From positions 1,041 through 65,040 of the forward strand of contig CAYYNT010000014.1 of NCBI GenBank assembly GCA_964473155.1: a stretch of 64,000 bases of DNA. Reading direction: 5' to 3'. Below, piece by piece: positions 1 to 64,000 of this stretch. The translations under genes and the position numbers were made by a program. The notes beneath the pieces were generated by a model that was not told the origin of the DNA, ran no database searches, and was given only the letters and a program-made list of their open reading frames with translations. Position 1 is the first letter of the stretch; each line of letters begins with the position of its first letter. This DNA comes from an uncultured Gemmatimonadales bacterium. Lineage in GTDB: Bacteria; Gemmatimonadota; Glassbacteria; GWA2-58-10.

Positions 1-79
1 GCTGAAACTCCACGATCGCGAACAGGTCCCCATCTATTTCGAGGACCATGCCGTTTCTGAAATCCGCTGTACTGGCCAA
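1..79 (-). CDS. efp: Elongation factor P, N-terminal part (runs off left edge)
   Basis: Not in the ORF track. Minus strand reads AGGAGG then TTG GCC AGT ACA GCG GAT TTC AGA AAC GGC ATG = (M)ASTADFRNGMVLEIDGDLFAIVEFQ, the EF-P N-terminus. Confidence 0.9.
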   Translation of the reverse strand, partial: MASTADFRNGMVLEIDGDLFAIVEFQ

Positions 80-205
80 GGAAGCCTCCTTAATTATTTC
101 CCTGATTATTCTGTTACACCCTAAATCCAGTCCGGCGCTCAGTCCCGTCATATATCAGGGACTTCAAAGCGCCGGATCGAGTCACCGTTGCAACTGACTT
201 GAATC

Positions 206-640
206 TTATCCTTCAAGACGGTCAAGCAGGCCTTCCAGGGCCAGTTCATAACCCCGGGCCCCGAAGCCGCTGAGCACGGCCACGGCCTTATCCGAAAGAT
301 AGGACACGCGCCTGAAATCCTCGCGGGCAAACACGTTGGACAGATGCACTTCCACATACGGCAGGGCCACCGCCGCCAGCGCGTCGCGTATCGCCACGCT
401 GGTGTGCGTATATGCCCCGGCGTTGATGATTATTCCATGAACCCGTCCGGCCAGCGATTGGATATGGTCAACCAGCATCCCTTCCCCGTTGGACTGGAAG
501 AAACTCAGTTCACACCGCCCGCCGAAACGATTACGCAAGGCCTTCTCAATCTCTGCCAGGGAAGCTTTTCCGTAGATTCCCGGTTCACGGCTTCCCAGCA
601 GATTCAGATTGGGGCCGTTGATCACCGCTATCGCTTTCAT
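206..640 (-). CDS. aroQ: Type II 3-dehydroquinate dehydratase
   Basis: [35 protein letters not shown] and EVHLSN motifs. Confidence 0.97.
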
Positions 641-1551
641 CCGGCCTCCAGAAGTCTGAGTCCCTTGATCCAGCGTTCGAACATATTGATAAAAGAACCG
701 GCCCCGGAGGACTGCATCTGCTCCGGCAGCGGAGATTCCCGGCCCTCCAGCACGGAGGCGAAAATGCGGTCGATCCGCCTGTCCATGCTCAGTTCCTCAT
801 CTGCCGCCTGCCGGTCCTGCGGTACGGTTTCTTCCTCAGCAGCGGCAGCATCCGGAATTTCCGCCGCCGCAATCCCGGCTCCGGCAGGCTCCGCTTTCCC
901 CTCTGCGGCGGTTTCGTGCGGAACCGGGCTGGTCTTTTTCTGCTTCAGGCGCGCTGTTACATCTTCCAGCTTGACCGCCAGTGAAGGATCTTCCGGGAAC
1001 CGGTCGAGCAGATGGCTGTAAACCTCGTAAGCGCGCTGATAATGCCCTTGAAGCCGGTAGAGATCACCGAGCGTATGCGTGATAAAAACCTCTCCAGAAC
1101 CGCCGCCGTATTGTTCTTCTTCCGCGTCGGCCGCGCCGCTCCCTGGCAACTGCCCGTCGAGGTCTTTCAGAACCGCGGCCAGTGTCTCATCTTCCGGCTC
1201 AAGAGCCAGCGCGCGGCTGAGATAATCTCCGGCACGGTCCTTTTCTCCCTCATCCAGGGAGATTTGCCCAAGAGTGCGAAGGGCTTCGAGGTTATTCTCA
1301 TCCTCCGAAAGGACGCCTTCCAGAACCTCACGCGCCTGGTGGTGACTGCCGAGTCCGGCCAGACACTTACCCAGGAGAACCCTTGCACTGGTGAAATCCG
1401 GGTAGCTTTCCAGACCCTGGCTGCATATCTGGACCGCGCGCTCCAGTTCACCGGCCCTGCGCAGAGCATCGGCCAGCGGCAGAAACAGCCTGGACTCCGG
1501 AGCATCCGCAAAACGCTGTTCGAGTTCCCGGATTTCCTGTTCGAGCGCCAT
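637..1551 (-). CDS. Tetratricopeptide repeat protein
   Basis: Several TPR-like helices ([42 protein letters not shown]), acidic linker, 4-bp overlap with aroQ. Confidence 0.85.
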
Positions 1552-1706
1552 GACCTCATTCCTGTCTCTGAAACCGTGAGACCGCCCCGCTCAAGAAAAA
1601 GCCTGTTCCACGTATTAACTATACATAATAGCCACCACCATCTTATCTGTCAATGCTTTAATCGTTTTGCACCTTCGCGCGAAGGTCCGGAAAATACAGT
1701 TTGTAC

Positions 1707-1734
1707 TTGCCTTTTTGTTTATCGTTCTTATATT
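1707..1734 (+). promoter_or_regulatory. Candidate sigma70-type promoter upstream of ppiD leader
   Basis: TTGCCT-N16-TATATT in an AT-rich divergent intergenic region. Confidence 0.4.
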
Positions 1735-1763
1735 AGGAGGTTTAGTCAAACAGTCAAATCGAG

Positions 1764-1851
1764 AAATCCTTTTCCTCGCCGGACCGTGAAGCGAATCCGC
1801 ACCGTCCTGGAATCCGGCGGATAACCCCACGGCGTGTCCGGAAAAGGATTT
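1764..1851. other. Long imperfect hairpin (candidate structured RNA or 5' leader)
   Basis: Perfect 12-bp IR aaatccttttcc (1764-1775) / ggaaaaggattt (1840-1851) enclosing nested ggac/gtcc, cgtg/cacg and atccgc/gcggat pairings. Confidence 0.5.
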
Positions 1852-1890
1852 AATTAAGTCATACAACAAACCAGCAAGGGTCTACCAGCC

Positions 1891-3795
1891 ATGATGCAGA
1901 CATTCCGCAACAACATGAAGGTTATCTTTTTCGTTCTGATTTTCTTTTTCGTAGGCTGGATGGCCGTCACCCTGACCGGTCTGGACGAATACCTGATACA
2001 GCAGAACAGGCAGGATTACCGCGGAATCAAGTATGCTGGTTCCGTGGGCGATGAAAAGATTGACCGTCAGCTCTACAATGACCGTCTTCGCCTGGCTATA
2101 CAGAGAGTCAGCAGCCAGCGAAGCAGCGGCGGCCTTTCCTCCTGGGAAGTGGAACAGCTCAGTGAGCAGGTCTGGTCTGAGATGGTCAGCGATGTGATCA
2201 TGGGCAAGGAACTCTCCAGCCGGAAAATCGGGGTCACGGATGGTGAAGTGGTGGAGTACATACGCACCAATCCCCTGCCCGAGCTGATGCAGGAACCGGC
2301 CCTGCAGACTGATGGACGGTTCGATTACGACAAGTATATGTCCGCCCTGGCTGATCCGCGCATGGCTCCGCTGGTGTCGGAACTGGAACTGGACGCCCGG
2401 AGCAAGATACCCAATTTCAAGCTCTTCATGGAAGTGGCCTCGCTTTACAAGCTCACGGACAATGAGCTGAAGCTCAATTACAAGGCCGCCGAGGAAAAAG
2501 CCACTGTCGAATACGTGCGTTTCGCCACCGATTCCCTGGTTCAGGATTCCGAAGCGCCGGTCAGCGATGAGGAAATCCGGAAATACTATGACGAGCACAA
2601 AGACAATTTCAGGCGTCCCGACCTGGCCTCGATATCTCTGGCGCTGCTGCCAATCCTGCCCGGCAGCAAGGACACCGCGCAGGTGCGCGACACTCTGCTT
2701 GCGGTCCTCGAAAGGTTCAAAAAAGGCGAATCCTGGGACAGCCTGACCCTGCAATATTCACAGGACCCGTTCGCTTCCAGCGGCGGCGATCTGGGATGGT
2801 TCGCCAAAGGCGATATTCAGGACAGCCTGATGTCCGGGATAGCCTTCACTATGAAACCGGGCGAAATCAGCGCTCCGGTCTTTGGAACCGACGGCATTTT
2901 TATCCTGCGTCTCGACAGTGTCAAGACTGTCGAGGGCGTCAAGCGCGTGCGTGCCCGCCGCATAGCCCGCATGATAAGCCCATCGCCCGAGCAGGTCAAC
3001 CAGGTGCGCACCCGCGCCCGCACGCTGCGCAATCTTATGCGGCGTGAAGGCGGAAGCTTCGAGGCCGTGGCTGCCGACAGCGCGCTGAACGTCCAGAACA
3101 GCGGAACGTTCGTTATCGGCGGACAGATACCGGGGGTCCAGGCCGGACGCGAGCTTATGGACTATGTATACGGATCCACCGCCGGAGCGATAAGCTATCC
3201 GATATCAGTCGGGTACGCCGGAAAAGAATGCGTAGCCCTGATCAAAGTCATCGAGCGGGTCGAAAGCGGAACCGTGCCCTTCGAGGATGCCGCCACCGCT
3301 ATCCGCGCCCAGCTCGCCCGCGAAAAGAAAATACCTCTGGCCGAGAAAAAAGCCCGTGAACTGATGACAGATTACGCTCAGTTCACGAGCCTCAGAGATT
3401 TCGCCGCGGCAAAGGGCCTTTCACTCGAAATCTCGCCCGAGTTCACCCGTCTCACCGGGTTGACCGGCGTGGGACGCAGCAACGCATTTGTCGGCACTGC
3501 TTTCGGTCTGCCGGTCGGAGTCAAGAGCGACCTGGTCGAGACCGGCGGCAACTATTACCTCCTGCAGGTTCTCAGCCGCACTGAAGCTGATATGAGCGCT
3601 TTTGAACAGGCCAGGGAAAATCTGAAGCAGCAGCTTGCAGGACAGAGAATGCAAAACCTCTATACTTTGTACAGCGGCGAGTTGTTTGAAAAAACAAAAA
3701 TAGAGGATCTCAGAAAAGTGGAAATGGATTCGACCGCCGCCAGAAAGCAGGCCGAAGCCCAGAAAAAGCAGTCCGATCTCAACCTGATCCAGTAG
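1891..3795 (+). CDS. PpiD/SurA-like periplasmic chaperone and peptidyl-prolyl isomerase
   Basis: N-terminal membrane anchor, SurA-N-like region, parvulin motif YSQDPFASSGGDLGWF; 634 aa. Confidence 0.88.
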   Translation: MMQTFRNNMKVIFFVLIFFFVGWMAVTLTGLDEYLIQQNRQDYRGIKYAGSVGDEKIDRQLYNDRLRLAIQRVSSQRSSGGLSSWEVEQLSEQVWSEMVSDVIMGKELSSRKIGVTDGEVVEYIRTNPLPELMQEPALQTDGRFDYDKYMSALADPRMAPLVSELELDARSKIPNFKLFMEVASLYKLTDNELKLNYKAAEEKATVEYVRFATDSLVQDSEAPVSDEEIRKYYDEHKDNFRRPDLASISLALLPILPGSKDTAQVRDTLLAVLERFKKGESWDSLTLQYSQDPFASSGGDLGWFAKGDIQDSLMSGIAFTMKPGEISAPVFGTDGIFILRLDSVKTVEGVKRVRARRIARMISPSPEQVNQVRTRARTLRNLMRREGGSFEAVAADSALNVQNSGTFVIGGQIPGVQAGRELMDYVYGSTAGAISYPISVGYAGKECVALIKVIERVESGTVPFEDAATAIRAQLAREKKIPLAEKKARELMTDYAQFTSLRDFAAAKGLSLEISPEFTRLTGLTGVGRSNAFVGTAFGLPVGVKSDLVETGGNYYLLQVLSRTEADMSAFEQARENLKQQLAGQRMQNLYTLYSGELFEKTKIEDLRKVEMDSTAARKQAEAQKKQSDLNLIQ

Positions 3796-3821
3796 GCCGG
3801 TAAAATCGCGGAGCGTGGCGG

Positions 3822-4754
3822 ATGGATGCGTTCTATTACAAGAACCTTCTTGATAACCTGTACGATGCCATCTACTGCGTTGACCTGGGCAGAAAGATCA
3901 TTTTCTGGAACAAAGCCGCCGAAGCCATGACCGGCTATACGGAAGAGGAAGCGATGGGCAAGGTGTCGTGCATCCAGGTGCGGATGCACGACAAGGCCGA
4001 GGGCGAGGGTGAATGCCTGAGCGCCTGCCTGGTCGAGCAGACTCTTGTCGATGGCAAGCCGCGTGAGTTTGATTGTTTCATCACCAACCGCAATGGCCGC
4101 AGGATTCCGGTGTCAGCCAGGGTCAGCCCGATCCAGGGCCCGGACTCGAACATCATCGGCGCCGTTCAGATTTTCCGCGACAATACGGCCCGGATCGCCA
4201 CACAGCAGGTGATCGAAAAACTCAAGACCCTGGCGATGCTCGATCCGCTCACCGGTCTGGCCAACCGTCGTTATATCGAGAAACTGGTCGAAGCCAAAGC
4301 CGATGAACTGCGCCGCTACGGCTTGCGATTCGGGCTGCTTTTCATCGACATAGACCATTTCAAAAGCATCAACGACCGATACGGACATGACGCGGGAGAC
4401 AAAGTCCTCTGGAGCGTCTCGCGCTGCATGTCTTCGAATATCCGCGCCTCCGATATACTGGGACGCTGGGGCGGGGAGGAATTCATCGCTCTGATCCTCA
4501 ACGTGTCGCAGGAAAAACTGGCCCAGGTGGCGGAAAAAATACGCCAGCGTGTCGCGGATGATATTATCACCTCCAACGGCGACTCTCTCCGGGTGACTGT
4601 CTCGATCGGCGGGGTGCTGGCCGAGCCGTCGCCGGGAGCCGATATAGACCGGGAAAGGCTTACGCGCCGCGCGGATGAGCTGATGTACGAAAGCAAGAAA
4701 ACCGGCCGGAACAAGGTGATAATCGAGCGGTTTGGGTTTGATCCGAAAGGATAA
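3822..4754 (+). CDS. PAS-domain diguanylate cyclase
   Basis: PAS (FWNKAAEAMTGY), DPLTGLANRR, DIDHFKSINDRYGHDAGD, active site GGEEF with I-site RASD five residues upstream. Confidence 0.95.
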   Translation: MDAFYYKNLLDNLYDAIYCVDLGRKIIFWNKAAEAMTGYTEEEAMGKVSCIQVRMHDKAEGEGECLSACLVEQTLVDGKPREFDCFITNRNGRRIPVSARVSPIQGPDSNIIGAVQIFRDNTARIATQQVIEKLKTLAMLDPLTGLANRRYIEKLVEAKADELRRYGLRFGLLFIDIDHFKSINDRYGHDAGDKVLWSVSRCMSSNIRASDILGRWGGEEFIALILNVSQEKLAQVAEKIRQRVADDIITSNGDSLRVTVSIGGVLAEPSPGADIDRERLTRRADELMYESKKTGRNKVIIERFGFDPKG

Positions 4755-4800
4755 CCAGCGGCTTTTGAAACATGCAGATTGATATTCGCTGACATTTCCG

Positions 4801-4833
4801 GGGGGCGCGGTTATCCGTGCCCTTTATTTTTTT
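4801..4833 (+). terminator. REP-like hairpin followed by T-run, probable terminator of the cyclase gene
   Basis: gggggcgcgg-ttat-ccgtgccc then tttatttttttg; resembles the hairpin at 27132-27153. Confidence 0.55.
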
Positions 4834-4854
4834 GTCTGTATCCCCCAAAAAACC

Positions 4855-4983
4855 GGGGCCGTCCCAAAAGACCTTGCTTTTATTCTTTGTGAATCGTTGC
4901 AAAATCCAACGCGCGCAAAGAAATCATTCCTATAGAAATGACCGGCCGGTCACCCCTAAAAGGAAGGCTTATGGGACGTCCTG
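4855..4983. mobile_element. Decayed 129-bp MITE-like element, copy 1
   Basis: Ends ggggccgtcccaaaa / ttatgggacgtcctg; same length as 9889-10017 and about two-thirds identical over the first 41 internal bases by manual alignment; internal palindrome tgaccggccggtca (4939-4952). Confidence 0.6.
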
Positions 4984-5042
4984 ACAAGTCGATTGACGCC
5001 GCATTTCGAACCTCCCTCCACATCTGATCCGGAGGGCCGGTA

Positions 5043-5315
5043 TCAGATAAAGGACCGGAAAATGTAAAACGCGGCGAAAAGTCCCAGTACGCTCACCAGG
5101 TTTATTTTCAATACCAGCGGCCCCACGGTCAGCGCTATCAGAATCAGGTCGATCGAAACAGGCCCGAACTTTCCCACAACCGAGGTCAGGAAAAAGTCCT
5201 TCGCCACACCGTCCGGCATTATCGTGGACAGGAACTCACCCATGTAACCGCCCAGCAACATGCCTGTGATCAGGACGATACAGTATACGGCAAATTGCTT
5301 GCGCTGATGTTGCAA
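5043..5315 (-). CDS. Small membrane protein, DUF4321-like
   Basis: TTG start at 5315 behind AGGAGG; ...GMLLGGYMGEFL...GPVSIDLILIALTVG...KINLVSVLG pattern. Confidence 0.75.
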   Translation of the reverse strand: MQHQRKQFAVYCIVLITGMLLGGYMGEFLSTIMPDGVAKDFFLTSVVGKFGPVSIDLILIALTVGPLVLKINLVSVLGLFAAFYIFRSFI

Positions 5316-5346
5316 TTGATCCTCCTGGCCTGCGCCGTATAATCTT

Positions 5347-5967
5347 TCAGCTCCGCTCGACCCGCGCCGCGTTATCCTGACCGTTGTGCAACCGGCCGGA
5401 AGCCAGCAACGGTATCCGTCGGCAGAGATAGTACGAACATATGCCGGTGAAGCAGCCGAATACGAGACTGAAAACAACCACCAGCGGCCAGAGCAGGCCA
5501 ACTACTCCGCTGTCGGCCATGGCCGCTCCGACCAGAAGAAGTTGCGTGAAATTATGAGCCAGCGCCCCGGCCAGACTCACACCCACAAACCCGATCCAGG
5601 GCATCAGCCAAAGAGCCAGAGGCAGCATTACAAGGAATGACAGCATCCCGCCGCCGAAACTCAGCATGAAAAACGGCGTGAACAGCCCGCCCCGGAACAC
5701 CCCGCTGATAATAAGACGCATCACATGCACGGCGAGGGCTTCGCGCCAGCCCGCAGAGATCAGCAGGCTCAGAGTGACAATGTTGGCCAGTCCCAGCTTG
5801 ATCCAGGGCACCGGTTTCGGTATCAGAGCATCCAGCACGAACAGCACCAGCTCGAAAACGGTGGCCATGGCCACCAGGCTCAAGACCTCGGTGCGCCGTC
5901 TGACTCCCGGCAAGTCGCGCGCCGGATCGTAATAAACCGCCGCGGCGGCGTCCAGTGACTGCAACAT
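5347..5967 (-). CDS. Gx transporter family / heptaprenyl diphosphate synthase component I
   Basis: IPKPVPWIKLGLANIVTL, FMLSFGGGMLSF, GVSLAGALAHNFTQL; ATG 5967 with AGGAGA RBS. Confidence 0.88.
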   Translation of the reverse strand: MLQSLDAAAAVYYDPARDLPGVRRRTEVLSLVAMATVFELVLFVLDALIPKPVPWIKLGLANIVTLSLLISAGWREALAVHVMRLIISGVFRGGLFTPFFMLSFGGGMLSFLVMLPLALWLMPWIGFVGVSLAGALAHNFTQLLLVGAAMADSGVVGLLWPLVVVFSLVFGCFTGICSYYLCRRIPLLASGRLHNGQDNAARVERS

Positions 5968-5975
5968 CTTATCTC

Positions 5976-6386
5976 CTAACGGCTGAGAGCGTCCATACCG
6001 GTTGCTGCGCCACCTGTGCCGTCCGCCCGTTCCAAACGGGCCAGCACGCGATTCGGCGCGCATACTATCGCCCCTCCAGCGCGCCGCACCCAGCCGGTCT
6101 TTTCACAGATATGCGACGGGCAGTGTGAGTCCTCGAATTTAATCGCCCCGCCGGACACCACAACTGTAATATCGCCAAGAGCGCCCCGAACGCAGAGCGT
6201 GGTATCGGCTCCCAGGCCCAGCCGGGCCACCTCGCGGTTATCGGCCTGGATAACCGCCACGAGCGGTCCGCTCTGAGAACCTGACAGACCGTGGCGGTAG
6301 AAGCCGGCAGAAAAAACCACGACAATCAGCACCAGTATCAGATCGAGGAAAGTGAACAGTGGCGGCAGCCTGAAAGATTCACGCAT
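5976..6386 (-). CDS. NusG domain II-containing (DUF1312-like) membrane-anchored protein
   Basis: N-terminal TM; SHCPSHICEKTGWVRRAGGAIVCAPNRV = C-P-x2-IC-x3-GW...IVC-x-PN signature. Confidence 0.9.
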   Translation of the reverse strand: MRESFRLPPLFTFLDLILVLIVVVFSAGFYRHGLSGSQSGPLVAVIQADNREVARLGLGADTTLCVRGALGDITVVVSGGAIKFEDSHCPSHICEKTGWVRRAGGAIVCAPNRVLARLERADGTGGAATGMDALSR

Positions 6387-6404
6387 GGTTCCGCTCCACG
6401 CCGC

Positions 6405-7514
6405 TCAGGGCAGCGGCAGACCATCGAGGTCCGGATGCGGCAGATATTTCGAGAAACCGCTGGTGGCGCGCCAGAGCAGTTTCCCATCCTCGGTCCTGCC
6501 ATTTTCGACATAGATCACCAGCCCCTCGCACTTTTCTTTCTCCAGCAGGGCAAGCCCTTTTTCCGGCCCCAGGATGAAAGCCGCCGTGGACATGGCATCC
6601 GCCTCCAGCCCTTTTTCCGTGACCACGGTGATCCCGACCACTCCGCCATTGGCCGGATAGCCGGTTCGGGGATCGAGAATATGATGGTACCGGCGTCCTT
6701 TGTCGACAAAGAACCTCTCATAGTCGCCGGATGTGGCCACGGAAAGCCCCTCGTGCAGGGACAGCGCGCCGATATGGCTGTCCCTGCGGCGCGGATGCTG
6801 CACGCCCACGCGCCATGAAACCCCGTCCGAACCCACTCCCAGCACGCCGATCTCGCCGCCCAGATCGATCAGGGCATTCCTCACTCCGGCCTGGCGCAGC
6901 ACCTCAACCGCCCTGTCGGCGGCATATCCCTTCACGATAGCGCCCAACTCAATGATACCGCACCGCGCTCCCAGGCTCACGCTCCGGCGGTCCGCCGAAA
7001 GCTCCATATCGCGGCTGAGAGAGGTTGAGTCCAGACGGGACTTGATCTCAGACGAGTCCGGGGGATGATTGCGGCGGCGTTCCTCGCTGAATCCCCAGAG
7101 ACGGCTTACATCGCCCAGCGCCGGCTCGAACGCCCCTCCGGTCAAATCCCTGGTGCGCAAGGCCGCCGCCAGGACCACAGACATATCCTCGCTCAACTCC
7201 ACCGGCCCGGAGCCGCCCCGCGAAGCGTTCAACCGGCTGAGTTCGCTTTCCGGGTCATGCGGGTCGAACACCCGGTGCAGCCTGGCGATCTCGTCGCGGG
7301 CCAGATCCGCCAGACGTTTGGCCTCTTCCTTGTCCTGAAGGCGGATTTTCACTGACAGAAGTGTGCCCATGGTAAAACTGTCAAACGACCATGTGCGCAC
7401 CTCAGGCAGAGTTTGAGCGTCATCTCCCGAAGCAAGGTAGCGTATGCCGGCAATCAGTATTACCAACAGAACAGCGGCTACAATCCGGCCTTTCAATTTA
7501 CCTGTCACGTTCAA
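6405..7514 (-). CDS. apbE: FAD:protein FMN transferase (ApbE/FmnB family)
   Basis: TMGT, DPESELSRLN, LGAIVKGYAAD, DLGGEI, VATSGDYERFF, YHHILDPRTGYP, ADAMSTA; N-terminal anchor. Start codon uncertain (7514/7508/7496). Confidence 0.96.
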   Translation of the reverse strand: MNVTGKLKGRIVAAVLLVILIAGIRYLASGDDAQTLPEVRTWSFDSFTMGTLLSVKIRLQDKEEAKRLADLARDEIARLHRVFDPHDPESELSRLNASRGGSGPVELSEDMSVVLAAALRTRDLTGGAFEPALGDVSRLWGFSEERRRNHPPDSSEIKSRLDSTSLSRDMELSADRRSVSLGARCGIIELGAIVKGYAADRAVEVLRQAGVRNALIDLGGEIGVLGVGSDGVSWRVGVQHPRRRDSHIGALSLHEGLSVATSGDYERFFVDKGRRYHHILDPRTGYPANGGVVGITVVTEKGLEADAMSTAAFILGPEKGLALLEKEKCEGLVIYVENGRTEDGKLLWRATSGFSKYLPHPDLDGLPLP

Positions 7515-8508
7515 CTATCAGTTCCACCAGTTCTCTGAGTTTTGCAGTCCTGCCGGCATCCTTAAATTCCCCGGTGACCTCGATGGCCTCGGCGGCCAGG
7601 TCCGAAATCCGGTCTATAGCGTATTCTATGCCGCCGTTATCGATAACCAGCGCCGCCACCCGCTCGGCATCCTCAAGGCTCAACATGTCCTGCCCGGCAA
7701 ATATTCTTTCGATTTCAACGCGGGATACGGGGTCCATTACCTCCAGGGCATGGATAAGGGGCAGAGTCATTTTCTTTTCCCGCAAATCCAGACCTGTCGG
7801 CTTGCCGGTGTCTCCGGCATAGTCCGAGTAATCCAGAAGGTCATCCGTGATCTGGAAGATAGCTCCGAACAGGCTGCCGAAACGTTTCAACGGCTCCATA
7901 TCCCGCCCGTCGCCCACGAGCGCAGCAACCGCGCACGTGGCGCTGAACAGGCTGGAGGTTTTCTCATGCATGAAATTGAAATAATCCTGTTCCGTCGCCG
8001 CGAGGTCGCCTTCCATCGACATTTGACGCATCTCGCCCAGGGCCAGGCAGCGGCAGGCGGCGCTCATCTCGGAGATCACGGCCGGCGAGGCCAGTCCGGC
8101 CAGAGCCTCGAATGCCTGGGCCAGAAGATAATCGCCGATAATTACACTGGTCTTGTGATTCCATTTCGAATTGAGAGTCTCTATACCGCGGCGGTGAGTG
8201 GAACTGTCTATCGAATCATCGTGCACCAGCGAGGCGGTGTGTATTATTTCAACCGCTGCGGCCAGTGAGATCAGAGTGGAATGATCACAGCGTTCGCGGT
8301 CAGCCACCAGAAACATCAGCGTGGGGCGAATCATCTTGCCCGAGCGGCTGAACAGGTGGCCGATTGTCTGGTTGACCGGGGTGAAATCGGCTTGCAGTAT
8401 CCCTTCTATCCGGCTTCTGACATCCTGAAGTTCCCCATCCAAAGGAGCCTGAAGTCTTTCCAGCGCATCAGTCCAGTTTTTCTTCAGGCCGAGCAAGTTC
8501 TCACCCAC
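7498..8508 (-). CDS. Polyprenyl diphosphate synthase (HepT/IspB type)
   Basis: GKMIRP, FARM HDDSID, KTSSLF, SARM FQITDDLLD. GTG 8508 has GGAGG at 7 nt; ORF extends to 8571. Confidence 0.95.
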   Translation of the reverse strand: MGENLLGLKKNWTDALERLQAPLDGELQDVRSRIEGILQADFTPVNQTIGHLFSRSGKMIRPTLMFLVADRERCDHSTLISLAAAVEIIHTASLVHDDSIDSSTHRRGIETLNSKWNHKTSVIIGDYLLAQAFEALAGLASPAVISEMSAACRCLALGEMRQMSMEGDLAATEQDYFNFMHEKTSSLFSATCAVAALVGDGRDMEPLKRFGSLFGAIFQITDDLLDYSDYAGDTGKPTGLDLREKKMTLPLIHALEVMDPVSRVEIERIFAGQDMLSLEDAERVAALVIDNGGIEYAIDRISDLAAEAIEVTGEFKDAGRTAKLRELVELIVERDR

Positions 8509-8576
8509 TCTTGCGCCTCCATCCTTGCCCGGAGAAGGGTTCTCATGTGCCGCCACAGCGATCAACTTCACGATTC

Positions 8577-8605
8577 AAGCTAACATCCGGTCGATTTAAA
8601 GTCAA
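8577..8605 (-). promoter_or_regulatory. Candidate sigma70 promoter for the polyprenyl synthase-apbE operon
   Basis: Minus strand TTGACT-N17-TAGCTT with TG extended -10. Confidence 0.55.
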
Positions 8606-8655
8606 TCAAATCTTGCTGTTACCCGATAACCGGGCCTTCCGCCGAGGGTTAATCA

Positions 8656-8684
8656 TTGACACATTCTCAGCCGTTGGATAAATT
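8656..8684 (+). promoter_or_regulatory. Candidate sigma70 promoter for the ABC permease
   Basis: TTGACA-N17-TAAATT, divergent from the previous promoter. Confidence 0.6.
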
Positions 8685-8753
8685 ATATGTTTATTTTTCT
8701 CTCGTGGCGCCTGCCGCGATCTCCTCGTGATTTCAAACTCCGGAAAAATTTTA

Positions 8754-9848
8754 ATGTTCCGTCTGGCAATCTCCAACCTGTTCCAGCGCAAGATGAGAAG
8801 CGCGATCAGCGTGCTGGCCCTGGCCGTGGGCATCAGCCTGTTCATAGTCCTCTGGGGGCTGGTTAACGGCGTGTTGAACGAGTTCACCGAACGAATCCGC
8901 GGCATCGGAGCCGACATCACGGTCATCCGCACTGGCAGCAACCCGCTGCTGTTCGGCTCGGGAGTGCTCCCCTACAAGCTTGGAGACCAGCTCTCCACCA
9001 TCGAGGGAGTAAAGACAGTCAGCCCGGTGCTGATCTGGAAAGCCACGATCGGCAGCGCACCTTACAACATTTTCGGTATCGAGCCGCAGAAATTCAGCGA
9101 CCTGGGCGGCCAGCTCGTGTTCCTTGAAGGACGGATGCTCCAGGCGCCGGACGAGATGTTCATCGACAGCCGGATCGCTGCGCTGGAGCGCCTTTCAGTG
9201 GGCGACAGCCTGGAACTGCTCGGCCGTCATTTCAAAATTGTCGGGATCGTGCAACCGGGTGTGGGGACCCGTATTTTCCTGCCCTACCAGACCCTGGCCG
9301 AGCTTACCAGCCAGCCGGACCGGGTCAGCCTTTTCTTTGTCACCGCGCGCTCTCCCGAGCTGGTGGAAAAGGTATCGGCGCAGATCATCCGCGACATCAA
9401 GGGCGTCGAGACCCAGTTCATGTCGAACATCGCCGCTTCAATGGGCAAGTATATCGAGGCGCTCAACCAGTTCATCCGCGCGATCAACTACACCGCCCTG
9501 GTGATCAGCGCCCTGGTGATCCTGCTCTCGATGTACACCACGGTGGTCGAGCGCACTCGGGAGATAGGCATTCTGAAATCCCTGGGCGCTTCAAGGGGTT
9601 ACATACTCTCCACAATCATGACCGAGGCGCTCGTTCTCTCCCTGCTGGGCAGTCTGGCAGGAATAGCCCTGGCCGTGCTCAGCCGTAACGCCATCGAATG
9701 GAAGTTCCAGCTCATTACGGTGGAAATATCCGGCAGCCTGCTGATCAACAGCGTGGTTTTAGGCGTGCTGGTCGGCGCGTTGGGAGCGCTATACCCGGCG
9801 CTCTGGGCCTCGCGCCAGGACCCGATCAAGGCTCTGGTATACGAGTGA
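8754..9848 (+). CDS. ABC transporter permease, MacB/FtsX/LolE family
   Basis: One N-terminal TM, periplasmic domain, VVERTREIGILKSLGA, C-terminal YPALWASRQDPIKAL. Confidence 0.92.
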   Translation: MFRLAISNLFQRKMRSAISVLALAVGISLFIVLWGLVNGVLNEFTERIRGIGADITVIRTGSNPLLFGSGVLPYKLGDQLSTIEGVKTVSPVLIWKATIGSAPYNIFGIEPQKFSDLGGQLVFLEGRMLQAPDEMFIDSRIAALERLSVGDSLELLGRHFKIVGIVQPGVGTRIFLPYQTLAELTSQPDRVSLFFVTARSPELVEKVSAQIIRDIKGVETQFMSNIAASMGKYIEALNQFIRAINYTALVISALVILLSMYTTVVERTREIGILKSLGASRGYILSTIMTEALVLSLLGSLAGIALAVLSRNAIEWKFQLITVEISGSLLINSVVLGVLVGALGALYPALWASRQDPIKALVYE

Positions 9849-9888
9849 CGCCGCCGTCGCTTCAATTTGCCGGTAATTAGTTAAAAAT

Positions 9889-10017
9889 GGGGCTGTCCCA
9901 AAAGTTCCCGATTTTACTCTATGCAAATTGTTGCTATATATAACCAATTGAAATAATAGCAGTTCCGTAGAGGTACGGCGCGCCGTGCCCCACATTTGAG
10001 ATTTTTGGGACAGCCCC
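9889..10017. mobile_element. 129-bp MITE-like element, copy 2, with perfect 15-bp terminal inverted repeats
   Basis: ggggctgtcccaaaa (9889-9903) / ttttgggacagcccc (10003-10017); AT-rich non-coding interior; REP-like hairpin gtagaggtacggcgcgccgtgccccac (9967-9993). No target-site duplication seen. Confidence 0.7.
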
Positions 10018-10078
10018 CTATATCTTTTAAGGCTTTTGTGTTGATCTCAGGCAGTTAGTTCTTTCCGCAAACTCCGGC

Positions 10079-10339
10079 CTACATCCCCGTCATCAGCCGC
10101 ACCAGGACAGAGCGCAGAAGGTTCAGCACCAGGAAGGCCACGATCGGAGAAAAATCAATGCCGCCGATAGAAGGGATTATCGCGCGGAAAGGCTCCAGGA
10201 AAGGATCAGTTAAGCGCAGAAGAAGCCGCACCCAGGGGTTGTAGTAGTTGACCCGGAACCAGGAAAGCGCCACCCGAACAAGCAGAAGATAGCCATAGGC
10301 AGTCAAAAGAGTGTTGACCAACGGAATTAATTTGAGCAT
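10079..10339 (-). CDS. yggT: YggT family membrane protein
   Basis: LSWFRVNYYNPWVRLLLRLTDPFLEPFRAIIPSIGGIDFSPIVAF. Confidence 0.93.
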   Translation of the reverse strand: MLKLIPLVNTLLTAYGYLLLVRVALSWFRVNYYNPWVRLLLRLTDPFLEPFRAIIPSIGGIDFSPIVAFLVLNLLRSVLVRLMTGM

Positions 10340-10479
10340 ACAGTTCTCCCCCAGTCCGGTTTATCTTCAAGTCTCAGCTCAATTCACCGATAATATATAT
10401 ACGCCTGCATAATCCCGGCAGGCATGAACAGAAAGCGGCATGGAATGCCGCGGGCACTTATATCATCATGGAGGATGAT

Positions 10480-10719
10480 ATGATCCGCAAAAATTTCCTC
10501 TTTGTCCGTCCCAAGGCGGTGCAACCCGCCGGACGGCCTGGCGCGGACCTGATAACTCCGCTGCCTCCAATCCCCAACGGCCAGCCATCTGAACGCCAGG
10601 AACCGGTGGAAATCCGCACCCCGCTGGTCGAAGAGCAGGAAACAACGCGCCATCTGGGCGGAAAGCGCCGCCGTCTGTCCCTGGGCGACCTGGGCAAAGC
10701 GGCCGGGTTCCTTCTCTGA
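10480..10719 (+). pseudogene. Short Pro-rich ORF, possibly a degenerate XRE-type HTH regulator
   Basis: GGAGG RBS before ATG 10480; ends RRRLSLGDLGKAAGFLL*, and another frame continues LSPARLSL, loosely HTH-like. Confidence 0.25.
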
Positions 10720-11067
10720 GTCCGGCCCGTCTATCCCTTCAGAGCAAGCCGGGCGCTATCAGCCATAAATCAAACATGGCTCTGAATATTGTGACCGACT
10801 GATAACTATAGTCAGGCAATGGTTATCAGTCTGCGCGCCTCCAGATTCATGGTTATGACGACAGCGGAGCAAGAAGTCCTGATGCCTGCCACTTGTGAAT
10901 CGGAATACATTATCAGAGATATAAAGCGGAAAACTCAAGAGGCAGGATTCTGTCCACCCCTGGAACTGTGAACAGAAAAAACAGTTGCTTTAAACAAAAT
11001 ATGCTTGTTACTTTTCAACGTCAACTTTCCAATATCTCCTGACGTTATACACCAAAAGGAATCTGAC

Positions 11068-12252
11068 ATGCGCGCGAGAGAGATTAAACCTGGAATAGAA
11101 GCCATCTGCTGCCCCCACTGGGAACGGCGGCTTTTTGATTCGCTGATTCCGCTGCCGGACGGAACAAGTTACAATGCCTATCTGGTCCGCGGCCAACAGG
11201 CAACCGCGCTGATCGACACTGCCGATCCCGCTTTGCAGAAAGAGTTGCTGGAGCAGTTGGGTTCGGTGGGTCAGATAGATTATGTGATTTCACAGCATTC
11301 GGAGCAGGATCATTCCGGCGCCCTTCCGGTTGTGCTCGACCGTTTCCCTTCCGCAAAACTGCTTTGCAGCGAAAAAGCCCGCGATATGCTGATAAGCCAT
11401 CTGGTCATTCCCGCGGAGCGTATACAGGTTGTGGCTGACGGCGAACAGGTTCCGCTCGGCGGAAAAACCCTTCAGTTTGTCTATACGCCGTGGGTCCACT
11501 GGCCGGAAACCATGTGCACCTATGTGCCCGAGGACAAATGCCTGTTTTCCTGCGACTTTTTCGGCTCGCATCTGGCGACGACGGACCTGTTCGTAACTGA
11601 TCCGGCAAAGGTTTATGAAGCCGCCAAACGCTATTATGCGGAAATCATGATGCCGTTCCGAAGGATCATCACCATCAATCTGGACAAGCTCTCCGGACTT
11701 GATTTCGATATGATTGCGCCAAGTCACGGACCGGTTTATGACAAACCGGATTTCATTCTCGATGCTTACCGCGACTGGGTATCGCCAAACATGAAGAATG
11801 AAGTGGTTCTGCCCTACATCAGCATGCATGGCTCGACGGAAATGATGGCCAAATATCTGATTTCAGCGCTGGACGCCAAAGGCGTCTCCGTACAGCCGTT
11901 TGATCTGGCGGTGACGGACATCGGCAAACTGGCCATCGCGCTGGTCGATGCCGCCACGCTGATAGTCGGCGGCCCGACAGTCCATGTCGCCTCCCATCCG
12001 GCGATCCATTACGCCGCTCATCTCGCCAACGTGCTGAAACCCAAACTCAAATACGCCGCCATTTTCGGGTCGTACGGCTGGGGCAGCAAAGCGGTCGAGC
12101 AAATCGCCGGGTTGATCCCGAACCTTAAAGTTGAAGTGCTCGCAACTATAATGCAGAAAGGGCTGCCGGACGCGACAACTTACGCGCAACTCGACGAACT
12201 CGCGGCGGCGGTGGCCAAGAAACATGCTGAAAACCCGAATGTGCTTACATAA
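11068..12252 (+). CDS. fprA: FprA family flavodiiron protein (O2/NO reductase)
   Basis: GTSYNAYLV, HSEQDHSG, HWPE, FSCDFFGSH, IAPSHGPV and flavodoxin motifs SMHGSTE and FGSYGWG. ATG 11068 with AAGGA RBS. Confidence 0.95.
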   Translation: MRAREIKPGIEAICCPHWERRLFDSLIPLPDGTSYNAYLVRGQQATALIDTADPALQKELLEQLGSVGQIDYVISQHSEQDHSGALPVVLDRFPSAKLLCSEKARDMLISHLVIPAERIQVVADGEQVPLGGKTLQFVYTPWVHWPETMCTYVPEDKCLFSCDFFGSHLATTDLFVTDPAKVYEAAKRYYAEIMMPFRRIITINLDKLSGLDFDMIAPSHGPVYDKPDFILDAYRDWVSPNMKNEVVLPYISMHGSTEMMAKYLISALDAKGVSVQPFDLAVTDIGKLAIALVDAATLIVGGPTVHVASHPAIHYAAHLANVLKPKLKYAAIFGSYGWGSKAVEQIAGLIPNLKVEVLATIMQKGLPDATTYAQLDELAAAVAKKHAENPNVLT

Positions 12253-12588
12253 AAATAACAGTACAGGAGAAAGGAATCAGGGCGGTGTAAAACGGCGCCC
12301 AGATTGCATAATACAAGACGAGGCATAAACCGCCATTGCGGTCAACGGCCCTGATAAATTTCAAGAAAACAGATGCCTCATCGGCCAGAATAGTCGAAAA
12401 TTTCGGGCAGACAGGGAAATGTTCCTTGATACGCTGAAAACGAGATTCGGCGCAGGCAACCCGATGGCGGCCGTAATGTTCGCAGGCCATAAACCATAAC
12501 GGAAATTAGGTCTGTAGCAGAATTAAAGCAGAAGTTGAAGCGGAGTCATGCGCCAGGCAGGTTTCTTTACGGAAACAGGTCCGCAAGC

Positions 12589-13419
12589 TCAAGACTTTCG
12601 TTTCAACCGGGGATCGAGCCAGTCCCGCAGGCCGTCTCCCGCCATGTTGAATCCCAGGACAGTCAGCAGGATCGCCAAGCCCGGGAAGATGCAGACCCAG
12701 GGACGGCTGGTCAGGTAGTACTGGCCCTCGGTTATCATTGCGCCCCAGCTCGGCTGCGGCGGCTGCGCGCCAAGCCCGAGGAAACTGAGCCAGGCCTCTG
12801 TCAGAATGTTGGAGGCCACCCCCAGGGTGAGCGCCACGCTCAACGCGCCCACGGTGTTCGGCAGTATATGCCGCAGAAGGATGCCCGCCGGGCTGACCCC
12901 CACGGCCCGTGCGGCCAGGATATAGTCGCGTTCCTTGATCGAAAGCACCTCGGCCCGCACCAGTCGCGCAATCCCTCCCCAGCCGACCAGCCCCAGGACC
13001 AGGAATATTTTGGTTACGGTGGGGTCCTCGAATATCGCCATCACCGCAAGAGCGAACAGCGCGGTCGGGAACGCCAGGACAATATCGGTCAGACGCATCA
13101 GGACATCATCCAGCCAGCCGCCCCGGTAGCCCGCCAGAGCACCCACGGCCACGCCGAAAACGCCCGATATGATTACGGCTATCAGACCGATCGCCAGCGA
13201 TATGCGCCCGCCGTGCAGCACCCGGCTGAGCACGTCCCGCCCCAGGTAATCCGTCCCGAAAGGATGGGCAACGCTGGGCGCGGCCATCACCTGTTCGATG
13301 TCAACGCGGAACGGATCGTAGGGGGCCAGCCAGTCCGCGCCCAGGGCTGACAAAACGAGCAGCGCGGCGATAAGCAGGCCGAAACGCAGGCTCCAGGGTT
13401 TCCCGGCGCGTCCTTTCAT
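12589..13419 (-). CDS. Peptide/nickel ABC transporter permease, DppC/OppC type
   Basis: HPFGTDYLGRDVLSR, EAWLSFLGLG, GDGLRDWLDPR. Confidence 0.95.
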   Translation of the reverse strand: MKGRAGKPWSLRFGLLIAALLVLSALGADWLAPYDPFRVDIEQVMAAPSVAHPFGTDYLGRDVLSRVLHGGRISLAIGLIAVIISGVFGVAVGALAGYRGGWLDDVLMRLTDIVLAFPTALFALAVMAIFEDPTVTKIFLVLGLVGWGGIARLVRAEVLSIKERDYILAARAVGVSPAGILLRHILPNTVGALSVALTLGVASNILTEAWLSFLGLGAQPPQPSWGAMITEGQYYLTSRPWVCIFPGLAILLTVLGFNMAGDGLRDWLDPRLKRKS

Positions 13420-14369
13420 CTTGAGGCCTCCCGCTCAGGCTCGGCAGTAATCCGAATCCGCGGATCGATCCAGGCGTAAAGAAGGTCGATCAGGAGGTTC
13501 GAGACGACGAACAGGAAGGCCAGAAGAATCACTCCGCCCTCGACCACCGGCAGGTCACGCACCAGGATCGCGTCATAGATAGCCCGTCCCACGCCCGGCC
13601 AGGCGAAGACTGTCTCGGTGGCCACGGAGCCGCCCAGAAGCGAGGCCAGGTTCGCGCCAACCACCGTGACCAGGGGAATGGCCGCCCCGCGCATGGCATG
13701 CCGCCAGAGGATGCGGCTCTCGGTCAGGCCGCGCGCTCGCGCCGCCAGGACGAAATCCGAGCGCAGCACCTCCAGCAGCCCGGCCCGCGTGATCCTGGCG
13801 AAATAGCCCGTGCTTATCGCGCTCAGACTGAGGGCCGGCAGGACCAGATAGCGCAGAGACCCGTCACCATACCCGCCGACAGGCAGCCAGCCCAGGACCC
13901 CCGCGAACACCACGATAAGCATCATCCCGAGCCAGAACACAGGGGTGGAAATGCCGCCGAGGCTCAACAGCATTACCACGAAATCCGCGGCCCGGCCGTG
14001 GTTCACGGCAGCCAGCACTCCCGCTCCCACGCCGAGAACCAGCGCTATAGCCACCGCGGCAAGGGCCAGGCGCAGCGTGGCGGGAAACCTTTCGGCCAGA
14101 ACCTGGCTCACGGGCCGCCGCTGACGGTAGGAATAGCCGAGGTCGCCTCGCGCCAGACCGGCCAGGAACATCCCGTAGCGGATATGGAGAGGGCGGTCCA
14201 GGCCCATGTTCCGGCGCAAAGAGGCCAGGGTCTGCTCATCCGCGTGCTGGCCCGCCATCAGCCGCGCCGGATCGCCCGGGACCACATACATCAGGATGAA
14301 CACCAGGCTGGCGATGCCCCAGAGCACAGGGATCAGACTGAGCAACCGCCGCCATAGAAAACGTATCAT
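13416..14369 (-). CDS. Peptide/nickel ABC transporter permease, DppB/OppB type
   Basis: VPGDPAR, GDLGYSYR, ARARGL, TETVFAWPGVG, DLLYAWIDPRIR; ATG 14369 overlaps the dppA stop. Confidence 0.95.
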   Translation of the reverse strand: MIRFLWRRLLSLIPVLWGIASLVFILMYVVPGDPARLMAGQHADEQTLASLRRNMGLDRPLHIRYGMFLAGLARGDLGYSYRQRRPVSQVLAERFPATLRLALAAVAIALVLGVGAGVLAAVNHGRAADFVVMLLSLGGISTPVFWLGMMLIVVFAGVLGWLPVGGYGDGSLRYLVLPALSLSAISTGYFARITRAGLLEVLRSDFVLAARARGLTESRILWRHAMRGAAIPLVTVVGANLASLLGGSVATETVFAWPGVGRAIYDAILVRDLPVVEGGVILLAFLFVVSNLLIDLLYAWIDPRIRITAEPEREASR

Positions 14370-15982
14370 CTTGTCCCCACCTCTGCCACGGCCGCCCGGA
14401 GACGCCACAGCTCGGTGGCCCAGATGCCGGCCGCCGGATATTTCAGTCCGGACCAGCGGGAACCGGTCAGGGCCACCTGACCGGGATGATAGGTGAAAAT
14501 CCAAGGCGCGTCGTCAACTATCAGCTTCCCTGCCTCGCGGTAAATGGCAGCCCTCTGTTCCTGGCCGGTGGATCTGAGCGCCAGATCAAGAAGGCTGTCC
14601 ACCGGCTGGCTGGCATAGCGGGTGTAATTACCCGCGTCCCCCCAGTTCGAGCTGTGAAACAGCGTATAAAGGAAATTGTGGGCATCCGGGAAATCGCCGA
14701 CCCAGCTTCCCCTGAACATCTCCGGCTCCCCGGCCCGGACCGCGGCCAGGAACGCCGCCCACTCCAGGGTTTTCAGGCGCACTGTCACCCCGATCTCGCT
14801 CAGACAGGCCTGGATAAACTCGCAGACCCGGCGGTCCTGCGGATCGTTATTGTACAGCAGAGTGATTTCCGGCAGGCCGCGACCTTCAGGATATCCGGCC
14901 TCGGCCAGCATACTCCGCGCGCGCTCCAGGCTGAAAGGATAACCCGCGGCTTTATCGTCATAACCGGGCAGGCCAGGCGGAAGAGGTCCGCATGAGACTG
15001 CATCCACGCCCTCGCCAAGCACCTCAGTAATCGCCCGCTTGTTGACCGCGTAATTGAAAGCCAGCCTGAGAGAACGGTTGCTTTTAAACGGCTCCCGGCT
15101 CAGGTTGAAACCGATATAGCGCACCGACAGACCCGGCCAGATATGCAGCCGCGCGCCGAAACGCCGCCGGACCAGTTCCGCCTGTCCCGGCGGGAGCTGT
15201 TCCAGAAGGTCCAGTTCGCCCGCGGCGAATTTTTCCAGCGCCACGGACACGCTCGGGACCACCGTGAATTCGAGGTTTTGAATATCCGGCATTCCGGGAG
15301 CGTATGACTCGAACCGCTCCAGTCGAACCCAGTTGTCGTGCTGCCAGCCGGAGAAACGGAACGGACCGCTGCCCACAGGGGCCTGCCCGAAAGCCTCCTC
15401 ACCCTCACGCTCCACCTCCTCCCGCGGCACGATGCTCGCCCCGGTCATGGTGAGCTGCGCCAGAAAAGGCGCCCAGGGGCGCTCGAGGCGCAGGACCAGG
15501 GTGCTGTCATCCTCCACCTCTATCCCCTCCACGCTGACAGCCGCGCCCGCGCGAAAGCGTTCCGCCCCGCGCAGCGGAGCCAGTATCCAGGGGCGCTCGC
15601 TGGCCGAACGCGGATCGAGCATCCGCTCAAACGAATAGCGCACATCGGCGGCCACGACCGGACGCCTGTTGTGGAAAATCATATCGGTGCGAAGATGAAA
15701 GCGGAAGGCCAGTCCCAGAGAGTCAAGCGGCTCCCAGCGACTTGCCAGGCAGGGGACCACCTCTCCAGATTCCGGTTCGAGCCTTACCAGCGGATCGAAA
15801 AGATTGTTCACCACGGTCTGGGAAACCAGGTCAACGCTGTGAATGGGATCGAGCGACACCGGATCGGCGGGGATACGGAAACGGAACATGCCAGGCCCGG
15901 CGGCGTCTTCTCGCCGGGCGCAGGATGGGAAAAAAGCCGCAGACAATACGGCGCAAACCAATGTCAGATAGTAAAATTTCAT
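14366..15982 (-). CDS. Peptide ABC transporter substrate-binding lipoprotein, DppA/OppA type
   Basis: Signal/lipobox ...FFPSC, SLDP, PVGSGPFRF, RLAFNYAVNK family-5 SBP motifs. Confidence 0.93.
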   Translation of the reverse strand: MKFYYLTLVCAVLSAAFFPSCARREDAAGPGMFRFRIPADPVSLDPIHSVDLVSQTVVNNLFDPLVRLEPESGEVVPCLASRWEPLDSLGLAFRFHLRTDMIFHNRRPVVAADVRYSFERMLDPRSASERPWILAPLRGAERFRAGAAVSVEGIEVEDDSTLVLRLERPWAPFLAQLTMTGASIVPREEVEREGEEAFGQAPVGSGPFRFSGWQHDNWVRLERFESYAPGMPDIQNLEFTVVPSVSVALEKFAAGELDLLEQLPPGQAELVRRRFGARLHIWPGLSVRYIGFNLSREPFKSNRSLRLAFNYAVNKRAITEVLGEGVDAVSCGPLPPGLPGYDDKAAGYPFSLERARSMLAEAGYPEGRGLPEITLLYNNDPQDRRVCEFIQACLSEIGVTVRLKTLEWAAFLAAVRAGEPEMFRGSWVGDFPDAHNFLYTLFHSSNWGDAGNYTRYASQPVDSLLDLALRSTGQEQRAAIYREAGKLIVDDAPWIFTYHPGQVALTGSRWSGLKYPAAGIWATELWRLRAAVAEVGTR

Positions 15983-16034
15983 CGGGCTGTTCCGGGAGCG
16001 TTTCCACATCGCGCGGCAGACTGCGCCCATGCTC

Positions 16035-16760
16035 TCAGCGCCCGGCTGAGTCCAGGGCGCCTGGCGGCAGCGACCAGACGCCGCTGCTGTCCTTGTCGAA
16101 AAAACCCGCGGCCAGGACGCTGTCCCCGGCGGCCAGGACATAATCCGTAGTATCGTGGGGCACGTAATTGGGACTGCCCATAAAATTTATCCCGACCAGT
16201 TGCTCCGGCGTGGCGGCGGTATAAATCAGAAAATACTGGGTCCTGTTTTCAGGATTGGGGGCAAGGAAAATCAGCCGCCAGTCCCTCACGGCGATCACGG
16301 AACCATCCGCGCGGCAGGGATATCCATCGCGGAAGCGGATTGGCAGCTTGTCTTCAGTTTTGTTCAAAATGAGATTGTGCTCCAGTGGCCCGTACAGGAG
16401 CAGCGATTTCCTTCTCATGGTCCGGGCGCTCACCTTTTTGTCCGCCCGGACCGGGATATCCGCAGATAGTTTTTCCCCAAGACGGACGGCGACGCGGCGG
16501 GTGTAGTTTTCCACCACGCTGTCCGCAGCGTTTCCGCCTGTCGGAAAGACCAGGAGCATGTTAGTGTATTTTTTCCGGAAAAAATCGTCGATCGGTCCGC
16601 CGAGCCTTTGCCCCTCGTACATCTTGGGATAAAACTTAAGGAAAATAAACATCAACATCACCACAACAAGGCCATAACGCACGGTTGGACTGCCGCCGAA
16701 GAAAGTGCGTCTTGGCTTTCTAATCTTCTCCTGGTCAAACCATTCCAACTTGTCCGGCAT
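16035..16760 (-). CDS. Hypothetical membrane-anchored protein
   Basis: One TM (YGLVVVMLMFIFLKF); LLYGPLEHNLIL...LPIRF and APNPENRTQY motifs; tight spacing in the gene run. Start uncertain. Confidence 0.7.
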   Translation of the reverse strand: MPDKLEWFDQEKIRKPRRTFFGGSPTVRYGLVVVMLMFIFLKFYPKMYEGQRLGGPIDDFFRKKYTNMLLVFPTGGNAADSVVENYTRRVAVRLGEKLSADIPVRADKKVSARTMRRKSLLLYGPLEHNLILNKTEDKLPIRFRDGYPCRADGSVIAVRDWRLIFLAPNPENRTQYFLIYTAATPEQLVGINFMGSPNYVPHDTTDYVLAAGDSVLAAGFFDKDSSGVWSLPPGALDSAGR

Positions 16761-16776
16761 AACGCGCCACCCTGTG

Positions 16777-17748
16777 TCAGATTCTTCCCAGAGCAGCCAG
16801 TTTTTCCTGAACCTTTCCAAGATAATCGTTCACCCGCTCCGCATCCTGAAGCCCCAGGGCGCCGAGCATGACCTTACCCGCCTGCATGACCACAACTTTC
16901 TCGTAATACGGGTCTTTGGCCGAGAACCAGGCCACCTCGTCCTGGCTGTGGTCTTCCAGATCTTTGGCGTATTTGGTCATGAAGGTCTTATAAGATTCGT
17001 AGCTTTTCTGAGCCTCATCCACCGAATCGTGCAGGATGAAAAACAACTTGTACTCGGTATCACCGTCCTTGTACTCTGCGGTGAAACCATTTTTCAGGTC
17101 ACTCTGTCCCAGGACATCGCGCGCCAGGTAACGCACGGTGTTGGGGATCTCATTCTCAGGCGGGAAAGCCTCCAGCTCCGGCGGAATGACCGCCTGCCCG
17201 CCAATGTTGGCCCTTGCAGCTTCAGCCAGCTTGCGCAAGGCCGGTTCCACCTCGCCGCCTTCCTTGAACGAGGTCACTTTCACGTAGTAGGCTCCCTGCC
17301 AGAAATGCAGGGCGTTGCCGGTAAAATAACCCTGGCAGCCGATCTGGTTGTACTGGGCTTCGTAGGGACGCTCAGAGGAGTAAATGCCGAAACCGCAAAG
17401 TTCATCCGCCATGCGGTAGACATCCACGACAGCCTGAAGGCCGTCCGGTCCCTGGTAGTCGGCGGTGGCCACTTCCTGGAAGTTATAGATCAGGTATCCC
17501 TCAGCCCCGCCGTTTATGTATTCCCAGAGGTTATCGGCGTTGAATACGCGCGGTTCACCGCTGCGTGTCCAGCCCTCGGCTGCCTGGCCGGACGGCAGGA
17601 TCGAAAGGGCCGCGCCGCCTCCGGCCGCCGACCCGGCAGCGGTTTCTTCCTGCTTGTTCTTTGCGCCACCGCAACCGGCGGTGATTACAGCCGCAACGAC
17701 CAGAAGGGCCGGAAGAAAGGAACCCTTCGCAGAACTGATATTCATCAT
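16777..17748 (-). CDS. DUF6599-like lipoprotein
   Basis: Lipobox ITAGC; FNADNLWEYINGGAEGY and VYRMADELCGFGIYS resemble DUF6599 as recalled. Confidence 0.72.
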   Translation of the reverse strand: MMNISSAKGSFLPALLVVAAVITAGCGGAKNKQEETAAGSAAGGGAALSILPSGQAAEGWTRSGEPRVFNADNLWEYINGGAEGYLIYNFQEVATADYQGPDGLQAVVDVYRMADELCGFGIYSSERPYEAQYNQIGCQGYFTGNALHFWQGAYYVKVTSFKEGGEVEPALRKLAEAARANIGGQAVIPPELEAFPPENEIPNTVRYLARDVLGQSDLKNGFTAEYKDGDTEYKLFFILHDSVDEAQKSYESYKTFMTKYAKDLEDHSQDEVAWFSAKDPYYEKVVVMQAGKVMLGALGLQDAERVNDYLGKVQEKLAALGRI

Positions 17749-17794
17749 GATCTCAGCGCTCCTCAAGTTTTATGATATATAGTTTTCAGTATCC

Positions 17795-19075
17795 TCAATT
17801 GCGCCACCAGCGCCTTTCGCGTACATACCGGTCAAACTCCTCGCGGTTGCGCAGGTTCTGATTGAAAAAATACAGCACCAGATTTTCAACCTCGTAAACC
17901 CAGATCTGGTTCATACGGCTGCCATAGATCTCAGTGGGCGGTCCGAGCAGGATATAGACCTCACCCATGTTCGTTTCCCAGCCCTCGCGCTGATCGGTGC
18001 TGAAATGGTTGTTGGCGTAATCGATCCGCTCGAAGTACTGGACTTTCAGCTCGTTGATCGCCGTGGCAGGCACGGGGTCCATTTTCTGCCAGAAACCATC
18101 CAGCGCCGCCTGGCGTTGATCTTCCGGAAAAGCCATCAAAGCCTTTAGCTCTTTTTCGCTGGCCAGATAACGCAGATAGCGTATCTCCTGCATGTAGTTG
18201 TCATTTACCCAGCTTTCGGACTTGACGATACGGAAAGTGAAACTGGTCGCGCGCGCCAGAGACTGGTTCTTTGCGTCCCGCAGATATACATCCACCTCGT
18301 AGCTGCCCAGTCCAAGAGTTTGCGAGGGAAGACGGATAAGCTTTCGCTGAGTCAGCAGGCCATCCGCAAGAGGCGCCTCAACCCGCGGGAAAACCATCAG
18401 CGCTTTCACCACCTCAGCGGTCAGCTTCCAGCCGCTGGGCGGGTTGGATGAGCCCGCGTAAACCTCAACCAGAAGGAATATAGGCTGCCCGGAGGCATAT
18501 TGCAAGGAAGCGCTCTTGATGGCGGATATTTCAACTTGCGGATTGATCAGTGAATCTGAATTCTCCACAGCCTCGTAGAAAAAAGGGGTGCTCAGCTTAG
18601 GCAGCTTCTCTGTCAGATCCGGAATATTGACCGACACCCGTCCGTTGCCGTAAGTATGGGCGTTCAGGTCTTTGACCTCGGCGAATCCCTCATATTTGCC
18701 CGGCTTCACGTTCATTTCGGTCTGGAGCGGATCGAAATGCTTCTCGAGTGTGGTCTCGTCGTAGCTCGGTACTCGCAAATCCTTTCGCCACAAGCCGCGT
18801 AAAATATCATGAGATTCGGTCTCCCGCATACTCAGAAAAGCCTCATAAGAGCCCTCGAAATGATTTGTCCGCCTTAAAAAAAGCAGGTTCTGGTTTTCCA
18901 CAGCCACGGTGATCAGACAGCGGGTGCTGTCTGCGGGTCCGCGGAAAAACGCCATTCTGAGATTAAAAGGGATTTCGTTCTCGAAGTTCTGGACTTCCTG
19001 CCCATAAAACTGCGATATATTCAAACCGGCTAACAGTAAGATCACCAGCGTGATTCTTGCCGATCCAGAGGACAT
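17795..19075 (-). CDS. GWxTD domain-containing exported protein
   Basis: Signal peptide; FWQKMDPVPATAINE, YFERIDYANNHF, GWETNMGEVYILLGPP. Confidence 0.88.
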   Translation of the reverse strand: MSSGSARITLVILLLAGLNISQFYGQEVQNFENEIPFNLRMAFFRGPADSTRCLITVAVENQNLLFLRRTNHFEGSYEAFLSMRETESHDILRGLWRKDLRVPSYDETTLEKHFDPLQTEMNVKPGKYEGFAEVKDLNAHTYGNGRVSVNIPDLTEKLPKLSTPFFYEAVENSDSLINPQVEISAIKSASLQYASGQPIFLLVEVYAGSSNPPSGWKLTAEVVKALMVFPRVEAPLADGLLTQRKLIRLPSQTLGLGSYEVDVYLRDAKNQSLARATSFTFRIVKSESWVNDNYMQEIRYLRYLASEKELKALMAFPEDQRQAALDGFWQKMDPVPATAINELKVQYFERIDYANNHFSTDQREGWETNMGEVYILLGPPTEIYGSRMNQIWVYEVENLVLYFFNQNLRNREEFDRYVRERRWWRN

Positions 19076-19192
19076 TTTCTCTCCCCAGACTCCAGGTTTC
19101 TGCGGACAGCCGATACCTTTCGATAAGCATAATACACTGGAACAGCCGAAGCGTTCGCGAAGATTCAAACCACCAATCCGTCGCCTGACAGT

Positions 19193-21523
19193 TCAGCGCT
19201 TCACCACAAACCGCGTGTTGCGCTTCGTCATCCGTCCCGCCAGGTTCAGGTCCTCCACCCGCACCGACAGTTCGTAGACTCCATCCGGATTGTCCGAGAT
19301 GTCTATCGCCACTTCCTCCTGCACCAGATCACGGCCAAGAGGCACACGGGTCTTATCCGCCGAGAGAACGACTTTTTCCTCGCCCGGACCGGCGCCGACA
19401 ATGGATTTGAAGGTATCCAACATGGCGCCGAAAACATTGCGGTCGCGGCTGACCGTGCTGACTACATATGTCACCCGGTAACTGCATGTCCCGTCCGCCG
19501 CGGGCTTCAGGTTATAGATCTCCTGATAGGCAAACATTTTTTCAGCAGGATGGAACACCTTGGAGGGATTGGGATAAATTTCAAGCCCGTAACGTTTGAA
19601 TTTACTCGAATCCGCCGGAGAGGCAAAAATATTCCTGGCGGTCAGTATCTGGCTCGATTGCAGCGAATCCCCGCTGAAAGAATCCATGCGCAGACTGCCG
19701 TTATATTGCCCCACGGCCTCGCCGTTCTGTATCCTTATAAAGTAACTGTAGTCACCGGCCGGAATATCCAGGCCGCCCAGATCGAGCACCAGGCGGTCAA
19801 CCAGGTCATGCGGATTGAACGAGCTTTTGTGCTGCTCCACCTTCTCAATCCGGCCCACCTGCCGCCACTGCCTGTCATAGAGCAGCATCTCGAAAGCGAT
19901 GTCATAGTAATAAGCATCCGTTTGCCGCAAGATGGTTATATCCCGTCCCGGCACTCCGAGGAATAATTCCAGGTTTCCACTGTCAGACGCCTGACTGCGA
20001 AAACTTACCAGATCATAGAACGAACGCAGGGAACGCCGGTAAGGCGACTCCACGCTTTCGCTGTGCAGCGCCCGCCTGATGAAAAGAGCATTGTCCGCCT
20101 CCTCTTCCATCAGAGTGAACGGATCGCCCGGATGATTGAGCAGACGGTAATAGATGCCTGTTCCGACCTCCTGCCGGCTGCCGTATAGATCACGCAGCCA
20201 GTTCAGGCGAGCCGCCTCCTCGTCGTCCCGCGGGTAGACATTGCCCTCCATGTCGGCCAGGAAGTCATTCTGGCGTCCGATCACGGATGAAAGGGCCGTA
20301 ATAAGCTGATATTCCTGGTTGCCGTTGAGAGCGGCGAAATGCAGCACCAGGTCCGGCGCGTCCGGACGGTAGTAGACCCAGGTCTCATTGGGAAGGAGCC
20401 CTTCGCCGATCTGGGAGAATGTCCTGTCAGGCTGTCCGTGACGGATATAAACCAGCCCGCGGTCGTCATATGGCACATCGATATCCGGATAGTTCGCCGC
20501 CAGCGGACCGACCGAGGGATTGCGCCTGGCGAACGGAACCCGGTACAGGCTGTCAGCCCCGGCCAGACGGTAATAGTGGCGCAGAAGGCGCATACCGGGG
20601 GAAAGATCCAGTTCGTGGTCCCGTTTGAACCAGAACTGACGGAAAAACTGTTCGGCCTGGGCCGGAGGCGTCTGATCATACTCCTCCTGCTCCTCCTCAT
20701 CCGCAATCATCACCACATCGTCCCAGTAGGCCTTGAATTCCTCGCGCCCCGATATATTTTTCACTCCCTCCCAGTACAGACGCAGCACCCTGTCGTAATT
20801 GCGCCGCCCGAGGCTGATCTTTACCATTTCAAGCCCGGCCAGCGGATCGATCCGTCCCTGCTCGGCCTCGATTATCTCCGACAGCACCTTTTCGGCGTCC
20901 TCCAGGTTGCCCAGAGCCTTGTTCAGAAGGGCCAGCTTGAAACCCAGGTCGCGGTTGAATCCACCCAGACCGAGCGAGAGTTTCAAATGATTCAAAGCTC
21001 TCTCGAGGTCATCCTTCCCATAACGTTTCATGCAAGCCGAACCAAGCCAGTAATGGGCCTCGGCGCTGCCCGGCGAAAGTTCCACCGCTTTTTCGAAACA
21101 CCTGATCGCCCGCGAAACATTGTCGAGATCGAACCAACGCTCCATTACCTGTATCAGTCGCGCCCGGCTGTCCTTGCGCTCCAGATGGCAGCGCCCCACG
21201 CCGATCCAGGCTTTCTCGTCCTCCGGCGCAAGCTTCAGAGCCCGGTCGAACGCCTGGCGCGCCGATTCAGGATCATCCCGCTTAAGACGTTCGGCTCCCA
21301 GACGCAGCAATGAATTCAACTCGGTCGCGAGAGTGTCCCGGCGGACTATCTGACTCCGCAGCAGAAGCGAATCCGGCTCGACCGCGGCATTCAGGACACA
21401 AGCCGCCGCAAGAATGAAAGCCGGCAACAGGAAAACAGCCGGATTGAAATGACGTGCAGACATATGTGCGAACCTGATCCGCGAGGTATGGAGGCGCTTC
21501 TCCCGGCCGGTTGTATTCATCAT
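19193..21523 (-). CDS. TPR plus GWxTD-like domain exported protein
   Basis: Signal peptide, multiple TPRs, FFRQFWFKRD, DDRGLVYIRHGQPD, ETWVY and C-terminal beta-rich domains. Start uncertain. Confidence 0.82.
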   Translation of the reverse strand: MMNTTGREKRLHTSRIRFAHMSARHFNPAVFLLPAFILAAACVLNAAVEPDSLLLRSQIVRRDTLATELNSLLRLGAERLKRDDPESARQAFDRALKLAPEDEKAWIGVGRCHLERKDSRARLIQVMERWFDLDNVSRAIRCFEKAVELSPGSAEAHYWLGSACMKRYGKDDLERALNHLKLSLGLGGFNRDLGFKLALLNKALGNLEDAEKVLSEIIEAEQGRIDPLAGLEMVKISLGRRNYDRVLRLYWEGVKNISGREEFKAYWDDVVMIADEEEQEEYDQTPPAQAEQFFRQFWFKRDHELDLSPGMRLLRHYYRLAGADSLYRVPFARRNPSVGPLAANYPDIDVPYDDRGLVYIRHGQPDRTFSQIGEGLLPNETWVYYRPDAPDLVLHFAALNGNQEYQLITALSSVIGRQNDFLADMEGNVYPRDDEEAARLNWLRDLYGSRQEVGTGIYYRLLNHPGDPFTLMEEEADNALFIRRALHSESVESPYRRSLRSFYDLVSFRSQASDSGNLELFLGVPGRDITILRQTDAYYYDIAFEMLLYDRQWRQVGRIEKVEQHKSSFNPHDLVDRLVLDLGGLDIPAGDYSYFIRIQNGEAVGQYNGSLRMDSFSGDSLQSSQILTARNIFASPADSSKFKRYGLEIYPNPSKVFHPAEKMFAYQEIYNLKPAADGTCSYRVTYVVSTVSRDRNVFGAMLDTFKSIVGAGPGEEKVVLSADKTRVPLGRDLVQEEVAIDISDNPDGVYELSVRVEDLNLAGRMTKRNTRFVVKR

Positions 21524-21576
21524 TCATGCCCGCAGAAAGTCTTTATGCACACTGCAAAACAAAGGGCCGAAAACAA

Positions 21577-21605
21577 GCGGGGGCAAAAGTATCTTCCGCC
21601 CCCGC
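21577..21605 (-). terminator. Possible intrinsic terminator after the polyferredoxin gene
   Basis: gcgggggc / gcccccgc 8-bp stem with 13-nt loop, followed on the minus strand by TTGTTTT. Confidence 0.4.
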
Positions 21606-21640
21606 ATCGCCTTGCCTCTGATTTTAACATCCAAGCCGTC

Positions 21641-23260
21641 TCAGGTCAATCCCGAGCCGTAGATATCAAGCAGCATCTGGTTATTGGGCGAGCGGCTCTC
21701 ACCTATGGAGGTCACGTACACTCCGGGTTTATCCACCAGCGGGCAGACAAATTCGCACATTCCACATCCCACGCACAGGTGCGGATCGATATGCGGTTGC
21801 TTGACCTTGATCCTGTTCTCGCCGGCGCTGTCCAGGACCTCGACCTCCTCGAACCAGATCGCTTTCTTGGGCGTGGGGCACACCTCCTCGCAGACAATGC
21901 AGTTGTGCCCCTGGCTGTAGGGGATGCAGCGGTTCTTGTCGAAAAAGGCCAGGCCTATTTTGGTCTGGTGCTTCTCCTCCAGAGTTAGCTTTTTGATCGC
22001 CTGAGTGGGGCAGACCTGCCCGCAGAGAGTGCAGTTGAATTCGCAGTAACCCTGCTGCATCCTCAGGTACGGCGTCCAGAATCCCTCCAGCCCGGCTTCC
22101 ATCAGCGTGGGCTGTATGGCGTTCTTGATGCAGACTTTCATGCATTCGCCGCACTTGACGCAGCGGTGCAGGAACTCGGTCTCGTCGACCGCTCCGGGCG
22201 GACGGATAAGGGCCGGATTGAATTTTCTCGACTCCCTGACATCGCCACCCGAGGCGAACGGCGGAGTCTTGCGCGGGTCGATCCGGCAGAGAGCCACCGC
22301 CCCGACCGCCGCGCCAAGCGAGGTCACCACCTGACGCTTGCTGTAATCCACGCTCCGCTCCTTCCGCGACGGCAGGCCGAAACCGAACGAAATCGAGCGG
22401 CTGGGGCAGGATTCAACGCAGTTCCAGCAATACAGGCACTCGGTGCGCAACCAGGTTTCCGAGGACTGCGGCTCGCAGGCGCCCTCGCAATTGCGGCTGC
22501 ACAGAAGGCAATTGGTGCAGGTTTCCTTGTTCACTCTCAGGCGAAGAAAATTGAAACGGCTCAGGATTCCGAGCAGCGCCCCCAGCGGGCAGAGAAAACG
22601 GCACCAGAAACGCCGCCGCACCTGGTTGAGAACGGCGATGGCCGTGAAGATAAGGCCGATAAAAAGGCCCTGATAGAAATACGGCTGCTCGAACGACAGC
22701 ACCTGACCGCGCAGAAAACCGAACACAGGCTGGATGACTGTATTGAGCCAGGGCCAGTCCAGCGCGAACAGCGGATAGAAAGCGGCGCGAACCAGCCAGT
22801 TGAACACCGGATTGACCGCCAGGGCAAATGAGCGGATGAGCACGGAAAAAGGATCAAGGAAGCCCACTATCTGAAGGCCGAACACCGAAGCCAGCAGAAA
22901 AAACACCGTCGCCAGGTATTTCCAGCTCTGACGTTTGTCATATCTGTTTCTGGTGATCTTGTCCTTGGGCTTTCGTCGGTTATGGCTCAGAATATGGTTG
23001 AGCGTGCCCATCGGGCAGACCCAGCCGCAGAAAAAGCGTCCCAGGCTCACGGTCAGTCCGACCACCGCCAGGCTCCAGAGCAGCATCCGCGGGACGCTGT
23101 GTTCGGCCAGAAAAGTGGAAATCGCCACCAGCGGATCGATATCGAAAAATATCTTCACCGGATAGGCGATCGTATCGGTCCCCTTGTATTCTGTCATGAC
23201 CAGCAGAAAGAGGAACAGAACGAAAAACACTGTCTGGCTGATCCGTCTCGCGTTGCGCAT
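21641..23260 (-). CDS. Membrane-bound polyferredoxin (NapH/MauN-like 4Fe-4S binding protein)
   Basis: TM helices with FFCGWVCPMG and FWCRFLCPLG; CxxCxxCxxxC clusters (CTNCLLCSRNC, CLYCWNCVESC, CVKCGECMKVC, CEFNCTLCGQVC, CIVCEEVC, CVGCGMCEFVC). Confidence 0.92.
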   Translation of the reverse strand: MRNARRISQTVFFVLFLFLLVMTEYKGTDTIAYPVKIFFDIDPLVAISTFLAEHSVPRMLLWSLAVVGLTVSLGRFFCGWVCPMGTLNHILSHNRRKPKDKITRNRYDKRQSWKYLATVFFLLASVFGLQIVGFLDPFSVLIRSFALAVNPVFNWLVRAAFYPLFALDWPWLNTVIQPVFGFLRGQVLSFEQPYFYQGLFIGLIFTAIAVLNQVRRRFWCRFLCPLGALLGILSRFNFLRLRVNKETCTNCLLCSRNCEGACEPQSSETWLRTECLYCWNCVESCPSRSISFGFGLPSRKERSVDYSKRQVVTSLGAAVGAVALCRIDPRKTPPFASGGDVRESRKFNPALIRPPGAVDETEFLHRCVKCGECMKVCIKNAIQPTLMEAGLEGFWTPYLRMQQGYCEFNCTLCGQVCPTQAIKKLTLEEKHQTKIGLAFFDKNRCIPYSQGHNCIVCEEVCPTPKKAIWFEEVEVLDSAGENRIKVKQPHIDPHLCVGCGMCEFVCPLVDKPGVYVTSIGESRSPNNQMLLDIYGSGLT

Positions 23261-24228
23261 CAGAGAGCCACCTCCCGGATCAGGGACGCCTCGGGGCTGA
23301 TCGAGCCGAGGCCTCTTTCCTGCCCCAGCGCCAGGTATCGTATCTCCGCCGGATCGATCCCGAACAGGCCGGCCGCGCGGCTGTCAGCGGCAATGGGATC
23401 GATCGAGGCGATGACCGTGTCGGTCTGCTTGACATCCGACAGGCTGCCGCCCGAGGGACCGTTGCCGGTGAGTATGCGCACCGCGTCAACCACTGTCAGC
23501 GTGGGAGCGAAGAACGCCGTCATTTCGACAATGCTCAGGTTCACATCCTGGTGCAACTGGTTTCGCCGTCCGCCCATCAGACCGTAAAAATTCTTCATCC
23601 CGATTGTCAGGCGGCTCAGGCTGTGATGTTTGGCTATCGGAACGTTGATTATCTTGTCAACTTCCATTGCCGGCTGGTACACCGGCCACTGCTTGATCAG
23701 CTCGCCGCCCACCTCGATCTGTTTGAAATTGAAATCTTCGAGATAAGGGCATTCGGCCCCGGCCTTCTCAGCCGCTTCCTTGATCCCGCTGCGTACGTAG
23801 CAGCGCCGCGGGTCGTTGATCGTGTTGTCAAGCACTGTCACTTTTGAGGCTCCGGCCTCCAGGCACAGAGCCACCAGGGCGGTGACAACGGCCGGGTTTG
23901 TGGTGGCGGCCTGCTCCGGCACACGGTCCCAGCCGATATTGGGTTTTATCATAACCTTGTCGCCGCGCGAGACAAACACGCCAATGCCGCCCAGTTCCTG
24001 AATGGCGCGGCGAGTGATTGCATCCGCGTCCTTGCCGGTCACCACGCTCATCACCGGGCCGGAGGTTTTCACCGGCTCCCGGCGGCGCGGCAGGGCTGCG
24101 CCACCGCCCGCGGTAGTCTTCGCACCGCCGCCCTCACCCTTCCCGGCGTCTCCGCCGCATCCAGCCATGCCGGCGGCCAGCGCCCCGGCTCCCAGCACTT
24201 TCAGAAATTCCTTGCGCCCAATATGCAT
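23260..24228 (-). CDS. DUF362 family protein with Tat-like lipoprotein signal
   Basis: GRKEFLK...AGMAGC signal; IKPNIGWDR, ATTNPAVV, INVPIAKHH, GMKNFYG. Start 24228 or 24234. Confidence 0.88.
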   Translation of the reverse strand: MHIGRKEFLKVLGAGALAAGMAGCGGDAGKGEGGGAKTTAGGGAALPRRREPVKTSGPVMSVVTGKDADAITRRAIQELGGIGVFVSRGDKVMIKPNIGWDRVPEQAATTNPAVVTALVALCLEAGASKVTVLDNTINDPRRCYVRSGIKEAAEKAGAECPYLEDFNFKQIEVGGELIKQWPVYQPAMEVDKIINVPIAKHHSLSRLTIGMKNFYGLMGGRRNQLHQDVNLSIVEMTAFFAPTLTVVDAVRILTGNGPSGGSLSDVKQTDTVIASIDPIAADSRAAGLFGIDPAEIRYLALGQERGLGSISPEASLIREVAL

Positions 24229-24474
24229 CTCCACTTTTCTCCCCCGCTCCAAAACTGAACCGGTGTCAGGTCCGAAATGTTGTTTTCATTATTCAGTGAA
24301 ACTGTACTCACCTTCTCTGACAGCAGGCATGCCATTTATTTAGATTTCTCTTACATAAAAAGGCGTGCTTAAATCCGATGCGTCCACTGCCCAAAGAAAA
24401 TCACAGCAAAAGGATAAACTATTTTAATAGCAATCCAGGACCACTTTGTCAACTATTTCAGTCCCGGAAAAGTT

Positions 24475-25392
24475 TCAACTAAGTTTCGCGCTGAAATACT
24501 CTACGGTTGCAGCCAGACCGCTGTCCAGGTCGGCTGAGGGAGTGAAACCCAGTCCGCGCAGCCTGGAAATGTCGGCATAGCTGGCCCGGATGTCGCCAGG
24601 ACGTTCCCCGGCAAACACGATTTTCGAACGCGAACCAGTGACACTTTTTATTCTTTGCGCCAGCTCCAGCACGGTGATGAATTCCCCGCGCCCAACATTG
24701 TAAACCTCGCTGCCGCGATCCACGGCCAGAAGGATCGCCCGGACCAGGTCTTTCACGAAAATGAAGTCCCTCACCTGGCCTCCGTCGCCGAAAATCACAA
24801 GGTCCTCGTGACGCAGGGCGCGGTGCACGAAAATCGGCACCGCGGCCGCATACTGGCTGGCCGGGTCCTGGCGTGGCCCGAACACGTTGAAAAAGCGCAG
24901 GCTTACCGTATCCAGCCCCCAGGCCTCGCGGTACATCCGCAGATAGTATTCTCCATCGAGCTTGGTCACGGCGTAGGGGCTTTTCGGTTCGGGCAGCATG
25001 TCCTCGCGCTTGGGGACCTGCGGATTGTCCCCGTACACCGCGGCGCTGCTGGCGAGAACCACCTTGCGCGCTCCGGCTTTCCTCGCCACGGCAAGCACGT
25101 TGAGCGCACCCAGGGTGTTTATCCGCACGCACTCATCCGGGTGCTCCATGCTTTCCGGCACGCTGACCATCGCCGCCAGGTGAAAAACCAGATCAACGCC
25201 ATCCATCGCCTTTTCCAGTTCCGCGATATCCGTGACCGATCCGCGCCGGAAATCGCAGTCCAGGCCTTCCAGGTTGGCGAGATGGCCGGTGCGAAGGTTA
25301 TCCAGAACACGAACCTGGTGGCCGGAGCCTGAAAAATGCTCCACAAGATGACTGCCGATAAAACCCGCGCCCCCGGTGATCAAAACGCGCAT
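24475..25392 (-). CDS. NAD-dependent nucleotide-sugar epimerase/dehydratase (extended SDR)
   Basis: GGAGFIGSH, ASSAAVYG, YAVTK, RFFNVFGPRQDP. Confidence 0.95.
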   Translation of the reverse strand: MRVLITGGAGFIGSHLVEHFSGSGHQVRVLDNLRTGHLANLEGLDCDFRRGSVTDIAELEKAMDGVDLVFHLAAMVSVPESMEHPDECVRINTLGALNVLAVARKAGARKVVLASSAAVYGDNPQVPKREDMLPEPKSPYAVTKLDGEYYLRMYREAWGLDTVSLRFFNVFGPRQDPASQYAAAVPIFVHRALRHEDLVIFGDGGQVRDFIFVKDLVRAILLAVDRGSEVYNVGRGEFITVLELAQRIKSVTGSRSKIVFAGERPGDIRASYADISRLRGLGFTPSADLDSGLAATVEYFSAKLS

Positions 25393-25591
25393 GCGGACCT
25401 CTTATCTGTTTATTATTGTTCGTAATCGAGGGGTTGAGCCAGGCGGCCGGGATGACTATCACACCACACCGCTGATCTCCCGGCCGAGTGAGGATTTATA
25501 ATACATCCGGGCTGTAAAATCAAGCCGCATGGAATTAAGTAACCTCTGGATATACTAAAACATGCGGAATAATCACCGCAAGCCCGATACA

Positions 25592-25620
25592 TTGACTTTC
25601 CGGTCCTTTCCTGTTAGTTT
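25592..25620 (+). promoter_or_regulatory. Candidate sigma70 promoter for the aminotransferase
   Basis: TTGACT-N17-TAGTTT with TG extended -10. Confidence 0.5.
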
Positions 25621-25676
25621 TGAATTTTCCCGCCGACTATCCCATTTACTTAATGAGAAACTGCAAGGAGGAGAGA

Positions 25677-27044
25677 TTGGCCAAGACATTTTCCACCACA
25701 CCCAAAAAAGTGCCGTTTGTCGATACGCCCAACCGCAAGATCAAGACCGCCATCCCGGTTCCCGAGTCACTGCAAGTTATCGAGAGCCTGCGCCGCAACG
25801 AGCCGCTCTCGATGAGCGGCCAGCCCCTGGTCCTCTGGGACCACGCCAAGGGCGCCACGGTCTGGGACAAGTGGGGCAACCAGTGGATCGACTGGTCCAG
25901 CGGCGTGCTGATCACCAACGCCGGGCACAACCACCCGAAAATCAACAGGGCGATAATCAACCAGGTGAAAAGCGGCCTGCTCACAAGCTACTGCTTCCCG
26001 AACGACCCGCGCGCCGAGCTGGCCCAGCTCCTGGTGGATGTCACCCCCAAGCCGATGGACAAGGCGTTCATCCTGACCACAGGCAGCGAGACTGTCGAGT
26101 GCGTTTTCAAGCTGATGCGCACATACGGTCTGAAAAAGTACGGCAAGCACAAGATTACCGTGGTCTCGTTCGAGCGCGATTTCCACGGCCGCACACTGGG
26201 CGCACAGATGCTGGGCGGAAGCCCGGCCCTCAAGGAATGGATTGTCAATCTGGACCCGAACATAGTCCAGGTCCCGTTCCCGGACGGTTTCCGCACGCCT
26301 GACACCAGCTTCGAGCTGTTCGAGAAGTCGCTGGCCGCGAAGAACATCACCCCGGACATGGTGGCCGGTGTCCTGATGGAAACCTACCAGGGAGGCGGAG
26401 CCAGCTTCGCTCCGCCCGAGTACGTGCAGGCCCTGCGCAAGTGGTGCGACAAGCATGGCGCGCTGCTCTGCTGTGATGAGGTGCAGGCCGGTTTCGGGCG
26501 CTGCGGCACGCTGTTCGGCTGGGAAAATTACGGCATCCTTCCCGACCTGGCCTGTTTCGGCAAGGGCATATCGAGCAGCCTGCCGGTCTCGGCCGTGGTC
26601 GGCCGCAAGGATGTGATGGACCTGTACGGCCCGAACGAGATGACCAGCACACACACCGGCAACCCGGTCTGCGCCGCCGCCGCCGTGGCCAACATCAAGG
26701 CGATCATCGAAGAGAAGATCGTGGAGCACGGCGCTGAGATGGGCCGTATCCTGCACAAGGGCCTTCAGGCCCTGAAGAAGAAGTTCCCCGCGGTTATCGG
26801 CTCGGTGCAGGGCAAAGGCATGGTGGCCGGTCTGCACATGGTCAAGAAAGGTACGATCGAGCCGGATGGCGACCTGGCCTGGAACATCGTGAATTCTTGC
26901 GTGGAGAAAGGCCTCCTGATGTTCGCCCCGGTGGGCGTGGGCAGCGCCACGGTGAAGATCAACCCGCCGCTGGTGATCAAGGAGCGTCTGTTGCGCGAGG
27001 GCCTCAAGGTGCTGGAAGAGGCTATCGCCGAGAACGTCCGTTAA
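25677..27044 (+). CDS. Class III PLP-dependent aminotransferase (GabT-like)
   Basis: TTG start behind AGGAGG; FHGRT, DEVQAGFGRCG, PDLACFGKG (PLP lysine), STHTGNPV. Confidence 0.93.
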   Translation: MAKTFSTTPKKVPFVDTPNRKIKTAIPVPESLQVIESLRRNEPLSMSGQPLVLWDHAKGATVWDKWGNQWIDWSSGVLITNAGHNHPKINRAIINQVKSGLLTSYCFPNDPRAELAQLLVDVTPKPMDKAFILTTGSETVECVFKLMRTYGLKKYGKHKITVVSFERDFHGRTLGAQMLGGSPALKEWIVNLDPNIVQVPFPDGFRTPDTSFELFEKSLAAKNITPDMVAGVLMETYQGGGASFAPPEYVQALRKWCDKHGALLCCDEVQAGFGRCGTLFGWENYGILPDLACFGKGISSSLPVSAVVGRKDVMDLYGPNEMTSTHTGNPVCAAAAVANIKAIIEEKIVEHGAEMGRILHKGLQALKKKFPAVIGSVQGKGMVAGLHMVKKGTIEPDGDLAWNIVNSCVEKGLLMFAPVGVGSATVKINPPLVIKERLLREGLKVLEEAIAENVR

Positions 27045-27082
27045 AACAGACTCGGTTTTAAACGGATTTGACTGGATGATTA

Positions 27083-27153
27083 CGTAAGGGGCGATTCATG
27101 AATCGCCCTTACGCATATCCAAAATATTTGCGGGGCACGGCATACCGTGCCCC
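27083..27153. repeat. Tandem pair of REP-like palindromes
   Basis: cgtaaggggcgattcatgaatcgcccttacg (27083-27113) and ggggcacgg-cata-ccgtgcccc (27132-27153), the second followed by a T-run. Confidence 0.7.
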
Positions 27154-27303
27154 TTTTTTATGCTTATTTATCGCGGGTAAAGAACACCTATAAGCCATTT
27201 GCACTTCTGATCGGCGTTTCTTAAGTTTGAGCATCGACTGTCCGGAATGGTCTGACGAAAAACAATCTGAAGTGGTATGCAACTTTTTTGATGGGACTGA
27301 CAA

Positions 27304-28683
27304 ATGCCTAACTTCCCGTTAAGACTGACCTCGGCAAGTCTATTGCTGGCTTTTTGTTCATCTGCATTTTGCGGTGCAGCCTTTTGTCAGTCCGATGAAA
27401 GAAACGGCGAAACAGACTCAACGGCAGGTAAAACATCATCATCAACACGCTTGAGACCGGAACCGCCGGACTGGTATGCGGGAGATATGCACGTGCACCG
27501 GAGCTGCGGCGGAGATCCTGTGCCTGACAGCGTACTTTTGCCGAAAATGAAAGAAAAAGATCTGGCCGTAATCTCCGTACTGGCGGATATGGGCAACGGA
27601 GAGGTGAAAGATGCGGAATCAGACTTGCCGAAAGTCAACGGAAAGGATGCTCCGGAGTCAAAAGAGGGACGGATAATACACTGGGATGCGGAATGGCACT
27701 GGGATGCCACATATTCCAACTTTGAGCATCAGGCGCTGGGAGGACATCTTGTCCTGCTGGGGCTGAAAGAGGCCCATCAGATTTGGGATGAATCCCCTAA
27801 CAGGATAGCGGAGTGGGCAAAAGAACAGAATGCCGTCTGCGGATTTGCCCATATGTGGTATCTAAATGATACGATACAGAGCGAATTGAACTGCTGCATA
27901 CCGATAGACTATCCTGTAGAAACCGCTCTTGGAACGATAGATTTCATATCGGACGATGTCCGTGGCAGTGACTCAGCTATCCATGCCTATTACAGGTTGC
28001 TGAATTGTGGATTCCGGCCGGGTTTTGCAGCCGGAACGGATTATCCATGCAACGATAACGAACCGCTGGGGACTCTTCTGACTTATGTGCGGGTCAAGGA
28101 TAAACCCCTGACCTACGCTGACTGGATAGAAGGGATAGCAAAAGGCAGCACCGTAGTCTCGCGTAATGCGCACGATGAATTCCTGGAATTCGTGGTGAAT
28201 GACAGCATCGGTCCGGGCCAGGAAATCCGGTTGAAGGGAAAGGGAACGGTTCAGGCGGAAATAAAATGGTCCGCCGCAAAAAAACTGACCGGCAGAGTGG
28301 AACTGATATGCAACGGAAAAGTAGTGGCAAGTAAGAGTGGAACTGTAGATGCGGGCGCGCCTCTGATTCTGAAGACTTCGCAGGATTTCACCAGGAGCGG
28401 CTGGTTATGTGCCAGGCGGATGAGCCAGGAGGGCTATCAGGTTCACGCCTCCGCGGTGTTTGTAACGGTGGATGACGCTCCGGTCCGGGCCAGCGCCGAA
28501 GACGCGTTGTTTTTTGTCAGATGGATAGATAATATTCTTGAAAAAACCACACCCGGCGGTGAGTGGAACAGGTACTTCACTCATGACCTGAATGTGGTGC
28601 GGGATCGCTATAATAAGGCCAGGGAGATTTATCTGAAAATCTCAGAAGAAGCACGAAACATTGAAGACGGTGCTGTTAAATAG
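27304..28683 (+). CDS. Exported PHP-like metallohydrolase (CehA/McbA family-like)
   Basis: Signal peptide; WYAGDMHVH, GHLVLLGL, FAH, YYRLLNCGFR...AGTD; visibly more AT-rich than its neighbours. Confidence 0.78.
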   Translation: MPNFPLRLTSASLLLAFCSSAFCGAAFCQSDERNGETDSTAGKTSSSTRLRPEPPDWYAGDMHVHRSCGGDPVPDSVLLPKMKEKDLAVISVLADMGNGEVKDAESDLPKVNGKDAPESKEGRIIHWDAEWHWDATYSNFEHQALGGHLVLLGLKEAHQIWDESPNRIAEWAKEQNAVCGFAHMWYLNDTIQSELNCCIPIDYPVETALGTIDFISDDVRGSDSAIHAYYRLLNCGFRPGFAAGTDYPCNDNEPLGTLLTYVRVKDKPLTYADWIEGIAKGSTVVSRNAHDEFLEFVVNDSIGPGQEIRLKGKGTVQAEIKWSAAKKLTGRVELICNGKVVASKSGTVDAGAPLILKTSQDFTRSGWLCARRMSQEGYQVHASAVFVTVDDAPVRASAEDALFFVRWIDNILEKTTPGGEWNRYFTHDLNVVRDRYNKAREIYLKISEEARNIEDGAVK

Positions 28684-28844
28684 ACTGCCTTAAATAATAT
28701 TTGTTGGATTGGCGGGTTGCCAGTATCTGCTTACTGGGAGTCAATTACCGTTCCGGGTTGTTTTTTGCCTCTATCTGAATCTTTCATCGATTCCGGCTGA
28801 TATCCTGGATCATCCGATAACTTCACCTGGAGAGAGATGCCCAT

Positions 28845-29993
28845 ATGAACATCTCGAAGCGTGACTTCATCATGTGCACAGGTCTGTTCGGCATGGCTCA
28901 TCTTACCGGATCGGCCTCGGCATCTCAGCCCGAAGCCACTGGCGCAGAGGGTTCATCCGTGTTCAACGTCCGTGATTTCGGGGCTCTGGGTGACGGGGAA
29001 ACGCCGGACTCCGAGGCCATCCAGAAAGCCCTCGATGCGGCAGGCGCTGTCAGCGGCACTGTTTATTTCCCGGCGGGACGCTATCCCTGCCACGATCTCG
29101 CCGTCCACCAGCATACGACACTCCTGGCGGAACCCCAGTGAGGATATCAGGGCCCGGCTGGAGCGACCCTGCTGCTGGATTCCGATGAGGCGGATTGCCT
29201 GCTCAACATAACCGGCGCTTTCGGAGTGCACCTAAGAGGGCTGTTCCTGCAGGGCAGGCGGGACGCGCGGAAAGAAATCCATGGAGTCTTCCTCAACAAC
29301 GCGGAAAAATACAGCGACAAGGAAGACTCCATTGTCATCGACGACTGCAAGATAGCGGGGTTTTCCGGTCATGGCGTTTATCTGCTCCGCATCTGGCTGT
29401 TTATCATCCGCCACAGTATCATGCAGTACAACAAGGGATGCGGCGTCCAGATAACCGGCTGGGATGGATTCGTGACGGACAACCAGTTCTCGGGAAACGG
29501 CAGCCACGGTTTCGGCTGCGACAAAGTGGGGGCGACTGTCATGTTCACCGCCAACCGCGTGGAATGGAACGGCGGATACGGCCTGTATCTGGTCGCCGGG
29601 GATGCCTGGAACGTCACCGGCAACGCCTTCGACCGCAACTGGGGCGCCGGAATCTGCGCCAGGCAGATGCGCACCACCGCCATTACCGGCAACGTATTCC
29701 GCCGTTGCGGCAAGGACAGCAAACTTCTGGCCGAGGGGGAACACTCCTGCCATGTCCGCCTGGAGGAGTGCAGCGGTTTGACATTCGTTTCCAATACCTG
29801 CGCAGCGGGGCGCGACGACGGCGGCAAGGGCTTGTACACTCCGCAGGCCGGATTAATCCTGCGCAAGCTCAGCCATTCCATAATAGCGAACAACACGCTC
29901 TATCAGGGATATATGGACCGGATGGTCATCGATCTGGGGGAACACGGGGAAGGTTACATATTCGAGAACAACGTCGGCTGCCCCATGGCTTGA
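28845..29993 (+). pseudogene. Right-handed parallel beta-helix (pectate lyase/GH28-like) protein with Tat-like signal, split by one in-frame TGA at 29139-29141
   Basis: ORFs 28845-29141 and 29226-29993 share a frame. FNVRDFGALGDGETPDSEAIQKALD and VYFPAGRY precede the stop; beta-helix repeats follow it. Confidence 0.8.
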
Positions 29994-30116
29994 GCCGCCA
30001 TAATGCATTTTCAGGGATGAATAGTATTTCCTGTCAGACCAGTACTGACACAATTCCTGACGTTCGCCAAAATAAAGCCACCTTGTACGTTATTCCCGAT
30101 TCCCTATGTTCACGGC

Positions 30117-32636
30117 TCAGTTGCTCGCCCGGCGGACATCCGGCATGCGGATCGCCGGGTTGGCCTTGACAAAGGTGCTGAACGTGAACTCGAACCGTCC
30201 GCCCGGCAGGGTGATCAGGCTCAGGTTCGCCTGCCAGCAGTGCAGGTCGCGGCTGAGAATGAATGTCTGGCCCTGAAGGCCGCTGCGTGAAAAGTTATAG
30301 CTGCTGCTGTAGACCAGGTGCCAGTCGCGGGTGGGATTGAATGTGAGCGACCAGCGCAGGCTCTGGTTGTTGTTCAGGCCGCCGCGCGTGCGGGCCAGGC
30401 TGTGGCTCAGGTTCACTGTCCAGGGCATGCTGCGGGCGTAGGACATGTCGCGCTGGTTCTCGTAGCGCTGCTGACGGGTCATGTCGAAAGCGCTGCCCTG
30501 ATAATCCGGGTAACGCTGGCTCTCCAGATAGGCCTCCTCCTCCTGTTCCGCCATGCTGCCGCCCTGCTCCGCCTTGTACGTGCCGCGCAGGGTGAGCGTG
30601 GTGCTCAGGTTGTTCATGAACGGCTTGAAATGCTCCACCAGGCCCGGTTCCACGAGCTGATGGTTCATCATGAGCTGAACGTTCAGGAAACTGGCCGGGC
30701 TGCTGGTGAACGAGGTGTTGAGGTCGCTCCAGCCCAGTGTGTCGCGGCGGGCGGCGCGGATAAGATCGTAGCCCAGGCTGTTTCGCACCGAGAACAGCTT
30801 GCCGTTTTTCACCCCCGGCTCCTGCCCCGGCTGCCCCTGGGCCTGCCTCGGCCCTGACGACTGCGCCTTGCTCTGGTCCTCATCCGTGCGGTACTTGTAG
30901 TCGATATCGTTGGAGACAGTGAAATCCAGGCGGTTGACCCGGCTGGCGGGGCGGTCTCCGGCCAGGTCGGGCTGGTAGGTGTAAGTGAGCCGGGGCATTA
31001 CGCTGTGACGCCAGCGGAAAACCGGCCCCACTTTCGGACCGTCGAACACGCCGTATATCTGGGTGGAGAACGAGCTGGACAGGTTCAGGCTCTGGCGGGT
31101 GTCGAAACCCGTATCTGTCGCCTGATTGTCGCGGCTGGTCTCGGCTGAGTAGCGCAGGCGCGGGTTTATCTTGAGCCAGCCGTAGAGGGTCTGCGGCGTG
31201 TCGAAATCCATGCTGCCGCTGGCCCGGTGGACGCTCCGGGTGTCGGCGGTCTCGCTGCCGCTACGGGTGTTGCTGTAGGCGGTCGAGGCGCCCCAGGTCA
31301 TGTTGTAAAGCCAGCCCGCATTGATCAGCCCGGCGCGGCGCGGAAGGTTCCGGCTGCGCTCCGGGAAAAGGCTGCGCTTGTTCAGGCTTAGCGCCAGCGA
31401 GGGCAGCGTGGAGGTGGAGGTCCCCTGCTGCAGCATCTTCTGATGGTCCAGGGTAGAGCTGATATAGCCCCAGGAGGGACGCCAGGAGAAAGTGGCCCGG
31501 CTTTTCAGGCTCTGGCGCAGGACATCCTGGATGTCGAACGCCGTGCGGCTCAGCAGGTTCCGGCTGCTGGTAAAATTGATCTCCCCGTTAAGACGGCCCT
31601 TTTCTCCGACATTCTGGTTGTGGCGGCCGAAAATACTGTAATCCGTGGAGCCGTTGGACTTGTCCCAGATGCGCCGCAGGTCGAATTCCCCATCATACCC
31701 GTATCGCTCGCGGTAGCGGGTGCGCCCGCGAAGGGTGGTCTGGCTGGAGGTGCGGATATCCAGCGCCCCCATCACGTCCACATTGTCGTTTATGGCCCAG
31801 AAATATCCCAGGTTGCCTATCGTGCGGCCCGTGCCGGAGCTGCGCATCACGCTGTTCAGACCGATACGCGGCTGGAGTATTCCGCTGACCCGGTTGCCCC
31901 GAGTGACCGGAAAGAACACGAACGGCAGGGCGAACACCGGGACCCGTCCCACCTTGAGCACCACCGGTGCGGCGAACACCCGGCGGTCACGGATCACTTT
32001 TATCCGCGGGCTTTCGAAATGGTAGTGGCTTCCCGGCTCGGTCAGGTCGCAGGTGGTGAACGCGTTGTCCGCGCCATAGATGCTGTCCGGGCCGACCTTG
32101 CTCAGGCGGCGGCTGTCCAGGATCCAGTCGCCGAACGTGGTGTGCCCGCCCGAGATCATGCCGCGGTCGCGCTCCACGTTGTAGCGCATCTGCGTCCCCT
32201 CTATTTTCTCGGTCCCGTCATCCAGCGCGGGTTTCCCGCTGACAAATATCTCCCCGGTCAGGCGGTTGTAGGCGATAAGAGAATCGGCCTGCACTTTCTG
32301 TCTGTTCTGGGTCACCTCGGCCTTGCGCTGAAGAAGCATCACCCCGCGGCGGACCAGGAAAGTGATCTGCTCCCCGCTGTAAATGATCGTCTCACTGCCG
32401 CCGCCGCCCAGTTCGGCAAGGGCGCGCATGGTGGAGTCCGGCTCGGGGATATTCGATTTTGAGGTGAGGGAATCGGCAATCGAGGCGGCAGTGTCCCCAA
32501 CAGCTTTGGAAAGGCTGCGCGGGACGGAAGTTCGCCCAAGCGGCGCCCCTCTGGGCGCACCGGCTTCCACAGCCAGCGCGGTCAGCAGAAGGGCGGCGAG
32601 AATGACAGGGGGCAGCGCGGTCAGTCTTATCGCCAC
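30117..32636 (-). CDS. lptD: Putative LPS-assembly protein LptD (OstA-like N-terminus plus beta-barrel)
   Basis: FTTCD, PVVLKVGRVPVFALPF, alternating beta-strand pattern, RDLHCW near the C-terminus. Probable GTG start 32636. Confidence 0.82.
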   Translation of the reverse strand: MAIRLTALPPVILAALLLTALAVEAGAPRGAPLGRTSVPRSLSKAVGDTAASIADSLTSKSNIPEPDSTMRALAELGGGGSETIIYSGEQITFLVRRGVMLLQRKAEVTQNRQKVQADSLIAYNRLTGEIFVSGKPALDDGTEKIEGTQMRYNVERDRGMISGGHTTFGDWILDSRRLSKVGPDSIYGADNAFTTCDLTEPGSHYHFESPRIKVIRDRRVFAAPVVLKVGRVPVFALPFVFFPVTRGNRVSGILQPRIGLNSVMRSSGTGRTIGNLGYFWAINDNVDVMGALDIRTSSQTTLRGRTRYRERYGYDGEFDLRRIWDKSNGSTDYSIFGRHNQNVGEKGRLNGEINFTSSRNLLSRTAFDIQDVLRQSLKSRATFSWRPSWGYISSTLDHQKMLQQGTSTSTLPSLALSLNKRSLFPERSRNLPRRAGLINAGWLYNMTWGASTAYSNTRSGSETADTRSVHRASGSMDFDTPQTLYGWLKINPRLRYSAETSRDNQATDTGFDTRQSLNLSSSFSTQIYGVFDGPKVGPVFRWRHSVMPRLTYTYQPDLAGDRPASRVNRLDFTVSNDIDYKYRTDEDQSKAQSSGPRQAQGQPGQEPGVKNGKLFSVRNSLGYDLIRAARRDTLGWSDLNTSFTSSPASFLNVQLMMNHQLVEPGLVEHFKPFMNNLSTTLTLRGTYKAEQGGSMAEQEEEAYLESQRYPDYQGSAFDMTRQQRYENQRDMSYARSMPWTVNLSHSLARTRGGLNNNQSLRWSLTFNPTRDWHLVYSSSYNFSRSGLQGQTFILSRDLHCWQANLSLITLPGGRFEFTFSTFVKANPAIRMPDVRRASN

Positions 32637-32653
32637 GGACGACTCCGGCCGTA

Positions 32654-33499
32654 TCACTGCGAGTCGGCGGTTTTCTTCTTGCGCGCCACTACCAGCGAGA
32701 TCCAGACACTGATCTCGTAGAGGAAACACATCGGCACGGCGACCAGAATCATACTGCCCGGGTCGGGCGGCGTAACCACCATGGCGATGATGAAGATTAC
32801 CAGGATAGCGTGGCGCCGCTTGGACCGAAGGAACTCGGGAGTCACCAGACCCAGCCGGGCCAGCAGCATGACCACGATAGGAAGCTCGAACACGGCCCCG
32901 GTCAGGAGCACCATCTGGGTGGCCATGTCCAGGTACGAGCTGGCCGTGAGCATGAACTCGGTGGAGGCGAACTGGAATTTGGACAGGAACGCCATGCCCA
33001 GGGGCAGAGTGACATAGAACGCCATCACCGCGCCCAGCACGAACATGAACAGAGAGGCGAACAGGAGCGGGAACACAACCCGCCGCTCTTTCTTCAGCAG
33101 AGCCGGGGCGACAAAGGCCCAGGCATGGTAGATTATGGCCGGGGAGGCAAACAGCAGGCCAAAGAAAAAAGACAACTTCATGGCGATCATGAAACCCTCT
33201 GTGGGCTTGATGATCATTAATTTACCATCCTTCAGATACGGCAATACCGGTTTGACTATTATTGCGAGCAGATCGTATTTGGTGTTCAGCCAGAAACCCA
33301 GGACAATACCGGCAAAGATAAATGCCAGGCACCAGAGGATGCGCTGACGGAGCTCTTCCAGGTGATCCAGGAAAGGCATCTCGCTCCTGCGGTTGAGATC
33401 GTCCTCGTCGGGATTTCCGTACTCATCGAACTCTTTTGCCGCCTCGACCGCGCCGCCTGGATTATCCACCTTCTCGGGAAGGTCCCTGCTTTCTGCCAT
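32654..33499 (-). CDS. tatC: Twin-arginine translocase subunit TatC
   Basis: MPFLDHLEELRQR, WAFVAPALLKKER, FELP, TPPDPGSM, LYEISVW. Confidence 0.96.
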   Translation of the reverse strand: MAESRDLPEKVDNPGGAVEAAKEFDEYGNPDEDDLNRRSEMPFLDHLEELRQRILWCLAFIFAGIVLGFWLNTKYDLLAIIVKPVLPYLKDGKLMIIKPTEGFMIAMKLSFFFGLLFASPAIIYHAWAFVAPALLKKERRVVFPLLFASLFMFVLGAVMAFYVTLPLGMAFLSKFQFASTEFMLTASSYLDMATQMVLLTGAVFELPIVVMLLARLGLVTPEFLRSKRRHAILVIFIIAMVVTPPDPGSMILVAVPMCFLYEISVWISLVVARKKKTADSQ

Positions 33500-33720
33500 A
33501 TATTTGTGCCACTCTTGAAGAATGCCCGCTGTCAGGCCGCCGGACTCTCCGGTCAGGCCGGAAATATCAAGCTGATAATATACTTATCAATCGCGTTAAG
33601 AGCAAGGCTGACATCGGAGAGCGCATAACCGGACCTGCCGCCGATCCCTGTACAGACTTGGCTTTTGAACGCCACCGGATTATCTTTCATTTTATACACT
33701 CCAACCGGCAAGAGGAGCTA

Positions 33721-34584
33721 ATGGATACAGAGAAAAAAGATTTCGACGGCATACGCACGGTGGAAGAACTCAAGCAACTGGTGGCTTTCCTGCGTTCTCC
33801 GGAGGGCTGCCCCTGGGACCATGAACAGACCTCGCGCTCGCTCAAGCCTTACCTGCTGGAAGAGGTCTACGAACTGCTTGAGGCTATTGAAAGTTCAGAT
33901 CCGTCACACCTGTGCGAGGAACTGGGCGATGTTCTTATGCACCTCTGCTTCCAGGTCTCCCTGGCCGAGGAGGCCGGCAGTTTCACCCTGCCGGACGTAG
34001 TGGCGAAAATACGCGACAAGATGGTCCGCCGCCACCCGCATGTCTTCGCCGGGGCGAGGTTCGCCAGCCGCGAGGACCAGCTGTTCGCCTGGGAACAGAT
34101 CAAGAAGAACGAAAAAGAAAAAACTCTGCCCGCCGGGGGCCAGGCTCCCGAGCGCTCGGTGCTGGATGGTCTGCCGAGAAACCTGCCGCCGCTGCTCAAG
34201 AGTTATCGCATCCAGGGAAGGGTAAGCAAATACAATTTCGACTGGTCCGGGCCGCTGGAGGTGTTCGACAAGGTCGAGGAGGAGATCGGCGAGCTGCGCC
34301 AGGCGGTGGAGACAGGCCACAGGGATTCGATGGAGGAGGAAATCGGGGACCTGCTGTTCTCGGTGGTGAACCTTGCCCGCCTTCTCGACGTGCACCCGAA
34401 GTTAGCCCTGGAGCGCACGAACGCCAAGTTCACCCGCAGGTTCAAGGCTCTGGAAAAAAAGCTCCGTCAGCGCGGCCTCCGCCTGGGCAGCCTTCCGCTC
34501 GAAGAACTTGACCGTGTCTGGGACGAGGTCAAGCGCGAGGAGCGGGAGGGTCAATCATCCGAACGGTCAGGCAAGAAAGCCTGA
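33721..34584 (+). CDS. mazG: Nucleoside triphosphate pyrophosphohydrolase MazG
   Basis: LRSPEGCPWDHEQT, EEVYE, EELGD, RRHPHVF, second domain EEEIGDLLF; ATG 33721 after GAGGAG. Confidence 0.96.
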   Translation: MDTEKKDFDGIRTVEELKQLVAFLRSPEGCPWDHEQTSRSLKPYLLEEVYELLEAIESSDPSHLCEELGDVLMHLCFQVSLAEEAGSFTLPDVVAKIRDKMVRRHPHVFAGARFASREDQLFAWEQIKKNEKEKTLPAGGQAPERSVLDGLPRNLPPLLKSYRIQGRVSKYNFDWSGPLEVFDKVEEEIGELRQAVETGHRDSMEEEIGDLLFSVVNLARLLDVHPKLALERTNAKFTRRFKALEKKLRQRGLRLGSLPLEELDRVWDEVKREEREGQSSERSGKKA

Positions 34585-34596
34585 TGCATCCAGCTT

Positions 34597-35853
34597 TCAA
34601 CGCCCCAGCATCCAGGCCCGCACGCTCTGGAAAAACTGACGGTTGTTCTCCATGCCGTTGTACGAGAAAAAACTTATCCCGCCCGCTCCGAGCGGCTCGA
34701 TCCGGTGTGCCCGCTCCATTGTCTGGGATACCGTGGTATCCCAGGCCCTTATTCCGGCCCAGACATTCCCCGCGCCCACAGCCAGGCAGGCGGCCTCGAT
34801 CTGATCGTACACCAGGCCGGGCTTGCTGCTGTAAGCCATCGGGACCACGAAATCAAGCTGTCCCTGACGCACCCAGCGTGTCCAGTCCTGGGCGTAAGTG
34901 CGATAGGCCTGGCCGATATCCGGCTTGACCGCGGCCGACAGCGGCATACCAGGACGCACCTGGTTCAGATGGCCGCGCAGGGTTTCCACGAACTGCGTGA
35001 CCAGCGAGGCCTTGAATGCCAGCCAGCGCTCGGACAGGCTGTCCACGGCGGCCCGTCCCAGACGGCTTTCGAGCTGTTCCCGCCCGGTTCGCAACTGAAG
35101 CGGATCCACACCGCACAGAGTCGCGAACTGCCGTCTTGCCGCCGGACTGTAATCCACCGCATCCGCCGGGTAGCGGATATAATCCAGGTGCAGCCCGTCC
35201 ACCGGATAGCGGCTGACCAGGTCGAGCAGGAACTTTTCCAGTTCCCGCGCCGATTCAGGCTCGGCCAGGCTGCGGAAAGCCCCCTCGATCCTGAGTTTCG
35301 CATAGCGCTGGAAAGGATATTGGCTCATGCGCTCTCCGGAATAATTCATCATTATCCATTCAGGATGGGCCTTCACCACGTGGGCGTTGTCCCGGGGAAG
35401 TTTTGGCGCCGACCACACCAGCAGCGTATTGACCCAGGCGTGAACTTCGATGCGACGGGCATGTGCTTTCTCCAGCACATAGGCCAGCGGATCGAAAGCT
35501 CCCGCCACCCGCTCCGCATAGTCCTCGGCCGGCGGGAATACCCTGGAAGGGAAATAGGCATCCGCGCGCCCGCTCACCTGAACGAAAAGGGTGTTGAACC
35601 CGGCCCCGGCCGCCTGCTCGATCATGCGGTCAATGCTTTCGCGGGAAAGAAGGCTGGTCCGCACGACCCACATGGCCCGTCCGCCATTCACCGTCCGTTC
35701 CGCAACCTTACCCTCTTTCGCTCCCGCCGACGGCCGCATCCGTATTGTGGCTTTCCTGGCCGCGAATGTTTCCTGAAAAGCCACACTCGTTATTATAAGC
35801 AGCGCCAGCGCCATTTTAAGTCGCATCCGCCCGATCCACTCCTGCTTATTCAT
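34597..35853 (-). CDS. Glycosyl hydrolase-like family 10 (GHL10/DUF187) exported protein
   Basis: GFNTLFVQV, DPLAYVLEKAH...EVHAW, YPVDGLHLDYIRYP, DFVVPMAY. Confidence 0.88.
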   Translation of the reverse strand: MNKQEWIGRMRLKMALALLIITSVAFQETFAARKATIRMRPSAGAKEGKVAERTVNGGRAMWVVRTSLLSRESIDRMIEQAAGAGFNTLFVQVSGRADAYFPSRVFPPAEDYAERVAGAFDPLAYVLEKAHARRIEVHAWVNTLLVWSAPKLPRDNAHVVKAHPEWIMMNYSGERMSQYPFQRYAKLRIEGAFRSLAEPESARELEKFLLDLVSRYPVDGLHLDYIRYPADAVDYSPAARRQFATLCGVDPLQLRTGREQLESRLGRAAVDSLSERWLAFKASLVTQFVETLRGHLNQVRPGMPLSAAVKPDIGQAYRTYAQDWTRWVRQGQLDFVVPMAYSSKPGLVYDQIEAACLAVGAGNVWAGIRAWDTTVSQTMERAHRIEPLGAGGISFFSYNGMENNRQFFQSVRAWMLGR

Positions 35854-35863
35854 TTCATGTCAT

Positions 35864-35912
35864 AAAAAAAGGTAAGGCATCGCGGGCGTTCCCGGCAATC
35901 CCTTACCTTTTT
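35864..35912 (-). terminator. Intrinsic terminator of the ribosomal superoperon
   Basis: 12-bp IR aaaaaggtaagg (35866-35877) / ccttaccttttt (35901-35912) with T-run on the minus strand, just after rplQ. Confidence 0.7.
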
Positions 35913-35931
35913 CAAGTCTCATAACTCAGTC

Positions 35932-36447
35932 CTATTCGGACTTTTTCTCTTCTTCCTTTACTTCCACCGTCTCCGCCGGAGCAGTTTCCACCGCTTCCGG
36001 AGCCTGCGCGGCCTTGGCCGGAGCGGCCTCGGCGGCCGGAGTTTCCTTTTTCTTGCGGCCACGGCGGCGGCGTCCGCCGGTCTTTTTCGTCTCTTCCTTG
36101 ACCAGCTCGAAAATCACCATTGTGGCGTTGTCGCCCAGACGGTTGCCGAGTCTCAGGATACGGGTGTAGCCGCCCGGACGGTTGCGATAGCGGTCGCCCA
36201 GAGCGCCGAACAACTTGTCCACAACTTCCTTGTCCCGTACTATGCGCAGGACAAGACGGCGTGCGTGCAGGTCGCCGCGTTTGGCGAACGTGATCAGTTT
36301 TTCCGCCAGCGGACGGGCCTCCTTGGCCTTGGCCACGGTGGTCTCTATCCGCTCATGCTGGAACAGGCTGGTCACCATGTTGCTGAGCATCCACCGGCGA
36401 TGGCTCTGCGACCTGTTCAGGGCCCTGCCTTTTTTCATGTGTCTCAT
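35932..36447 (-). CDS. rplQ: 50S ribosomal protein L17 with Ala/Glu-rich tail
   Basis: MRHMKKGRALNRSQSHR, IETTVAKAKE, GGYTRI. Confidence 0.98.
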   Translation of the reverse strand: MRHMKKGRALNRSQSHRRWMLSNMVTSLFQHERIETTVAKAKEARPLAEKLITFAKRGDLHARRLVLRIVRDKEVVDKLFGALGDRYRNRPGGYTRILRLGNRLGDNATMVIFELVKEETKKTGGRRRRGRKKKETPAAEAAPAKAAQAPEAVETAPAETVEVKEEEKKSE

Positions 36448-36542
36448 GAGTATTCCCTTAATCGCTTGAAACCATTTTGAAGCTCACCGGTGATTATCCG
36501 GACGGCTCCAGTAACGTGTCGTCCCAGTCTCTACGCCGGCGT

Positions 36543-37574
36543 TCATTCCGCCGGTTCAGTCCTGATATCCTCGCCCTCATCGTCGAGGATTTCCCATTCG
36601 CCTTTTTCGTTCTTTTCCAGCTTCATCCCGAAATGCATCCCGTGACGGGAAAGGATTTCTGATATTTCATTCAGCGATTTGCGTCCGAAGTTCCGGAACT
36701 TGATCATCTCGCTCTCGGACTTCTGGACCAGCTCGCCCAGTGTCTTGATATTGCTGGCTTTCAGACAGTTGCTGCTGCGCACTGAAAGTTCGAGTTCCTC
36801 GACGCTGCGGTTGAACAATTCCTTGAGACGGTTCTTGCGCAGATCGGTGGCTGTCGGCTTGGATTCCTCAGGCTCGCTGAAAGTCTTGAGGAATTCGAAA
36901 TGACGGATCAGCATCTCGGCCGCGTTGATCATCGCCTTCTCCGGCGTGATCGCCCCGTTGGTGTTCACCTTCATCACCAGCTTGTCATAATCCGTGCGCT
37001 GCCCGACACGCTGCTCCTCGACATCGAACGAAACCTTAACCACCGGCGAGAACAATGAGTCGATGGGAATGAACTGCGGATCATCATCCGGCGCTTCATG
37101 GCTGTTGGATGGATGATATCCGCGGCCGCATTTGACCATCAGCTCCATACGGACATTTTTCTTATCCTTCAGGCTGAACAGGTAAAGGTCCTTGTTCACC
37201 ACTTCAAAACCCGGAGATGTCTGGATTTTTGCAGCCGTAACCTCGGCGGGATCATGCACCTCGAGCTTGCAGACTCCCTCGACTGTTTCCTCATCCCGGC
37301 GCTTGAGCACCACCCGCTTGAGGTTGATTATTATTTCCGGCATGTCTTCAACAATACCGGGAATGCTCGACAGTTCATGCAGCACGCCTTCCACCCGTAC
37401 TCCCCAGATAGCGGCTCCCTCGAGCGAGGAGACCAGCACGCGGCGCAAAGCGTTGCCCAGGGTGATACCAAAACCCCGCTCCAGCGGATACACGCTGAAT
37501 TCTCCATATGTCTCGGAGTAATTCCGGGTGTTCTTTTCTATTCTGGATGGCAGAACAATATTCTTTAGATTCAT
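36543..37574 (-). CDS. rpoA: RNA polymerase alpha subunit
   Basis: PLERGFGITLGNALRR, RVGQRTDYDKL, LELSVRSSNCL, FRNFGRKS. Confidence 0.98.
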   Translation of the reverse strand: MNLKNIVLPSRIEKNTRNYSETYGEFSVYPLERGFGITLGNALRRVLVSSLEGAAIWGVRVEGVLHELSSIPGIVEDMPEIIINLKRVVLKRRDEETVEGVCKLEVHDPAEVTAAKIQTSPGFEVVNKDLYLFSLKDKKNVRMELMVKCGRGYHPSNSHEAPDDDPQFIPIDSLFSPVVKVSFDVEEQRVGQRTDYDKLVMKVNTNGAITPEKAMINAAEMLIRHFEFLKTFSEPEESKPTATDLRKNRLKELFNRSVEELELSVRSSNCLKASNIKTLGELVQKSESEMIKFRNFGRKSLNEISEILSRHGMHFGMKLEKNEKGEWEILDDEGEDIRTEPAE

Positions 37575-37733
37575 GACCCGTATATCTCCCGCTTGAATTA
37601 TCAAGCTTAAGGGGGAAATTAATCCCGGGTTAACATTACTTCCATCCTGCTGCGCAGCGTTCAGCCTCGGCCTCCCCGCCACGAACAGATCGCCTTTTCG
37701 CCGCGGGACTGCTTCCGGCCCCATCACTGCGGT

Positions 37734-38369
37734 TTACTTCGAGTACAATTCCACAATCAACTGCTCATGCGTCGCCACCGGGATATCGGCCCGGCCGGGT
37801 ATCTCGAGCATACGGCCGGTCTGCGACTTGTAATCCACGCTCAACCAGTTGACCGGCTCCTGCTTGCCGCGCCGCTCGATGGTCGAAAGGATCAGTCCGA
37901 GCTGACGGCTCTTTTCGCGCACCGAAATTTCCTCGCCCGGTATCACCTGATAACTCGGGATGTCCACCACCTTGCCGTTGACCGTGATATGGCTGTGGCG
38001 CACGAGTTGCCTGGCGCTTTTCAGGCTGGGCGCAAGCCCAAGGCGGTAAACGATGTTGTCGAGACGGGTTTCGAGAAGCTGAAGAAGGTTCTCACCCGTG
38101 ACACCGCTCTTGCGTGACGCCTTCACGAAATAGTTGCGGAACTGCTTTTCAAGCAAACCGTAAATCCGCTTGACTTTCTGCTTCTCTCTCAACTGCGTGT
38201 TGTAATCGCTGGTCTTGCGGCGGCGGGCGGCGTTCCTTCCGTGCTGCCCCGGCGCAAAAGCGCGACGCTCCACCGCACATTTGTCGGTGAAGCAACGCTC
38301 GCCTTTCAGGAAGAGCTTGGTCCCTTCCCGGCGGCAGAGTTTACAATTGGCATCCAGATAACGTGCCAT
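37734..38369 (-). CDS. rpsD: 30S ribosomal protein S4
   Basis: CKLCRREG...C...C zinc form, QLREKQK, LETRLDNIVYR. Confidence 0.98.
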   Translation of the reverse strand: MARYLDANCKLCRREGTKLFLKGERCFTDKCAVERRAFAPGQHGRNAARRRKTSDYNTQLREKQKVKRIYGLLEKQFRNYFVKASRKSGVTGENLLQLLETRLDNIVYRLGLAPSLKSARQLVRHSHITVNGKVVDIPSYQVIPGEEISVREKSRQLGLILSTIERRGKQEPVNWLSVDYKSQTGRMLEIPGRADIPVATHEQLIVELYSK

Positions 38370-38397
38370 TTAGGCTCCTCCAAAAATCACTGATATA

Positions 38398-38796
38398 TTA
38401 TACACGCCTGCGCTTGGGCGGCCGGCATCCGTTGTGCGGGATCGGGGTGCAATCCCGGATCGATTTAATGGTGAGGCCCGCTGCCTGAATGGCCTGGATC
38501 GCCGATTCGCGTCCGCTTCCAGGTCCCTGGACTTTAACGTGCACCCGCTTCATCCCCAGGTTTATCACCTCGCGCGCTGCGTTCTCCGCCACTGTCTGCG
38601 CAGCGAAAGGTGTACTCTTCTTCGAGCCTTTGAAGCCTACTTTGCCCGCACTGGCCCAACTCACCGTATTACCGTTCAGATCCGTGATGGTAACGATGGT
38701 GTTGTTGAAACTGGCCTTGATGTGGGCCACTCCCTCGGCTTCCACCTTCTTGACCTTCTTTTTTACCTTCGATCCTTTTTTGGATGGACTGGCCAT
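38398..38796 (-). CDS. rpsK: 30S ribosomal protein S11
   Basis: [33 protein letters not shown]. Confidence 0.98.
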
Positions 38797-38869
38797 TGAT
38801 ACTCCTGTAAGTTTAAGATCGCACCGGACACGGACAAAATCGCTCCGTACTCACGGCGCAGGCTGCCTG

Positions 38870-39253
38870 TTATTTCTTAGCCTTGGCCTTCTTCTTACCC
38901 GCTATCGCCTTGCGCGGTCCCTTGTGCGTGCGGGCGTTCGTGTGCGTGCGCTGCCCGCGCACCGGCAGGTTGCGGCGGTGACGGAGACCGCGGTAACAGC
39001 CGATATCCATCAGCCGCTTGATGCTCATGCTGATCTCGGTGCGCAGCGCACCCTCGACCTTGTAGTCCCGCTCGATCACACTGCGCAGACGGGCCGCTTC
39101 GTTATCCGTCAGATCGGCAACTTTGGTGTCCGGGTTAATCCCGGTCTTTTCGAGAATCTCGTTGGCCGATGCTCTCCCGATGCCGAAAATGTAAGTCAGG
39201 CCAATCTCAACCCGCTTATTCCTCGGGAGGTCTACTCCTGCTATACGAGCCAT
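38870..39253 (-). CDS. rpsM: 30S ribosomal protein S13
   Basis: [24 protein letters not shown]. Confidence 0.98.
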
Positions 39254-39289
39254 AAACTGTCTCCAGACTGGTATTGGCGTTAGGGGTTA

Positions 39290-39403
39290 TCAACCCTGAC
39301 GTTGCTTGTGCTTGGGGTTCTTGCAGATAATACGCACTACCCCCCGCCGGCGAATGATCTTGCAGTATTCGCATATTTTCTTTACTGAACTGCGTACTTT
39401 CAT
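39290..39403 (-). CDS. rpmJ: 50S ribosomal protein L36
   Basis: Not in the ORF track; reads [37 protein letters not shown]. Confidence 0.97.
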
Positions 39404-39430
39404 CTTCACTCCACTGTCCTGGTATTTATA

Positions 39431-39649
39431 TCATTTGTACCGGTACGTTATCCGTCCGCGGCTGAGGTCATACGGGCTTAGCTCGAGAGCCACCTTGTCT
39501 CCGGGAAGAATCCGGATGAAATTCATCCGCATCTTTCCGCTTATGTGAGCCAGGACCTCGTGCTTGTTTTCAAGCTCCACCCGGAACATCGCATTCGGCA
39601 GCGGCTCGATCACCGTACCGGTCACCTGAATTGCATCTTCCTTAGGCAT
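39431..39649 (-). CDS. infA: Translation initiation factor IF-1
   Basis: [29 protein letters not shown]. Confidence 0.98.
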
Positions 39650-39684
39650 AAAGTTTCCTGCAAAAGTGTTGAGCCGGCGCTGTT

Positions 39685-40437
39685 TCAGGCCAGGGTCAAT
39701 ATCTCAGGACCGTTCGGCCCCACGGCGATTGTGTGCTCTATGTGCGCACTGAGCTTACCATCCGCCGTGACAACAGTCCATTTGTCATCGAGGGTCCGAA
39801 CATTGTGGGTCCCCTCGTTAACCATCGGCTCAATGGCCAGCACCAGCCCTTCTTTCAGCGGATAACCGATTTTCGGCCGCCCGTAATTCGGCACCTGCGG
39901 GTCCTCGTGCAGGCTCTGTCCGATTCCGTGTCCCACCAGGTCCCGGACCACGGAATATCTGTCCGCCTCCGCCACTTTCTGAACCGCTGCCCCGATATCC
40001 CCGATCCGGTTGTTGACCACCGCCTGCGCGATCCCGGCCTCCAGCGCCCGCCGGCAACTGTCGATAAGCCTTGCCCGGCGCTCATCCGCCGGTCCGACAC
40101 AAAACGTGGCCGCGGCATCGGCGTAGTATCCGCGGTGGAACGCGCCGACATCGACGCTCACCACATCCCCTTCTTTAAGCCTGCGGCCGCTCTTGGGAAT
40201 CCCATGAACGACCTCATCGTTCAGGGAGACACAGAGCGTATTCGGGAACCCGCCATAACCTTTGAATGCCGGCCGGCTGTCCGGATACGACAGGATAATG
40301 GACTCGGCAATCTCATCCAGTTCAAGAGTCGAAATGCCCGGACGTATTTCTTGTTCCATCCTGGCCAGCACCTCGGCCACTATCTTGCCCGCTTCCCTGA
40401 TCTTATCAATCTCGAAACGAGTCTTGAGAAACACCAT
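39685..40437 (-). CDS. map: Methionine aminopeptidase type I
   Basis: [21 protein letters not shown]...HEDP, AIEPMV, SAHIEHT. Confidence 0.97.
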
Positions 40438-40453
40438 CTGCGTTCACTCCCGG

Positions 40454-41758
40454 TCACATTGAACGGCGGCTGGGCAGTTTGCCCTTCTTCATGAAGCCAT
40501 CGTAGTGACGGATAAGCAGGTGGCTCTCCATCTGCTGAATCGTGTCAAGCGCCACACCAACCACAATCAGCAGGCTGGTGCCGCCGAAATAGAACGGCAC
40601 GTTCATCCATCGCATCAGGTACATAGGCAGGACCGCAATCGCAGCCAGGAAAATCGAGCCTGGCAGAGTGATGCGTGTCAGGACCCGGTCGATATATTCG
40701 GCCGTCTTCGCGCCCGGACGTATGCCGGGGATAAAACCGCCCTGGCGCTTGAAATTCTCCGCCAGGTCCACCGGGTTGAAAATCACCGCGGTGTAGAAAT
40801 AGGTGAAGAAAATAATCATCAGCGTGTAGATGATCACATACGAATCCGTACGCGGCTGAAACCAGGCGGCGATATCCTCCAGAATGCTTCCCGGGGCCAG
40901 GAACGTGCCCAGAGTCGCCGGCACGACAATAATCGACTGGGCGAAAATGATCGGCATGACACCGGCGCTGTTTATTCTCAGCGGCAGGTGCGTCTGCTGC
41001 CCGCCCATCACCTTGCGTCCGACCATGCGTTTCGGGATCTGGATCGGTATCTTGCGCGCGCCCAGGGTCATCACGATCACGCCGGCGACGATCGCCACCA
41101 TCACCACAATCAGCAGCAGCATCGGGATTATCCCGATCACGTCGTTACGCAGCATTTCGATCGACTGGAAAATCGCGCCGGGGAAACGGTCCACGATTCC
41201 GAAGAAAATCAGCAGGCTCATGCCGTTGCCGATCCCGCGCTCCGTTATCTGCTCACCCAGCCACATTATGAAGACTGCGCCAGTAGTCAGGGTGACGACA
41301 GTGGTCACCCGGAACATCCAGAGGTTCTGCATGCTCACCGCGCCAAGGCTCTGCAGGAATGTGGCTATACCCACGGCCTGGATGAAACTGAGCACCACTG
41401 TTCCGTAACGCGTGTACTGGTTGATCTTCTTGCGCCCCTCCTCGCCCTCCTTCATCAGCTTCTCGAAATACGGAAACACCGGGGGCAGGAGCTGGAAAAT
41501 AATGGACGAACTGATATAGGGCATGATTCCCAGCGCAAAAACCGTGGCGCGCTGGAGCGCTCCGCCGGCGAACATGTCCATCAGGCCGAACAGGGTATTC
41601 TGCTGACTCCCGAACCACTCCATCAGCCGGCCGACATCTATTCCGGGAGTGGTAAGATGCCCGCCGATACGGTAGATGATCACGATCAGCAGGGTGAAAC
41701 CGAGTTTCCTTTTAAGTTCGGGAACATTAAATATGTTCTGCAGTCCCTGTACCGGCAT
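40454..41758 (-). CDS. secY: Preprotein translocase SecY
   Basis: FALGIMPYISSSII, WLGEQITERGIGNG, FIPGIRPG, GGTSLLIVVGV. Confidence 0.98.
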   Translation of the reverse strand: MPVQGLQNIFNVPELKRKLGFTLLIVIIYRIGGHLTTPGIDVGRLMEWFGSQQNTLFGLMDMFAGGALQRATVFALGIMPYISSSIIFQLLPPVFPYFEKLMKEGEEGRKKINQYTRYGTVVLSFIQAVGIATFLQSLGAVSMQNLWMFRVTTVVTLTTGAVFIMWLGEQITERGIGNGMSLLIFFGIVDRFPGAIFQSIEMLRNDVIGIIPMLLLIVVMVAIVAGVIVMTLGARKIPIQIPKRMVGRKVMGGQQTHLPLRINSAGVMPIIFAQSIIVVPATLGTFLAPGSILEDIAAWFQPRTDSYVIIYTLMIIFFTYFYTAVIFNPVDLAENFKRQGGFIPGIRPGAKTAEYIDRVLTRITLPGSIFLAAIAVLPMYLMRWMNVPFYFGGTSLLIVVGVALDTIQQMESHLLIRHYDGFMKKGKLPSRRSM

Positions 41759-42198
41759 TAAAGCACCTCCACCTTGCCGCCTGCGGCCTCGATCATCTCA
41801 CGGGCCTTGGCGCTGAAAGCGTGGGCGGAAACCGAGACAGCGAAAGTCAACTCACCCTTGGCCAGGACCTTGACCGGACCCTTGTTACGGCTGATCAGTC
41901 CCAAGTCGGCCATATCATCCGGGGTAAGGCTTTCACGCTGCCCGATGCGGCTGATATCCTGCAGGTTCACCACCTGGTACTCAGTACGGAAGGGGTTGAA
42001 AAATCCGCGCTTCGGGATGCGGCGCTGCAGAGGCATCTGTCCGCCCTCAAACCCGGCGCGCACCTTGCCGCCGCTGCGCGCTCTCTGTCCCTTGTGGCCG
42101 CGCCCGGCCGTATTGCCATGACCGGTGCCGCGCCCGCGTCCAACACGCTTGCGCTCCTTGTTCGCCCCCTCGGGTTTTTTAAGATCAGACAACTTCAT
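41758..42198 (-). CDS. rplO: 50S ribosomal protein L15
   Basis: RVGRGRGTG, GFEGGQMPLQRRIPKRGF. Confidence 0.98.
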   Translation of the reverse strand: MKLSDLKKPEGANKERKRVGRGRGTGHGNTAGRGHKGQRARSGGKVRAGFEGGQMPLQRRIPKRGFFNPFRTEYQVVNLQDISRIGQRESLTPDDMADLGLISRNKGPVKVLAKGELTFAVSVSAHAFSAKAREMIEAAGGKVEVL

Positions 42199-42259
42199 CG
42201 GACCGTTCCATTCTTAGAGTTTTAGCTTTGTCTGAAGGCTTCTGTCTGAAGTCTCAGTC

Positions 42260-42445
42260 TCAGTCGGCTTCCTCGACTTTGACCAGGTGGCGCACTTTGA
42301 AAACCATCCCGCGAACCTGCGGGGTGTCGCCGTGCACGACACTGGTCTGATGGCGCGTAAGGTTCAGCGCCTCGAGGGTGGCACGCTGTTTCGGGGGAGC
42401 GCCGATCCCGCTCTTTATCTGAGTGATTTTCAGTTTCTTAGTCAC
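42260..42445 (-). CDS. rpmD: 50S ribosomal protein L30
   Basis: [19 protein letters not shown]; position in operon. Confidence 0.96.
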
Positions 42446-42968
42446 AGGTCGCCTCCATCATGACCCGGTCGCCGCGGGCCACCTCATCGCGTGTCACTCC
42501 GCGCAGGCGGGCGACAGCGTCGAGCGTGGTCATGCTGAGCAGACCTGCCAGCGTGGCCTTGGCCATGTTATGCGGGTTATTAGAGCCCAGCGACTTGGAC
42601 AGAATGTTCTGAATCCCGGCGCATTCGAGCACCGCGCGAACGCTGCTTCCAGCGATCACGCCGGCGCCTGGCGCGGCGGGTTTCAGCAGGACACGGCCGG
42701 CGCCGAATTCACCGACCACCTCGTGCGGTACCGTACCGCGGAGCACGGGCACTTCCAGCATGTTCTTCTTGGCGATCTCCACTCCCTTGCGGATAGCGTC
42801 GCTCACCTCGTTGGCCTTGCCCATGCCCAGACCGACCTTCGACTTGCCATCGCCGACCGCCACCAGAGCGCTGAAACTGAAACGGCGTCCGCCTTTCACC
42901 ACTTTCGCGCAACGGTTGATCGTGATGACATTCTCGATCAGTTCGCTTTTTTCCTTGTTGAAATCCAC
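42438..42968 (-). CDS. rpsE: 30S ribosomal protein S5
   Basis: [22 protein letters not shown]. Confidence 0.98.
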
Positions 42969-43017
42969 TTCCGCAACTCCTTGCCAGGAATTTCAGGATA
43001 CAGATATTATTTCGCTG

Positions 43018-43377
43018 TCAGAACTCCAGGCCGCCTTCACGGGCGCCCTCGGCGAAAGCCTTGATCCGGCCGTGATACAGGTAACCGCCACGGTCGAACA
43101 CCACCCGGGTGATACCCTTTTCGACCGCCTTGCGGGCCAGCGTCATGCCGACCAGCTTGCTGACTTCCGTCTTCTTCTTCCCGCTGCAGTCGATCTCACC
43201 GTTCAGGGAAGAAATACCCAGCAGCGTCACCCCGCGCTTGTCATCGACAATCTGCGCTTCGATGTTCTTCAGCGAGCGGTGAACAACCAGGCGGGGACGC
43301 TCGGTGCTGCCGGAGATGTTTTTCCGGATACGCACATGTCTTTTCAATCGTGCTGTTTCTCTGTCGAACGCCTTCAT
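43018..43377 (-). CDS. rplR: 50S ribosomal protein L18
   Basis: [20 protein letters not shown]. Confidence 0.98.
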
Positions 43378-43462
43378 CGGTGTATTCCCGTACAGCTTGA
43401 GGATATGTTAGTTCCGCAGGCCTTCATCCCGAAGGGTTTCGGCCGGCGGTCAGATTACGCTG

Positions 43463-44011
43463 CTACTTGGCTCCAGCCTTGCCAGCCTTGCGCAGGATAT
43501 GCTCGCCGTCATAATGTATGCCCTTGCCCTTGTAAGGCTCCGGCGGACGGTAACCACGGATCTTTGCCGCAATTTCTCCTACAACCTGCTTGTTGATTCC
43601 ATTTACCACAATCTGGGTCGGCGCCGGGACCTCGAAAGAAACACCGTCCGGCGGAACAACCTCGATCTGATGTGAGAACCCCAGGTCCAGAGTAAGGGCG
43701 CCCTTGGTCTTGCTGCTCATGGAGGCCTTGTAACCGACGCCCTCGATGGCCAGACGCTTGGTGAAGCCAGTGGTGACTCCGGTGACCGCATTCAGCACCA
43801 GGGTTCTGGTCAATCCATGCAACGAGCGGTTGAACTTGTTGTCATCCGGACGGCGCACCACAATCTGATCCTCTGTGATTTCGAGGATCATGTTACGATG
43901 AATGCGCTCGACATTTTTACCCTTCGGGCCAGCAACCACGAGATTGTCATTCTCGCGGCTGATAGTAACTCCCTTGGGCAGTTGAATCGGCAGTTTTCCT
44001 ATGCGGGACAC
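43463..44011 (-). CDS. rplF: 50S ribosomal protein L6
   Basis: [22 protein letters not shown]. Confidence 0.98.
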
Positions 44012-44074
44012 GAGGTCCTCCCGTATTTACCTCAGATTACTGAGATCGAATTGATAACCGCAAATTACCGGGCC

Positions 44075-44473
44075 TCACCAGACCTCGGCCAGCACCTCGC
44101 CGCCCACATGCAGCTTACGCGCCTCGCGGTCGGTGATAACTCCCCTGGAGGTGGAAATTATCGTCAGTCCCAGACCGTTACGAACACGTTTCAGCTCCTC
44201 GGACGCGCGATAGATGCGAAGACCGGGTTTGCTTACCCTGCGTGAACCTATCATCGCCGGAACATCGCCAGGACCGTATTTCAGATAGATCCTCAGGATG
44301 CCCTGATAATTGCCGGGAACCTCGCGCCAGTTGCGGATCATGTTCTCCCGCATCAGGATACGGGCGATTTCCCGTTTCAGGTTCGACGAGGGAACGTCCA
44401 CCCGGATATGCTTGGCCTTATACCCGTTACGGATGCGGGTCAGCATATCGGAAATGGGGTCAGTCATCGTCAT
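44075..44473 (-). CDS. rpsH: 30S ribosomal protein S8
   Basis: TDPISDMLTRIRN, SKPGLRIY, STSRG, GGEVL. Confidence 0.98.
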   Translation of the reverse strand: MTMTDPISDMLTRIRNGYKAKHIRVDVPSSNLKREIARILMRENMIRNWREVPGNYQGILRIYLKYGPGDVPAMIGSRRVSKPGLRIYRASEELKRVRNGLGLTIISTSRGVITDREARKLHVGGEVLAEVW

Positions 44474-44564
44474 TTTGCTCTCTCTGCGCTGTATTATTCG
44501 TTTTTTCATGCCGGCCGCCTGACCTGGCGGCCCGCTCAATCATATTCGATTTATTCGGCGCCTC

Positions 44565-44750
44565 TTACCAGCTCGCCTTACGCACGCCCGGTATCTTGCC
44601 CTGAAGGGCGAGCTGACGCAGGCAGATGCGGCAAAGGCCGAACTTGCGGTAATACGCCCGCGAGCGGCCGCACCTCTTGCAGCGGTTGTACTGGCGCACC
44701 TTGAATTTTGGCTTGCCGTTGCATTTCTCGATCAAGGCTTTCCTGGCCAC
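44565..44750 (-). CDS. rpsN: 30S ribosomal protein S14 (zinc-binding type Z)
   Basis: RCKRCGR...[13 protein letters not shown]. Confidence 0.97.
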
Positions 44751-44794
44751 TTATTCACCCTCTTTTTCTGGATGAGGTTCCTGTATTAGCCGCC

Positions 44795-45352
44795 TCAGGC
44801 GGTCCGTTGCGCAGCGGTTCGGAACGGCATTCCCAGCTCGCGCAGCAGAGCGAAAGCCTGGTCGTCCTTCTCCGTCGTGGTCACAAAAGTGATGTCCATC
44901 CCGTGCAGTTTCTCGATCTTGTCGAAATCGATCTCGGGGAAGATAACCTGCTCCTTGACTCCAAGAGTGTAGTTACCCCGCCCGTCAAAACTCTTGTTCG
45001 GAATGCCGCGGAAATCGCGGATGCGCGGTATGGCCACACTGATCAGGCGATCGACGAATTCCCACATCCGTTCGCCACGCAGTGTCACCCGGCAGCCGAT
45101 CTTCATACCGCCGCGGAGTTTGAAATTGGAGATCGATTTCTTGGCGCGTGTAATTACGGCATGCTGCCCGGTGATCTGGCGCAGCTCCTGCTGGGCGGTT
45201 TCCAGTTCCTTGGGGTTCTGGATCGCCGAACCCATGCCGCAGTTGATCACAACCTTTTCGAGACGCGGCACATCGAGGATGTTCTTGATGCCGAACTCTT
45301 CCTTCAACTTCGGCTGAATCACTTTGTTGTATTTCTCTTTGAGTCTGGCCAT
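44795..45352 (-). CDS. rplE: 50S ribosomal protein L5
   Basis: [22 protein letters not shown]. Confidence 0.98.
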
Positions 45353-45424
45353 CGCCTGTATACCTGCTTGTTAGAAATTCATCCCTTTAGACGGCGAGAA
45401 TCCGGACCGCAGCGGACGGCTGTT

Positions 45425-45757
45425 TCAGGTCCTCGGTTTTTTAGGCAGAACCTCACCGCTCTTCTTGCTGATCCTGACCTTGCTGCCCTTCTCATCGTTC
45501 AGTTTGCTGCTGCGTACACGCACTCCCTTGCCGCTCTTGTCATCGAAAAGCATCAGGTTGCTCACGTGGATCGGGGCTTCCTTCTCCACTATTCCACCCT
45601 GAGGGCTTTTCTGCGTCGGGCGCTGATGGCGCTTGACCATATTCAGGCCCTTGACCAGTACGCGTTCCTTGTCCGGGTACACCTTGAGCACTTCACCCGT
45701 GCGTCCCCGGTGGTTGCCGGATATAACTATCACCTTGTCATTCTTCACGATATGCAT
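45425..45757 (-). CDS. rplX: 50S ribosomal protein L24
   Basis: DKVIVISG, GGIVEKEAPIHVSN. Confidence 0.98.
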   Translation of the reverse strand: MHIVKNDKVIVISGNHRGRTGEVLKVYPDKERVLVKGLNMVKRHQRPTQKSPQGGIVEKEAPIHVSNLMLFDDKSGKGVRVRSSKLNDEKGSKVRISKKSGEVLPKKPRT

Positions 45758-45783
45758 CTTGAGGCGCCTTCGTTTCCGTGTGA

Positions 45784-46152
45784 TTAAAGCACTTCCGGGG
45801 CAAGTGAAACTATTTTCATGAACTGCTTCTCGCGCAGTTCCCTGGCCACCGGCCCAAAGATACGGGTCGCCCGCGGCTCTTTCTTTTCGTCGATAATCAC
45901 GGCCGCGTTTTCATCGAACCGGATATAACTCCCATCCTTCCGGCGTGTCTCCTTGGCGCAGCGCACCACCACCGCTTTGGCGACATCTCCCTTTCGGACG
46001 GCTCCGTTAGGCAGAGCATCCTTGACCGCCACGATGATAATGTCTCCGAGCCGGGCGTAGCGGCGGCGGGTTCCGCCAAGCACCCTGATGCAAAGCGCTC
46101 TTTTGGCTCCCGAGTTGTCCGCTATCCTGAGAATTGTTTCCTGCTGTATCAT
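45784..46152 (-). CDS. rplN: 50S ribosomal protein L14
   Basis: [33 protein letters not shown]. Confidence 0.98.
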
Positions 46153-46226
46153 TTTCTTTCACCTGTCCACGGTTTGGGAATTCGTTTTCCCGTTTTCGGC
46201 CGTTTACACCACTGCCCGGAGAGAGT

Positions 46227-46484
46227 TCACTCGACCACGCTGGAGATAACCTCCACCACGCGCCAGCACTTGTTTTTACTGATCGGGCGGGTCTCCATGA
46301 TCCGGACCTGATCTCCGACCTTGCAGCGGTTGTCCTCATCGTGGGCCTGGAATTTCTTGGAGCGCCACACGGCTTTGCCGTAGACCGGATGATTGATCTT
46401 GCGTTGGATACGCACGATCACGGTCTTTTCCATCTTGTCGCTCACCACCATGCCGACACGTGTTTTACGAAAAGTTCTTTCCAT
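46227..46484 (-). CDS. rpsQ: 30S ribosomal protein S17
   Basis: [22 protein letters not shown]. Confidence 0.97.
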
Positions 46485-46528
46485 ATTTTTTCTCCACAAT
46501 TACTGACGGCTGTTTTCCCGTTCACTCG

Positions 46529-46741
46529 TCAGGCGCCGGCGGCCTTCCCCGAAGCGGACTCTATCTGCTCGAGGATGGTCAGACAACGCGCTATATCCTT
46601 GCGCATGCGCCTGAGCTGCAGCGGATTATCAATCTTGTGCACGGAGTGACGGAAAGAGAGCCGGAAATACTCCTCTTTCAAGTCGCTCAACTTCTGACGG
46701 ATTTCATCCGCGTTCAACTGTCTGATTTCCTGGGCTTTCAT
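46529..46741 (-). CDS. rpmC: 50S ribosomal protein L29
   Basis: [19 protein letters not shown]; position in operon. Confidence 0.95.
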
Positions 46742-47172
46742 TCTTCGGCCCCCTCCTCCGTTATGGTCTCCCGGAAGATGACCTTAGTCTTGATCGGGAG
46801 CTTGTGAGAGGCCAGACGTAAAGCCTCCATCGCCAGCTCGCGCTCGACTCCGCCGATCTCGAACATAATCCGGCCGTTCCTGACCACGGCCACCCAACCC
46901 TCCGGGGCGCCCTTTCCCTTGCCCATGCGGGTTTCAGCGGGTTTTTTGGTGATCGGCTTGTCCGGGAAAATCCGGATCCAGACTTTCCCGCCCCTCTTGA
47001 TATGACGGGTCATCGCCACGCGGGCCGCCTCGATCTGACGGTTCGTGATCCATGCCGGTTCAAGAGCCTGGAGTCCGTATTCGCCGAAGCTCACGGATGA
47101 ACCCCGCCACGCGGCCCCGTTCATGCGGCCGCGCTGCTGTTTCCTGTACTTGATTCTCTTCGGGGCAAGCAT
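46738..47172 (-). CDS. rplP: 50S ribosomal protein L16
   Basis: [27 protein letters not shown]. Confidence 0.98.
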
Positions 47173-47256
47173 TATTACTCCTCGAATTCAGGCCGGCTCA
47201 TCAAACCGGCATTGCTTTGACTTTTCTGTTATTCCGGAAACCGCTGGCCGCTCCGG

Positions 47257-47937
47257 TCAGGAACGCGCCGAGGCGGACTCTGCCTTACGCCCGACGGCTG
47301 CATTGCGCCGCGGCTGTATCACTTCACCCTTGCAGATCCAGACCTTCACGCCGATAGTGCCGAAAGTCGTGTGCGACGTGCTGGTGGCATAATCGATATC
47401 AGCACGCAGAGTGTGCAGAGGCACCCGGCCCTCATGATAACCCTCGGAACGGGCGATTTCAGCCCCGCCCAGACGGCCGCCGCACTTGATCTTGATGCCC
47501 TGCGCGTTCATCCGCATTGCCGACGTCACGGCCTTCTTCATCGCCCGGCGGAAACTCACCCGCTGGCTCAACTGAAACGCGACCCCGTCGGAAACAAGCT
47601 GGCTGTCGAGCTCGGGGTTCTTGATCTCCTCGATCTTGATGAAAATCTCATCCTTCGAGAGATGCGCCAGTTCATCGCGCAGCTTGTCGACTTCCTGGCC
47701 CTTGCGTCCGATCACCACGCCCGGACGCGCCGTATGGATGACCACCGTCATCTTCTGCGGCGTACGCTCGATAACCACCTTGCTGATTGCGGCGTGCGAC
47801 AGCCGGCTGTGCACGTACTTGCGGATCAGCTCGTCCTCTTTGAGCAGGCGCGAGAAATCACGTTCCGAAAACCAGACCGATTCCCAGCCTTTGACTATTC
47901 CGAGTCTGAATCCAACTGGATGTGTCTTCTGACCCAC
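47257..47937 (-). CDS. rpsC: 30S ribosomal protein S3
   Basis: [35 protein letters not shown]. Confidence 0.98.
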
Positions 47938-48003
47938 TTGAGACTCCTTATTGCCTTATAGTTTTCCCGCCGCCTGCGGCGCATGCCGTGAACCTGATCC
48001 GGC

Positions 48004-48369
48004 TCACCGCGCGGTTTCAGGCTCCGGGACATCCAGGGCCACTGAAATGTGGCTCGTTCGTTTCAACATCGGTGTCGCGCGACCCATCGCGCGCGGCAGC
48101 CAGCGTTTCATGGTCGGTCCCTGGTCCACCCGAATCTCCCTGATGATGATGCTCCTGGTGTCCAGGTCCATGCTGCCAAGCTGATTCACTGCGTTCGAAT
48201 ACGCAGACTGCACCAGCTTGCGCACAGGCAGGGAGGCCGCCTTGTGTGTATAGCGGAGAATGGTGAACGCTTCCTCGATATTCTTTCCGCGGATCAGGTC
48301 GACCACGAGCTGGACCTTGCGCGAGGAGATGCGCACGTACTTGGCTTTCGCTTGAGCAATCATCTTCAT
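48004..48369 (-). CDS. rplV: 50S ribosomal protein L22
   Basis: SSRKVQLVVDLIRG, PRAMGRA, RTSHI. Confidence 0.98.
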   Translation of the reverse strand: MKMIAQAKAKYVRISSRKVQLVVDLIRGKNIEEAFTILRYTHKAASLPVRKLVQSAYSNAVNQLGSMDLDTRSIIIREIRVDQGPTMKRWLPRAMGRATPMLKRTSHISVALDVPEPETAR

Positions 48370-48463
48370 CTCTTGCAGATTGAGTTAAAACCTGCCGTCA
48401 CCGGACCTCTGCGCAACGGCTAAACCCGTATTCCCTTTCATTCACTCCCGGCTCTTCACATTC

Positions 48464-48751
48464 CTACTTGCGGGCCGTGCTTCGTTCAGCCAGCTTGCCG
48501 CCATGTCCGCGGAAAAAACGGGTCGGGGAGAACTCACCCAGCTTGTGCCCGACCATGTTCTCGGTGATATAGACCGGAATGAACTTGTTCCCGTTGTGCA
48601 CGGCCACGGTGTGCCCCACGAATTCCGGGCTGATGGTCGAGCGGCGGGACCAGGTCTTGATCACCTTCTTTTCCCCGGCGGTGTTCAGCGCATGAACCTT
48701 CTTGAGCAGGGAATCCTCAATGAAAGGACCTTTTTTTATCGATCTGGACAT
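48464..48751 (-). CDS. rpsS: 30S ribosomal protein S19
   Basis: [23 protein letters not shown]. Confidence 0.98.
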
Positions 48752-48776
48752 GCTGTTTATTCACCCCTGTAACGGG

Positions 48777-49601
48777 TTAACCTCTACGCTTGATAATGTA
48801 TTTGTCAGACTGGTTCTTCTTCTTACGGGTCTTGTAACCCTTGGTCGGCTTACCCCACGGAGTGCAGGGATGCCGTCCGCCCGAGCTCTTGCCCTCACCG
48901 CCGCCCATCGGGTGGTCGACAGGGTTCTTGGCCACGCCGCGCACGTGCGGGCGAACACCAATCCAGCGCTTGGCGCCGGCCTTGCCATACGAGATACCCT
49001 CGTGCTCCGAGTTGCCCACCACGCCGATAGTGGCCATGCATTCGCGCGGTATGAGACGCATCTCACCGGAAGGCATCTTCAGGTGAACATGGCGCCCTTC
49101 CTTGGCCGCGATCTGCACCGAGCTTCCGGCGCTGCGGGCGATCTGTCCGCCCTTGCCGGGCTTCATCTCCACATTGTGCACCATTGTGCCCAGCGGAATA
49201 TCGGAAAGCTGGAGCGCGTTGCCCGGACGGATATCCGCACCGGGGCCGGACTCGACCCAGTCTCCTACATTCAGGCCCTGGCAGTGAATGATATAGCGCT
49301 TCTCACCGTCCACGTAATTCAGCAGGCAGATGAACGCTGAGCGGTTCGGATCGTACTCGATCGCCGCCACACGGGCCTTGATCCCGATCTTGTTGCGCTT
49401 GAAATCGATACGGCGGTAAAGGCGCTTGTGGCCGCCGCCGCGGTAGCGCACGGTCACATGACCGTGGTGATTGCGTCCGCCCTTCTCGGGCAGGGTCTCC
49501 ACGAGCGAGCGCTCGGGTTCTTTCTTGGTGATCAGGTCAAAGGCGCTGATCTGACGGAACCTGGTGCCGCTCGTTACCGGTTTCAGCTTCTTAAGAGCCA
49601 T
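48777..49601 (-). CDS. rplB: 50S ribosomal protein L2
   Basis: [25 protein letters not shown]. Confidence 0.98.
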
Positions 49602-49627
49602 TTTACGTCCACAGGTTTGATTGAACC

Positions 49628-49915
49628 TTATACACCTTCGAACAGGTCGATTACAGATTCGCCCTTGAGAGTCACGAATGCCTTCTTCCAATTGGCGCGG
49701 CGGCCCTCGTGACGGCCCATGCGCTTTTTCTTGCCTTCAAGGTTGTAGACACGCACCTTGTCCACTTTAACCTTGAACAGTTCCTCGACCGCCTGTTTGA
49801 TCTCGAGTTTATTGGCGCTCGGATCAACCTGGAAGCAATACTGCCTGCTGCCCTCGCGCAGACGGTCACTCTTTTCTGTCAGCAGCGGGCGCTGCACTAT
49901 CTGATATGCATCCAT
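49628..49915 (-). CDS. rplW: 50S ribosomal protein L23
   Basis: [26 protein letters not shown]. Confidence 0.97.
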
Positions 49916-49917
49916 CT

Positions 49918-50541
49918 TCACTTCTGCTCCAGTTGATCGAGTACGCTTTTCTCTATCACCAGTTTCTCGGCCAGCAATACGTCGTAGACGTTGCATTCCG
50001 CGAACGGTTTCACCTGCACGCGATCCAGATTGCGGGTCGATTTGAAGAACACCGGATTCACAGCGCCAAGCATGAACAGCACGCGCTTGCCGCTGGCATC
50101 CACTTTCTTCAGAAATTCCACCACCGTGCGGGTCTTCGGGGCCGTCATCTCGATGTTCTCGATCACCACCACCGAGGATTCTTCCTGGGCCTTGGCGCTC
50201 AGGGCGCTGGCCAAGGCGGCGCGACGCACCTTCTTCGGCGTGCGCACGTCATACTCCTTGGGATGCGGACCGAACACCGTTCCGCCGTGACGCCATACCG
50301 GGCTGGTGCGCATACCCGCTCGGGCACGCCCGGTGCCCTTCTGGCGCCAGGGCTTCTTCGTGCTGAAATTCACCTCTCCGCGGGTCTTCGTCGATGCATC
50401 ACCCTGACGCTGGTTGGTCAGCAGGGCGTTCACCGCATAGTAGACGGGACCCTCTTTTACCTCCGCCCCAAAATAGCTCTCGGGGAGTCCCACCTCACCC
50501 GCTTTTTCTCCGTTCTGCCTGTAAATTGCTGCCTGCGTCAT
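49918..50541 (-). CDS. rplD: 50S ribosomal protein L4
   Basis: [21 protein letters not shown]. Confidence 0.98.
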
Positions 50542-50604
50542 GGTTTCCTCAATCTGTTGCGCTTGTGGCTCCGAAGCTTTGAATCCATCCCGGAGCCAAT
50601 TACA

Positions 50605-51225
50605 TTACTTTTGTTTTCTGACTGTCACCAGGCCGTTAGCCGGACCCGGCACCGCTCCACGGATAAACAGAATACCGCGTTCAACGTCCACCTTGACGAC
50701 CTGAAGGTTCTTCTGCGTCCGGCGGACATTACCCATCTGTCCGGGAAGTTTCAGATTCTTCCATGTGCGCGACGGATCGGCGGAAGCTCCGACCGAACCA
50801 GGCACGCGATGCGAGGTGTTGCCGTGCGTCGCCCGGCCGCCGTTGAAATGATGGCGTCTCATCACGCCCTGGAAACCGCGGCCTTTCATCACTCCGATCA
50901 CATCGACCTTCTCGCCTTCCTGGAAGATCGTCACATCCAGTTCCTGGCCCACTGAATACTCAGCAGCGGCTGGAATGCGGAATTCCCCGAGACGGACCGG
51001 CATGAATCCCGGCACCTTGGCCAGGTGTCCCTTGGCCGCGCGATTCACATTCTTTTCCTTACGCGAGCCGTATCCGACCTGGATCGCCTCATACCCGTCA
51101 GTCTCACCGGTCTTGACCTGAGTCACCTTGCACGGTCCGGCCTGAATAACCGTCACCGGCACTGCCAGGCCCTCCTGGCTGAACAGGCGGGTCATGCCCA
51201 TTTTCTTTCCAATTAATCCAAGCAT
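50605..51225 (-). CDS. rplC: 50S ribosomal protein L3
   Basis: GKKMGMT, GRGFQG, PGQMG, GAVPG. Confidence 0.98.
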   Translation of the reverse strand: MLGLIGKKMGMTRLFSQEGLAVPVTVIQAGPCKVTQVKTGETDGYEAIQVGYGSRKEKNVNRAAKGHLAKVPGFMPVRLGEFRIPAAAEYSVGQELDVTIFQEGEKVDVIGVMKGRGFQGVMRRHHFNGGRATHGNTSHRVPGSVGASADPSRTWKNLKLPGQMGNVRRTQKNLQVVKVDVERGILFIRGAVPGPANGLVTVRKQK

Positions 51226-51324
51226 CAATACCTCTCGAGGATTATAAAGTCCTCAGTTGTCCCCTGACACGGAGCAGCGCATTTGTTCCGGCGCCGTCCG
51301 TCAGCCTTTCGCCAGTCCGATCCG

Positions 51325-51633
51325 TCAGACCTTGATCTCGATATCCACCCCGGCGGGCAGGTCAAGCTTGGTCAGCGCGTCGATTGTCTGGGGCTTGCTG
51401 TTGTAGATCTCGATCAGGCGCTTATGTGTCTTGAGCTCGAACTGCTCGCGGCTCTTTTTATCGACATGCGGTGAACGGTTAACCGTAAAAATGCTGCGCT
51501 TTGTGGGCAGCGGAATCGGACCCACCACCTCTGCGCCCGTCTCCATAGCCGTCTTGACTATATCCTCGGTGGACCGGTCGATCAACGCGTGGTCGAAAGA
51601 CTTCAGCCGTATTCTTATCTTCTGTCCCTGCAC
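51325..51633 (-). CDS. rpsJ: 30S ribosomal protein S10
   Basis: [35 protein letters not shown] start. Confidence 0.98.
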
Positions 51634-51667
51634 GTAAGCCTCTTGAACAGAGTGCGGTTTATGTGAC

Positions 51668-52861
51668 TTATTCCAGGATCTCGGTGACCACGCCGGCGCC
51701 CACCGTACGGCCGCCCTCACGTATCGCGAAGCGCAACTCCTTCTCCATCGCGATCGGCGTGATCAATTCTATCAGCAACTCCACGTTGTCACCAGGCATC
51801 ACCATCTCGACGCCCTCGGGCAACTGCGATGAACCCGTCACATCGGTCGTCCGAAAATAAAACTGCGGACGGTACCCGTTGAAAAACGGAGTGTGACGGC
51901 CTCCCTCTTCCTTCTTCAACACATACACAGTCCCGCGGAACTTCGTGTGCGGCGTGATCGAACCCGGCTTCGCCAACACCTGGCCCCGCTCCAACTCCCG
52001 CTTGTCCACTCCACGAAGCAGCAATCCGACGTTGTCCCCGGCCTGCCCCTCATCCAGAAGCTTCCGGAACATCTCAACTCCAGTCACCACCGTCTTGCGC
52101 TTCGCTCCCAAACCCACCACCTCTACCTCATCACCAACCCGCACTATCCCGCGCTCTATCCTGCCTGTCCCCACTGTCCCACGGCCCGTGATCGAAAACA
52201 CATCCTCCACTGGCATCAAAAACGGCTTGTCTATATCGCGCTTCGGCTCCGGTATGTAGCTGTCTATCGCATCCACCAGCTCCATGATGCACTTGCCTGT
52301 CTCGTTGCCAGGCTCCCCGCTCTCCAATGCATGCAGCGCGCTGCCCCGGATCACCGGTATCTCATCACCAGGAAATCCGTAGCTGCTCAACAGGTCGCGA
52401 ACCTCAAGCTCCACCAGCTCCAACAGCTCAGGATCGTCCACCATGTCTACCTTGTTCAAAAACACCACGATATATGGCACGTTCACCTGACGCGCCAGCA
52501 AAACATGCTCCCGCGTCTGCGGCATCGGACCATCCGCCGCGCTCACCACCAGAACCGCCCCGTCCATCTGAGCCGCCCCAGTGATCATATTCTTTACGTA
52601 ATCCGCGTGTCCAGGACAGTCCACGTGCGCGTAATGACGCTTGTCGCTCTGATACTCCACGTGAGACGTCGCGATCGTTATGCCGCGGGCCTTCTCCTCC
52701 GGAGCCTTGTCAATCTTGTCAAACGGCACAAAATCCGCCAGGCTCTTCTTCGCCAATACCTTCGTTATCGCCGCCGTCAGGGTCGTCTTACCATGATCCA
52801 CGTGACCGATCGTTCCCACGTTCACATGCGGCTTCGTACGCTCAAATTTCTTCTTGGCCAT
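51668..52861 (-). CDS. tuf: Elongation factor Tu
   Basis: [35 protein letters not shown]. Confidence 0.99.
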
Positions 52862-52923
52862 TGCATTTACTCCTGATAGTATTTATGAACGTTTATCTAT
52901 TCTTTATTCTCGGAAATCCAAGC

Positions 52924-55017
52924 TCAATTCCTGCCGCGCACCCCGGCCAGAATGGCCTCCGTGCGTTCCTTGTTCACCTCGGCATAGTGCGAGAACTGCA
53001 TCGAGAATATGGCCCGGCCCTGGGTCAGCGAGCGCAGGTTCGTGGCGTATCCGAACATCTTGCACAGCGGCACCGAGGCGCTGATCACCTGCACCTCATT
53101 CTTCGGAATGATGCCCGCAACCTTTCCCTGCCGGCTGGCCATGTCGCCCATGACATCGCCAAGGTATTCCACCGGGCAGGTTATTTCAACATATGTTATC
53201 GGCTCAAGCAGCTTCACGCCGCATCTTTTCACGGCCTCTTTCACCGCCATCGAGCCGGCGATCTTGAAAGCCATATCGCTGGAGTCCACCTCGTGGTAGC
53301 TCCCGTCGAGCAGCACGGCGCGCACATCCACCAGAGGATAACCCGCTTCGCCGCCGCCTGCCAGCGCTTCCTTTATACCGTTTTCCACCGGATTGATATA
53401 TTCGCGCGGGATATTGCCGCCCACCACCTTGTTCTCGAACACGAATCCCTTGCCGCGCTCCTGGGGATAGAACTCCATTTTAACATGCGCATACTGGCCG
53501 CGGCCGCCTGTCTGGCGGACAAACTTGACCTCAACCGGACTGGCTTTTTCGAGCGCCTCGCGATATGCCACCTGGGGCTGGCCGACATTGGCCTCCACCT
53601 TGAACTCACGCAGCATCCTGTCGACAAGTATTTCAAGGTGCAGTTCGCCCATGCCTGAAATGAGGGTCTGGCCGGTTTCCTGGTCATTACGCACCTTGAA
53701 AGTCGGGTCCTCGTCCGAGAGCTTCTCGAGAGCGATATAAAGCTTCTCCTGGTCCGCCTTTGTTTTCGGCTCGATCGCCACCGAAATCACCGGTTCCGGG
53801 AAGACCATTTTTTCAAGGACTATCGGATGGTCCTCTTCACACAAGGTATCACCGGTTTTGGTCTGCTTCATGCCAATTACCGCAGCGATGTCGCCACAGA
53901 ACAGGTCTTCCCGTTCCTCGCGCTTGTTGGCATGCATCTGCAGTATCCGGCTTATCCGCTCCTTGCGATCCTGCCCGCTGTTATAAATATAGGAGCCCGA
54001 ATTCAGCTTGCCGGAATATACTCTGATGAAAGTCAGACGGCCGACGTACGGGTCGGTCATGATCTTGAAAGCCAGACCGGCGAACGGCTCATCATCCGAG
54101 GCCCTGCGCTCGACAAGCTCGCCCTCTTCACCATCGGGAAGATGGCCGACCACGGGCGGGATGTCCTCCGGCGATGGCAGGTACCACGTGATGGCATCCA
54201 GAAGACGCTGCACGCCTTTGTTCTTGAAAGCGCTTCCGCACAGCACAGGAATGATCTTAACCTTACAGGTCCCGTTACGGATCGCCCGGCGAATCAACTC
54301 CGGATCATCCACATCGCCCGTTTCCAGATACTTGGTCATCAGATCATCATCGTAATCCGCGATGCCGTCGAGCATGGCGTGACGCATCTTTTGCGCCAGT
54401 TCGACCAAGTCTTTCGGGATTTCCACTTCCTCGAACACCGCGCCCTGGCTGCTCTCTTCGTAAACCACACCCTTCATGGTGACCAGGTCCACCAGCCCGG
54501 TAAACATCTCACCGCCGCCAAACGGTATCTGCAGCGGAACGGGCCGGGCGCCCAGGCGCTCCTTTATTGAATCCACGGCGCCGTAAAAATCAGCGCCGAT
54601 ACGGTCCATCTTGTTGATAAAAGCGATGCGTGGCACTCCGTACCGGTCGGCCTGACGCCAGACTGTCTCGGACTGCGGCTCGACTCCGCCTACAGCACAG
54701 AACACCACCACTCCGCCGTCCAGCACCCGCAGCGAGCGCTCCACCTCGACCGTGAAATCCACATGCCCCGGAGTGTCGATGATATTGATACGCTTTTCTT
54801 TCCAGAAACAGGTAGTGGCAGCCGAGGTGATAGTGATGCCCCGCTCCCTTTCCTGCTCCATCCAGTCCATGGTTGCGGCGCCCTCGTGCACCTCGCCGAG
54901 GCGGTGCGTCTTACCGGTATAAAACAGAATACGCTCGGTAAGCGTGGTCTTGCCCGCATCGATATGGGCCATGATGCCGATATTGCGTATATCTTTTAAT
55001 GGAACCCTGCGCGCCAT
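52924..55017 (-). CDS. fusA: Elongation factor G
   Basis: [29 protein letters not shown] 55017. Confidence 0.99.
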
Positions 55018-55165
55018 ATACTCCACCATCCAAAGGAAACAAATTGCCATACATCCGGCAATTTTAATTCCGGAAATCGTAGACAAAGCCGCTCCCCACA
55101 AACCACAAGAGCGGCTCGTTCGGTAAAATCATTCTTTACGCACGGAACAGGTCCGCCGGACGCGC

Positions 55166-55636
55166 TTACCAGCGATAATGCGCGAACGCCCGGTTGGCCT
55201 CCGCCATGCGATGGGTGTCTTCTTTTTTCTTGATCGTGCTGCCCTCGTTACGGTAGCAGGCCAGCAACTCGGCAGCCAGGCGCTCATCCATTGTCTTTTC
55301 GTTGCGCTCGCGGGCGAACCCGATCAGCCAGCGCAAAGCCAGGGCCGTGCGGCGGTCCGGACGGACCTCAACAGGGACCTGGTAAGTGGCGCCACCCACC
55401 CGGCGGCTCTTCACTTCAAGCGCCGGCTTGGCATTGTTGACTGCCTGCTTGAACACATTCAGCCCCGGCTGACCGACTTTTTCCTCCAGCAAAGCCATGG
55501 CCCGGTAAAGGATCATTTCGGCCTTGCTTCTCTTGCCGTCCAGCATCAGACTGTTGATGAACTTGCTGACCAGCGTGCTCTGATAACGAGGATCAGGCAA
55601 CACTTCTCTTTTAAGAGCAACTCTTCTTCTCGACAT
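55166..55636 (-). CDS. rpsG: 30S ribosomal protein S7
   Basis: [30 protein letters not shown]. Confidence 0.98.
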
Positions 55637-55650
55637 GGTCCGGTTCTATC

Positions 55651-56025
55651 TTAGGATTTAGGCTTTTTGGCGCCGTATTTCGACCGGCTTTTCTTACGGT
55701 CGGTGACGCCGCTGGCATCCAGAGTACCACGGATGATATGATAACGCACACCCGGCAAATCTTTCACTCGGCCGCCCCGGATCAGCACAATCGAATGCTC
55801 CTGAAGATTGTGCCCCTCGCCCGGGATGTACGAGGTGACCTCATAGCCATTGCTCAAACGAACCCTGGCCACCTTACGCAACGCCGAGTTTGGCTTTTTC
55901 GGCGTGGTCGTGTAGACACGCGTGCAGACACCTCTGCGCTGAGGACACGCGGTCAAGGCCGGCGAGGATGTTTTTGCTTTAACCGCCCTCCGGCCATGGC
56001 GGACTAACTGGTTAATCGAAGGCAA
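55651..56025 (-). CDS. rpsL: 30S ribosomal protein S12
   Basis: TTG start; [21 protein letters not shown]. Confidence 0.98.
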
Positions 56026-56053
56026 GCAATCCTCCCGAAAAAATGGATTATTA

Positions 56054-56082
56054 AAAATAGGCGCAATCTTCCCGCTTGTCAA
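56054..56082 (-). promoter_or_regulatory. Candidate str operon promoter
   Basis: Minus strand TTGACA-N17-TATTTT upstream of rpsL. Confidence 0.65.
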
Positions 56083-56098
56083 TAAAAAACTTATACTT

Positions 56099-56136
56099 AA
56101 ATCACGGGGCGCTCACAGTCGAACGTCCCGTGATTT
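56099..56136 (-). terminator. Hairpin after rpoC, possible terminator
   Basis: 10-bp IR aaatcacggg / cccgtgattt; T-rich downstream on the minus strand. Confidence 0.45.
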
Positions 56137-56235
56137 CCGAACTCGTACGATCTTTCAGCATCTAAGCCGCCCGCGCCGCCCCAGCGACAACCCTTTCCCT
56201 CGTGCGAGCCGCGTATTTTTTTCATACAACCGCTA

Positions 56236-59200
56236 TCAAAGCTGAATTTCCTGCTCGATCGTGGTCTCCTGCTCCGCTTCCTCTTCCTCGGCGCTCTTCG
56301 GGAAGATAACGTCGTTGTAGCGCAGCAGCCCGGTCCCAGCCGGGATCGGATGACCGATGATGATGTTTTCTTTCAGTCCCATCAGATCATCCTTCGATCC
56401 GTTGATCGCCGCCTCGGTCAGCACGCGGGTGGTTTCCTGGAACGAGGCCGCCGAGATGAAACTGCTCGTGGTCAGGCTGGCCTTGGTGATTCCGAGAAGC
56501 TGCGGACGGCTTGTGGCCGGCTCTCCGCCATCGCGGATAACCCGCTCGTTCTCGCGGCGGAAGACGTGCTTGTCCACGCTCTCACCTTCCAGAAAATTCG
56601 TATCTCCCGGATTGACAATCGCCACCTTGTTCAGCATCTGGCGCACAATCACGCCGATATGCTTGTCGTTGATCTTCACGCCCTGCAGACGGTAGACTTC
56701 CTGAATTTCGTTCAGCAGGTATTCCTGCACCGCGCGAGGGCCCTTGATCCGCAGAATATCGTGCGGATTGATCGGACCTTCGCTCAACCGGTCGCCGCTG
56801 CGCACCACATCGCCCTCATGCACGCGAAGGTGCTTGCCGTAGGGGATAAGATATTCGCGCGGCTCTCCCACCTCAGGGGTCACGATAATCTGACGGTTGC
56901 CGCGGATGATCTTGCCGAAACTCACCCGCCCGTCGATTTCCGTGATAACCGCCGGGTCTTTCGGCTTGCGCGCCTCGAAAAGCTCGGCGACGCGTGGCAG
57001 ACCGCCGGTGATATCACGAGTTTTGTAAATCTCCCGGCTGAGCTTGGCCAGCAATGTGCCGGAAGCAATTGTTTCCTCATCGCCCACCATGAGATGCGCT
57101 CCGGTGGGGATTATATAGTCGCGGACTTTTTCCCCGCGCTCGTCTATAATCTCGATATGCGGGTGGTACAATTTCTCCCGGTCATCGATTATCACCCGCT
57201 GGCGTTTGCCGGTTATTTCATCCAGCTCCTCGCGCAGAGTGATATCCTCGACTATGTCCACCAGTCTGACCGTACCTGCCATATCGGTGAGGATCGGGTT
57301 ATTGTGCGGATCCCATTCGAACAGGATCTGGTCCTGCTCAACCGTGTCACCGTCCTTGACATTTATGGTCGAACCATAAGGCACGCTGGACCGTCCGCGC
57401 ACCCGGTTTTCCTTGTCCTTGATGATCAGTTCGCCGTCACGGCTGACTACAACCATCCGGCCTTCCTGATCTATAACCACGCTCATGTTGTCGTACTCGA
57501 TGGACCCGTCGACCGGTGTGTTTTTCTGGCTCTGAGCGGTAATGCGGCTCGCCGTTCCGCCGTAGTGGAACGTGCGCAGGGTAAGCTGCGTTCCAGGCTC
57601 GCCGATAGACTGCGCGGCGATTATACCCACCGCCTCGCCCATCTCCACTGTGGCCATGGTGGCAAGGTTGCGGCCATAGCATTTCTGGCACAACCCGCGC
57701 TCGGCCTCACAGGTCAGGACCGAACGGATACGCACCTTCTCCAGCCCGCTGCTTTCGATCAGACGGGCCTCTTCCTCAGATATCTCCTGTCCGGCGGAAA
57801 CTATGATGATAGGGTTGCCGTCCGGGTCCTTGTTAATCGGATCGATCACGTCTTCCAGCGCAACGCGACCGACAATACGATCGGCCAGCGGCTCGATAAC
57901 CTCTTCACCTTCCTTGAGGGCCGAGACATCATGGCCCATGATCGTTCCGCAATCATCTTCCGTGATCGTCACATCCTGGCAGACATCCACCAGACGGCGG
58001 GTGAGGTATCCGGCGTCCGCGGTCTTGAGGGCCGTGTCAGCCAGACCCTTGCGCGCTCCATGCGTGGAAATGAAATACTCCAGCACGGTCAGACCCTCGC
58101 GGAAATTCGATACGATCGGACTCTCGATGATTTCACCCACCTGGCCGGTGATTTTTTTCTGCGGCTTTGCCATCAGGCCGCGCATGCCGGCGAGCTGACG
58201 GATCTGCTCGCGGCTGCCGCGCGCTCCGGAGTCAGCCATCATATAGATCGGATTGAATCCGTTGGTGCTCTTGCGCAACGCCGAGAACATCTCGTTCGCC
58301 ACATCGCTCGTGGTGTGGGTCCAGGTGTCGATCACCTTGTTGTAACGCTCACCGTCGGTGATCAGCCGCTGCTGATACGCCTTGGTGATCTTATCGACCT
58401 CGGCGCGGGCCTTATCCAGAAGATCGACCTTGCGCTTGGGTATCATCATGTCCGTTATGCCGACTGTCATGCCGGCCCAGGTGGCATAGCGGAATCCCAG
58501 TTCCTTAAGACGGTCGAGCAGAGCAACGGTGCTCGCCAGACCGGCTTTACGGTAACTTTCGAAAACCATCTCGCTGATCGCCGACTTCTTCATGCACTTG
58601 TTGATGAAGCCCAGCTCTTTAGGTATCACCTGGTTGAACAGTATGCGTCCCACCGTGGTTTTAATCCAGCGTCCGCCCATCTGCAGCATCACCCAACCGT
58701 GCAGATTCAGACCGCCGTTGTCGTACATGCGGATAACATCATCCGCTTCCCTGAACTTCGGCGGCTCAGGCTGAACCTCACCCTCTTTGTCGTAAAGCTC
58801 GCGGGTCAGGTAGTAGCAGCCCAGCACTATGTCCTGGCTCGGGCTGGCCACCGGGTTGCCGTTGGAAGGCAGAAGGATGTTGTTCGCGCTGAGCATCAGC
58901 ACGCGGCACTCGATCTGCGCCTCGTAGCTGAGCGGAACGTGCACGGCCATCTGGTCGCCGTCGAAATCGGCGTTGAACGCCGGACAGACCAGCGGATGGA
59001 TACGGATCGCCTTGCCCTCGACCAGGATCGGCTCGAAAGCCTGGATGCCCAGACGGTGCAGGGTCGGTGCGCGGTTGAGCAGCACAGGATGATCCCGCAC
59101 TATCTCTTCGAGGATGTCCCAGACTTCGGGGCGCTCTTTCTCGACCAGTTTCTTGGCGCTCTTGACGGTCTGGACGAAGCCTTTCTCCTCCAGCTTGCGG

Positions 59201-60339
59201 ATTATGAAGGGCTTGAACAGCTCCAGGGCCATGGTTTTGGGCAGGCCGCACTGATGGAGCTTCAGTTCCGGCCCTACCACGATGACCGAACGGCCGGAAT
59301 AGTCCACGCGCTTGCCCAGAAGATTCTGACGGAAACATCCCTGCTTGCCCTTCAGCATGTCGCTGAGGCTTTTCAGCGGACGTTTACCGCGCCCGCGAAC
59401 CACTCGCGTGCGTCGCCCGTTGTCGAACAGGGCGTCCACCGCCTCCTGGAGCATGCGCTTCTCATTGCGCAGGATTACCTCGGGCGCGCGCATTTCGATC
59501 AGTTTTTTCAGCCGGTTGTTGCGGTTAATCACCCGGCGGTACAGGTCGTTAAGATCGCTGGTGGCGAACCGTCCACCCTCCAGCGGAACCAGAGGACGCA
59601 GGTTCGGCGGAATGACCGGCACCACGTCCATAATCATCCACTCGGGACGGTTGCAGCTCAGACGGAACGCCTCGACCACCTTGAGCCGCTTGAGCAGGGC
59701 TTTCTTTCTGTGCGGGGAAGTCTCCACCTTGACCAGCGAGCGAAGCTGGCTGCTCAGGTCCTCGATGTCAATCTCCTCGAGCAGCATCTTGATCGCCGCC
59801 GCGCCGATCGCGGCCTTGAATCCCTCGATTTCCTGGTCCTCGGCCTCGAGATACTGGTCCTCGGTCAGCAGTTCCTTCTTCTTGAAGTTGCCCTTGCCCG
59901 GATCTACCACCACGTAATTGGCATAATAGAGGACTTTTTCAAGATCGCGCAGGGTCATGTCGAGCAGATAGCCCATGCGGCTGGGCAGGCTCTTGAAAAA
60001 CCAGATATGGGCCACCGGCACGGCGAGCTGGATATGCCCCATGCGCTCGCGGCGCACGCGGGAAAGGGTCACCTGCACGCCGCACTTGTCGCAGATTACG
60101 CCGCGGTAGCGGATGCCCTTGTACTTGCCGCAGTTGCACTCCCAGTCCTTGACCGGCCCGAATATCTTCTCGCAGAACAGCCCGTCCCGCTCAGGCTTGA
60201 ACGAACGGTAATTGATCGTCTCCGGCTTTGTGACCTCGCCGTAGCTCCACTGCTTGATCTGCTCGGGAGAAGCGATGGAGACCTTGATGTATTTGAAATT
60301 CGACTTTGTCGTCTCGCGCGAATTTCTGAAATCGATCAT
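56236..60339 (-). CDS. rpoC: RNA polymerase beta' subunit
   Basis: Zinc finger CNCG...[29 protein letters not shown] 60339. Confidence 0.99.
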
Positions 60340-60488
60340 GGCAACCCTCGTCAGGGTTAATGTTGTCGATTGTATGGAGCCAACGGTCAACCGCCCCGTA
60401 TCATCGCGGGGCCGCGGTTTTTATACGCGGCCGCCCGCTCCAGTCAGTCCCGCCGTCTTTCAGCCTCCGGCCGGGAGAGCATACCTCC

Positions 60489-64000
<3,512 letters not shown>

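Follow-up and report, generated by a model that had tools for sequence, protein, structure and literature searches.

We asked what kind of system is encoded by five tightly spaced genes in a genome of the class Glassbacteria (phylum Gemmatimonadota), which resemble the core of the Listeria locus for flavin-based extracellular electron transfer (EET). A sequence-only reading had proposed a coherent module of quinone synthesis and flavinylation, having DUF4321 as a possibly new component. We instead favour, with a probability of about 0.78, that an ancestral pair of genes for a polyprenyl synthase and DUF4321 was split in Glassbacteria by a portable apbE-eetA-eetB cassette with a predicted function in flavin export and flavinylation. 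The whole 64-kb stretch of DNA analyzed is here called the window.

Organization of the operon and identity of its products

The five genes are, as that reading had described, co-oriented and tightly spaced, all being located on the minus strand and all having Pfam matches above the gathering cut-offs. Their limits were refined by ribosome-binding sites in the sequence and independent gene calls on identical contigs, giving the following layout.

4853–4867, minus strand: terminator-like hairpin and T-run 3′ of DUF4321 (consensus match only)
5043–5315, minus strand: DUF4321 (90 aa; PF14209)
5347–5967, minus strand: EetB homologue, PF07456, 'Gx transporter' (206 aa)
5976–6386, minus strand: EetA homologue, NusG_II (136 aa; PF07009)
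6405–7514, minus strand: ApbE (369 aa; PF02424)
7498–8508, minus strand: polyprenyl synthase (336 aa; GTG start after GGAGG, the open reading frame itself extending up to a GTG at 8571)
8577–8605, minus strand: promoter-like element, read by eye, with TTGACT (8605–8600), a 17-nt spacer and an extended −10 element TGtTAGCTT (8585–8577)

The end of the synthase gene overlaps the start of apbE by 17 nt, followed by gaps of 18 nt between apbE and eetA, 8 nt between eetA and eetB and 31 nt between eetB and DUF4321. The promoter had been called clear, and its two elements are indeed readable about 70 nt 5′ of the likely synthase start codon, but they fell below the threshold of a consensus promoter scan, which gave a weaker site at 8775–8748 instead; a promoter at 8577–8605 is plausible. 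The open reading frames of apbE, eetA and eetB are all intact and have good ribosome-binding sites. Their GC contents (0.61–0.62) are slightly higher than those of the flanking genes and lie within the range of the window, so that composition is not decisive on horizontal transfer and cannot serve as independent evidence for it.

The synthase matched PF00348 (polyprenyl_synt, 196.6 bits), and its translation has two DDxxD motifs, DDSID (in ASLVHDDSID) and DDLLD (in ITDDLLD). Small residues occupy positions −4 and −5 before the first of these, which is the chain-length rule for long-chain synthases. Among solved structures, octaprenyl and decaprenyl synthases gave the best matches (3rmg, 2e-48), with HepT component 2 behind (4e-33); solanesyl synthases also belong to the best matches overall. 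Judged by these similarities, the enzyme is an IspB-type, not a HepT-type, long-chain trans-polyprenyl diphosphate synthase, and the DmkB-like origin first suggested for it is not supported.

The likeness of ApbE to FmnB is supported, as Listeria FmnB is its best match among solved structures (7esa, E 4e-45). The protein contains a full-length PF02424 domain (267.8 bits, model positions 1–263 of 266), and its PDB matches include characterized transferases, with the Treponema pallidum ApbE/Ftp structures 4xdt and 4ifu also among the top (about 4e-42). Hydropathy indicates a hydrophobic N-terminal signal or anchor at residues 3–31, and we thus predict a periplasmic FAD:protein FMN transferase.

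The families named for EetA and EetB in the sequence-only reading were likewise correct, since PF07456 is the Pfam definition of EetB (PMC9973259) and NusG_II (PF07009) carries the label EetA in Data Set S1 of the same study. The EetA homologue (73.1 bits to PF07009) has one transmembrane segment at residues 4–35 and matched Lin0431 in the PDB (3ld7, 2.6e-5). The EetB homologue scored 114.1 bits to PF07456 (Hpre_diP_synt_I) at a cut-off of 30, and when its confident AlphaFold model (pLDDT 87) was compared with the PDB using Foldseek, the best 15 matches were all ECF S-components, topped by RibU (5kc0 and 3p5n) with target-normalized TM scores of 0.69–0.71. It is thereby predicted, from sequence and model, to be an ECF S-component-like membrane protein and a subunit of an FAD exporter.

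A known cassette between two probably older genes

The three genes apbE-eetA-eetB are an already described portable cassette, found in unrelated bacteria. An association of the same three Pfam families in adjacent genes was published by Rivera-Lugo et al. (2023, mBio, PMC9973259), with eetB co-localizing with eetA in 3,328 and with apbE in 2,169 of 4,214 genomes, and the window also agrees with that association in the ECF-S/RibU-like fold of EetB and in an ApbE with an export signal or anchor. The order of the three genes in the window is furthermore that seen around the nearest EetB relatives outside Glassbacteria, where the cassette either stands alone (L092) or follows two FMN_bind genes (L093) or CbiQ and rnfCDGEAB (L094). 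Such clostridial rnfCDGEAB-apbE-eetA-eetB clusters, having the cassette downstream of a flavinylated complex, sometimes adjoin DUF4321, whereas the window has no rnf genes. It differs from the published association in its diderm host of the Gemmatimonadota class Glassbacteria, in having no ECF-T, ECF-A, Rnf or FMN_bind gene nearby and in the embedding of the cassette between a polyprenyl synthase and DUF4321; the host lineage, not the module, is what is new here. The EetB of the window is longer, having 206 aa versus about 168–175 aa, and there is a sharp drop between its matches inside the class, with at least 59% identity, and anything outside it, with at most 43%.

The position of the cassette became clear from comparison with other Gemmatimonadota. 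Gemmatimonadaceae have the order TPR, synthase, DUF4321, TatA, PpiD (minus strand), TPR and aroQ, in which the synthase stop abuts the DUF4321 start, and the synthase lies directly 5′ of DUF4321, without ApbE or EetAB, in the loci L022, L024, L095 and L096. Three neighbours in the window match this Gemmatimonadaceae neighbourhood.

206–640: aroQ
637–1551: TPR protein
1891–3795: PpiD

Glassbacteria thus share with the Gemmatimonadota synthase-DUF4321-tatA operon the synthase and DUF4321 orthologues as well as the flanking PpiD, TPR and aroQ genes, but the pair is separated by three additional genes and is no longer followed by tatA, of which no copy was found in the 64-kb window. The cassette was found at the same position and in the same order in ten further Glassbacteria genomes wherever the contig extends far enough, in seven of them with all five genes covered, while GWA2_58_10 has synthase-ApbE-DUF4321 without eetAB and 51 nt between ApbE and DUF4321. 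We conclude that the synthase-DUF4321 pair is older than the cassette in Gemmatimonadota, which speaks against the idea of one coherent quinone-plus-flavinylation module. Since the whole neighbourhood is conserved inside Glassbacteria, the five-gene conservation there reflects common descent; the 17-nt synthase/apbE overlap, also conserved across the class, implies coupled expression and could have gained functional meaning after the insertion. Lack of conserved gene order had been named beforehand as grounds for abandoning the sequence-only reading, and this is largely what we found for the five-gene order, but not for the strongly conserved apbE-eetA-eetB core.

DUF4321 itself (PF14209, 29.8 bits, cut-off 27) is a small membrane protein with two predicted transmembrane helices, modelled with low confidence (pLDDT 65) at residues 3–32 and 73–89. 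A search yielded 150 representative homologues (E up to 1e-3), and 80 loci were collected by one peptide pattern, P[DEG]GV[VA]K[DE][FV]F, taken from an eight-sequence alignment, which biases them to Gemmatimonadota and the other lineages found and misses Firmicutes. In this synteny survey, of the kind that had been called for, no ApbE, EetA or EetB gene occurred within 8 kb of DUF4321 at any of the 70 loci outside Glassbacteria, contrary to what would be expected of a new component of the system; neighbours in other lineages were instead pssA/psd, purQ/purS and tatA, the latter directly after DUF4321 in 42 loci of sister lineages. The strong adjacency to tatA and pssA/psd gives a modest lead on this family, of which we found no mention in the literature searched. 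A profile search for Firmicutes members returned mostly Gemmatimonadaceae among its best 120 matches, and the context in Clostridia was taken from two published examples and one locus (L097): in Dethiosulfatibacter DUF4321 lies directly 3′ of eetB, which may be a weak link to the cassette, and in the two published examples it is followed by maf-radC or mreB-mreC. DUF4321 is co-transcribed with the cassette as the ancestral neighbour of the synthase, and is probably a bystander, i.e. a general small envelope protein not specific for the cassette.

Missing partners, function and alternative readings

The Listeria monocytogenes EET locus comprises dmkA, dmkB, fmnA, fmnB, pplA, ndh2, eetA and eetB, with which the window has in common the families of ApbE (FmnB), EetA, EetB and the polyprenyl synthase. 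Among the annotated non-ribosomal genes of the window, to which all statements on absence refer, there was no Ndh2, PplA, DmkA (UbiA), FmnA (ECF-T) or Rnf, in line with the sequence-only reading as regards PplA, Ndh2, DmkA and Rnf; nor was there any ECF-T (CbiQ) or ECF ATPase gene, both of which Listeria EetB needs, any Pyr_redox-type protein or any match to the FMN_bind domain. DmkA and an ECF-T subunit may be encoded elsewhere in the genome, and EetB may act alone or with an ECF module encoded there. Also as noted earlier, no exported neighbour had an [ST]GA[ST] flavinylation motif, the only occurrence in real genes of the window being in an SBP_bac_5 peptide-binding protein, at about the level expected by chance. 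A NapH-like polyferredoxin (21641–23260) was considered as the system served and rejected, being more than 10 genes away and without an FMN_bind domain, and neither this protein nor its DUF362 partner has the flavinylation motif. The substrate of ApbE is most likely encoded outside the 64-kb window, as had been proposed for the system served. Rnf, Nqr or flavins were not mentioned in the Gemmatimonadota genomics literature searched, and no Glassbacteria genome was among the accessible rows listed in the supplementary tables of the flavinylation papers.

The most likely function of the cassette, as predicted from its protein families, is FAD export and flavinylation of a periplasmic substrate. 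EetB, with its RibU-like fold, would carry cytoplasmic FAD through the inner membrane, with the single-pass NusG_II protein EetA as a putative accessory partner. Periplasmic ApbE, either anchored or secreted, would then use the exported FAD to attach FMN covalently to Ser or Thr of one or several redox proteins, with RnfG, NqrC or another FMN_bind, DUF2271 or DUF3570 protein as candidates. The synthase would make the prenyl side chain of the respiratory quinone, and it would be co-transcribed with the cassette, as would DUF4321, because of the landing site and not as part of a shared EET-like machine.

That the five genes nonetheless form one quinone-plus-flavinylation module, as a diderm counterpart of the Listeria EET core with DUF4321 as a new component, we consider improbable. 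Such a module would explain why four of the eight Listeria EET families (DmkB-like synthase, FmnB-like ApbE, EetA and EetB) occur in one tight operon, with FmnB topping the PDB matches of ApbE, with a gene order kept across Glassbacteria and with DUF4321 after eetB also in Dethiosulfatibacter. The operational marker of an EET system is, however, a membrane Ndh2 in the cluster (Meheust et al. 2021), which the window lacks together with the further features PplA (the FMN_bind lipoprotein), DmkA and FmnA, and its gene order is unlike that of EET loci such as that of Paenibacillus in Data Set S1 of PMC9973259. Other Gemmatimonadota have the synthase-DUF4321 pair without ApbE or EetAB, none of the 70 DUF4321 loci outside Glassbacteria has these genes nearby, and the gene order within the class, extending over the whole neighbourhood, is explained by descent. 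The synthase is moreover no dedicated DmkB acquired with the locus but IspB-like, in its ancestral Gemmatimonadota position beside DUF4321. With the cassette having landed between two older genes, the resemblance to the Listeria locus is only partial.

A role in flavin acquisition seems quite improbable. Treponema pallidum Ftp has been described as an ApbE-like FAD pyrophosphatase, and a similar enzyme could release FMN for import by the RibU-like EetB; the closeness of the EetB model to RibU, the S-component of riboflavin importers, the high rank of 4xdt and 4ifu among the ApbE matches and a window without substrate protein or ECF module would all be compatible with this. Against it, EetB of Listeria did not take the place of RibU in the uptake of flavins and was needed for flavinylation (PMC9973259), and the nearest relatives have the triad beside Rnf and FMN_bind genes, which points to flavinylation.

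It is very doubtful that, once the cassette had landed in Glassbacteria, DUF4321 took on a role in its function, perhaps together with the co-translated synthase. As a membrane protein with two helices, DUF4321 might then, for example, act as the scaffold that EetB lacks in the absence of ECF-T, or it might link the export of flavin and flavinylation with the export of folded redox proteins, the latter being suggested by its place before tatA in the 42 sister-lineage loci and after eetB in Glassbacteria and a Clostridia genome. The least probable reading, that the cassette in this lineage no longer works or is falling into decay, would fit with the missing eetA and eetB of GWA2_58_10 and the lack of substrate or ECF partner in the window, but hardly with three intact reading frames with good ribosome-binding sites, full-length Pfam matches, a confident EetB model and proteins 56–81% identical over many MAGs with family-invariant residues kept.

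Implications

We know of no cultured member of Glassbacteria. The present analysis places the published flavin export and flavinylation cassette in this diderm class of Gemmatimonadota, and it removes the tempting but unsupported annotation of DUF4321 as a component of flavinylation or EET, and of the locus as a mark of EET capacity, which could otherwise spread into metagenome surveys scoring 'EET genes' by homologues of eetA, eetB, fmnB and dmkB. One chromosomal position here offers a natural series of no cassette, ApbE only and full cassette, which can be used to ask whether periplasmic flavinylation in diderms needs EetAB.

Layout of the operon and its protein families

Translations of the region 5043–8571 searched against Pfam gave five co-oriented open reading frames on the minus strand, all above the gathering scores of their families, with gene limits set by ribosome-binding sites and by independent gene calls on contigs with identical proteins. 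This confirmed the five tightly spaced genes proposed in the sequence-only reading, which from the synthase to DUF4321 are joined, in order, by a 17-nt overlap and then gaps of 18, 8 and 31 nt.

Genes and signals of the operon
7498–8508, minus: polyprenyl synthase, 336 aa (polyprenyl_synt match)
6405–7514, minus: ApbE, 369 aa (ApbE match)
5976–6386, minus: EetA homologue, 136 aa (NusG_II match)
5347–5967, minus: EetB homologue, 206 aa (Hpre_diP_synt_I, PF07456, match)
5043–5315, minus: DUF4321 protein, 90 aa (DUF4321 match)
8605–8577, minus: promoter-like element, TTGACT, 17-nt spacer, TGtTAGCTT
4867–4853, minus: terminator-like hairpin downstream of the operon, from a sequence scan

The promoter-like element was read in a 245-nt intergenic region 5' of the operon, common to the divergent gene for an FtsX/MacB-type ABC permease (8754–9848, plus), which has no adjoining ATPase gene and keeps this arrangement in every Glassbacteria locus extending that far. 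An extended −10 promoter at 8605–8577 is plausible and the element can be read as had been claimed, but it did not pass a consensus promoter scan, and the earlier description of it as clear was therefore too strong. Just 3' of DUF4321, an 11-codon mini-ORF (MRRQSTCQDVP, 4969–5004, minus) with a strong GGAGG ribosome-binding site occupies the position held by tatA in other Gemmatimonadota.

The link to Listeria is one that holds at the family level. EetA and EetB had been placed in the NusG-II and Gx-transporter families, with which both the literature and our structure matches agree: eetB homologues were defined as PF07456 by Rivera-Lugo et al. 2023 (PMC9973259), and NusG_II (PF07009) genes carry the label EetA in entries of Data Set S1 of that study. 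In Listeria, EetB acts as a substrate-binding (S) type ECF subunit and, together with FmnA (ECF-T) and EcfA/A', exports FAD for the ApbE enzyme FmnB; of 4,214 genomes with eetB, 3,328 had it co-localised with eetA and 2,169 with apbE, and deletion of eetA gave no phenotype in extracellular electron transfer (EET) (PMC9973259). Among solved structures, the top match of the window ApbE was Listeria FmnB (7esa, E 4e-45), and the NusG_II protein matched Listeria innocua Lin0431. A PDB fold search with the PF07456 protein as modelled by AlphaFold (pLDDT 87) had ECF S-components in all of its top 15 places, the best being the riboflavin S-components RibU 5kc0 and 3p5n.

The apbE-eetA-eetB cassette and the synthase–DUF4321 pair

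The DUF4321 and PF07456 proteins have homologues of 59–99% identity in MAGs designated Candidatus Glassbacteria or Gemmatimonadota, Glassbacteria being a class of Gemmatimonadota in GTDB (PMC11316326); genes for LptD (30117–32729) and TatC (32654–33499) in the window are consistent with a diderm cell envelope. Outside Glassbacteria, the closest EetB relatives reached at most 43% identity with the window EetB, and three with long contigs each repeated the order ApbE–NusG_II–PF07456. The triad stands alone at one locus (L092), after two FMN_bind genes at a second (L093) and after CbiQ and rnfCDGEAB at a third (L094), so that what is conserved is a portable cassette, apbE-eetA-eetB, found with varied flavinylated systems or with none.

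For DUF4321, 150 diverse representatives were gathered, and the open reading frames of 80 loci, from one-genome-per-species contigs found with a peptide pattern biased to Gemmatimonadota and other listed lineages, were searched with the window proteins. ApbE, EetA and EetB were neighbours of DUF4321 in Glassbacteria alone (ten loci); none lay within 8 kb of it in any of the 70 others, from other Gemmatimonadota, Calditrichota, KSB1, Marinimicrobia/Neomarinimicrobiota/Fidelibacterota, Zixibacteria and others. A polyprenyl synthase was found in only three of these 70, distantly in L084 and directly followed by DUF4321 in two other Gemmatimonadota (L022 and L024). Two Gemmatimonadaceae contigs, in which the DUF4321 start abuts the synthase stop, read TPR, synthase, DUF4321, TatA, PpiD (minus), TPR and aroQ, and the window shares the following neighbours with them.

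Window neighbours as in the Gemmatimonadaceae contigs
1891–3795: PpiD
637–1551: TPR
206–640: aroQ

One homologue record (P0053, 210 aa) is a gene call joining a polyprenyl synthase C-terminus to DUF4321, and this fusion, likely a gene-call or frameshift artefact, points the same way with regard to adjacency. Another (P0126, 528 aa), with a DUF4321 N-terminus, a long repeat region and a PEP-CTERM-like tail at its end, is likely also such an artefact. Among the matches of the window synthase, IspB-type octaprenyl/decaprenyl synthases (3rmg, 2e-48) came ahead of heptaprenyl synthase component 2 (4e-33).

The simplest account has the synthase and DUF4321 adjacent first, with the cassette entering between them in the Glassbacteria ancestor. 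Glassbacteria_GWA2_58_10 (L007, 5852–8267) has synthase, ApbE and DUF4321 without eetA or eetB, its ApbE being orthologous, with the 17-nt synthase/apbE overlap of the window and a gap of 51 nt to DUF4321. Because the triad is intact elsewhere, eetAB was most simply lost later in this lineage, whose locus shows that a genome can keep ApbE without EetAB. The five genes, first taken as one EET-like core, are instead most probably a composite made by insertion and no conserved system, the synthase–DUF4321 pair occurring without the cassette in other Gemmatimonadota.

Redox surroundings and proposed role

No FMN_bind, Rnf, Nqr, Ndh2, UbiA, CbiQ or ECF ATPase proteins were found among the annotated genes of the window, which bears out the earlier remark that Ndh2 and Rnf were absent. 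The lack of a flavinylation substrate motif nearby likewise stood, the sole [ST]GA[ST] within a real gene of the window falling in an Opp-operon peptide-binding protein, at about chance expectation. Méheust et al. 2021 (PMC8238504) counted an EET system only with a membrane Ndh2 inside the flavinylation cluster, and this locus has none.

A NapH-like membrane polyferredoxin (539 aa, 21641–23260; Fer4_5 and several 4Fe-4S domains), about 13 kb from the operon, is translationally abutted by a DUF362 protein (330 aa) with a twin-arginine-like lipoprotein signal (pair 21641–24252, minus), and the two may form a periplasmic redox module. As the flavinylated partner the pair was rejected, having no FMN_bind domain or motif and lying beyond the five-gene neighbourhood of PMC8238504. 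A flavodiiron-like protein (11005–12252, plus; ODP/metallo-beta-lactamase and flavodoxin domains) suggests an anaerobe that detoxifies oxygen or NO, and 16777–21523 (minus) holds a run of genes for DUF6599, GWxTD-domain and 776-aa TPR proteins.

Beyond family membership, fold, export signal, gene order and evolutionary context, which are shown here, homology suggests that EetB and EetA would deliver cytoplasmic FAD to the periplasmic membrane face, where ApbE would move FMN onto a Ser or Thr of periplasmic redox proteins whose genes lie elsewhere; a quinone side chain would come from the synthase, and DUF4321 would be a general envelope protein.

DUF4321 and the setting of the cassette

DUF4321 had been put forward as a possible new component, which its neighbourhoods outside Glassbacteria do not bear out. 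In the 70 loci it usually came after pssA (CDP-alcohol phosphatidyltransferase) and psd or after purS-purQ, and the very next gene encoded a TatA/B/E protein in 42 of them, with BatA/VWA or gatA genes thereafter.

Examples of DUF4321 with tatA next to it, from the L023–L091 range and beyond
L034, 8001–8279
L095 (Gemmatimonadaceae), 5001–5558
L096 (Gemmatimonadaceae), 5001–5551

Clostridia examples in a published table have DUF4321 followed by maf-radC or mreB-mreC, an order with maf seen also in locus L097; in one case DUF4321 comes straight after eetA-eetB and in one after rnfB. The literature searched did not mention DUF4321, for which a low-confidence structure model has two transmembrane helices. 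The protein is most reasonably seen as a bystander and not as a partner specific to flavinylation; that it later came to work with EetAB, or is linked to Tat, we consider unlikely.

The cassette itself is already known; its host lineage is new and its chromosomal setting unusual. For DUF4321, the adjacency to tatA is a possible lead on function, in envelope biogenesis or Tat.
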